From a virus (Duplodnaviria > Heunggongvirae > Uroviricota > Caudoviricetes): a DNA stretch of 42,247 nucleotides. Both the position numbers and the translations under genes were made by a program. The stretch lies in IMG/VR virus record IMGVR_UViG_3300001528_000017, positions 64,001 to 106,247 of that record; one strand, 5' to 3'. A model generated the notes under the pieces. It worked only from the letters and a program-made list of their open reading frames with translations. It was not told the DNA's origin and searched no databases. Position 1 is the first letter of the stretch. Every line of letters starts with the position of its first letter. Positions 1-42,247 of the stretch are shown piece by piece.

Positions 1-1
1 T

Positions 2-484
2 GGTCTTACACCTGATGGTATTGTAGGAGACAACACTTGGGCTAAACTTAAAGGTAGTACCTTAGCTAAGTCTAAGAGAACTATCAATGAGATTATAGTA
101 CATTGCTCTGCTACAGTAGAAGGTAAGGACTACACAACAGCTGACATCAAGAAATGGCATCTAGCTAGAGGATTCTCAGACATAGGGTACCACTATGTAA
201 TCTACAGGGATGGAAGCATTCATGCTGGAAGACATATAAATATAGGAGGTGCTCATTGTACAAACCACAATGCTCATAGTATTGGTGTTTGTTACATAGG
301 AGGTCTAGACAAGAACAACAAGCCAAAGGACACAAGAACTGATGCACAGAAGAAGTCCTTAATAAGTTTGCTAACACAGCTGAAGAAGCTATATCCTAAG
401 GCTACAATTCATGGACATTGTGAGTTTGCTAACAAGGCTTGTCCATGCTTTAATGCCAAGCAGGAGTACATAAATCTTAAGTAA
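2..484 (+). CDS. Endolysin, 5'-truncated: end of a peptidoglycan-binding domain plus T7-lysozyme-like N-acetylmuramoyl-L-alanine amidase (Amidase_2)
   Basis: Hand translation from nt 2: GLTPDGIVGDNTWAKL...IIVHCSAT...KWHLARGFSDIGYHYVIYRDG...SIGVCYIGG...IHGHCEFANKACPCF...LK*, TAA at 482-484. DGIVGxxTW is a PG-binding motif; HCSAT, GH and KACP supply the Zn ligands. Absent from the ORF track because its start is outside the window. Confidence 0.92.
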   Translation, partial: GLTPDGIVGDNTWAKLKGSTLAKSKRTINEIIVHCSATVEGKDYTTADIKKWHLARGFSDIGYHYVIYRDGSIHAGRHINIGGAHCTNHNAHSIGVCYIGGLDKNNKPKDTRTDAQKKSLISLLTQLKKLYPKATIHGHCEFANKACPCFNAKQEYINLK

Positions 485-519
485 ATCTATTTGCAAAGTA
501 TAAGTAAAAAACTTATTGT

Positions 520-553
520 ATTGCACGATACAAAAAGTTTTCTTACCTTTGCA
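520..553 (+). promoter_or_regulatory. Bacteroidetes primary-sigma promoter P1 for the scaffold/capsid operon
   Basis: TACCTTTG (TAnnTTTG, -7 element) at 544-551; TTG at 521-523 with a 20-nt spacer; intergenic, upstream of ATG 584. Confidence 0.8.
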
Positions 554-583
554 CTGTTTTATAAACTAATTAGGAGAAAAATC

Positions 584-1735
584 ATGGAAGGATTAGATTT
601 TGGAACAATGCTGGATGATGAGCAGATGAACTCATTATTCGGTGAACAAGAAGAGGACACCCAGCCAGAGGAAGAAGAAACTGGTGGAGGTGAAGACAAA
701 GACAAGAACAAGGACAAGAATAACACTGCTGAGGTGGACCCTGAGAATATGTTCGGGGATAAGCCAGAGAGCGTAGGTAGTGAAGAACACAAGGATAATG
801 AGGAAGATACTACTTCTATAGAGGGTGGTACTTCTCCTGACTTCTTCTCTTCCATTGCCAACGCCTTTGCAGAAGAGGGTATCTTCCCAGACCTTGATGA
901 AGAAACAATTAAGGGTATTAAGACAGCTCAGGATTTCAGGGATGCTATTGATGAGCAAATCAAGGCAGGTCTTGATGAACAACAGAGGAGAGTTGCTGAA
1001 GCCCTTAATAATGATGTAGAGCCTGATAAGATTAGGCAGTATGAGGGACTTATTGCTTACCTTGATACTATAGACGATAAGGCTATTAGTGCAGAAGGTG
1101 AACAAGGTGAGACTCTCAGAAAGAAGATTCTATTTCAGGATTACATCAACAGAGGATTCTCAAAAGAAAGAGCAGAGAAGGCAGTCAACAGAGCCATAGA
1201 GAATGGTACAGATGTTGAAGATGCAAAGGAGGCTCTTGAGAGTAACAAGACTTTCTTCAAGGAAGAGTATCAACAGATGCTTGATGATGCCAAGAAAGCA
1301 AAGGACGAGGAAAAGGAAAAGGACAAAGAAAAGGCTGAGAGAATTAAGAAGTCAATCCTTGAGGGAGACCTCAAGTTCTTTGAGGACGTGGATGTAGATA
1401 AGAAGGTAAGGCAGGAAGCTTATGATGCTATCAGCAAGCCTATCTACAGAGACCCTAAGACAGGAGAAACCTACACAGCAGTTCAAAAGCTTGAACTTGA
1501 TAACAGTGAAGAGTTTCTTGCTAAGTTAGGTCTCATTTACGCTCTTACTGACGGACTTAAGTCACTTGATGGTCTTGTTAAAAAGAAAGTAAAGAAAGAG
1601 GTAAAGAGAGGCTTCTCTGAACTGGAACAGAAAATCAATAATACTAGAAGGGACTCAAGAGGTAATCTTAAGTTTGCTAGTGGAGTTGATGACACTGAAT
1701 CAATCCTAGGAAAGGGAATGAAACTCGACCTATAA
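584..1735 (+). CDS. Acidic protein upstream of the major capsid gene, putative capsid scaffold
   Basis: Very acidic, low-complexity N-terminal half and helical K/E-rich C-terminal half, directly before the MCP. Start moved from TTG 491 to ATG 584 because 491 lies upstream of promoter P1. Confidence 0.6.
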   Translation: MEGLDFGTMLDDEQMNSLFGEQEEDTQPEEEETGGGEDKDKNKDKNNTAEVDPENMFGDKPESVGSEEHKDNEEDTTSIEGGTSPDFFSSIANAFAEEGIFPDLDEETIKGIKTAQDFRDAIDEQIKAGLDEQQRRVAEALNNDVEPDKIRQYEGLIAYLDTIDDKAISAEGEQGETLRKKILFQDYINRGFSKERAEKAVNRAIENGTDVEDAKEALESNKTFFKEEYQQMLDDAKKAKDEEKEKDKEKAERIKKSILEGDLKFFEDVDVDKKVRQEAYDAISKPIYRDPKTGETYTAVQKLELDNSEEFLAKLGLIYALTDGLKSLDGLVKKKVKKEVKRGFSELEQKINNTRRDSRGNLKFASGVDDTESILGKGMKLDL

Positions 1736-1767
1736 CAACATTAAATAATTCCTAATTTAACAAAAGT

Positions 1768-3273
1768 ATGGCTAGAAATTTACTAGGTAAGTTTCAAACG
1801 ATGGAGTTTAGCTCTTGGAAGGGCTTAACTAAGGACAATCACCTTGGAGCAATCTTCAGAGCAGCACCTCAGAAGGCTAGTAACCTTATGGTTCAGCTTC
1901 TAGCACAAAAGAGAGGTAGAACTCTTGACACCCTGCTAAGTCAGTTCCCAACTAGGGAGTTTGATACAGCAGATGAGTACACATGGGATGTTACTGGAAG
2001 CACACGCCAGAACATTCCTCTTATTGAGGCTAGGGATGAGAATGGTAGCGTAGTTACAGCATCTAGCGGTAATGTTGGTGCAGGTACAGCTCCCTTCTAT
2101 CTTGTATTTGGTAAGGACTGGTTTGCTGATGGTGAGTACATCGTTGGTAATCTGAATGAGCTTTACCAATTCAGAATCCTTGGTGACACAAGAATGGAGG
2201 GTACTAATGCAGTCTATAGAGTAGAGCTTGCTGGTGGTAATGAGGATGGTGTTCCTGCTGAGAGACTTCTTGCAGGTGAGCTATTCAGCATTGAGGCAGC
2301 TTTCGTTGAGGCTGAAATGTCAAGAGAAGTTGGTGATGTAAGGTTTGCTTCACCTGTTTCTATGAGAAACGAGTTCTCTCACATTAGAATCAAGCATAAG
2401 GTTCCAGGTAACAAGCTTAACAGAAAGCTTGCTGTTGGTGTGCCTATCATCGTTGACAACAAGAAGGGAACTACTAACATGTGGATGCACTATGTGGACT
2501 ACGCTGTGGAGACACAGTTTGCAGACTACAAGAACAATGCAATGGCATTCGGTAGGTCTAACAGAAACTCAAATGGTGAGTACACAAACATTGGTAAGTC
2601 TGGTAATGTCATCAAGACTGGTGCAGGTCTGTATGAGCAGATGGAAGTTGCTAACAACATCTACTACAACACATTCTCACTGAAGCTTATTGAGGAAGCT
2701 CTCTATGACCTTTCTTATGGTGAGATTGACCTGAAGAACAGAGTATTCTTAATGAGGACAGGTGAGAAGGGTGCTATCCAGTTCCACAAGGAAATCCTTA
2801 AGGAGGTTAGTGGATGGTCAATGTTCACACTCAATGGTGATGCACTTTCAGTTGTTCAGAAGACTGACAGCCCTCTACATCAGAACGCTCTAAAGGCTGG
2901 ATTCCAGTTTGTTGAGTACATGGCTCCTAATGGAGTTACACTGAAGCTTGAGGTTGACCCATACTATGATGACCCAGTAAGAAATAAGATTCAGCACCCA
3001 CTTGGTGGTCCTGCATTCTCTTACAGGTATGACATCATGGACATTGGTACAATGGACCAGCCTAACATCTTTAAGTGTACTGTTAAGGATGAGCCTGAGT
3101 ACAGAGGTTATCAGTGGGGTCCATTCAGGAATCCATTCACAGGTGAGGCTAACAATCCTTATGCTAGCTTCGATGAGGATGCTGCTGTTATCCACAAGTA
3201 TGCAACCTTCGGTGTATGTGTTCTTGACCCAACTAGAACAATGTCAATTATCCCTGCTGTCCTACAGGGCTAA
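1768..3273 (+). CDS. Major capsid protein (crAss-like, HK97 fold)
   Basis: 501 aa with WKGLTKDNHLGAIF, RMEGTNAVYRVEL, VDPYYDDPVRNKIQHPLGG and VCVLDPTRTMSIIPAVLQG, which I recognise from the crAss001-type MCP; followed by a strong terminator. Confidence 0.95.
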   Translation: MARNLLGKFQTMEFSSWKGLTKDNHLGAIFRAAPQKASNLMVQLLAQKRGRTLDTLLSQFPTREFDTADEYTWDVTGSTRQNIPLIEARDENGSVVTASSGNVGAGTAPFYLVFGKDWFADGEYIVGNLNELYQFRILGDTRMEGTNAVYRVELAGGNEDGVPAERLLAGELFSIEAAFVEAEMSREVGDVRFASPVSMRNEFSHIRIKHKVPGNKLNRKLAVGVPIIVDNKKGTTNMWMHYVDYAVETQFADYKNNAMAFGRSNRNSNGEYTNIGKSGNVIKTGAGLYEQMEVANNIYYNTFSLKLIEEALYDLSYGEIDLKNRVFLMRTGEKGAIQFHKEILKEVSGWSMFTLNGDALSVVQKTDSPLHQNALKAGFQFVEYMAPNGVTLKLEVDPYYDDPVRNKIQHPLGGPAFSYRYDIMDIGTMDQPNIFKCTVKDEPEYRGYQWGPFRNPFTGEANNPYASFDEDAAVIHKYATFGVCVLDPTRTMSIIPAVLQG

Positions 3274-3284
3274 CATAGGATTAT

Positions 3285-3323
3285 GTAATGGGAGGGGAAC
3301 TCTCCCTTCCCATTACTTTCTTT
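3285..3323 (+). terminator. Intrinsic terminator after the MCP
   Basis: 14-bp stem GTAATGGGAGGGGA (3285-3298) / TCCCTTCCCATTAC (3303-3316) with one G-U, loop ACTC, then TTTCTTT. Confidence 0.85.
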
Positions 3324-3344
3324 AACTTTTAACGGAGAAGTAAA

Positions 3345-4355
3345 ATGGCTAATAAAGAGAAGAATATAGAGCAGGAAATAATGCTCGACGAAGAAGCAAT
3401 CAACAGTACTGAAAGAGTGCAGGTTCCTATTGAACATGAGCATAGAGAGCCTACGACTAAAGTAACAAGAGTATCAGAGGAGAGAGACAACTTAGTCAAT
3501 TGTCTAAGGAATGAAAAGGTTATAGTAAGGTTCATATCAAGAGCAAGAGGTATGATAACAGACCCAAGGCATGTTCTCTTTGGAGGCATGGCAGCAGGCT
3601 CTAAGATGAGAATCACTACACCTTTACTTAGGTCAGGACTATTTGCTGATGTCCTTACAAAGGATGAAAAGAAGTTCCTTGAGTATAAGCTTGGACTAGA
3701 GCCAAATGCACTCAGTGTACATAACAGAAATAACAACTTCTGGAGTGATGCTAATGAGCAAGGTATAGGCAGAGTAGAGCTTATCAAGGGTGATAACCCA
3801 TTAGACCTGTCTAATCCTATTGACTACATTAAGTATAAAATCCTCTTAGCTAACAAGGACCAGATTGCTCCATCAATGCAAGCCCTTCAAGACAAGCCTA
3901 AGGCAACTTACAGATTTGTCATTATCAATGAAGGTGACTCTGCTAAGGCTGCTAACACGAGAGTTACTCTCAAGGCACAGGCTTACATGGAGTTTGGTAA
4001 GGTTAATGAGGATAAGGATAAGATGAGAGTCATCATTGAAACTATTGATGGTAGGCCAACAGCTTCTGACAGCAAGGTGGAATACCTACAGGGTAAGATT
4101 GGTGAACTCATTGAAGCCAATACCAAGATGTTCCTACAGGTAGTAAGAGACCCACTACTGGACAACAAGGTTCTGATTAAGAAAGCAATTGAGGCAGGAG
4201 TTATTGTTAATAGAGGTAACTACCTATATCTAAAGGATGGTAATCTGCCACTATGTGACAATGGACAAGAGCCTACATTAAATATAGCTGCTAAGTACCT
4301 TAGCTTACCAAAGCATCAGGAACTGAAGTTTTCAATTGAAGCAAAAGTAAAGTAA
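3345..4355 (+). CDS. Conserved crAss-like protein next to the MCP, function unknown
   Basis: 336 aa with CLRNEKVIVRFI, LGLEPNALS..NNNFW and LDLSNPIDYIKYKILLAN; typical position after the MCP in crAss-like genomes. Confidence 0.7.
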   Translation: MANKEKNIEQEIMLDEEAINSTERVQVPIEHEHREPTTKVTRVSEERDNLVNCLRNEKVIVRFISRARGMITDPRHVLFGGMAAGSKMRITTPLLRSGLFADVLTKDEKKFLEYKLGLEPNALSVHNRNNNFWSDANEQGIGRVELIKGDNPLDLSNPIDYIKYKILLANKDQIAPSMQALQDKPKATYRFVIINEGDSAKAANTRVTLKAQAYMEFGKVNEDKDKMRVIIETIDGRPTASDSKVEYLQGKIGELIEANTKMFLQVVRDPLLDNKVLIKKAIEAGVIVNRGNYLYLKDGNLPLCDNGQEPTLNIAAKYLSLPKHQELKFSIEAKVK

Positions 4356-4359
4356 AGTT

Positions 4360-5589
4360 ATGACAATACAAGAGTTTAGTACTGAGTTTGATGTCCTCTA
4401 TAATAATGTCACATCTAACCAAGCCCCAGGTCTCAATGAATATGAGAAATCTGTGTTCTTGACAAAGGCTCAGTCACAATTAGTGAATGAGTATTTCAAC
4501 AGCAGAACTGATGGCTTTGGTGGAGGCTTTGACGGTAGCCAAAAGAGACAGTATGATTTTTCTGGGCTGGTAAGAGTAGAGAGACTCTTTGACATCAATA
4601 CCTTCAAAGAGAGGATTGATGCTACAGAAAAACTGGACAGAAGGAGTAAAGTCTTTCTCTTCCCTCAGAACTATTTTCTTGCTGTCAACGAGATACTTTC
4701 TGATGAAAAGTGGCAGTATTCTGTTATACCTCTAAGCTATGTAGAGTATCAGAGATTGATGCTGAAGCCCTACAATTTCCCTGTGAAGAGAGCTGCTTGG
4801 AGAATACTGACAGACAAAAAGAACTGCAACTATGTGCATGAGGATGTGAGTGGTAATAATGTAGAAGACCTACCAACAGCAGGAGACTACAAGATACTCT
4901 CTACTTGGGCAGACCAAAAGAGAAATCTGAAGATTACCATTTCTACCCCAGGAATATGGAGTTCAGATGATGCTAAGGAAGAGACTACAGTGTCTGACAC
5001 AACAATCAAGTTCAAAACTAGTGAAGGGGTTTATGCCCATATTTGGGCAGATTGTGGTTGGAGTACAGATAAGAAAACCTACGAGGTTATGCTTGAGGTT
5101 ACTTGTAACCAGCCAATGGATGATGAAATAGCCTTTGATATTCTGAGAGAAGGGTTTGCAAAGGCAAAGAAAGTCCTAGAGGATACAGGTACTTGGGCAA
5201 CATCTAATTGGGAGGTAGTAAAAGCTGCTACTCATACAGATGGTTTTGTACAAGCAAAGGCTCCAAGCAAGTTCACCACATTTGCAGCTACCAATGGTAG
5301 AGTGTTCAACCTAAAGGTGATACAGGTTCCTATGGCTGAAATCATAGGAAAGTTCAGTGGGGATATTCAGTATCAACTTAGATACATAAGGAACCTCAAC
5401 CCAATCATCTTGGATGACCTAAGTAACTATGGTACAGACCTTACAATAGGTGGTATAACAAGTGAAACCCCATGCACACTGCCAGAGGAAACTCATCAGG
5501 AGATACTTGAAAGAGCTGTTACTTTAGCTAAGATTGCTTGGCAAGGAGGTACTGCAACTCAAGCAGCACAACAGAGAAACGATAACTAA
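4360..5589 (+). CDS. Tail ring protein paralog A (R3/R4/R5 family) with a large insertion
   Basis: N-terminal MTIQEFSTEFDVLYNN...EYEKSVFLTKAQ and C-terminal PIILDDL...CTLPEETHQEILERAVTLA shared with the next two ORFs. Confidence 0.8.
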   Translation: MTIQEFSTEFDVLYNNVTSNQAPGLNEYEKSVFLTKAQSQLVNEYFNSRTDGFGGGFDGSQKRQYDFSGLVRVERLFDINTFKERIDATEKLDRRSKVFLFPQNYFLAVNEILSDEKWQYSVIPLSYVEYQRLMLKPYNFPVKRAAWRILTDKKNCNYVHEDVSGNNVEDLPTAGDYKILSTWADQKRNLKITISTPGIWSSDDAKEETTVSDTTIKFKTSEGVYAHIWADCGWSTDKKTYEVMLEVTCNQPMDDEIAFDILREGFAKAKKVLEDTGTWATSNWEVVKAATHTDGFVQAKAPSKFTTFAATNGRVFNLKVIQVPMAEIIGKFSGDIQYQLRYIRNLNPIILDDLSNYGTDLTIGGITSETPCTLPEETHQEILERAVTLAKIAWQGGTATQAAQQRNDN

Positions 5590-5603
5590 CTAAAATAAAG
5601 GCT

Positions 5604-6557
5604 ATGACTATTCAAGAGTTTAGTAATACTTTTGATACACTGCTTAACAGCTACAACACTCAATCTCAGTTTGGTGAGCAGGCTTCAAAGAGAGAGATTG
5701 TACTTGATGAATATGAGAAGTCAGTATTACTGACCCAAGCTCAGGACATCATAGTCAAGTCTTACTTTGATGGTTCACTTAATCAACAGGGTCAAGGTTT
5801 TGATGATAGCACTAGAAGGCAGATGGACTTCAGCTCTCTTATTAAGATTGCCTCACTAGAACCTCTATCTGAAGATACCCAAATCTTTGATGAAAGAGGT
5901 ATTGTATATCAGCTCCCTAGAAAGGTTGCTGACAATACAGAGGTTGAAGGAACTACAGATGTTCTATTCATTCTCAATGAGAAGCTATCTCAAAAGACTG
6001 ACAATGCTGTTTGGAAGAAAGAAGGTTATGAGTCAGTAGAAGGTGATTACACTGATGCCGTAGCAAGCACTCTAACTAAGTATGACACCATTGGTGGTGG
6101 AAGTACATGTGTCTCTATAGAGGACGCAGAGAGTGTAGGTTGGAAGTGGTATCCTGCAAAGTATAAGGAGTATGTGATTGTCCCAATTTCATACAAGGAA
6201 TATGATAGGGAAATGAGCAAGCCTTATGCACAGCCTCTTAAGAAGCAAGCATGGAGACTCTTCCAAAATCAAGCTACAGGTTTTGACATTAACTCAGAGC
6301 TGATACCTAGGTTCAATGTTAATGTACAAGACAATGGAACCTTCGTTTATAAGATAAGGTATGTGAAGAGACCACAGCCCATTGTACTCGAAGACCTTCC
6401 TAACAACCTTGAGATTGATGGTGTAACAACAGAGTCTGAGTGTGAACTGAACCCCATTATCCACATGGATATTCTGAACAAGGCAGTTGAATTGGCAATT
6501 GCTACTAGAGGGGGGGGGGTCCTACAGCCAAGCAGCAGCAACACTAAACAACAATAG
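5604..6557 (+). CDS. Tail ring protein paralog B
   Basis: MTIQEFSNTFDTLLNSY...EYEKSVLLTQAQ and YVKRPQPIVLEDLP...CELNPIIHMDILNKAVELA. The C-terminus depends on the length of the G10 tract. Confidence 0.8.
   Translation: MTIQEFSNTFDTLLNSYNTQSQFGEQASKREIVLDEYEKSVLLTQAQDIIVKSYFDGSLNQQGQGFDDSTRRQMDFSSLIKIASLEPLSEDTQIFDERGIVYQLPRKVADNTEVEGTTDVLFILNEKLSQKTDNAVWKKEGYESVEGDYTDAVASTLTKYDTIGGGSTCVSIEDAESVGWKWYPAKYKEYVIVPISYKEYDREMSKPYAQPLKKQAWRLFQNQATGFDINSELIPRFNVNVQDNGTFVYKIRYVKRPQPIVLEDLPNNLEIDGVTTESECELNPIIHMDILNKAVELAIATRGGGVLQPSSSNTKQQ
6510..6519 (+). repeat. G10 homopolymer inside the ring paralog B gene
   Basis: AGA GGG GGG GGG GTC: ten consecutive G in an AT-rich genome. Confidence 0.9.
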
Positions 6558-6578
6558 TCAACCTAACAGATAACCATT

Positions 6579-7292
6579 ATGACACTAGAGGAGTTTTCAA
6601 ACGGGTTTGATACCCTAGTCAATAGCTACAGAAGATTTAAGGATTTTGACAAACAAGAGCAACTTGATAGTATTGAGTTTGACGAGTATGAGAAGTCCTT
6701 CTATCTAACTAAGGCACAAGAAGAGGTAGTGGTTAATTTCTACAATGGAAAGAACCCCTATGGGGACTCCTTTGAGAGCACTGAAGAAATGAGAAGATAC
6801 CTTGAAAGTCTAGTTAAGACCAAGGTTTACTCAACTGAAGAGCAAGTCAATGGTACTGGGGTGTCTATTGGTTCAGTGTTCTGCCAACTACCTGAAGATG
6901 TAGCATTCATTACAATGGAGCAAGTCACCTATGAGGATGAAGCCCTAGGATGCTATAGTGGTAGTACTGCTACTGTATATCCAGTTACTCAGGATGAATA
7001 CAGCAGGATTAAAAACAACCCCTTTAGGGGTCCAACTAGGTACAAGGCAATAAGGCTTGATACAGGAAACAACACTGTAGAGCTAGTCTCTAAGTATAAG
7101 ATAGGTGAATACCTATTAAAGTACCTTTCAAGACCTGAGCCTATAATCCTAGAAGATTTACCCAATGACCTCACTATTGAGGGAAGAAGGGAACATTCGG
7201 AGTGTAAACTCAATTCAATACTACATGACACTATCCTTGAGAGAGCTGTGCAAATGGCTCTCCAAGCTAAAGGAATAAGTGTGAACAAGTAA
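6579..7292 (+). CDS. Tail ring protein paralog C (minimal form)
   Basis: MTLEEFSNGFDTLVNSY...EYEKSFYLTKAQ and YLSRPEPIILEDLP...CKLNSILHDTILERAVQMA; 237 aa with no large insertion. Confidence 0.82.
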   Translation: MTLEEFSNGFDTLVNSYRRFKDFDKQEQLDSIEFDEYEKSFYLTKAQEEVVVNFYNGKNPYGDSFESTEEMRRYLESLVKTKVYSTEEQVNGTGVSIGSVFCQLPEDVAFITMEQVTYEDEALGCYSGSTATVYPVTQDEYSRIKNNPFRGPTRYKAIRLDTGNNTVELVSKYKIGEYLLKYLSRPEPIILEDLPNDLTIEGRREHSECKLNSILHDTILERAVQMALQAKGISVNK

Positions 7293-7320
7293 CATATTGT
7301 TTAACTAAACATTTACAACA

Positions 7321-8535
7321 ATGAACATTTTTACAGCGAATCAAGTAAACCAAGTTTATGTGCTGAAGACAAATAGCACAGTTGTGGCAAGTCTTGATGC
7401 AAGCCATCAGATTACTAAGGCTAACAACCTAGGTTCTGTTGGTATGGGTATTACAACAGATGGCAAGAACATCTTCTTCAAGCACCTTGGTGCAGGTGGT
7501 CTAGTAAGGAGTGACCTTATTGAGATTGCTAACATCATTGACATCAAGGCAACTCCTGCTAGTGCAATGGCTAGGAGCCTGATGGCAGCTAAGGTGACTC
7601 TGAATACAGAGGCTCTTTCTAGCAGCAAGCCTATTGCTGGTGAGGACTTTGTTCTAAGGATTAAGTTCCAGAACCCAATTGGAATGTCTCCTGAGAACCA
7701 GTATTGGAAGTATGGAGTTGTTCATGCAACAGCTTCAATGACTGCTTCTGAGTTCTATCTGAAGATGGCTAGCAGCATTGCTAAGAACACGTCAAGGGAG
7801 GCTGTACAGCTTGTTAAGGTGTATGTGACTTACAGCACAAGTAGCAAGACTGAGATTACAGCTGCAAGTGATGTAACTGACACAACTACTTTCAACCAGA
7901 CCTACACAGGTATTCAGATTGAGGAAGTTGAGCAGGATTGGATTCTTGGTATCAAGCAGCAGAAGCCAGTTCTCTTCACTGTTGAGCCTACTTGGGTGAA
8001 CAATGGAACTGACGATGTAGTTTGGGGTGATGTTGTTTATAGTGACAAGAGGAAGACTACTGGAGGTGCTTCACCTGCTAATAGTGTTGTTGCCTCTGGA
8101 CAGCCAGCAGCTGCTGGTACAGTTGTGAACAGCAAGCTCATGGCAGACTACGAGTACTTCTACATGGGTGAGAGGGGAGACCAGTACAGGATGGTTAATT
8201 GGCCTGACTACATCCCAACAACTTACCTTGTTGATGCTAACTGGCAGTATGGATATGACACTGTTGCTATCCACTATGCTTATGTTGGTGCTAACCACAG
8301 TGTACAAAAGTCAGAGAAGGACATCACATTTGTTGTGCCTAGAGCTAGCACAGACAGCACTGCTTCAGCAGTTGGTGCTCTTGCAGCAAGCATTCTAGCA
8401 GCAATTAAGGCAGCTCTACCAACAGCAGGTCTTGTAAAGGTTAGCGGTAATATCACTAGTGGTAATGTTCCTATGTTTGATGGTACTACAGGTGCTATCA
8501 AGGATTCTGGAAAGGCAGCTAGTGCTATATCCTAA
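7321..8535 (+). CDS. Auxiliary capsid protein (crAss001 gp36-like) with a C-terminal extension
   Basis: NQVNQVYV start, MTASEFYLKMA, EEVEQDWILG, YEYFYMGERGDQYR and SVQKSEKDITF; located after the ring genes. Confidence 0.8.
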   Translation: MNIFTANQVNQVYVLKTNSTVVASLDASHQITKANNLGSVGMGITTDGKNIFFKHLGAGGLVRSDLIEIANIIDIKATPASAMARSLMAAKVTLNTEALSSSKPIAGEDFVLRIKFQNPIGMSPENQYWKYGVVHATASMTASEFYLKMASSIAKNTSREAVQLVKVYVTYSTSSKTEITAASDVTDTTTFNQTYTGIQIEEVEQDWILGIKQQKPVLFTVEPTWVNNGTDDVVWGDVVYSDKRKTTGGASPANSVVASGQPAAAGTVVNSKLMADYEYFYMGERGDQYRMVNWPDYIPTTYLVDANWQYGYDTVAIHYAYVGANHSVQKSEKDITFVVPRASTDSTASAVGALAASILAAIKAALPTAGLVKVSGNITSGNVPMFDGTTGAIKDSGKAASAIS

Positions 8536-8555
8536 AGAAACAACTATTACTAATA

Positions 8556-8597
8556 AGGAGGAGGGAGGCTTGGGTTCAAGTCTCCCCCTTTTAGTTT
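8556..8597 (+). terminator. Intrinsic terminator after the auxiliary capsid gene
   Basis: Stem GGGAGGCTTG (8563-8572) / CAAGTCTCCC (8577-8586), loop GGTT, extendable past a bulge, followed by TTTTAGTTT. Confidence 0.75.
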
Positions 8598-8607
8598 ATA
8601 CAAGAAT

Positions 8608-9189
8608 ATGATACACTTTAACGAATTAAGAATTACTTCAGATGGGCAACATCTTATCATAGATGTAAGTGTCCTAAGTGAGAGTTACTACAAGAATGTC
8701 TATATAGACAGCATTGTCATTGACAATCAAGATACCTATGTAGGTAGTGGTCCTAGTAGTAACCCTGTGTATCAATACTCTGTCCCTGATGTAATGTCTA
8801 AGCTCACAAAGAAATATGTCAGCTCTAAGCATGTGAGACTTGACCTTACTCCTACTGACCTTCCCCTTAATGGTTTACTATTTGTCTATGTTAGGACAAA
8901 GGGTACTCCAGCAGCAGATACTCCATGTGGTCTTGACAACATGACTACACTAGGAACTGTTACAAATATGTACCCATTCTATCAACAGGCAATGAACCAC
9001 ATTGGAGAGTTAGCTAACAATTGTTCTGTATCACAAAACTTCACTGATTATATCCTAAAGATGAAGGGATTAGAGCTTGCAGTGAGAACAGGAAACTACA
9101 CTGATGCCATCAAGTTCTATAACAAGTTCTTCAATGGAAAGGAGAATACAGTGGTAAGAAAAGGAGGGTGTAGCTGTGGAAATACTTAA
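8608..9189 (+). CDS. Tail hub protein A (crAss001 gp38-like)
   Basis: MIHFNELRIT...LIIDVSV...DSIVIDNQDT, KGTPAADTPCG, ELAVRTGNY and a C-terminal CSCG. Confidence 0.8.
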   Translation: MIHFNELRITSDGQHLIIDVSVLSESYYKNVYIDSIVIDNQDTYVGSGPSSNPVYQYSVPDVMSKLTKKYVSSKHVRLDLTPTDLPLNGLLFVYVRTKGTPAADTPCGLDNMTTLGTVTNMYPFYQQAMNHIGELANNCSVSQNFTDYILKMKGLELAVRTGNYTDAIKFYNKFFNGKENTVVRKGGCSCGNT

Positions 9190-9538
9190 TGATGTTTTCA
9201 AGTCAGTGAGCATCTACTTCAACACACTTACCCAACTAGGGTATAAGAAACAGACAGATGTAGAGAAGCTGCTTGTGTATAACTTCATTGAGGAAATGCT
9301 CACAGGAGAAATGAGGTACTTCATCACAGAAGAGGATTATAGAAAGATTGAGCAGGCACTATCATGCCTATATGGTTCAAGCTGTCTATTGCCTTATCCT
9401 CAGTATGCTAACGATGATTATCTCTTTGGTCATGTAGAAAGTGGTGGGCTTATTAGTCCTAGAATTACAGAGGATAGTAACATAAGGTTCACTGAAGACA
9501 ACAGAGTTAGATTTAAGGCTTCTAATTACGATAGATAA
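9176..9538 (+). CDS. Tail hub protein B (crAss001 gp39-like)
   Basis: YFNTLTQLGYKK..DVEKL, EEMLTGEM, CLYGSSCLLPYP and PRITEDS..R.TED; GTG start overlapping hub A by 14 nt. Confidence 0.78.
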   Translation: MEILNDVFKSVSIYFNTLTQLGYKKQTDVEKLLVYNFIEEMLTGEMRYFITEEDYRKIEQALSCLYGSSCLLPYPQYANDDYLFGHVESGGLISPRITEDSNIRFTEDNRVRFKASNYDR

Positions 9539-9554
9539 TTAAACTAGTTATTGC

Positions 9555-9588
9555 CTTGCATAGGTAAAGGATTTTTCTTACCTTTGCA
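9555..9588 (+). promoter_or_regulatory. Bacteroidetes primary-sigma promoter P2 for the ring/IHF/muzzle operon
   Basis: TACCTTTG at 9579-9586; CTTG at 9555-9558; 20-nt spacer; intergenic. Confidence 0.82.
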
Positions 9589-9609
9589 GGGCAATTTAAT
9601 TTATAAACT

Positions 9610-10329
9610 ATGAGCACATACAGACAATTGACCTATATGGTTCTTGATGAGCTTAAGATTGTATCAGATGATAGTCACTTTCAGGAAGAGCATGTACTAT
9701 TCCTATTAGATAAGTACAGAACCTTCTTACTGAAGCAGAGGTACTCTGATATAAGGAAAGAGATACCAGAGTCTAACTATCAGACAATATGTGTTGACTT
9801 AAAGCAAGTTAATGCTATTGATGGTACCCCCTGTACAGGTGCAGACTACATGAAGTCTCTTCAAGAGATTCCAAATATGATGCAAGTTGGGAAACAGAAG
9901 ATTTCTTCTTTAGATTACTTCCAAGGCAACTTTGCATATACAAACAATGAGAGGTTTAAGTATGTAGGGAACAATAAGTACCTCAAGAATCAAATCTATG
10001 GTACTATTGCTCCTGACAATCACTTATACCTCAAGAGCAATAACCCTCAAATGTATTACCTAGAGAAAGTAAAGGTAACAGGTATCTTTGAGGACAGCAG
10101 TAAGGCAGCAGAGCTTCAATGCCCTGATGCTAGTGGTGGGAAACCTTGCGATGTGATGGATATGGAGTTCCCAATTGAGGAAGCACTTATCCCACCAATG
10201 ATTGAGCTTATAGTTAAAGAACTCAGTGGACATGTTTATCAGCCAGCTGATAATGAGAACAATGCTACTGATGACCTTGACAGGCTAGCCAGTTACATTG
10301 CTAGGAACATGAAAGAAAGGAGAGGATAA
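9610..10329 (+). CDS. Tail ring protein R2 (crAss001 gp40-like)
   Basis: TYRQLTYMVLDELKIVSDDS...FLLDKYRTFLLKQRYSDI and FPIEEALIPPMIELIVKEL. Confidence 0.85.
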   Translation: MSTYRQLTYMVLDELKIVSDDSHFQEEHVLFLLDKYRTFLLKQRYSDIRKEIPESNYQTICVDLKQVNAIDGTPCTGADYMKSLQEIPNMMQVGKQKISSLDYFQGNFAYTNNERFKYVGNNKYLKNQIYGTIAPDNHLYLKSNNPQMYYLEKVKVTGIFEDSSKAAELQCPDASGGKPCDVMDMEFPIEEALIPPMIELIVKELSGHVYQPADNENNATDDLDRLASYIARNMKERRG

Positions 10330-10883
10330 TGGAACTAAGTGAGTTTAGGAAGAAGGTAGTCAAAGCCGAGGAGAAGAAACATCACTTTAAGGTTACAAAC
10401 TCCAATGGCACTAAAGAGGCTTGGAGGTGGATTAAAAAACACAAGTGGCTTGATATAGGGCAACCTATCACTGAGTATCAGCTAGGTCAGATAATCAAAG
10501 CCATCAATAATACTCTTCGTGACCAGCTTCTTGATGGTAAAGATGTAGCTTTCCCAAATAGAATGGGAAGGTTAGAAATCAGGAAGTTCAAAGCTAAGGT
10601 TGAATATAAGGAAGGTAAGGTAGTAACTACTTTGCCAGTGGACTGGAAAAGAACTATAGACCTTTGGTGGGAAGATAATGAGTCCCATGAGTCAAAGACC
10701 TTAGTTAGGTTTGAAGGGTTGGAGAGGTTTGCAATATACTATAATAAGGAATATGCAAACTTTGCAAACAAGAGTTTCTACCGCTTTATACCAATCAGAC
10801 CTCTAAAGAGAGAACTAAAAGAGAAAATAATAAACGAGGGCTTTGATGCTCTCTTACTAGGAAAGCATAATGAATTACACTAA
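10329..10883 (+). CDS. HU/IHF-like DNA-binding protein
   Basis: Basic; IIKAINNTLRDQLLDGKDVAFPNRMGRLEIRK matches the HU/IHF arm region; TAATG-coupled to the ring R2 gene; usual position in crAss tail operons. Confidence 0.7.
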   Translation: MELSEFRKKVVKAEEKKHHFKVTNSNGTKEAWRWIKKHKWLDIGQPITEYQLGQIIKAINNTLRDQLLDGKDVAFPNRMGRLEIRKFKAKVEYKEGKVVTTLPVDWKRTIDLWWEDNESHESKTLVRFEGLERFAIYYNKEYANFANKSFYRFIPIRPLKRELKEKIINEGFDALLLGKHNELH

Positions 10884-11559
10884 CATAAAGCTCATAATGG
10901 ACAAACTCACAAGGCATCCTCTACTTGAGGATATTCCTTTTGAAACTGTAGTTGACTATGCTGTGGACTTCATAAGGATAGTAGGAACTCCTCCTGCATT
11001 CCTAGAGAAGACACAGGAGATTGAGATTAAGGACTACAGAGGACTTCTACCTTGTGACTACTACCAGATAATCCAAGTAAGGGTTATTGATGGAGAGAAG
11101 AGAATGGGAGCCTTTAGGCATAGTACAGATTCATTCCACATGAGTAATACTAAGCCAAAGCATGGAGGGCTTACCTACAAGATTCAAGGAAGCTGCATCA
11201 TTACATCCATACCTGATGGTAAGATAGAGATAGCTTATGAAGCTATGCCTATTGATGATGAGGGCTACCCATTGATACCTGACAACAGTTCATATAGTAG
11301 GGCACTTGAACTCTACATAAAGCTACAGTGGTTCACTGTGCTTTTTGACACAGGAAAGATTACACCACAAGTATTAAGCAATACACAACAGCAATATGCT
11401 TGGGCTGTAGGTCAGGCACAAACTGATTTAATTAGACCTACCATTGACCAAATGGAGGCTATTAGTAATATGTGGAACAAGCTACTACCTGATGAAACAA
11501 AAGACCATGATAGTGGCTATCTGCATGAAGGAACAAAAGAACACATAATCACTCACTAA
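10870..11559 (+). CDS. Tail ring protein R1 / tail tubular protein (crAss001 gp43-like)
   Basis: LTRHPLLEDI, EIKDYRGLLPCD, YKIQGSCIITS..DGKIEIAY..MPIDDEGYPLIPD and QQQYAWAVGQAQ. Confidence 0.85.
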   Translation: MNYTNIKLIMDKLTRHPLLEDIPFETVVDYAVDFIRIVGTPPAFLEKTQEIEIKDYRGLLPCDYYQIIQVRVIDGEKRMGAFRHSTDSFHMSNTKPKHGGLTYKIQGSCIITSIPDGKIEIAYEAMPIDDEGYPLIPDNSSYSRALELYIKLQWFTVLFDTGKITPQVLSNTQQQYAWAVGQAQTDLIRPTIDQMEAISNMWNKLLPDETKDHDSGYLHEGTKEHIITH

Positions 11560-11560
11560 T

Positions 11561-14500
11561 ATGATGTACTCAGATAATCACATATTCGCTGGACTACAGC
11601 AGGATGTTTCAATATCAAAGCATCCTGCCCACTTGCTATGTGATGCTCTCAACATAAGAATGACTGCTAGAGAAGGTCAGACAGCTCTTTCTCTTACAAA
11701 TGAGAAAGGACCCCAACAGCTTTCTTTTGCATTCAAGTACTATAATGGAAGTGCATGGGCAACTCAGGCAGAGTGGGATGACGCAGCAGGTGAAGATGGT
11801 GACTTTGTAGCACTAACTTCAATCGAAGGAACATACATAGGACATTGTGTATTGAATAACTATGTGGTAATTTTTACTCACATAGATAGTACTCATGATG
11901 CAATTTACAGAGTGGATATGGTTGAGAAGATAGCTACTAGAATCTATCTAGGCAACCTTGGTCTCTCTGTAGATTACCCAATACAGGCACTAGCTTCTTA
12001 TGAGAATGAGAATATACAGAAAGTGTATTGGACAGACAATAATAACCAACCTAGGATAATCAATATAGCTCCTAGTGAGGATATGTCTAAGCTCTACATA
12101 GACTATAATGATGACGAGGAACCAGCTGGTATTGGTTACAATAATCAAGTACTAGATTTCTCACCAGAACTTGCCCTAAATGAAGAGGTCACTGTTACCA
12201 AGCATTATAGTGGTGGAACATTTGCACCTGGAGTTATTCAATATGCTATAACCTATTACAATAAACATGCTCAGGAGACTGCAATAGCAGTAGTAACTCC
12301 TTTGTACTACATATCTCCTTATGGAAGAGGAGGCTCTCCTGAAGAGTCTTGCAACAACTCATTTACCATAACCATAAGTAATGTAGATAGTAACTTTGAG
12401 TACCTGAGGATATATAGTATTCAGAGAACTTCCCTAAATGGAACTCCTATCTGCAAAAGATTACGGGACATAGAAATAGGTAACAAGAACACCCTGACAT
12501 ACACAGACACAGGAACAAATGGAGATATAGTTGACCCTACATCACTATTGTTCTTAGGAGGTGAAGAGATAAAGGCAGAGACTATATGCCAAAAAGATGG
12601 TAGTCTATTCTTAGGGAATATCACCCTTAAAAGACCATCCTTAACATCTAGTATCAAGTCTCAAATAAAAAGCTACTTTAGCAATAGCACAAGCAGCCCA
12701 GTCAGTTCATCATCAAGTGCAAAGCTTACATACAGTCCAAGGGTATGTAGTCACACTACTATAACCCCAAGTGGAGATTTTGTGTACAGCTGCAATCTTA
12801 ATGAGTACTGTGCTGGCTTTAAGAAAAATGAGTACTACAGGTTAGGACTTCAATTCCAATATAAGACTGGAACATGGTCAGAACCAATTTGGATTATGGA
12901 CCATCAGATAGTTGATATAAGCAAGAGTGGAAGTACCTCTTATGTACAGCTAGATATATCCAATGCAGGTGTAGTAACGAACTCAACATTCTATACTACC
13001 TTAAACAGTACTATAGTCAATGCTCTCAAAGACCTAGGATATAAAAAGGTAAGAGCAGTCATTGCTCACCCTTCTACAGAGAACAGAACCATATTGTTCC
13101 AAGGAGTAGTTAATAGTACCGTGTATAGGAAGAGGGACAGATATGGAGGTTCAGGAAACACCTATGGAAATGGGCACTTGTATGCACAAGCCTCTTGGAT
13201 ATTCAGACCTTACCACGAAAGTGCTTATGGAGCTGATAGCGCAGCAGCTAACAATGGAGGAAGAATCTCCTGTGATGGGCAGCTGTATAGCCAGTTTGTG
13301 ACCCCCAATAGGGGAACTATACTAAGCCCCTATGAGTACTCTACAGAAATTCAAGGATATTATGGTGATAGAGACTTATTCAGAATTGGGGATACCACAG
13401 ATGAATTGTTCACCATAAATTCACCAGATATTGAGTGGGATGACTCAATAAGAGGGTATAGCTTTAGCTCAGACTGTAAGGTAGGAATGCTAGGGTTTAT
13501 CAACTGCAATTGCGCATACGGAGACATAGACATTACAACATCTTCTGGTACCATTGGTACATTGGGGGCAGGTTTCATAAGAAGAGCCTTCAGGACAGAT
13601 GGTGATGCAGGTTTAATATCCCAGCCATGTTACCAAGATAGTATTGTAGATGACCTAGACTCTACTCCAAAGTACGGGGTCAATACTACTGATAAGTATC
13701 CAACAAACTGGATGGTTTATATGTGGCATAGGAATGGTTCCCTGAACAATGATGTCAATAGAGAAGGCAGAAGTGCTATGCTTCAAACAAAGAAGATTAG
13801 CAATTACAGGATAGCCAACTACATGCAAAAAACAATAAACAGTAATACTGTTACTGTAGGACCAATATTATACCTAGGTGGAAGGCTAGATGTTACTACT
13901 CATGATATTAAGATATTTGATTCACTTGAGTTGCAGTATATAAAGGTAAATAGGAAGCCATACATGGGTAATATAGACACCCTAATTGTGCCAGAGAAAA
14001 GTGGGTTTTACTTTACTAATGACCCAAGGGAACCTAATTGGCAAAACTACAATGAGACAAGCAAGCTATGGTTTAGGCTAGGACCTGGAGTAAAGAATGG
14101 GGTATCAGACGTGGGATTCCTTCAATATTTTGATGGTCAAGATTATAGTTGGAAACCTACAGCAACTGACGGAGATACTAGGTGGACTGTATTTGGGGGT
14201 AATGTTCCTGGGTTAGGTACAACTAGAGAGGGAGTTAGAATGAAATATAAATCAACAGCTCATGCTATTGTTTCTATAGCTCCAACACAATCTGAATTTG
14301 ACATCAGCTACTATCGTAGCTCTGGCACAGCAAGTAAGGCTTTACTACTGGCTGAAGTACATGAGCCTTATAATTCTGACACTCTATATGGTGGGGCTTC
14401 AAGTGATGCTATGAGAGCAATCCAATGGATTCCAGCTGGACCATCAGTAGTTTTAAGAACCACAAGTCAGATAACATGGGCTTGGGGTGACACATTCTAC

Positions 14501-15919
14501 AATAAGTGGGATTGTCTGAAAACCTACGCTTTCACAAAAGAAGACCAAAACCAAGTAGTAGATATACTATCCTTCCCTGTGGAGTCACACATAAATCTAG
14601 ATGGTAGATATGATAGAAACAGAGGACAACCAAGTAACCTTAACATGTCCCCTCTCAACTACAACCTGATGAACCTTGTGTACTCTCAGTTGGATAACTT
14701 CTTCTCATACAGGATAATGGATGAGGACTACTACAAGTTAAACCAGTTTAGTAATCAGGTAACTTGGACTCCTGAAAAGACACAAGGAGCAGAGGTTGAC
14801 AACTGGACTAGTGTAACACTAGCATCAACCTATGACCTAGATGGTAGTAAAGGGCAAGTGAGGGTACTAAGGACTTGGAAAGATACCATATATTGTTTCC
14901 AAGACACAGGTATCAGTCAGCTGATATTCAATCCAAGAGTGCAGATACCTACCTCAGACAATGTTCCTATTGAGATAGGAAATAGTTACAAGATGGAAGG
15001 TAAGAGGTACTTGGCAGAATCTATTGGTTGTATTAACCCAAGTAGTGTGTGCGAAACCCCACTAGGATTATACTTCCTAGACTCTGTTAGTAGAGACCTA
15101 TACATGATAGGAGGAAATGGGCTTACAAACTTAGCTGATAAGTGTAACATGGTAACATGGTTCAATGGAGTGCCTAGTGAGAAGTGGAAGCCTTCAGGAT
15201 ACACTTCTAAGGTATTCTATGACCAAGGAAACCAAGATGTTTATATCTCTACATCCACAAAGACCCTATGCTTCTCTGAAAAGCTAGCACAATTCACCTC
15301 ATTTATGAGTTACCAGAACATAGCAGCTATGTTCAGCATAGGACCTAAGTTCTACACGTTCTCCAGAGGGGTAAACAATATTACACTATGGAGTATGTTT
15401 GACGGAACCTATAATAAGTTCTTTGGTACATTTGAACCATTTAGCATATCATTCATATCAAATGCCAATAGCGCAAGTGATAAAACATTCCTTAACCTTG
15501 AGGCACAGGTTGATTTCTATGATGCAGTAACTGATTCAGGTACTGAACCTTTCAAGCATAAGACTAACCCAATCAATAGTAAGAGTCTTAATCCAAAGAA
15601 ATTCTTTGATACTATAAGAGTTCAGACTGAGTACCAAGACACAGGTGTTGTACCACTTACTTGGAAGAACTTTAGGTCATTTGGTAATTCAAGTAGTTAC
15701 CTAGGTTCTAACACAGCTAAGAGGTTTAGGATATGGAGAGTAGAGATACCTAGAGACAAGAGTGACGTAGTTACAGTACAAAATGTAACTAGGAGACCTA
15801 AACTATTTGATAGGATAAGGAACACTTGGGCTAAGGTAACTTTAACAAGTAATCCACAAACAGATAGTGCTACTCCATTCATGGAGTTCCATAATGTAAA
15901 TGTTCAATATTACGTTTAA
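11561..15919 (+). CDS. Muzzle / tail stabilization protein (crAss001 gp44-like)
   Basis: 1452 aa; GLQQDVS...DALNIR...LSLTNEKG, YENENIQKVYWTD, WGDTFYNKWDCLKTY, VESHINLDGRYD, FCFSEK and FDRIRNTWAKVTL-type motifs; follows ring R1. Confidence 0.85.
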   Translation: MMYSDNHIFAGLQQDVSISKHPAHLLCDALNIRMTAREGQTALSLTNEKGPQQLSFAFKYYNGSAWATQAEWDDAAGEDGDFVALTSIEGTYIGHCVLNNYVVIFTHIDSTHDAIYRVDMVEKIATRIYLGNLGLSVDYPIQALASYENENIQKVYWTDNNNQPRIINIAPSEDMSKLYIDYNDDEEPAGIGYNNQVLDFSPELALNEEVTVTKHYSGGTFAPGVIQYAITYYNKHAQETAIAVVTPLYYISPYGRGGSPEESCNNSFTITISNVDSNFEYLRIYSIQRTSLNGTPICKRLRDIEIGNKNTLTYTDTGTNGDIVDPTSLLFLGGEEIKAETICQKDGSLFLGNITLKRPSLTSSIKSQIKSYFSNSTSSPVSSSSSAKLTYSPRVCSHTTITPSGDFVYSCNLNEYCAGFKKNEYYRLGLQFQYKTGTWSEPIWIMDHQIVDISKSGSTSYVQLDISNAGVVTNSTFYTTLNSTIVNALKDLGYKKVRAVIAHPSTENRTILFQGVVNSTVYRKRDRYGGSGNTYGNGHLYAQASWIFRPYHESAYGADSAAANNGGRISCDGQLYSQFVTPNRGTILSPYEYSTEIQGYYGDRDLFRIGDTTDELFTINSPDIEWDDSIRGYSFSSDCKVGMLGFINCNCAYGDIDITTSSGTIGTLGAGFIRRAFRTDGDAGLISQPCYQDSIVDDLDSTPKYGVNTTDKYPTNWMVYMWHRNGSLNNDVNREGRSAMLQTKKISNYRIANYMQKTINSNTVTVGPILYLGGRLDVTTHDIKIFDSLELQYIKVNRKPYMGNIDTLIVPEKSGFYFTNDPREPNWQNYNETSKLWFRLGPGVKNGVSDVGFLQYFDGQDYSWKPTATDGDTRWTVFGGNVPGLGTTREGVRMKYKSTAHAIVSIAPTQSEFDISYYRSSGTASKALLLAEVHEPYNSDTLYGGASSDAMRAIQWIPAGPSVVLRTTSQITWAWGDTFYNKWDCLKTYAFTKEDQNQVVDILSFPVESHINLDGRYDRNRGQPSNLNMSPLNYNLMNLVYSQLDNFFSYRIMDEDYYKLNQFSNQVTWTPEKTQGAEVDNWTSVTLASTYDLDGSKGQVRVLRTWKDTIYCFQDTGISQLIFNPRVQIPTSDNVPIEIGNSYKMEGKRYLAESIGCINPSSVCETPLGLYFLDSVSRDLYMIGGNGLTNLADKCNMVTWFNGVPSEKWKPSGYTSKVFYDQGNQDVYISTSTKTLCFSEKLAQFTSFMSYQNIAAMFSIGPKFYTFSRGVNNITLWSMFDGTYNKFFGTFEPFSISFISNANSASDKTFLNLEAQVDFYDAVTDSGTEPFKHKTNPINSKSLNPKKFFDTIRVQTEYQDTGVVPLTWKNFRSFGNSSSYLGSNTAKRFRIWRVEIPRDKSDVVTVQNVTRRPKLFDRIRNTWAKVTLTSNPQTDSATPFMEFHNVNVQYYV

Positions 15920-15923
15920 CCTT

Positions 15924-15965
15924 AAGGGGACATAAGGATTCTACTTATGTCCCTTTATTATTTTA
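15924..15965 (+). terminator. Intrinsic terminator after the muzzle gene
   Basis: GGGACATAAG (15927-15936) / CTTATGTCCC (15944-15953) plus flanking pairs, followed by TTTATTATTTT. Confidence 0.8.
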
Positions 15966-15973
15966 CATATTCT

Positions 15974-16007
15974 CTTGTGCAAGTGAGAATTTATTCTTAC
16001 CTTTGCA
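15974..16007 (+). promoter_or_regulatory. Bacteroidetes primary-sigma promoter P3 for the cargo operon
   Basis: TACCTTTG at 15998-16005; CTTG at 15974-15977; 20-nt spacer; directly after a terminator. Confidence 0.85.
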
Positions 16008-16026
16008 CTATAAAACCGTAAATAAT

Positions 16027-18402
16027 ATGGCTAAAAAGAATAAAGTAATTTATTTAGAGGCCCCACACAAGTATAACTTTGGCTCATTCATGCAAGGAAT
16101 AGAGTCAGGTAAGGGGCTAGGAAAGTTCGGTAGCCAATATGCTGGATTATCCTCAGGTATGCAAGGAGCATTAGGAGGACTAGGAAGCATGGTAGGCCAG
16201 ATGGCTGGAAGTGCTATCTCAGGAGGTTTAGAGTCAGGAGCAGGAAACGTCATATCAGGATTAAGTAGTGTAGCTTCAGCAATCCCAGGACCTTGGGGTG
16301 CAGTTGCAAGTGCTGGACTAGGAGTAGTAGGTGGATTAGTTAATGCTGCCTTTGGTATAAAGGAAGACAAAGAAAAGCACCAAAGACTTAATCAAAGCAC
16401 TGATTACCTTAATAAGTTCAACAGCAATGCTTCAACCTTTGATGAAGTAACAGGCCCTCAAGCAGTTACCCTTGCTTCAGATGTATATAAAGGAGGTTGG
16501 TTCTCAAAGGGCAAAGCTAGAAGAAAGAATCAAGAACTTGCAAGGGAAGCACAAGCAGCATTAGATAAGGCAGATAGAGACGTAGTAAACAATGTAACTA
16601 CACTAACAAAGAATCAAATGAATGACCTTGAGGGAAGTTACTTTGCTTTTGGTGGCCCACTTGATTTTGGTCTAATGCCTATTGGTGGGGCTATTGACTA
16701 TGAACTAGCTCAGAGAAGGTTATCACAAAAGGACTTAGAGATAGAGGCAAAGAAAGCTTTTGGCGGTCCTCTTCACACACATGGAGCAGATTGGACAAAT
16801 GGTATTACTATTATAGACAATGGTGGTAGCCATGAGAGTAATCCATTTGAAGGTGTACCTATGGGAATAGCACCTGATGGCCAACCTAACCTTGTTGAGG
16901 AAGGAGAAGTAATCTTTAATGATTATGTATTCAGCAATAGGTTAAGAGTGCCAAAAGCTGTAAGAGAAAAATACAAACTAAGAGGTCAAAAGGAAATGAC
17001 CTTTGCAGACGCAGCTAAGAAAGCACAAAAAGAGAGTGAAGAAAGACCAAATGACCCAATCAGTCAGAGAGGTCTAGAAGATATAATGTATAGGCTAATG
17101 ACAGAGCAAGAAGCCGTAAGAGAAAGCAGACAGCAGAGGAAGTACTCAGAAGGTGGAAAGATTCACATTGCACCTAGTAAGAAGGGGACTTTCACAGCAG
17201 CAGCTTCAAAGCATGGTATGGGAGTACAAGAGTTTGCTTCCAAAGTATTAGCCAATCCAGAAGATTATAGTCCAGCAATGAGAAAGAAAGCAAACTTTGC
17301 TAGAAATGCAAGTAAATGGAAACATGCCTATGGTGGACTTATGGGCAGGATATTTGAGGGGGATGGTGATGAGCCTCAGTCTCTAGTGTTCCTACCTAAT
17401 ACTGGAACTGATTTCTTCAGTTACTTAACTACTCCAGTAAAAACTCCTGCACAAAAGCAGAATGATTTTTGGTTAGCACATCACCCTGAAACAACAGGAA
17501 TGCCAAGTCCTACCAGACAAACATTTGGGACACTAGTAAAAGACCCAACAACATATATTGCTCCTACTACTCCTACTACTCCTACTACAAGGGGCGCAGA
17601 TGGGGGAACAACATACGCAGAGCCTAAGACCAGCCCCTTGGCTAATCTCAGGTATCTACCAGCAATAGGAAGTGCTATCAATGTATTCACAGACCTAATG
17701 GGTTGGACTAACAAGCCTGACTATGGTAATGCAGATATGATAGTAGATGCTGCTAACCAATTTGGCTCTGTAAGTTTTTCACCAATAGGTGACTATATGA
17801 CATACACTCCTCTAGACAGGCTATTCTATGCTAACCAGCTTGGTGCTCAAGCAGGAGCTACTAGGAGAGCAATATTAAATACTAGTGGAGGTAACAGAGG
17901 TACAGCAATAGCAGGACTACTTGCAGCAGACTATAATGCACAAGGTCAATTAGGAAATCTCTTCAGACAAGCAGAAGAGTACAATCTAGCACAAAGAGAA
18001 AAAGTAGCTGCATTTAATAGAGGAACCAATATGTTCAATAGTGAACAAGGTCTCAAGGCAGCTATTGCTAACAGAGAAAGAGATAAGGCTAGAATAGATG
18101 CTCTAGTGAAAGCAGCAGCCATTAGGGATGCAGTTGATTCTAGAGTAGGTGCAGCAAGGTCTGCTAACCTAACTAACCTATTTGATAGCCTAGGAAATAT
18201 TGGTAGAGAGGCTGCAACAAGGAATATGATTCTGAGTAACCCAGCATTGTATTACAGTATTGACAGCACAGGAAAGATAACCTACAAGAATGGTTATGAG
18301 AGCCTGAGTGATGCAGCAAAGGATGAAGTGAACAGACATGCTGCTGCTAGAACAAGGACTAAGGCACATGGAGGTTACATAACTATAAGAAGGAGAAGAT
18401 AA
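16027..18402 (+). CDS. Cargo/ejection protein 1 (crAss001 gp45-like)
   Basis: Gly/Ala-rich hydrophobic N-terminal region, IDNGGSHESNPFEGV..LVEEGEVIFNDYVFSNRL domain, no Cys. Start moved to ATG 16027 because TTG 16003 lies inside the -7 promoter element. Confidence 0.75.
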   Translation: MAKKNKVIYLEAPHKYNFGSFMQGIESGKGLGKFGSQYAGLSSGMQGALGGLGSMVGQMAGSAISGGLESGAGNVISGLSSVASAIPGPWGAVASAGLGVVGGLVNAAFGIKEDKEKHQRLNQSTDYLNKFNSNASTFDEVTGPQAVTLASDVYKGGWFSKGKARRKNQELAREAQAALDKADRDVVNNVTTLTKNQMNDLEGSYFAFGGPLDFGLMPIGGAIDYELAQRRLSQKDLEIEAKKAFGGPLHTHGADWTNGITIIDNGGSHESNPFEGVPMGIAPDGQPNLVEEGEVIFNDYVFSNRLRVPKAVREKYKLRGQKEMTFADAAKKAQKESEERPNDPISQRGLEDIMYRLMTEQEAVRESRQQRKYSEGGKIHIAPSKKGTFTAAASKHGMGVQEFASKVLANPEDYSPAMRKKANFARNASKWKHAYGGLMGRIFEGDGDEPQSLVFLPNTGTDFFSYLTTPVKTPAQKQNDFWLAHHPETTGMPSPTRQTFGTLVKDPTTYIAPTTPTTPTTRGADGGTTYAEPKTSPLANLRYLPAIGSAINVFTDLMGWTNKPDYGNADMIVDAANQFGSVSFSPIGDYMTYTPLDRLFYANQLGAQAGATRRAILNTSGGNRGTAIAGLLAADYNAQGQLGNLFRQAEEYNLAQREKVAAFNRGTNMFNSEQGLKAAIANRERDKARIDALVKAAAIRDAVDSRVGAARSANLTNLFDSLGNIGREAATRNMILSNPALYYSIDSTGKITYKNGYESLSDAAKDEVNRHAAARTRTKAHGGYITIRRRR
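17561..17587 (+). repeat. 9-bp tandem repeat (CTCCTACTA)x3 encoding PTTPTTPTT
   Basis: Three perfect copies read directly, in a Pro/Thr linker of cargo protein 1. Confidence 0.9.
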
Positions 18403-18403
18403 T

Positions 18404-20251
18404 ATGGCAAACTACAGTTTAGTTATAAATAGCAAATTTAGACCATTTGAGTATCAGGAGCTTCTTGCTCCTGTGCTCATGGCTACTCAAGCACACCAAG
18501 CAGTAGAGGAAGCCTATGCAGACCTATCTACTAAAGCTAGCATTTGGGACAAGATGGCTAATGAAGCCACAGACCCAAAGGCTCATGCTATGTACAAGAA
18601 GTATGCTGATGACCTACAATCATATTCAGACCAACTAGCACAACATGGCTTGACACCAACTTCAAGACAGGCTATGTTGAATATGAGAAGTAGGTATGCG
18701 CAAGATATTATCCCCATTGAGAATGCTTACAAAAGGAAGCAGGCACAAATGGAGGAGCAGAGAAAAGCTTTACTACAGAACCCAACACTGCTATTAAGTA
18801 GGAGGGCAGCTAACACAAGCCTAGATGATTATCTAGATAATCCAGACCTAGATTATGAAAGCTACAGCGGAGCACTTATTACCCAACAAGTAGCCTCAGC
18901 TGCTGCTAACATAGCAAAGGAAGCCAGAGATAGTGAGGAAGGTAGGAGGAAGCTAAGACAGATTCTACCATATCAGTATGAAATGGTGCAGCAAAGAGGA
19001 TTCAGTAGAGAAGCTGTAATGGAAGCTATTATGAATAGCCCCAATGCAGATAGAGTACTAACAGGACTAGTAGAGGATGCTATAGGAACCTCAGGTGTAA
19101 AGAACTGGGGAGACACTACAACTCTTGCAAGGGCTTATGATTATGCTAGACAAGGACTCTATAGTGCTATTGGTGAAACTAACTATCAGATGCTAACAGA
19201 CCAAGCAGGTCTTACTAGGTTACAATATGACCTCCAAGATAGGAATAACCAGAGAGCAGAGAGTAGGGCAGCTGCTAGAGCACAACAAAAGCAGCAGCAA
19301 GAATTGGCACAGGGTATAGCATTAAGTGGACAAAGCTACTTAGTTGCTTCAGGTAAGGACAAGGAGTACCTACAAACTTTACAAGGTCTCAAAGCTGGTG
19401 ATAATGGCGTAAGAGCCTCTATATTTGGAAAGAATGGCAAAACGAATGCCTTAACAGTGTACGATGAATACAGAAAAGCAGGTAAGGCTACTCTCACTCC
19501 TGCTCAATTAAGTGCAGCAGACAAGAAGGCTGAAGAAACTGCCATGAGAAAGTTCAGAGAACACTGGGATACAGATATTCCAGCACAACAAAGAGCTGCG
19601 GCAGCACAATGGCTAGACAGGGTAAGAGCAAATGAGAAGGCAGCAGAGTACACTAGAACTGCACAAGCAGCAGTACTAAAGAAACATGGTGTTACTCAAG
19701 CTCTTACTAAAGACCAATACAATGTCCTGAAAGCCATTGGGTACAATGGGGAGCAGATGTTATCTATGGACCAGTTTAATACAGCTGTGAATAATCTTTC
19801 AACAGAAAGAACATACTATTCTACAAATATGAGTGGATATAACATACCTGACACTAAGATTAGGTCAGCCCTAGGTAATTGGGAATTGAACAAATCCTTC
19901 AGTGGTAGAGTGTATAAACTAAATGCAGATGGTACAAGAGGTCAAGCCATGTCATACTCAGACCTTAACCTCAAGAGTGATGATAATGACAAGGGTAGGC
20001 AAGTTACTGGTATCTACTATAGTGATGTAACACCTACTAAGATTATTGTACAACTGGGTGATGGTACTGGGGACAGATACCTAGTTGACCCCAATGCACT
20101 TGGTAGTGAGGTTCAAAACTTTATAACTAATTCAAGGGCAGCATTGCAAGGTGTAAGTTCTACAGAAAGGGCACAAACTATTACAATAGGACTCGCTAAC
20201 CTATTAAATAGTTACAACCCCACACTATCTACTACTTCATCTAAAGAATAA
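18404..20251 (+). CDS. Cargo/ejection protein 2 (putative)
   Basis: 615 aa, Ala/Gln-rich and helical, no Cys; N-terminal SKFRPFEYQELLAPV motif; between cargo proteins 1 and 3. Confidence 0.65.
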   Translation: MANYSLVINSKFRPFEYQELLAPVLMATQAHQAVEEAYADLSTKASIWDKMANEATDPKAHAMYKKYADDLQSYSDQLAQHGLTPTSRQAMLNMRSRYAQDIIPIENAYKRKQAQMEEQRKALLQNPTLLLSRRAANTSLDDYLDNPDLDYESYSGALITQQVASAAANIAKEARDSEEGRRKLRQILPYQYEMVQQRGFSREAVMEAIMNSPNADRVLTGLVEDAIGTSGVKNWGDTTTLARAYDYARQGLYSAIGETNYQMLTDQAGLTRLQYDLQDRNNQRAESRAAARAQQKQQQELAQGIALSGQSYLVASGKDKEYLQTLQGLKAGDNGVRASIFGKNGKTNALTVYDEYRKAGKATLTPAQLSAADKKAEETAMRKFREHWDTDIPAQQRAAAAQWLDRVRANEKAAEYTRTAQAAVLKKHGVTQALTKDQYNVLKAIGYNGEQMLSMDQFNTAVNNLSTERTYYSTNMSGYNIPDTKIRSALGNWELNKSFSGRVYKLNADGTRGQAMSYSDLNLKSDDNDKGRQVTGIYYSDVTPTKIIVQLGDGTGDRYLVDPNALGSEVQNFITNSRAALQGVSSTERAQTITIGLANLLNSYNPTLSTTSSKE

Positions 20252-20255
20252 TAAT

Positions 20256-23200
20256 ATGGCAGAAGATATAACTAAGATAGGACCAGTAGGTCTGAAAGGA
20301 TTAAAGGGAATAGGACAACAGCAGCAAGCAGAGTTGTCTGATTACTCAAGGGCAATAAGAAGTATGTCAGGCAGGGGTCTAGCACAAACCTTTGTACCTG
20401 ATGCAGAAGTTCCTGTAGGAATGCAATTAGCTGCCGCTGGGTATGGAGATTCATCCTACGATACTGCTATACAAAATGTATCTCAACTAGAGGATATACA
20501 AGACATAAGAGCACAAGAGCAGCCTTGGTATGCTCAACTTGGTGCTGGAATAGGAAAGGGGGTAGCTCTAGCAGCTACTACCTTCCTTGATGGTACTGTA
20601 GGTTTAGTTACTGGTATAGTTGAGGGAATAGGAGCCAAGATTAGTGGTGACAGTTGGGGAGACTCAGTAGCTAAACTATGGCATAATGAGGTCTCTGACG
20701 GTCTAGCTGACTTAAATAGAAACCTAGAGGAATGGTTGCCTAACTACAGAACCTATGAGGAATTAGAGAACCCTTGGTATAACAACTTAGGTACTATGAA
20801 CTTTTGGGCTGATAGTGTAATCAAGAATCTTGGTTTCACTGTAGGTGCTTTCTACTCTGGTGGTGCTTGGAATAAGGCACTAAAGGCAGTAGGTGCATTA
20901 AAGGGAGCTATGGGAGCCAAAGTAGTAGGGTCTTTTACATCAGCTCTTAACGAAGGAAGAATAGAAGCAAATCAGAACTCTAGAGACTTTCTTGAGCTAC
21001 AATATAAGCAAATAGATGATGCTCTAAATGAGCAACTCTCTTACCTTGATGAATCAGGCTTATCTAATGATGAAATAAATGCACAGAAGGTTCTATTAAG
21101 AGATAGAGCTGATGAGCTTAAAGAGGATGCCAAGGAGAGAGCAAATGCTATGGGTCTTACCACTCTTATTGGTAACACTGTACTTCTATCTTTAGATAAC
21201 TTTGACACATTTGGAAAACTCTATGCAAGGGGTTATAAGAATGCTAGAACTATCTCAAAGGGAAGAGTTACTAGAGAAGCTATGTCTGAAGGACTTGAGA
21301 AAGCAGGAAGAGAGATAGCACAAGAGGAAGCAGGTAAGAGAATCACCAAAGAAGCAGGTAAGTACATATATGACCCTGTTTCTAAGAAGAGAGCATTTGC
21401 TAGAGGCTTAAGGCATGGACTTGTTGAAGGTAATGAGGAAATGGCTCAGGCTTTCATTGCAGAGATTGCTGGTAATATGCAGAGTCCTGATTCACCTGAT
21501 GCCTATTATGAAGCCCTTTTAGACCCAACAGCTGAAATCAAAACAAGAGACTTCATTGGGTCAGTCACTGATGGATTTGTTAATACCTATGGAAATGGTG
21601 ACAGATGGGAGGAATTTGCAGTAGGTGCATTTACAGGTCTATTAGGTATTCCTACTTTTGGTAAAGTGCAAAACTCAGATGTAAACACTTGGTTAGGCAG
21701 AGGAAGAACTGTGGGTATATCGGGGGGTTTATTTGGTGAATTTGGTATAGCAAACAAGGAGAACATGGAAGGACAGGAGGCTGTTGATTTCATGAACAAC
21801 TATGCACAAAGAGTACAGGAGCAAAAGGGTCACTTTGTAAGAAGCCAATCCTTTACCGATGCTATGGATGGATGGGCAGAAGCAGATGATGCTTTTGAGT
21901 ACAAAAATGCAGAGGACAATAGTGACTTCGCTGCCATATCAAGGTTTGCTAAAGTAGGTAGAATAAATGACCTGAGAGACATGGTGAACCAAGACTTTGA
22001 GAATATCCCTGATGAAGAGCTTGCTAAGATTGCAGAGTTTACTTCACCTGTGGATGGTCTTGGAGGTTGGAGAAACATGGATGGTTCCTTAATGTCTGAC
22101 ACTGAGGAAGGTAGAGCACAAATGAGAGAGGAACTCAAGCAGAAGAGAGACAAAATACTTGCTGAGATAGACAGGTATGAAGACTCTGTAGAGACATTAA
22201 GGGCAATAGGAAACAACAGCCTTACTGAAGACCAAGTGAATGAGCTAGCTTGGCTCAATTGGAAAGTAGGTACTTTCACTGACAGATACAACTCTATCAA
22301 GGAGGAAAGTCAAGAGTTCCTGACAGAAATGCAGAGAAGCCTACAAGCTTTCCAAAGTGGTAGAGGAAGAGGCATGATAGACGAGGAATCTGAGGAAGGT
22401 CAAAAGATTCTAAAGGCAATGGATAATGCTGAAATGTTCATTGATGCTCTTAGAAGTTCTAAGACTCCTTTACAGCTTGCTGCTATCATGGAAGCCAATC
22501 CTCATATCACTCAGTTCATTGAAGAGATAGGCTATCCTATCCTAGAGGATATTGTAGGCGTTGACGCTGCTACCTTTGAGAAGTCTATGACAGACCTAAA
22601 GGATGCTATCAAGATAGCCAAGGCAACTAAAACATTCAACCAAAGATATAAGGAGTTCAGGGATAATCCTATTGAACTTATCAAGAATAGACAAAAGATA
22701 GACAAGAAGAAAGAGAAAGTCAACAGAGCAGCTGAAGAGGTAAACCTTAAAGACAAGGTTGACAATGCTGATGTGTCAGAGATTGTTCATGGCATGGAAA
22801 GTGGAGACCTTGATGAAGGACAGCTTGATGGCTTATTCTCTGACGAGGATAATGAGTTCCTTAATAATGTGGGAACAGAAGGTCAACCACAACCTAGTGG
22901 AAGGCAGAAGGTAGAAGAGGCTAAGAAGATTATCAAGACTTCACAAAGAATGGATGGAGCTATTGATGGTCTGGATGATGGAAGCATTGACCCACAAGCT
23001 CTTGCAGATGCCCACACTTTACTACAGCATAGTAAGCAGGTATCTGAGTCTGAGCAGGAAATGCTAGACACAGTTTCACAAGCCTATAATGACCCTACCT
23101 TATTATATGATGAGAATGACCCAAGTATGCAGGGTGTTTCTCAAGAGGAACTCGAAAGTATATTAGGAGAAAGGATAGATGCAGCAAAGTCAGTTATTGA

Positions 23201-26200
23201 GCAGGCTAAGGCAGTACTATCAGAGCAGAATGATGAACTAGATGACCTTCCAGAGGGTGCTCCTGTAGTAAGAGAAATTACTCCTGAGGAGGCACAAGGT
23301 AAGGAAACTGGTCATGATGCTACTGAACATACTCCTACTGAGAATGAAAGACAGAAAGCAGAGGCTGCACAAAGAGCTGCACAAGCCCTTAGTGCTGAGG
23401 AGCAGGCTAAGGTCAATGACTTATTCCAAGACTTAAAGGAGGGTATGCCACAAGAGAATGTGGAAGCATTTGATAAGGCAGTCTCTGAGGTCTTGAAGAG
23501 TATTGATATGCTGATTGATGCTAAGGCAACTAACCAAGAGATAGGAAAGCTTGTTAAGAACACTCAGTCCTATCAAATAGCAAAGCAGTTAGCTCCTGAG
23601 CTGGATGATTACCTCAATGTGTATGTAACCTCTAGGCTTAACCCTAAAGCAGCAGAACCTGCAAAGCAAGAGGAAGAGCCTAAGATAGCTACACCTGTGA
23701 TTACTGACCAAGAAGTAAGACAGCAGACTACTGCACAAAGGACTATTGACCCTAATCAGGGAGAGTTCACAGGAACCTATCAGTATTGGAAGCCTACTAC
23801 ATCCTACTTACCTTTTGGTAGAGCTTATGTAAAGGGGGACAATACACCATTCTATAAGATTGCAAGGACTCTAAAGAACCAAGATGGTACACCTGTATAT
23901 TCAGAACCTACATTAAGAAGGATTGAAGCTGTAGGAAAGCATCTAGAGGAACATGTGGCATTCAAGCTTGTAGATAGTGGTGCAGTAAAGGTAGGCAGCA
24001 ATGTACACTTTACTATTGATAGTACTCTCAATGACCAAGCAGGAGAACTAGTAATCCTTATGACTGATGACCAAGGAAGAGTTATTGGTGATGTAATGTC
24101 AGCCAGTGACCCAAGGTTTGCAAATCAGTTAGGTCTTCCACAGCTGGTGGAAAGGATTACTACTGAATATGAGGAGGCAGGCTCACCACAACACTTTACT
24201 TCTAAGGAAGTTACCACAGTGGATAAGAACATGGTGGGTAAAATACCTTACCTAGCTGACCACGAGGTAATGCACACTCTGAATGAAGTGTTTGTAGATG
24301 GAGAACAGCAAGTACCATTTAAGATTGGTGTAGCTGCTAATAGTGGTAAGAATGCTAGAATACTAGCATCAGCTGGTAGAACCAAGAAGCAAGGACAAAG
24401 TGACTTGGAAAGGTCAATCAATCCTCCTCTTACTGCTAAAGCTGGACAACCATTCTTGCTATTACCAACAAGTAGTTCAGTAAATGCCTATATGACAGTC
24501 CCCATCATGATGGACTCATACAATCCTACTACACAAGGAACTGCACTAGGTAAAGCTATTCATAAGGTACTTGAGAGAGTCCCAACATCTGATAATGCTC
24601 ATGCAATGGGAATTATCAATGACCTTGAGGAATTACTATCAGTACAGGAGATACACATAAACTATAATGGAGATAATGTCAAAGTAACCATAAAGCCTAA
24701 TGGTGCAGAGCACCAAATGACTATTTACAATGGTGCTAAGAATGCTCCTAATATAGTAGAGCAACTTGAGCTTGGATTGCAAGGACAACCCTTCCAGGTT
24801 TCCAGGAAGTATATGAATGAGGATTATGATGGTCAAGCCTACAATAGAATGATTGGAGAAGTGGCCAAAGTAAATCTACCTATAGGTACTACTCACACAG
24901 TAAGTGATTGGTTCACTATTAAGCCAATCAATGCTGCTGGTCAAAAGATGAAAACTAAGTCACCTAGAAGTACAGGTAGTAACCCTCATGCAGCTACTCC
25001 TCAGTACATAACTATAACCAAGAAAGGAATGACACTGAATGTTAATCCTGCTACTTGGGAAGTAACTGATGGTACTGGAAAAGTTTACACAGGTCCTAAT
25101 ACTAATAAGGTTAAAGCCCAAGCCTTTGGTATGCACATGAATAAAAACATGGAGCAGCCCTATGATACAGAGTGGGGCTACTATGACCCAAAGACTGATG
25201 AGTTTGTAGAGAAACCTAACAGAGTATTAAGGACACTAGGAGAACCTCAACAAGGTACTGTAGTAAAGGGTATAACTCTTACCAATCCTCATACAAAACA
25301 ATCCTATACTATAAGGGTAGGAGAAACAAGAAGGATTGATGATGGTATGTATCCAGGGGTTTCAACTATAAAAGACATTCAAGATAATGGCACAATAGTT
25401 GATAGTTACTATGATGAGACTTCAGGAACTACTACAACTAGATTCTTGACTCAAGACCAATATCTGACAGAGCTATCTTATGCTACCCTAGTGACCAACC
25501 CAAGTACAGCTACAGAGACTTCAACTGAACTAAAGGATAAGGCTAAGAAAGCTGGACTTCTAGGTAATAAGGTTAGAGAAGCTCTGTGGGCTAGACTAAC
25601 TCCTGAGCAACAATCTATCATAGCCAATAAGAAAGGCCCAAAGCAAAAGCAGTGGATGGATGCACTAGAGACTGCATTTGACCCTGCAACCAACACATTT
25701 GATGAGGCTAAACTGAAAGGCACAGTAGATGAGTTCTTAGGAAGAAAGGGAATGTACAGGAAGACTGATGGGTCTCAAAGAGTTTGGGATAAGCAGAAGG
25801 AAACCAAGTGGCTTGCTTCAGTATTACCTAACCTTTCAACAGATGAACACTTCCAAGTAGTCAATGGACTAATCAGAGTAGCAGAAAGCTCTACACCTGA
25901 TTATGCTTATGGGCAATTCAAGAGAGGTGTAATGGTTATCAGTGACCAAGCAGCAAGAGGAACTGTTTACCATGAAGCCTTCCACGCAGTAACACATACA
26001 CTTCTAACTCCACAAGAGTACAAGGATATGTTTGATGCTGCAAAGCAGAAATGGGGAGACATTTCCAGACTAGCACTTGAAGAGAACTTAGCAGAGGACT
26101 TTAGAAGGTATGTACAACTTGAGGAGACTCCCATAGTAGGAAGCTTAGTAAAGATATACAGAACCCTGAAGCACTTAGTGCAGAATCTCTTTGGTAAAGA

Positions 26201-26762
26201 GCCTTACCTCAACAAGATGTTCTACAATATCAATAGAGGTAAGTTTGCTAACAGGATTGTAGAAAGCACCAATGTAACTAGAAATAGGGCAACTGATGTA
26301 TTTGAAATCCAAAAGCAGATAAATAAACTGAAGAGTGACTATAATAAGGCTAACACTTACAGAAACTCAGCTAGGAGTACTGACAGGTCTGTTATAGATG
26401 ACATCATTAAGGACTCAGGTCTATCAGATGTACTATTCTCTTATCAGCAAAATGGTAATGGAATGTGGTCTATCTCAAGAATCAGTAAGGCAGACTTCAA
26501 TAAGAAGATACAAGACCTACAGGATAGGTTAGTAAGAACTTATGAGAGTGAGCTATCTGAGGATGAGAAGTTATCTAGGCAGATGCTTGAGGAGCAAGAA
26601 TCATACTACAGAAGAGTAGAGCAGTATCATAGAGACCAGATGCTATTTGAGAACCTATCTCAGGAAGATAAGGACTATCTGCAAGAGAGAGGCATTACTC
26701 AAAAGGAGTTCAGTCAAATGACACAACTTGAAAAGGAAGTTCTATTCCACTGTAAATACTAA
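20256..26762 (+). CDS. Giant cargo/ejection protein 3 with a C-terminal zincin-like domain
   Basis: 2168 aa; Gly-rich hydrophobic N-terminal segments; HEAFH at 25971-25985 followed by EENLAEDF; single Cys near the C-terminus. Confidence 0.7.
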   Translation: MAEDITKIGPVGLKGLKGIGQQQQAELSDYSRAIRSMSGRGLAQTFVPDAEVPVGMQLAAAGYGDSSYDTAIQNVSQLEDIQDIRAQEQPWYAQLGAGIGKGVALAATTFLDGTVGLVTGIVEGIGAKISGDSWGDSVAKLWHNEVSDGLADLNRNLEEWLPNYRTYEELENPWYNNLGTMNFWADSVIKNLGFTVGAFYSGGAWNKALKAVGALKGAMGAKVVGSFTSALNEGRIEANQNSRDFLELQYKQIDDALNEQLSYLDESGLSNDEINAQKVLLRDRADELKEDAKERANAMGLTTLIGNTVLLSLDNFDTFGKLYARGYKNARTISKGRVTREAMSEGLEKAGREIAQEEAGKRITKEAGKYIYDPVSKKRAFARGLRHGLVEGNEEMAQAFIAEIAGNMQSPDSPDAYYEALLDPTAEIKTRDFIGSVTDGFVNTYGNGDRWEEFAVGAFTGLLGIPTFGKVQNSDVNTWLGRGRTVGISGGLFGEFGIANKENMEGQEAVDFMNNYAQRVQEQKGHFVRSQSFTDAMDGWAEADDAFEYKNAEDNSDFAAISRFAKVGRINDLRDMVNQDFENIPDEELAKIAEFTSPVDGLGGWRNMDGSLMSDTEEGRAQMREELKQKRDKILAEIDRYEDSVETLRAIGNNSLTEDQVNELAWLNWKVGTFTDRYNSIKEESQEFLTEMQRSLQAFQSGRGRGMIDEESEEGQKILKAMDNAEMFIDALRSSKTPLQLAAIMEANPHITQFIEEIGYPILEDIVGVDAATFEKSMTDLKDAIKIAKATKTFNQRYKEFRDNPIELIKNRQKIDKKKEKVNRAAEEVNLKDKVDNADVSEIVHGMESGDLDEGQLDGLFSDEDNEFLNNVGTEGQPQPSGRQKVEEAKKIIKTSQRMDGAIDGLDDGSIDPQALADAHTLLQHSKQVSESEQEMLDTVSQAYNDPTLLYDENDPSMQGVSQEELESILGERIDAAKSVIEQAKAVLSEQNDELDDLPEGAPVVREITPEEAQGKETGHDATEHTPTENERQKAEAAQRAAQALSAEEQAKVNDLFQDLKEGMPQENVEAFDKAVSEVLKSIDMLIDAKATNQEIGKLVKNTQSYQIAKQLAPELDDYLNVYVTSRLNPKAAEPAKQEEEPKIATPVITDQEVRQQTTAQRTIDPNQGEFTGTYQYWKPTTSYLPFGRAYVKGDNTPFYKIARTLKNQDGTPVYSEPTLRRIEAVGKHLEEHVAFKLVDSGAVKVGSNVHFTIDSTLNDQAGELVILMTDDQGRVIGDVMSASDPRFANQLGLPQLVERITTEYEEAGSPQHFTSKEVTTVDKNMVGKIPYLADHEVMHTLNEVFVDGEQQVPFKIGVAANSGKNARILASAGRTKKQGQSDLERSINPPLTAKAGQPFLLLPTSSSVNAYMTVPIMMDSYNPTTQGTALGKAIHKVLERVPTSDNAHAMGIINDLEELLSVQEIHINYNGDNVKVTIKPNGAEHQMTIYNGAKNAPNIVEQLELGLQGQPFQVSRKYMNEDYDGQAYNRMIGEVAKVNLPIGTTHTVSDWFTIKPINAAGQKMKTKSPRSTGSNPHAATPQYITITKKGMTLNVNPATWEVTDGTGKVYTGPNTNKVKAQAFGMHMNKNMEQPYDTEWGYYDPKTDEFVEKPNRVLRTLGEPQQGTVVKGITLTNPHTKQSYTIRVGETRRIDDGMYPGVSTIKDIQDNGTIVDSYYDETSGTTTTRFLTQDQYLTELSYATLVTNPSTATETSTELKDKAKKAGLLGNKVREALWARLTPEQQSIIANKKGPKQKQWMDALETAFDPATNTFDEAKLKGTVDEFLGRKGMYRKTDGSQRVWDKQKETKWLASVLPNLSTDEHFQVVNGLIRVAESSTPDYAYGQFKRGVMVISDQAARGTVYHEAFHAVTHTLLTPQEYKDMFDAAKQKWGDISRLALEENLAEDFRRYVQLEETPIVGSLVKIYRTLKHLVQNLFGKEPYLNKMFYNINRGKFANRIVESTNVTRNRATDVFEIQKQINKLKSDYNKANTYRNSARSTDRSVIDDIIKDSGLSDVLFSYQQNGNGMWSISRISKADFNKKIQDLQDRLVRTYESELSEDEKLSRQMLEEQESYYRRVEQYHRDQMLFENLSQEDKDYLQERGITQKEFSQMTQLEKEVLFHCKY

Positions 26763-26764
26763 GC

Positions 26765-26805
26765 AAAAAAAAAAATAGGGAAGTGCGAAACACTTCCCTA
26801 TTTTT
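26765..26805. terminator. Bidirectional intrinsic terminator between convergent giant genes
   Basis: Perfect 15-bp stem AAAAATAGGGAAGTG (26771-26785) / CACTTCCCTATTTTT (26791-26805), loop CGAAA; A11 on the left (U11 for the - strand), T5 on the right. Confidence 0.92.
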
Positions 26806-26807
26806 GT

Positions 26808-29800
26808 TTAATATGGTCTTGCATAATAACCAATGCTATTATCCAAGTCTCCAATGAACTTATCAATCTGTCTATATTGTGCAACTCCTGGGATAGGTGC
26901 CTTGAGTATATTCTTCTCAAGAGTACTCATTCCCTTGTAAGGACCTGACTGAATTTCATCAACCCAGTCTGTTGGGTCAATAGCACTATTGATTAGGTTG
27001 AAACTATTCTGTACCACAGTAGTAGCAGGAATAGGACTCTTAACAGTCTTAAGTAACTCCTGAGGCATGATAGTAGAAGGTGCAAGACCTCCTAATTCAT
27101 GTGCTAACCTCTTACTGCTATACTCAGCTAATTTCAAAGCCCAAGGTCTCTTCTTATCATCAGGCCACTCTATCCAGTTGGCAAGTGCCCATACTGCAAA
27201 GAATTGAACCATTTCAGTAATAGCTCTCTTAATGTTAGCTCTTTCCTCAGTAGTCATGTTGTCCCATTGTTCTGATAGTTGTACACCACCTCTTATCCAT
27301 TGGTTCAACATCCTACCAACTGTCCTATAATAACCTTCCTCCCATGAATCAGTAGCAAGATTACCTTGAGCAGCTTGGAACCTTCTGTTATACTGAATCT
27401 TCATCCACTTTCTATATTGCTGTAGAAGCCTTCCCATAGCAACTCTGTTAGCTGCATTAGCATCATCATCATTATAGATACCAAAGCAAGTTTGGTTAAT
27501 GTGAGCTACCTTTCTAGAGAACTTAGCAACATCAAATGGATTGCCTTCCAAGTCAGTAATATCCTTATAGTTGAGCTGTTTGATAGTAGAACTACCATTT
27601 ACACCTTCAACCTGAAGAGCATCCCATAGAGACATTTCCTTGCCATCAAGTAATACCTTCTGCCTCATAGCCATTGCAATAGCTGTCCTACCATATAGCC
27701 AATGGTCTCCAGCATCCTGACCCAAGAAAGCTATCTCAGCACCAAACAACCTCTGTAGCCAATTCTTCTTTTGGTTCTTAATCTTACTACCAAAGTTTTG
27801 CTTTACATCAAACAACTCGAAGAACAAGGAGAGTTTGTTTGTCTTTGTCCTATTGCCTAATTCAGCCATCATAGGACCTAGAGCCTTAGCATAAGCAGCA
27901 TCAGCTTTAGCAAGCTCTTTAGGACCAAAGAATTGTCCAGCAGCAGCCTCAATGTTCTGCATACCTAAACCAGTAGCAACATTGGCTAAGTTAGCTAGCC
28001 AGTTGAAGCCTAGCTGTGCCAATGAAGACCCCTTCAGGATAACACTAGCAAGCTTGTTGACACTTACCTTCTTACCAAGTACATCAAATGTTACCTCATC
28101 CTTGAGGTACTTACCATACACCTGACTCTCAAAGAAGTCATTTAGCTTGTCCTCAATGTTAGACCTAGAAGTAAATATCTTGTTGGCAACATCTACATCC
28201 AGAGCATTGAACTTCTCAATAAGCGGATTACCTCCTCTTGTCTTTCTCACCTTTCTTTCCTCAGTGACAAGTGCTCTTCCCACTTCAAGAGGGTCTATGA
28301 TATTGTCCATTTGCTCATATTGGTTAGCCATATAAGCATAAGACATAAGACTACCTACAACATCATCAGTAAGCTCATCAGGGTTCTGTAATCTGTTGGT
28401 GAATAGTACTGGGAGAGTCATGAACTCATTACCTGCAAAGTCAGTAAGTCCCTTCTCTGCTCTAGCATTACCAAAGATTTGGTCATCATCCTCCTTCTCA
28501 AATATAGAGGAAGTAATAGACTCCTTAATATTTTGGAAGATAGTGGTAGGAGAAGTCATACTTTCCCATAGTCTTTGACTACCAGCCTTTCTCATCTGAA
28601 TTGCCTTATTCCTTGCGACTCTTGTCTTAGGTAGCTTGGCATCAAACTTATCCTTTAGTGCTAGGAACTCACTCAGAATGGTCTTCTGATTATCTGTGAG
28701 CCTGTCATAAGCCCTATTCCTATACATAGCAGGATTAGGTTGAGGAGTACCAAACATAGAAATTGCATGGGTCTTTAACCAATCATTCCTTTCTACCATC
28801 TTTAGTACAGCTTCCTCTCCAGTAGGATTCCTACCATACTTCTCTTCTAGACCAGCTTCAAACTCTCTCAGGTCTTTCTCAAACTGAGCAAAGTTCACTT
28901 CACTGATATAGTTACCACTCTTATGACCTTCATCGTCTCTTTCAAACATCCAATCAAAGTCAGTGATGCCCATTCCCTCAGCTTTCTCTCTGAACTTCTG
29001 TATCTCCCTAATATCATCTAGGGTTTGCAGTCTTGCAGTATCCTTAGCCTTCTTAACAGCAGCATCAAACAATTGAAGTAGCATATCAGCAGAATCTGCC
29101 ATACTATCCAGCCATCTGTCCATGAGACTAATGTCACTCTGAGCCTCAGATAACAAGGACTCAACAGACATCTTTGTACCTGCATACTTACCAAAGGGAA
29201 CTACTATCTCTTCACCCATGAAAGGCTTTAGGAACTCTGCAAAGGCAGGCATAGCCATCCTAGTGTATCTTCCTGCAAGCTGATTAGATAAGTTATTAAG
29301 TCCCTTGAGTACCTCTTGTATGTTCACAAGCTCTCCATTGAGTTCAAACTCTTGTAGGAACATGTTGTCATCCTCTGACTCATCTTCAATGATAGCATCA
29401 TTCAATGCTTTTATGAAACTACCATAGGATTGAGTGTACATTCTTACACTCCTTAGGAAACCAAACTTCTGCTTAGGAGTCATACTATCCGCCATTTGGA
29501 ATTGAGCTTCCAAATTCCTTAGTTCTCCTAGAGCATGTTTAGCATAGTGGAATAGTCCTTCCACGGTGTCTGCATCTTCAGCAGTATATTGAAGAATAGT
29601 ATTGACTAAAGTCTCAGCAGCTCCTTTCTTTCTGCTAGCCTTGGTTATCTTATATCTCTTTGTTTCTGTCTTAGCAGCATTTCTGAGTATCTCAATGTTT
29701 CTGTCAATCCTATCACTAAGGGCATTGAACTGAGCCTCTCTTTGAGAAGCTTTGATGTCCTTCTGTGTAATCTGCCTAGTACCATTAAGAATATCCTCAG

Positions 29801-30776
29801 CTAGAGAACTCATAAGAGTATCTACATTGTCAATAGCTGCCTGAACATCATCTACCTTATACCCTTGGAACTTCTTGACAATCCAATCAATCATCCTCTT
29901 GAATAGAGAAGGTACAGGTGTCTTGGCATTCTCTGCATCGCTTGACAAATTTTTTTGTAATATGTGACCAACAGCCTCCTCAGCCACTAGTTCCATATCA
30001 CCATTGTAGAAATTCACAGTGTCCTCATAGTCGTCCCCTAGTATCTCTTGGATTGAGCCATCATGGTCTAGAAGAGCATTTATAGCCCTTTGAACTAAAG
30101 GCTCATTTCTGAAGGTACCCACAATAAGGTGGGCAAACTCTTCTGTGAGGTGTGTAGCACCTTCCATATTGTTGGCTACCTTTATCATAGAAACAAAGCC
30201 ATTAGCAATGTCTCTAGCTACACTAAAGTCAGTAAGTCCTACTCTACCAGCATTGACTTCAGCCTGACTAAGTGACCCTACAGTAATACCTAAAGGTTGG
30301 AATATACTAGCTAACCTATCATTAAGCTTTTGAGTAGAGTATTGTTCCTTAAACCTCTCAACAGCTTCAGGAGTCTTGGGCTGAACAAGTACACTTATCT
30401 TGCCATCACCTACATACTCTACAGTAGCAACAAAGTCATCCCTTTGAGAATTAGTAGTATTGAACTGATAGGCACTCTCTAACAGATTACCATAGTTCTC
30501 TCTTGTATCCTCAGTAGGACTATAAGCCTTATTAAGACCTTCTGCTATCCGCCTACTACCTATAAACTCTTTCATGAAGCTATTGTTCATCAGAGATTCA
30601 AAAGTAGGGACACCCTCAGCATCTAAACTGAGGGTTCCCTTATAGTCTCTTATGAACTCAGGATTGATTGCTCTAAGAAAGATTCCTCTGGCAGTTTGAT
30701 AGCCAAATTGTTTCTTTAACTCCCTAAACAAGTTTTTACCCTTACTAGGGACATAAGTGCAATAATTCTTTGCCAT
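26808..30776 (-). CDS. Large virion protein encoded downstream of the RNAP, with a degenerate zincin-like motif
   Basis: 1322 aa, mostly helical; TEEFAH at 30129-30146 and LVAEEAVG downstream; 7-nt gap from the RNAP gene. Confidence 0.65.
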   Translation of the reverse strand: MAKNYCTYVPSKGKNLFRELKKQFGYQTARGIFLRAINPEFIRDYKGTLSLDAEGVPTFESLMNNSFMKEFIGSRRIAEGLNKAYSPTEDTRENYGNLLESAYQFNTTNSQRDDFVATVEYVGDGKISVLVQPKTPEAVERFKEQYSTQKLNDRLASIFQPLGITVGSLSQAEVNAGRVGLTDFSVARDIANGFVSMIKVANNMEGATHLTEEFAHLIVGTFRNEPLVQRAINALLDHDGSIQEILGDDYEDTVNFYNGDMELVAEEAVGHILQKNLSSDAENAKTPVPSLFKRMIDWIVKKFQGYKVDDVQAAIDNVDTLMSSLAEDILNGTRQITQKDIKASQREAQFNALSDRIDRNIEILRNAAKTETKRYKITKASRKKGAAETLVNTILQYTAEDADTVEGLFHYAKHALGELRNLEAQFQMADSMTPKQKFGFLRSVRMYTQSYGSFIKALNDAIIEDESEDDNMFLQEFELNGELVNIQEVLKGLNNLSNQLAGRYTRMAMPAFAEFLKPFMGEEIVVPFGKYAGTKMSVESLLSEAQSDISLMDRWLDSMADSADMLLQLFDAAVKKAKDTARLQTLDDIREIQKFREKAEGMGITDFDWMFERDDEGHKSGNYISEVNFAQFEKDLREFEAGLEEKYGRNPTGEEAVLKMVERNDWLKTHAISMFGTPQPNPAMYRNRAYDRLTDNQKTILSEFLALKDKFDAKLPKTRVARNKAIQMRKAGSQRLWESMTSPTTIFQNIKESITSSIFEKEDDDQIFGNARAEKGLTDFAGNEFMTLPVLFTNRLQNPDELTDDVVGSLMSYAYMANQYEQMDNIIDPLEVGRALVTEERKVRKTRGGNPLIEKFNALDVDVANKIFTSRSNIEDKLNDFFESQVYGKYLKDEVTFDVLGKKVSVNKLASVILKGSSLAQLGFNWLANLANVATGLGMQNIEAAAGQFFGPKELAKADAAYAKALGPMMAELGNRTKTNKLSLFFELFDVKQNFGSKIKNQKKNWLQRLFGAEIAFLGQDAGDHWLYGRTAIAMAMRQKVLLDGKEMSLWDALQVEGVNGSSTIKQLNYKDITDLEGNPFDVAKFSRKVAHINQTCFGIYNDDDANAANRVAMGRLLQQYRKWMKIQYNRRFQAAQGNLATDSWEEGYYRTVGRMLNQWIRGGVQLSEQWDNMTTEERANIKRAITEMVQFFAVWALANWIEWPDDKKRPWALKLAEYSSKRLAHELGGLAPSTIMPQELLKTVKSPIPATTVVQNSFNLINSAIDPTDWVDEIQSGPYKGMSTLEKNILKAPIPGVAQYRQIDKFIGDLDNSIGYYARPY

Positions 30777-30783
30777 ATTCTAG

Positions 30784-33700
30784 TTATTTACACATTGGTT
30801 CATTAAGTTCTGCTTCACCAAGAGCCTCTCCATAAGCCTCTTCTAGACCAGCAAGTGCATCATCCATTCCTTCAAATCCACCAAAGGCATCTTCTAGAGC
30901 CTTGAATAGTTCATTCTCAGAAACAGACCTGCTGTTGCCACTAGGATTAAGCTGTTCATTAGCCTTTACTCTTGCCTCATCAGTTTCAATACCTGCCATT
31001 TCCTGTGTAGTCATGTTGGCATTGTACTTGACACCTCTCTTACCCTTTTGAGTAGAGGTAATAGACACTGTAGGAGCATACACAGCCCTATCAGAGCCAT
31101 CAAGAGTTAAAGCATAAAGCTGACCATTATACCCTATCAGAGGATAACTCTTTGTTTGGTTCAGTCCAAGAAGATTCCTATTAAGAACTTGCTTGGAGTT
31201 GACACCTATTTGACCATCACTTGTCTCAACTACATCTGCTGTACTCTCATCTAGCTGGGGAACTAACTCCTGCCAGTGATTAGCATAGAATTGAGGAAGG
31301 AAGTTATCAAAGTAGGTTCCACTCTGCATACCAAATCTCAGCTCTCTTAATGCTCCTACAAACTCAGGGAATGAGGAGATAAAGTTACTACTGAAGAAAG
31401 TACCAAAGCTATTAGGACCAAACTTGAATCCATCCTTATAATATGAGTACATGAACAAGTCAACAGCAAGTTTTTGGGCAGCAGGGTTATCCATGTAGAG
31501 AAGCATATCAAAGTCTCTCATCAGGGTTTCCCTCATCATAGGAGTAAGCCTACCAGACCTACCCATTACAATGTTACCATCCTTAACTTGCATCTTTCTG
31601 AAGATACTCATGTTAGCTATGTCAGGATTAGCAGCAAGAACTCCTAAGTACTCCTTTGGGAAGTCATACAGATAATAGTCTCTCTTTTCATCAAAGGTAG
31701 CATTGTCATCATCACCCAACATCTTTGTTCTAGACAGGGCAAATTCAACAAGCTCACTATAGAAGCTATTGAGAGTATCATCTGAGATAATTCCTATTGG
31801 GGAGTTGTCATAGAGTTGTTCTACTAAAGCATCTGAGTAAGCAGTAGTCTGACTAAAGTATTGACCCATTACCTGACTACCCAACTCAATACCCAATGAG
31901 TAGAAAGTTTGTAGCATAGGCATCTTACTCTTGAGGAATTTCTCTCTCATCTGTTCCCTAGACATGTTAGCAGTAACATACTTGTTCTGCATAATGTCAC
32001 CAAGTCCAGTAAGAGTAAACCTCTTGGTCTTAGCCCTTCTTGCATAAAGGTCAACCTTCCTAGTTTGGTTCTTAGCACCTGCAATAGAAGTACTGATAGC
32101 ACCATTAGGAGAGTCAGCCCTTGCAATCTGAGTAAGGTCACTTAGGTCTTGAGCTATCTGAGAGATATGTACCATAAGAAGACCAGCCTGAATCTGAGAA
32201 GCTAAGTGGTCATTCAGCTCTTCCTGAGTCATTTCTGAAGTCCTGACCTCATTTATAGCATTCAAGATAAGTTCCTCACTAGTGAAGTCATGCAGCTGAA
32301 TCTTATCATCTACACCACCACCATTTTCTTTGAGCATCCTTATCATAGACCTTACATAACTACCAAGCTTTTTCAAGCCACCAGTTTCAGTGATACACCT
32401 TCTTACAAGAGGCTGTGAGAACAATAGTCCAATTTCCTCTACACTCATACCAGCTCTCAGCATAAATCCTGCTATGTTTGCAGTCTGTGTATTCTGCATA
32501 AGGTCTGCAAGTACAGGGTCCTTAACATTATCCACAGAAGCAGCTGAGAAGTTAGCACAGTTCTTTGATATTCTATCACCATTAGGAGACATTATATCAT
32601 GTAGGGATTGAACAGTCCTACCATTGATTGTAAACACATAGTCATCTTTGATAGCCAAGCCAGTTACTTGGAACTTAGCCTGCATGGTAGTATTGTTAGC
32701 ATACATACCAATCAGCATACTTCCAGTCATATTCTGCCTGTGGTTATAGATGAATGTATCAACAGTCAACTGACTCCTCTCAACCTTGTACTCCTTAATG
32801 AACTTGTCAAGCTCATCAAGCCTTCCTTCCTTAGATATTTCAAGGAGAAGTTGGGCTACCTCTTCAGGGTTATACTCATACTCATTCTCCCCTATTTGGT
32901 GCATAAGACCATGTTCACCCGCAAAGTTATCAATCAAAGCAGGGTCACTTATGATTGTAGCTATTCTTGCAGCAATTTTAGCCTTGTCAAAGCTACCTGG
33001 GTTATGAATCTTTTCAGCAGTATCAGGGTTAGTTAATATACCCCATGCTACATCAATTATCATATTGTTCCTTGCAGCTCTGCTCTGCTCCTGAGGAGAC
33101 TTACTCTCGTCATATTCTACCTTAGTGATTTCAGTGCCTTGGAAGAACCTCTGCTTATTGGTCTTAAACCACTTTGCAAAGGCATCCTGTACACCTTCAA
33201 CCCACTCATAGTTCTTTAGCTTGCTTTCTCTAACAAACCAATCCTTAAACTCTTCATCCTCCACATCAATCTCTTCTGCTTCCTTTGGATTCTTCTTCAG
33301 TAACTCATTGTAAGAGTTTACAAAAGCAGCCCATTGTGCAGCTTCAATCTGTGAAGTAATCTCAGGGTGTTCCTGATAGAAGGCATCCCAAGCAGCTTTA
33401 ATAGCATACTTGTCTCTTCTTCTAAACTCAGGAATCATCAAGAACATCTTATCTACGTCAAAGTCTGAACCAGCAATCTGAGTAATATCAGCAGGCAACA
33501 TAATAGATGAGCCATTCTGTTGTGGTAAGAAGCCTTTAATAATCAGAGGAGCCATTGAATACTTATCCTCAGTTGGGATTCTGTAACCAATGATTCTTCT
33601 TAATTCCATAGGCATCTTAGTAACATCAAGCTCTTGGTACTCATTACCTGCATCATCCACCTTAGTAACAGCAAATGGCTCATAGAACTGCTTGCTGTAA

Positions 33701-36700
33701 GCAGGAAGATAACACTCAATGCCTTGAATACTGCCATCCTCACCATGAAGTATGTTAAGCTCCTTTGTGAGTCCAAAGTCAGACACAAGGATACATGAAG
33801 CACCCTTTATTGACTGCTTTGTGATAGCATTCTTGAACATTGAAGTAATAAGCTCCTGTATCTTGGTAGTAGTAGATGGATTGTCAAGTGGTATATTGAA
33901 TACCTCTTGCTTCTCTCCAGTGTTGGGATTTACTATCTCAACTATCTGTAGAGCGTCCAACATATCCCTGCCATACTTAGGATTACCTTTGACTGCATCC
34001 AACATAGCCTTCTGTAAACTCCTGATGTCAGCAAACTTCCCCTTAACTTTCTCCCAGTCCTCAAGCAGGTTCTCTACTATGTTAGATTGGTACAAATCTA
34101 GTACTTGTTGCTTAGTCAGGCTTCTACCATTGACCTTAACCCTAAAGTCTGGGTCATCAGGCATGTCAGATATGATAAGGTTTCTGAACTGAGAACCAAA
34201 TACTGCCACATGGTCAAATAAGTGCTCAGGAGTAGGTTGCTGTATTACATAATCACTGTAAGGTATCTCATGTACAACCTCTGGCTTGAACTCACCATTC
34301 TGCATACTCATGCTTTCTAGTAAGTCATAGACCTCTTGTTCAGTTGGCTCTATAGCCTCAAACCTATCATTATACTCTTCCTGACTAATCATATCATGGT
34401 CAAGAAGATAGTCATTACCAGCCTTGAAAACAGAATAGTCAGAGCCTGAGGTCTTTGCAGCCTTCTCTATCTCTTTCCATTCCTTCTCATGGTTCATCTT
34501 CCATACTTGGAGCTTTGGCTCAGAGTAGCTAATGTCAATTGTGCCTTGCTTACCCACCTTCACAGCAGACTCAAACTGAATAACATCAATTTCCTTGTCT
34601 TCCATGAATCTATTGAGAGCCTTGAGCTTTGGAGACCTATTCATAGAACCAGCTACCATCTGATACATAGAAAGTAGAAGGAACTCTGAGTTCTTGTTTT
34701 GGTGTGGTACTTTAATACTTCCACCAAGACCATCAGGCTTTTCAATCTGAGTAAAGACAAATGGTTTAATAGTCTGCCATACTATGTTGAAGTCAGCCAT
34801 ATCCCATTCACCATTATCAAATCTATCCATTGCTTGCTGCATTTCAGGAGTCCAAGCTCCCATCATGTCAAGCACAGCTCTCATAGAGCTTAGGCTTCTG
34901 TAAGCTTGAGCATCAGCTACATTGATGTCCTTGAATTTGTTTAGGATATTGTCTCTATCAAAGGGTTGTATGTGTCCTAGTTGGACAGCCCTATTAAGAG
35001 ACCTCCTAATATCTTGATAGGCAGCAGATGTGATAATCTGGTCTGCCAAATATATTGTCCTTTCTAATGTTCTACCATATTGAGAATTTGTATTTAGTTT
35101 CGTTCCAGCGGCATATACTTCCTTATATCTCTTCTGAAAGTCAGTACCATCCTTGTAGTAAGCAAGGTCAGTAGTAGTCAATTGAATGATTTGGGAAGTT
35201 GCATAAGCTTGATTCCAGAAGTATTCTTCTAGGGCATTCTCAAATTGAGTCTCAGAAGTAATTGCACCATCAGTAAGAAGTGATTCCCTAAGTGCCTTAT
35301 AGCTACTCTCACTAAAGTTAGAGTTAAGGAAATTAGCAAAGTTCTGATTCATAATCTCAGTAACTGCATCATTGATAAGCTTGTTAAGCCCATCCAAGTC
35401 CTTTGCCTCTGTGAGAGCCATAGCTTCCTCAAGGAAATGACCATCGTGATAGCTATTCAGTTCAGGGAAGAAGTGGAACTTATCACCATTCTTATCAAAG
35501 TTGGCAATAGGGGTGACACCAGCCTTCTTTCTATCCTGCACAAGTCTGATTCTACTGAGTTCCTGCTTTACTACCTTATTAAATAAAGGAGTAAGTTGAC
35601 CCTTGAAGTCACCAGTGTATCTCAGGAATTTGATGAACTTAGTTACAGGAGAGTCTGAGAAGATAGGCATATTGTACCAAGCAAACTGCTTCTTAGAACC
35701 CTTGTTGTAGCCTACAGAGAAATACTCCCTTACAAAGGCTGCTTTAATCTGAAGAGGCTCCCAATTAGTGTACTCAATTCCGTCAATGTTGTTGAGTTCC
35801 TTGAGCATCATTTGGTCTCTTACATCCTCATCAGACTCAATAAGTCTAAGCCATTCACTTCTCCATTGACCATTCTTCTTGAACCAGCTATACTTTCCAA
35901 ATTGCTCCTGAAGATAAGCATCCCTTCTCTCATCACTCTTGAATATCTTGAACATAGTGTCAAGATAGTTAGGAGCAGAGTAGCTGTAGTATGTCTTATC
36001 TCCATTCCTGAAGGATTGGATATTGTCAAGCTCTGAAACCAGACCTACCTCTTGAGCTATAGTATTGTAATCATCTGAGAAAGCTTCAATCAAGTGGGCA
36101 TTTTCAGGCATTCCCTCAATACCCTCGAAGATATTCTTCATTGCATTTACTACCTTCTCTAGGTTTACTACACCATTCTCACTCTTGAGTAGATTACTGA
36201 TTACATGGGCATTAGCATTAAGACCAACCATCTTCAGGCCCTTAGCAACCTTTTCAGTAAGCTCTTCATAGTCATCCTCATCAAACTCTCTAAGTAGAGA
36301 AAGTATCTCATTGGCTAGGTTTACACCTAACTCTGCATTGGCAGTGCTAAGTTTTCTACCACCCTCATAAATACTATTCTCATCAAGGATAGTTCCTTGC
36401 TCATAGTTGTTGATTATGGATGTCTTTGTGCTATCAAGAGCTACAGCTTGGTTCATAGCATGGGTCTTCCACTTACCATCCTTCTCATCGAAGTATTGCA
36501 TCCAGTAAGGAATAAAGTCCTTCCTGAAGTCTGCATAGAAAGAGCTGATGAGACTAGGCTCTGCCTTGAGTGCATTGATAACCTGATTAGCCCAAGGATA
36601 TTTCTCTGCTACCTTTTCAAGTGCAGGGAAACTGAATGTACCATCATCATTCTTGACACTAAAGTCATTGGGGTCAATCATTCCAGAAAGCTCATTGATG

Positions 36701-38985
36701 AGGGCTGCATGAGCAAACTCCTCATTCACATATCTGATGTTACCAAGGTCATCAACCTCAGGCTCACCATTGATACCTTCTTTCTTGATACCTGACAGTA
36801 TTCTCTTAACTCCTCTAGACAAGGAAGTTCTTGGGTCAACAAATCTTACTTTGAAAGACCAACCTCCATTACCATCAGCCCTATTTCCATCCTCATCATC
36901 ATTGAACTCAGACTCATTTGTGTCTTCATCCTGTGAGGAATCAGTAATAGTACCTCCAGTAACAGTTTCTGTGGTAGCTCCAGCATTATAAGCATGTTTA
37001 TCAGTAACCACTCTCACATTCTCAGTTCCTTCAATTATGATACAAGCCTCATCAAGAAGTGCATCCCAATTGTCAAGAACCTTTTGGTATGCTTGAAGCA
37101 TATACTCACCTTGACCTTCACCATAGTCTTCATCAAGTTCCTCAGGAGTCATTTCCATATAGGATTCTATCTCCTCCCTCATTTCCTTGAAGATTTGCTG
37201 TATAGTCTTATCCTGCATGACAGCCCTTCTACCCTTAACACTATCATTAAGGAGTAGTGCTCTCTCATACAATCTAGCAAGCTCTGCTCTATCAGGTTCA
37301 TCTTTACTCATTTCAGCTGTAATAGCCTCAGCATTCTCCTGAACCCTCTCCTCTACAGCCCTATCAACAATGTTACTGAAGTTCCTAGCAAGCATTACCA
37401 CTCTATCATGCCTTTCAATAGCAGTAAAGTCTCTAGCAAGTTTTGCTACAGGATTGTTAGGGTCAACCCTAAGTACCTCTGAACCTATTTCAGGAACCTT
37501 ATATACATTCTCAGTATCTTCCTGAGTAACTACTTGTGGTGCAGGAGTGGCAGCAGCCTCTTCTACACTAAAGCTCTTAGCAACCCTCTGCTGTGGTGCA
37601 GGCTGTACTGGTGAAGTAGTTGCCCAATTCTCTTGAATAGGTCTGACTCCTTCAAGTGGAGACTGTATCTTTAGAGGAATAAGAGATTCCTGCACATTAG
37701 ACTTGAGTGCAGGTGTAAGCCACTTATAGTAGTCTTGTAGAGGCTGATTCTGAACCTCACTGTCAGACACTGTAACAACACCTCCTTCTCCAGTAACAAA
37801 AGTAGCTTCCTTACCTTGTCTAGGATATGATTGGTCAAACCAAATTAACCTAAGGTCTTGTATTCTACCCTTGAACTCAGGGAAGATAGTCTCAAGTATC
37901 TGTCTGTAAGAGTTAAGCTGGAATGTATAGTTCCTTCTGTCATTAACCTCTACACCATTGTACTTCTGGTCAATGGGGTGATTCTTGGCCTTCATATCAA
38001 AGATGTGAAGGTTTCCATCACCATCAAGGATAAGCATGTCCATTGTACCTGCAATAGTCTTGTCACCATCCTTGGTTGCAATCCTTGCAGCAATAGGGAA
38101 CTCAGCTGTGATTACTTGGTAATTACCATTGAACTCCTTATCTAAGTGAGCCTTTAGTCTCTCAAGGTCAGCTAGGATAGCCTTCTTTCTGTGTTCAGAA
38201 AGATTAGGATAGTCCTTCTGAGTTGGGTCTTCATCCCTGAGGAAGAAGTCTCTAGTAAGAGCGTCAACACTTCTACCAATAGCCTGAGTGAAAGAGTAGT
38301 CCCCTTGGATATTAGGAGCACCATACACACTTTCACCATACTGGGTAACACTATAGTCTATAGGATTACCATCTATAGCATAAGTATGACTAGCTTCATC
38401 AAAAGTGATATGCTCTCTCTGCCACCTATACCAATCTCTTACTCTGTTAAGAGCTTGCTCAAAAGACAGTTTAGGTGCTGTACTTCTTTGAACAGGGTGT
38501 CTCTTTCTCCACTCCTTTGCTTTCTTGATAGCTTCACCCTCTGCAACAGGTCTATTCTCAACCTTCTTGTCAAGACCATATTGCATGAATGCCATTTCTC
38601 TCCAAAGGATAAACCTATAAGCTTCCTCTGGAGTAACTGCAAGCTCCCTAAGTTCAGGCAGATGCTTGTACATCTTGTAGAAATGTTCCATAGGTTTGTC
38701 CTTGGGTAATCTCATAAGATAGATTTGACCATTGACATGCTCTATAGGAACTACATTAGGATTGTACTCTCTTACCTCGTAATTAGGAACTGCAAGATAA
38801 ATCTCCCAAGCTTGCTCTTTATTTGATTTTAGGATTTCGTTTAATTGGGCAGCTGTAGGATAGCTGGCAGAGTTATTCTGTGTCTGCCAAGCACTTACAA
38901 GGTTACAAGTGTAGGACTCACTCCTTCCAATTTGTCTGGCTAAGTCCTTTATCGCACCTGTAATAATGTTACACATTATCTTCAT
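30784..38985 (-). CDS. Virion-packaged DNA-dependent RNA polymerase (crAss type) with an N-terminal PD-(D/E)xK nuclease domain
   Basis: 2733 aa; catalytic AGSDFDVDKMF (DFDVD at 33451-33465), IGYRIPTEDKYSM, FQKRYKEVYAAGTKL and FSAASVDNVKDP; nuclease motifs GTMDML..IFDMK..YTFQLNSY at about 37900-38050. Confidence 0.92.
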   Translation of the reverse strand: MKIMCNIITGAIKDLARQIGRSESYTCNLVSAWQTQNNSASYPTAAQLNEILKSNKEQAWEIYLAVPNYEVREYNPNVVPIEHVNGQIYLMRLPKDKPMEHFYKMYKHLPELRELAVTPEEAYRFILWREMAFMQYGLDKKVENRPVAEGEAIKKAKEWRKRHPVQRSTAPKLSFEQALNRVRDWYRWQREHITFDEASHTYAIDGNPIDYSVTQYGESVYGAPNIQGDYSFTQAIGRSVDALTRDFFLRDEDPTQKDYPNLSEHRKKAILADLERLKAHLDKEFNGNYQVITAEFPIAARIATKDGDKTIAGTMDMLILDGDGNLHIFDMKAKNHPIDQKYNGVEVNDRRNYTFQLNSYRQILETIFPEFKGRIQDLRLIWFDQSYPRQGKEATFVTGEGGVVTVSDSEVQNQPLQDYYKWLTPALKSNVQESLIPLKIQSPLEGVRPIQENWATTSPVQPAPQQRVAKSFSVEEAAATPAPQVVTQEDTENVYKVPEIGSEVLRVDPNNPVAKLARDFTAIERHDRVVMLARNFSNIVDRAVEERVQENAEAITAEMSKDEPDRAELARLYERALLLNDSVKGRRAVMQDKTIQQIFKEMREEIESYMEMTPEELDEDYGEGQGEYMLQAYQKVLDNWDALLDEACIIIEGTENVRVVTDKHAYNAGATTETVTGGTITDSSQDEDTNESEFNDDEDGNRADGNGGWSFKVRFVDPRTSLSRGVKRILSGIKKEGINGEPEVDDLGNIRYVNEEFAHAALINELSGMIDPNDFSVKNDDGTFSFPALEKVAEKYPWANQVINALKAEPSLISSFYADFRKDFIPYWMQYFDEKDGKWKTHAMNQAVALDSTKTSIINNYEQGTILDENSIYEGGRKLSTANAELGVNLANEILSLLREFDEDDYEELTEKVAKGLKMVGLNANAHVISNLLKSENGVVNLEKVVNAMKNIFEGIEGMPENAHLIEAFSDDYNTIAQEVGLVSELDNIQSFRNGDKTYYSYSAPNYLDTMFKIFKSDERRDAYLQEQFGKYSWFKKNGQWRSEWLRLIESDEDVRDQMMLKELNNIDGIEYTNWEPLQIKAAFVREYFSVGYNKGSKKQFAWYNMPIFSDSPVTKFIKFLRYTGDFKGQLTPLFNKVVKQELSRIRLVQDRKKAGVTPIANFDKNGDKFHFFPELNSYHDGHFLEEAMALTEAKDLDGLNKLINDAVTEIMNQNFANFLNSNFSESSYKALRESLLTDGAITSETQFENALEEYFWNQAYATSQIIQLTTTDLAYYKDGTDFQKRYKEVYAAGTKLNTNSQYGRTLERTIYLADQIITSAAYQDIRRSLNRAVQLGHIQPFDRDNILNKFKDINVADAQAYRSLSSMRAVLDMMGAWTPEMQQAMDRFDNGEWDMADFNIVWQTIKPFVFTQIEKPDGLGGSIKVPHQNKNSEFLLLSMYQMVAGSMNRSPKLKALNRFMEDKEIDVIQFESAVKVGKQGTIDISYSEPKLQVWKMNHEKEWKEIEKAAKTSGSDYSVFKAGNDYLLDHDMISQEEYNDRFEAIEPTEQEVYDLLESMSMQNGEFKPEVVHEIPYSDYVIQQPTPEHLFDHVAVFGSQFRNLIISDMPDDPDFRVKVNGRSLTKQQVLDLYQSNIVENLLEDWEKVKGKFADIRSLQKAMLDAVKGNPKYGRDMLDALQIVEIVNPNTGEKQEVFNIPLDNPSTTTKIQELITSMFKNAITKQSIKGASCILVSDFGLTKELNILHGEDGSIQGIECYLPAYSKQFYEPFAVTKVDDAGNEYQELDVTKMPMELRRIIGYRIPTEDKYSMAPLIIKGFLPQQNGSSIMLPADITQIAGSDFDVDKMFLMIPEFRRRDKYAIKAAWDAFYQEHPEITSQIEAAQWAAFVNSYNELLKKNPKEAEEIDVEDEEFKDWFVRESKLKNYEWVEGVQDAFAKWFKTNKQRFFQGTEITKVEYDESKSPQEQSRAARNNMIIDVAWGILTNPDTAEKIHNPGSFDKAKIAARIATIISDPALIDNFAGEHGLMHQIGENEYEYNPEEVAQLLLEISKEGRLDELDKFIKEYKVERSQLTVDTFIYNHRQNMTGSMLIGMYANNTTMQAKFQVTGLAIKDDYVFTINGRTVQSLHDIMSPNGDRISKNCANFSAASVDNVKDPVLADLMQNTQTANIAGFMLRAGMSVEEIGLLFSQPLVRRCITETGGLKKLGSYVRSMIRMLKENGGGVDDKIQLHDFTSEELILNAINEVRTSEMTQEELNDHLASQIQAGLLMVHISQIAQDLSDLTQIARADSPNGAISTSIAGAKNQTRKVDLYARRAKTKRFTLTGLGDIMQNKYVTANMSREQMREKFLKSKMPMLQTFYSLGIELGSQVMGQYFSQTTAYSDALVEQLYDNSPIGIISDDTLNSFYSELVEFALSRTKMLGDDDNATFDEKRDYYLYDFPKEYLGVLAANPDIANMSIFRKMQVKDGNIVMGRSGRLTPMMRETLMRDFDMLLYMDNPAAQKLAVDLFMYSYYKDGFKFGPNSFGTFFSSNFISSFPEFVGALRELRFGMQSGTYFDNFLPQFYANHWQELVPQLDESTADVVETSDGQIGVNSKQVLNRNLLGLNQTKSYPLIGYNGQLYALTLDGSDRAVYAPTVSITSTQKGKRGVKYNANMTTQEMAGIETDEARVKANEQLNPSGNSRSVSENELFKALEDAFGGFEGMDDALAGLEEAYGEALGEAELNEPMCK

Positions 38986-39022
38986 ACGATATACTTTTTG
39001 TTTTGTTTAAGAGTTTTATGTG

Positions 39023-39056
39023 TGCAAAGGTAAGCATTTTACTTCACACACGCAAG
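39023..39056 (-). promoter_or_regulatory. Bacteroidetes primary-sigma promoter P4 for the RNAP operon
   Basis: On the - strand, TACCTTTG at 39032-39025 and CTTG at 39056-39053, with a 20-nt spacer. Confidence 0.85.
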
Positions 39057-39104
39057 GGTTTAAGAACAAAATTTAGGGTCTTTAACTTATTTAGTTATTT
39101 ACAA

Positions 39105-39141
39105 GAGAAAAAGTAAGGGAAGGCATTTGCCCTCCCTTACT
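39105..39141 (-). terminator. Intrinsic terminator closing the - strand small-gene cluster
   Basis: - strand AGTAAGGGAGGGC AAAT GCCTTCCCTTACT TTTTCTC: 13-bp stem with one G-U, then a U tract, 17 nt after the stop of 39159-39785. Confidence 0.85.
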
Positions 39142-39158
39142 AAATCACTTAAAACAGC

Positions 39159-39785
39159 CTACTTTACGATGTACTTGACACCATTATAGATAAGCTGCTC
39201 AATGGTATTGATGTTGACGAGCCTTTCACCAGTCTCCTTTGAGGTTCTCTCAATGTCCATATCAAGGCATCTATACTTGCCATCCCTTGATACAAACTGA
39301 AGCTTGAAGCCTCTGAGAACCCTCTCTTCACCCTCAACATAGTCCAAGATAGGATTATCCTGAATGTACTCAAGGGCAGTCTTGTAGGCAACAGCCATAG
39401 ACTTCTTCTGCTTCTTAGCCTTGTCAATGAGTTCAATAGCCTTTTCTCTCTGGGCTTCTCTCTCCTCATTGATTTGCTTCTTAGTCTTAGGCTTGTCCTG
39501 CTTCTTGAAGACAACTGTGAACACTTCTGAGGACTTGATAGACTCAAAGATGGTTCTGATACCAGGAGTACCATCCTTCTTGTCTTCTCTAGTAACCTCT
39601 TTTGTCTCATGGAACTGGTCAGAAGTATTGAGCAAGCCCTGAACATAGCTAATGCTCAACTTAACCTCCTTACCACTCTCAAGGTGAATGAATACAATAG
39701 AGTCCTTACCAATAGACTTTACAGTGTAATGGGACTCCTCAGAGAATACATCACCCACCTGAATTTCTGATACATTTACTTTCAT
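39159..39785 (-). CDS. Hypothetical protein, 208 aa
   Basis: Clean ORF with A-rich leader, K/E-rich middle and beta-rich ends (VFTVVFKK, RLVNINTIEQLIYNGVKY). No family I can name confidently. Confidence 0.75.
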   Translation of the reverse strand: MKVNVSEIQVGDVFSEESHYTVKSIGKDSIVFIHLESGKEVKLSISYVQGLLNTSDQFHETKEVTREDKKDGTPGIRTIFESIKSSEVFTVVFKKQDKPKTKKQINEEREAQREKAIELIDKAKKQKKSMAVAYKTALEYIQDNPILDYVEGEERVLRGFKLQFVSRDGKYRCLDMDIERTSKETGERLVNINTIEQLIYNGVKYIVK

Positions 39786-39797
39786 TGTTTTTTTTTT

Positions 39798-40568
39798 TTA
39801 GGAAACAACTTCTTTCTCGTACTTCGCGTAAACAGCACTCATTTCAACGTCATCCTTGAATGAGTCCATAGTAGCATAGAATGCACCTCTTGTTCTTTCA
39901 CCACCTCTAGCAAGAGAAGCAGCTTCAACAAGATGAGTGGTATTCTCACTCTTAGAGAATGGTACACTTACACCATTAGTCATTTCTGACAGCTTAACAA
40001 GCCATGCCAAACTTCTAATCTGCATAGTGTCCCACTTAATACCTTGGTCAGCAGACTTTCTAGCCTCAACCTTCCAGTCTATCTGTGACTTCTCTATCCT
40101 ACCACTGTAGGAATACCCAACAGAATGTGGGTTAGCATCTGCTATGAGAAGAACAGACTTAGTGGCATCCTTCCTCCAATCAGTTTCTTCAGTGATTTTC
40201 TTGATAACAAGCTCATAGAACTCATCACTATCACCTCCACTAGTGTTCTTTGCACCCTTAACAAAGTCAATAATCTTGTCCTTGTTATTGGTCAAAGGAA
40301 GAACCTGATAAGCTGCACCAAAGACACCTTTGGCTTTCATGTCACAATAGTCACCAAAGGCAACCACACCAATCCTCATATCAGGATTAGCATCAAGCAG
40401 CTTAGGAACAAGCTCAGTTACATGCTTCTTTACATCACCAATGTAAGAAGACATAGAGCCAGTAGTGTCAAATGCAATTACCATGTCAAGCTTACCATCT
40501 GAGGTAGCTTCAACCTTAGGCTTGCTCTCAACTACAGGCTCCTTGGGCTTAATCAAATTTGTTCTCAT
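39798..40568 (-). CDS. von Willebrand factor A (vWA) domain protein
   Basis: LDMVIAFDTTGSMSSYI (MIDAS-like DxTxS), RIGVVAFGDY, GGDSDEFYE and VLLIADANPH. Confidence 0.85.
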   Translation of the reverse strand: MRTNLIKPKEPVVESKPKVEATSDGKLDMVIAFDTTGSMSSYIGDVKKHVTELVPKLLDANPDMRIGVVAFGDYCDMKAKGVFGAAYQVLPLTNNKDKIIDFVKGAKNTSGGDSDEFYELVIKKITEETDWRKDATKSVLLIADANPHSVGYSYSGRIEKSQIDWKVEARKSADQGIKWDTMQIRSLAWLVKLSEMTNGVSVPFSKSENTTHLVEAASLARGGERTRGAFYATMDSFKDDVEMSAVYAKYEKEVVS

Positions 40569-40801
40569 ACGTTTAACAACTTACTTAGGTTATCAGCAAA
40601 GTTCTTAGTCTCCTGATGGGTCTTCTTAATCTGTGCATTCCTGTCTTGCAGAGCATTGATTTTCTCCACATTGGAATCCATTTCCTCCTCCATTTTAGCC
40701 ATAAGCTTCTCTGCCTTGCTAATAGCCTTATGGAATACACCCATTACAGAGGCAAGCCCTTTGTTGTAGTCCTTCTTCCAAAATAGAAACAGCTTAAACA
40801 T
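40565..40801 (-). CDS. Small coiled-coil hypothetical protein, 78 aa
   Basis: Heptad-like AEKLMAKMEEEMDSNVEKINALQDRN; ATGA overlap with the vWA gene. Confidence 0.7.
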   Translation of the reverse strand: MFKLFLFWKKDYNKGLASVMGVFHKAISKAEKLMAKMEEEMDSNVEKINALQDRNAQIKKTHQETKNFADNLSKLLNV

Positions 40802-40862
40802 GTTTTTTTTTTTGGGTTAATACTATGTCACTTTGTGACTTTCTTCATTTCTTCTTTCTTGT

Positions 40863-41159
40863 CTAGAAGGTGTTGTAGAGGGACTTGGCTTTCTCAATAC
40901 ACCTATCCAAGATGAACTCCTTTGGGAATCCTTCATAGACTTCTTTGATTTCCAAGTCAGACACATACCACCTTCTTACTTCTACTCTACCCCAAGAATC
41001 AAGCACATAAATGTACTTTTCATATAGGTCTCCTTCAGGGTTAAGTTTAGGGTCTCTACCTAATACTTCCCATAGTTTCCAGTCTCCCTCACGAGTTATT
41101 TCAGTGAGGACTTGACCTACCTTGAGGTCTTTCAGTGTGTACAGTCTTTTAGCTTCCAT
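40863..41159 (-). CDS. Hypothetical protein, 98 aa
   Basis: Fills the gap in the co-oriented cluster; starts 1 nt after the TAG of the upstream 44-aa ORF. Confidence 0.7.
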   Translation of the reverse strand: MEAKRLYTLKDLKVGQVLTEITREGDWKLWEVLGRDPKLNPEGDLYEKYIYVLDSWGRVEVRRWYVSDLEIKEVYEGFPKEFILDRCIEKAKSLYNTF

Positions 41160-41160
41160 A

Positions 41161-41295
41161 CTATCTAAGTTTCTTTAAGACAGCTTCACAAGCATTGTTC
41201 AACTGCTCACAGTAACCTTTATGCCATTGCATATCATAGTCATCACCTTCAGACTTGATACTAGATGCTATGGATTTGACTCTCATAGCAAACAT
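41161..41295 (-). CDS. Small ORF missing from the ORF track, 44 aa
   Basis: Hand translation MFAMRVKSIASSIKSEGDDYDMQWHKGYCEQLNNACEAVLKKLR*; fills the gap between thyX and the 98-aa gene (TAG-T-ATG junction). Confidence 0.65.
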   Translation of the reverse strand: MFAMRVKSIASSIKSEGDDYDMQWHKGYCEQLNNACEAVLKKLR

Positions 41296-41305
41296 AATGG
41301 TCTCT

Positions 41306-42238
41306 CTAATCTTTTCCTTCTGTGTCATCTTTATCGAATTTAGTAGGGCAAGCCATGATGTTATCCCACAGACCAGCCTTCATAAACTCACTCCTTGCCT
41401 TACTAGCCAGAAGCCCCATATCTGGATGAGGCTTACCTGTTTCACCATAGAACCTAAGGTCAAAGAAGAACCTCCAGTCACTGGCAAAACCAGTCATACA
41501 GATTTCAGTCTTGAGGGCATTAGGTAACACTTGCCTTGCCTGTTGTGGGGTACAACCTTTAGCTAACAAAGCAAAGTAACCATCCTCAGTCTTTTGCAGG
41601 GTGTGCAACAGCTCATCCCAATCTGTTTCATCATAGTTGGGACACCAAGAAGGAATGATAAAGGTTATCTCCTTGCCAAACTTGTCCTTGCTGTAGTTAC
41701 AGTACCTAGTACTTTCCTGAGCAAAGGAGAATACTCTGTGCCTAACAAGCTCATGTGATACACCTCTGTCAGTGATAAACTTCATGGTGTACCTCTTCTC
41801 ATGGTACTGAGTAGGCTCACAGATGTACTTGAGGTCTTCCAACCAGTCATTTTCTACAAGAACCCTAAGGTTAGTAGTTACTGCAAGGTAAGGAACCATG
41901 TTGGCAGAGGTAGTGTCATGTGCCATAGTAGGAGTATCCAAGAACTCATACATTTCATGTGTCCTTGAGTAAGGGTTCTCAATATACTTACTGCACAGAC
42001 CTATGTGAGTAAGTCTATGCAACCAATTGTAAGGTATCTTGAGATACACTGTACCTTGTTCTAGCATGGCAGTGTGATTGGATTTAATCATCCGTTCAAC
42101 AAAGCCTTTAGCACTGTCCTCTGTTATCTTGTCTTCTGACTTGTAACAGGTTCTCCCACAGAACTCAATCTGCTTGTAAACTCCTTCAAGACCTTCTTGC
42201 TGGAGTACCAATTCTGCTTTTGATTCAATTAGTTTCAT
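41306..42238 (-). CDS. thyX: Flavin-dependent thymidylate synthase
   Basis: ThyX signature RHR-x7-S-x-R (SHELVRHRVFSFAQESTRYCNY), GRTCYKS and QARQVLPNALKTEI. Confidence 0.95.
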   Translation of the reverse strand: MKLIESKAELVLQQEGLEGVYKQIEFCGRTCYKSEDKITEDSAKGFVERMIKSNHTAMLEQGTVYLKIPYNWLHRLTHIGLCSKYIENPYSRTHEMYEFLDTPTMAHDTTSANMVPYLAVTTNLRVLVENDWLEDLKYICEPTQYHEKRYTMKFITDRGVSHELVRHRVFSFAQESTRYCNYSKDKFGKEITFIIPSWCPNYDETDWDELLHTLQKTEDGYFALLAKGCTPQQARQVLPNALKTEICMTGFASDWRFFFDLRFYGETGKPHPDMGLLASKARSEFMKAGLWDNIMACPTKFDKDDTEGKD

Positions 42239-42247
42239 TTTTTTTTT

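Follow-up and report, generated by a model that had tools for sequence, protein, structure and literature searches.

Lone terminal cysteines at the facing ends of crassvirus RNA polymerase cargo proteins suggest a head-to-tail linkage

Three giant cargo proteins of a crass-like gut phage, one of them the virion RNA polymerase (RNAP), carry lone cysteines at the ends that face one another in the order 2168-aa protein (p2168), RNAP (p2733), and 1322-aa protein (p1322). They are encoded in the 42,247-nucleotide stretch of viral DNA analysed here, termed the window. We established where these residues lie, that they are conserved, that other Cys residues are depleted, that the genes are colinear, and that the Cys pair disappears upon gene fusion. 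The conservation held in homologs, fused genomes included, and the loss upon fusion fits the proposed pairs; comparative evidence therefore gives good support to a pairing of the ends that face each other. We lean toward the view that a covalent bond within each C-terminal/N-terminal Cys pair, most simply a disulfide, ties one cargo protein to the next and makes a 'virtual polyprotein' of them.

Results

The block lies directly 3' of the muzzle, cargo 1, and cargo 2 genes (Pfam crAss_MUZ, crAss_CARG1, and crAss_CARGO2 at 11561-20251), with the 2168-aa gene next in line, which is the RNAP-cargo layout of Crassvirales as seen in crAss001. By this position, p2168 is the counterpart of crAss001 gp47 and phi14:2 gp67. 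The middle protein matched PDB entry 6VR4 (phi14:2 gp66) in a phmmer search (E 5e-25), and this homology, together with its DFDxD motif, points to a two-barrel RNAP. p1322 is the counterpart of crAss001 gp49 and phi14:2 gp65; tblastn aligned 98% of the query to gp49 at 36.6%. Neither p2168 nor p1322 had a sequence match in the PDB, and a search for related loci from the single p1322 sequence returned one locus. For p2168 and p1322, 120 homologs each were analysed.

The blocks gp47-gp50-gp49 of crAss001 (Bayfield et al. 2023) and gp67-gp66-gp65 of Cellulophaga phage phi14:2 (Drobysheva et al.) are homologous to that of the window, occupy the same genomic place, and bear the same terminal Cys residues. 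All three crAss001 proteins are present in virions, where each was identified by mass spectrometry and reported as separate (PMC10172136). The three phi14:2 proteins were likewise found in virions by mass spectrometry (bioRxiv 10.1101/2020.03.07.982082). Relative to these blocks, the window polymerase is larger (2733 aa) and has a PD-(D/E)XK-like module. A homologous module sits in the gp47-like proteins of DAC15 and cr116_1, and relatives bear ART-PolyVal, NADAR, and other inserts. Iyer et al. are said to have described, in 2017, polyvalent phage proteins as giant delivered proteins with interchangeable enzymatic modules.

Table 1. Cargo genes of the window, their cysteines, and associated features
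Feature	Position	Strand	Details
p799, cargo protein 1	16003..18402	+	799 aa; Pfam crAss_CARG1, E 2e-61; 0 Cys
p615, cargo protein 2	18404..20251	+	615 aa; Pfam crAss_CARGO2, E 2e-102; 0 Cys
p2168, first link, 2168-aa cargo protein	20256..26762	+	sole Cys at 2166/2168
p2168 conserved C-terminal module	26580..26759	+	ending ..MTQLEKEVLFHCKY; alignment A1
p2168 C-terminal Cys2166	26751..26753	+	codon TGT; FHCKY; 2 residues before the end
p1322, last link, RNAP-associated cargo protein	26808..30776	-	1322 aa; 2 Cys (6, 1097)
p1322 N-terminal Cys6	30759..30761	-	codon TGC; MAKNYC; 117/120 homologs
p2733, middle link, virion RNAP	30784..38985	-	2733 aa; 8 Cys
RNAP C-terminal Cys2732	30790..30792	-	codon TGT; EPMCK; penultimate; only invariant column in alignment A3
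RNAP catalytic DFDVD	33451-33465	-	motif; residue 1841
PD-(D/E)XK nuclease-like module	37801..38265	-	RNAP residues about 241-395; Pfam PF12705, 24 bits against a cut-off of 22
RNAP N-terminal Cys5	38971..38973	-	codon TGT; MKIMC; invariant in alignment A2

Cysteine positions were taken from the translation of six large ORFs (Table 1). The Cys coordinates and counts of the original prediction were all reproduced to the base by retranslation. In the RNAP, Cys occurs at residues 5, 27, 648, 1731, 1758, 2143, 2197, and 2732. Cys6 of p1322 falls in the motif M-x(2-5)-C-[TV]-[YF]-[IV]-P-S-K-G, and p2168 contains two HExxH motifs (residues 1336 and 1906). Cys makes up 0.18% of p2168, RNAP, and p1322 together, as compared with 0.93% of the other window proteins. 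The inner Cys frequency of the p2168 family is 0.0002, as against 0.0093 in the other window proteins. Cys within 8 residues of the four named termini would arise by chance with a probability of about 3e-5 if it had its background frequency and of about 4e-8 if it had that of the cargo. A scan across all ORFs of the genome gave only Cys-rich small ORFs and no further lone terminal Cys. Both TGT and TGC are used for the terminal residues and their distance to the end varies, which argues for selection at the protein level.

All four terminal Cys residues proved to be conserved. Among 120 metagenomic homologs per family, the C-terminal Cys of p2168 was found in 119, where it is usually the sole Cys, and the N-terminal Cys of the RNAP in 110. 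The C-terminal Cys of the RNAP lay within the last 8 residues in 106/120 homologs, and six more had it 9-33 residues from the end. The inspected RNAP exceptions at the N-terminal position were wrong starts, fragments, or TAG recoding; over all four termini, the inspected exceptions were due to wrong starts, truncations, one intron-type split, or TAG recoding. Searching 1.84 billion representatives (50% clustering) with a p1322 N-domain profile yielded 150 matches with the domain at the N-terminus in every one; Cys occurred at residue 3-6 in 142, and the other 8 were truncated or had a wrong start. None of the 103 full-length profile matches had a C-terminal Cys, and the two outer ends of the chain were free of Cys in all homologs (0/120 and 0/120). 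In alignment A1 of the p2168 C-terminal region, the last 55-60 residues made up the conserved part, with Cys148 as one of two invariant columns. The C-terminal Cys is followed by 0-8 residues, rarely up to 33, and the N-terminal Cys is preceded by 1-6. The terminal Cys residues are invariant across proteins of 20-25% identity.

Several apparent counter-examples were dismissed upon inspection. P0230 seemed to be a double exception; its contig belongs to a TAG-recoded genome, and the true protein ends read MHKIYC.. and ..EETPCNI. P0281, in which the C-terminal Cys is missing, ends 62 nt from a contig end. The split polymerases P0160-62, P0171, P0174, P0192, and cr116_1 gp051/gp049 were rejected because the break falls inside the catalytic DFD motif. 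In cr116_1, the gap between gp051 and gp049 holds a LAGLIDADG-type ORF and is intron-like. The original prediction had asked for terminal Cys conservation to be scored in homologs, fused genomes included, and it came through this check strongly.

The rule held in 18 named phages: 16 from three Crassvirales families, Cellulophaga phi17:2, and one Leptolyngbya phage. In crAss001, gp47 has one Cys (2339/2341), gp50 has three (5, 1334, and 2404/2412), and gp49 has one (5). The terminal Cys peptides to be joined would be CNS (gp47 C-terminal) with CITTNSTIEELAAK (gp50 N-terminal), and ICGANTLYEL (gp50 C-terminal) with CAIIPQVR (gp49 N-terminal). In phi14:2, the 5,398 residues contain four Cys, each of them at a terminus: the last residue of g067, residues 3 and 2179/2180 of g066, and residue 3 of g065. 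DAC15, cr111_1, and cr116_1 follow the same terminal pattern. Two phages outside Crassvirales share it. Phi17:2 has Cys at the last residue of gp039, at residues 4 and 516/517 of gp038, and at residue 3 of gp036, and Leptolyngbya phage Lbo-JY46 has it at the last residue of one protein and at residue 4 of the next. The gene order matches the proposed chain in cr111_1 and phi14:2, where all three genes share a strand.

BLAST mapping showed that the gp47-like protein of Suoliviridae is fused to the RNAP. The only terminal Cys kept in this fusion is the C-terminal one, and the next protein keeps its N-terminal Cys. In Intestiviridae, the RNAP is fused to the gp49-like protein; the sole terminal Cys retained is at the N-terminus, where it faces the C-terminal Cys of the upstream protein. 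In the fusion alignments, the sole fully conserved Cys column was the outward-facing one (7/7 and 4/4). Fused proteins have lost both junction Cys residues and kept the Cys toward the remaining separate protein, a pattern that fits pairing in the order 2168-aa protein, RNAP, 1322-aa protein. The 'polyproteins' of Intestiviridae (p-crAssphage type, crAss002) and Suoliviridae contain the same domains, in unchanged order, within a single polypeptide, which means that the module is viable as a continuous chain. In contrast to these fusions, which do without the pair, the window chain is split into three genes with a Cys pair at each break.

Each terminal Cys had been expected on a short helical module, which turned out to be only roughly right: in the AF2 models, RNAP Cys5 and p1322 Cys6 precede helices. 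Cys5 is in an ordered non-helical segment before helix 10-19 (pLDDT 88 for residues 1-10), and Cys6 is in a low-confidence coil or flexible tail before helix 14-24. Co-folding of the C-terminal 150 aa of the RNAP with the N-terminal 150 aa of p1322, both supplied as alignments, scored 0.20 against a mark of 0.32, a value that counts neither for nor against an interface. For the RNAP N-terminal model, Foldseek returned no significant PDB structure (best E 0.07). By hhalign, the C-terminal modules of p2168 and the RNAP showed no relation, and the N-terminal modules of the RNAP and p1322 shared only a weak motif in the first 26 residues (E 0.007).

Discussion

We propose that the 2168-aa protein, the virion RNAP, and the 1322-aa protein may act as one 'virtual polyprotein'. 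The lone C-end Cys of the upstream protein would bond to the lone N-end Cys of the next one; the simplest such bond is a disulfide that arises once the virion is assembled or released. About 6,200 residues would then be strung head to tail in a single line, from the 2168-aa protein through the RNAP to the 1322-aa protein. Since the links would be only a few residues from the chain ends, the joined product would stay thread-like. Such a thread could pass the portal and tail as a single partly unfolded strand, which would fix both stoichiometry and order. All other Cys residues may have been purged because branching cross-links are thereby prevented. The reducing host cytoplasm would open the links and release the polymerase with its partners. 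In other lineages, gene fusion would do the same job and make the Cys pair dispensable. The bond, its chemistry, the time of its formation, and its role in packaging or ejection are what we infer from the patterns above. From the parity of the Cys residues, the gene order, and the fusions, pairing would be between different proteins rather than between copies of one. The original prediction had the termini as docking modules joined by disulfide or metal; the pairing has now gained comparative evidence, and the chemistry, the docking modules, and the ordered ejection keep the standing of a proposal.

It is rather unlikely that the terminal Cys residues act singly, as anchors to the portal, the capsid interior or cargo 1, as homodimer contacts, or as a packaging signal. 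Such a role would suit the cargo-1-like LMMB 861-aa protein, crAss002 gp30, and cr8_1 g20, whose lone terminal Cys has no obvious partner in an adjacent gene, and the weak motif common to the first 26 residues of the RNAP and p1322 (hhalign E 0.007) could be a signal. However, if the Cys residues did not pair, one would not expect C-terminal and N-terminal Cys to be equally numerous, to occur only at facing ends while the outer ends are Cys-free, or to persist as exactly one facing pair in each of the two types of lineage with two proteins. The annotation of the three proteins as RNAP and RNAP-associated subunits, along with the location of Cys5 in a confidently folded N-terminal domain (pLDDT 88, residues 1-10), would agree with termini that meet in the active host-side polymerase complex. 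The Cys residues would then be contact or regulatory residues, for example a redox switch, unrelated to packaging or ejection. We consider this improbable: the rule also holds in phi17:2 and the Leptolyngbya phage, neither of which the RNAP query retrieved among phage records; a lone contact residue is rarely the sole invariant position amid drifting neighbours; and the scarcity of Cys throughout the cargo, in cargo 1 and cargo 2 as well, points to the virion stage.

A metal ion (Zn, Fe, or Cu) might bridge the facing Cys residues in place of a disulfide, or all four termini might share one site. The three-protein lineages do offer four terminal Cys, His adjoins the Cys in the p2168 of the window (FHCKY), and a bridge of this kind would withstand reducing conditions in the cytoplasm. 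The His position varies among H/K/R/N/Q/E, however, leaving a single conserved residue per terminus; fusion lineages hold two Cys in total, too few for a tetrahedral site; and the extreme purge of other Cys would be left unexplained. With one conserved ligand per terminus and two Cys in fused lineages, a two-Cys bond fits better, and a metal site seems improbable. A zinc-hook or zinc-knuckle junction was rejected, as there is one conserved Cys per terminus with no conserved His or second Cys nearby. Cys flanks both sides of the junctions as at intein-extein boundaries, and acyl-shift chemistry of the intein or native-chemical-ligation type could in principle splice the proteins into a peptide-bonded polyprotein. 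This is very improbable: the stubs of 0-8 residues (rarely up to 33) at the C-end and 1-6 at the N-end are far too short for split-intein halves, intein blocks are not present, and crAss001 gp47, gp49, and gp50 were identified individually (PMC10172136). Split inteins and protein trans-splicing were discarded, since the flanking halves of tens of residues are absent at the junction Cys, and so was CaaX-type lipidation, which needs the Cys exactly four residues from the C-end, because 0 to 8 and more residues follow it. Only a small number of residues is involved, and a functionless accident, by chance or inheritance, might be invoked; it is hardly credible for four positions with a probability of about 4e-8 to 3e-5 in one genome that are invariant over three families of Crassvirales and in two unrelated groups of phages, and for which both codons are in use.

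Some points weigh against the covalent chain. The crAss001 cryo-EM map does not resolve the cargo proteins (PMC10172136), and the recombinant gp66 preparation contained reductant, DTT during purification and TCEP during crystallisation (bioRxiv 10.1101/2020.03.07.982082). Assembly takes place in a reducing cytoplasm and the gut habitat is anaerobic, so both the oxidant and the time of bond formation must be assumed. A PF00085 search of the whole 106-kb genome found no thioredoxin-fold protein; hence, a phage-encoded oxidoreductase is not supported here. The RNAP of the window lineage also retains six internal Cys residues.

Inter-subunit disulfides are known from the tail and portal-vertex proteins of crAss001 virions (PMC10172136). 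Located in the gp57 dimer, the hub-ring, and R1-R2, they show that different virion proteins of a crassvirus are cross-linked through Cys (PMC10172136), which speaks for the disulfide reading. They brace a rigid structure outside the cell, whereas the proposed links would join mobile ejected proteins and open after entry. In T7 (gp14/15/16), P22 (gp7/16/20), and N4 (gp51/52 with vRNAP), internal proteins similarly exit through the tail, partly unfolded, before or with the DNA. No covalent head-to-tail link has been described for podovirus ejection proteins; the N4 paper mentions neither cysteine nor disulfide, and the word disulfide is absent from a review of such proteins. By analogy only, von Willebrand factor and gel-forming mucins form linear polymers through cysteines in their terminal regions. 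These are homopolymers, linked head-to-head and tail-to-tail by cysteine-rich domains in the oxidising secretory pathway, whereas here single Cys residues would join different proteins head to tail. The literature suggests that an end-to-end Cys tie of cargo proteins is undescribed: no paper was found on such a tie between these proteins, and neither terminal Cys nor a covalent link among the three is mentioned in PMC10172136 or bioRxiv 10.1101/2020.03.07.982082.

Crassviruses are the most abundant human gut phages. How about 700 kDa of polymerase-associated protein is packed and injected via the narrow crassvirus tail is an open question (PMC10172136), and structures of ejection proteins are still needed (PMC13434306). 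Two cultured systems, crAss001 and phi14:2, allow testing, and mass-spectrometry data on reduced and non-reduced crAss001 virions already exist (PMC10172136). In annotation, the terminal Cys rule flags wrong starts, introns, and recoded stops in giant genes and marks the true protein boundaries. We see evenly balanced chances that the facing terminal Cys residues are reversible couplers, common to Crassvirales, Lightbulbvirus, and at least one cyanophage, which would turn separate cargo into one covalent thread, open in the reducing cytoplasm, and be interchangeable with gene fusion. If true, a reversible covalent tie would explain the fixed stoichiometry, the exit order, and the free fusion and splitting of these genes in evolution.

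Cysteine inventory of the cargo proteins

The window covers the late region of a crAss-like phage genome of 106 kb (see table). By position and homology, its three giant cargo proteins p2168, RNAP, and p1322 correspond to crAss001 gp47, gp50, and gp49, which were detected together with cargo proteins 1 and 2 in crAss001 virions by mass spectrometry (PMC10172136). RNAP is the predicted virion RNA polymerase (match to PDB 6VR4, phi14:2 gp66, E 5e-25; DFDVD motif at residue 1841).

Coordinates of the features discussed (window, unless a relative's locus is named)
Feature	Locus	Position	Strand	Basis or detail
Crassvirus muzzle protein	window	11561-15919		Pfam
Cargo protein 1	window	16003-18402		Pfam
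Cargo protein 2	window	18404-20251		Pfam
p2168, 2168 aa	window	20256-26762	+	after cargo 2
RNAP, 2733 aa	window		-	
p1322, 1322 aa	window		-	
RNAP, first 26 residues	window	38908-38985	-	
p1322, first 26 residues	window	30699-30776	-	
PD-(D/E)XK nuclease-like module, RNAP residues ~241-395	window	37801-38265	-	PF12705, 24 bits, cut-off 22
193-aa late protein	window	8608-9189		ends GGCSCGNT
P0230 contig	L018	803-9330		TAG read as sense
cr116_1 polymerase gene	L014	14365-25230		interrupted in DFD motif
crAss002 gp33	L009	16335-29072		start probably 32 codons too far upstream
cr110_1 g09	L010	16458-29711		start probably 14 codons too far upstream
LMMB cargo-1-like protein	L008	4967-7552		Cys 860/861
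crAss002 cargo-1-like protein	L009	5640-7313		Cys 550/557
cr8_1 cargo-1-like protein	L015	2439-5987		Cys at residue 5

Translation bore out every Cys count and position in the original prediction: none in cargo proteins 1 and 2, one in p2168 (residue 2166), eight in RNAP, two of them at residue 5 and at the penultimate position, and Cys6 plus one other in p1322. The Cys content of the three giant proteins is 0.18%, versus 0.93% in the remaining window proteins.

Leaving aside Cys-rich small ORFs, one further non-spurious ORF, and no more, has a Cys within eight residues of an end across the genome: it encodes the 193-aa late protein, which carries a C-terminal C-x-C. Cargo protein 1 of cr116_1 lacks Cys, as does that of the window; in crAss001 gp45, DAC15 gp080, cr111_1 gp030, and phi14:2 g069, its only Cys form C-x7-C or C-x8-C pairs (e.g., 390/398 in crAss001; 211/219 plus 273/281 in DAC15).

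HExxH motifs occur twice in p2168, at residues 1336 and 1906, and some p2168 homologs carry ART-PolyVal (PF18760) or PF12795 domains; polymerase homologs contain NADAR (PF08719), PF12694, or PF25176 inserts. Judged by these domain matches, the variable enzymatic content of both families is reminiscent of polyvalent proteins. In DAC15 and cr116_1, the homolog of the RNAP PD-(D/E)XK module instead lies close to the C-terminus of the gp47-like protein, and the gp49-like proteins of Suoliviridae resemble it weakly; modules therefore seem to move between the three proteins.

Conservation of the terminal Cys

The original prediction named conservation of the terminal Cys as a check, and the homologs retain them. 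Among 120 homologs per protein (lowest identities 53%, 42%, and 37% across the three sets), a Cys lies 1-4 residues from the p2168 C-end in 119, at RNAP residues 2-7 in 110, in the last 8 residues of RNAP in 106, and at p1322 residues 4-7 in 117. Six more RNAP homologs place the C-end Cys 9-33 residues from the end. In the p2168 family, the C-terminal Cys is usually the sole one, and the inner Cys frequency is 0.0002. No Cys occupied the outer ends, i.e., the p2168 N-end and the p1322 C-end (0/120 each). The exceptions that could be inspected were artefacts, namely misplaced starts (early or late), fragments, and gene halves broken inside the DFD motif.

A profile of the p1322 N-terminal 150 residues, searched against 1.84 billion cluster representatives, gave 150 matches, in each of which the domain forms the extreme N-terminus; 142 had Cys at residue 3-6, and the remaining eight were truncated or had a wrong start. 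The Cys is invariant in the alignments of all four terminal 150-residue modules, and in three it is one of just one or two invariant columns, although these alignments were built from Cys-bearing sequences and the unfiltered homolog counts are the real measure. Both Cys codons are in use, at variable distances from the end; the constraint therefore acts on the protein.

P0230 was considered as a homolog without either polymerase Cys and rejected. Its contig comes from a close relative, at about 50% identity, in which TAG is a sense codon in these late genes, so gene callers fragment the polymerase and hide its true ends (MHKIYC.. and ..EETPCNI). One neighbour ends ..EVLFRCMY and the other begins MAKAC... 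In several relatives (cr116_1, P0160-62, P0171, P0174, and P0192), the polymerase gene is interrupted exactly within the catalytic DFD motif. Because the gap in cr116_1 holds an ORF of 215 aa that starts in LAGLIDADG-like fashion, the break resembles a homing intron within the active-site codons more than a genuine division of the protein.

Isolates, reference genomes, and distant phages

The rule, i.e., a lone Cys at each facing terminus (p2168 C-end, both RNAP ends, and p1322 N-end), stands out even more sharply in isolates and reference genomes than in the metagenomic homologs. In crAss001, gp47 has one Cys (residue 2339 of 2341), gp50 three (5, 1334, and 2404 of 2412), and gp49 one (5 of 1349). 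The three phi14:2 proteins have exactly four Cys over 5,398 residues: g067 ends in one, the 2180-aa polymerase has two (residues 3 and 2179), and g065 has one, at residue 3. The rule also holds in DAC15, cr111_1, and cr116_1, and in cr111_1 and phi14:2 the gene order is colinear with the proposed chain, p2168-RNAP-p1322.

Two phages outside Crassvirales, matched via the C-terminal part of p1322, also conform. In Cellulophaga phage phi17:2, the sole Cys of gp039 is the last residue, gp038 has two (4 and 516 of 517), and gp036 has one, at residue 3. Leptolyngbya phage Lbo-JY46 encodes a giant protein whose sole Cys is the last residue, followed by a protein whose sole Cys is residue 4.

Fused lineages

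Fusions are the most informative test of the proposed pairing. In Suoliviridae (cr1_1, cr4_1, cr52_1, and cr114_1), a single polypeptide of 4272-4551 residues unites the gp47-like protein with the polymerase, in a domain order verified by BLAST. This polypeptide lacks an N-terminal Cys and carries its Cys 2-3 residues from the C-end, and the next protein has an N-terminal Cys at residue 3-6. The cr1_1 fusion (gp076) contains two Cys only in 4551 residues, neither of them close to the point of fusion. In Intestiviridae (LMMB, crAss002, cr110_1, cr271_1, cr8_1, cr11_1, and cr3_1), the polymerase and the gp49-like protein are instead the fused pair (4070-4620 residues). The fusion begins M-S-C or MANNC and lacks a C-terminal Cys, and the upstream protein has its C-terminal Cys 0-1 from the end. 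For crAss002 gp33 and cr110_1 g09, the annotated starts are probably misplaced, because the M-S-C with which all relatives begin is found at an internal Met.

In multiple alignments of the fusions, the sole Cys column conserved in every member faces the protein that is still encoded separately (7/7 and 4/4). The Cys pair therefore belongs to the protein boundary, both Cys being lost where the junction is a peptide bond.

Some Intestiviridae cargo-1-like proteins (LMMB, crAss002, and cr8_1) carry a lone terminal Cys that no Cys of the neighbouring gene product faces.

Predicted structure of the termini

AF2 models of the N-terminal 150 residues reached pLDDT 91.9 for RNAP, with Cys5 in an ordered segment ahead of helix 10-19, and 90.2 for p1322, with residues 1-4 disordered and Cys6 on a coil ahead of helix 14-24. 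The first 26 residues of both proteins showed a weak likeness (hhalign E 0.007), with the common motif M-x-x-x-C-x-[IY]-[IV]..L..L, which could be a signal or docking element. The C-terminal modules of p2168 and RNAP showed no mutual resemblance by hhalign.

Discussion

A full-text literature search yielded no description of the terminal-Cys rule. In the crAss001 atlas, disulfides come up solely in connection with proteins of the tail and vertex (PMC10172136). The phi14:2 polymerase preprint mentions neither cysteine nor disulfide and regards fused forms as probably cleaved (bioRxiv 10.1101/2020.03.07.982082). Cysteine and disulfide are likewise unmentioned in a 2026 N4 paper, which states that structures of crassvirus ejection proteins are still needed (PMC13434306).

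Chance is an improbable explanation: four Cys would fall at the four named termini randomly with a probability of about 4e-8 to 3e-5. The observed pattern has five parts: a Cys at each facing end, outer ends without Cys, nearly none elsewhere, a gene order equal to the chain order, and loss of the pair on fusion. Such a pattern would follow if the two Cys of each pair tied consecutive proteins together as a linear chain. The Cys could also anchor each protein independently or serve as contact residues in an active complex, and the few cargo-1-like proteins with a lone terminal Cys and no obvious partner are a point against pairing. On balance, the sequences lead us to lean slightly toward a pairwise head-to-tail linkage of consecutive cargo proteins through their facing terminal Cys. 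As to how they are joined, a metal bridge and a ligation chemistry are the rivals to a disulfide. The disulfide is the simplest: no more than one ligand is conserved per terminus, and the fused lineages keep just two Cys; we hold it with somewhat less confidence than the linkage itself. Inter-subunit disulfides exist elsewhere in crAss001 virions (PMC10172136).

In a disulfide-linked chain, stray thiols would produce branching cross-links, which the purge of all other Cys would avoid. Links at the extreme ends would leave the joined proteins as a thread, the shape needed to pass the tail, and would then be reduced in the host cytoplasm.
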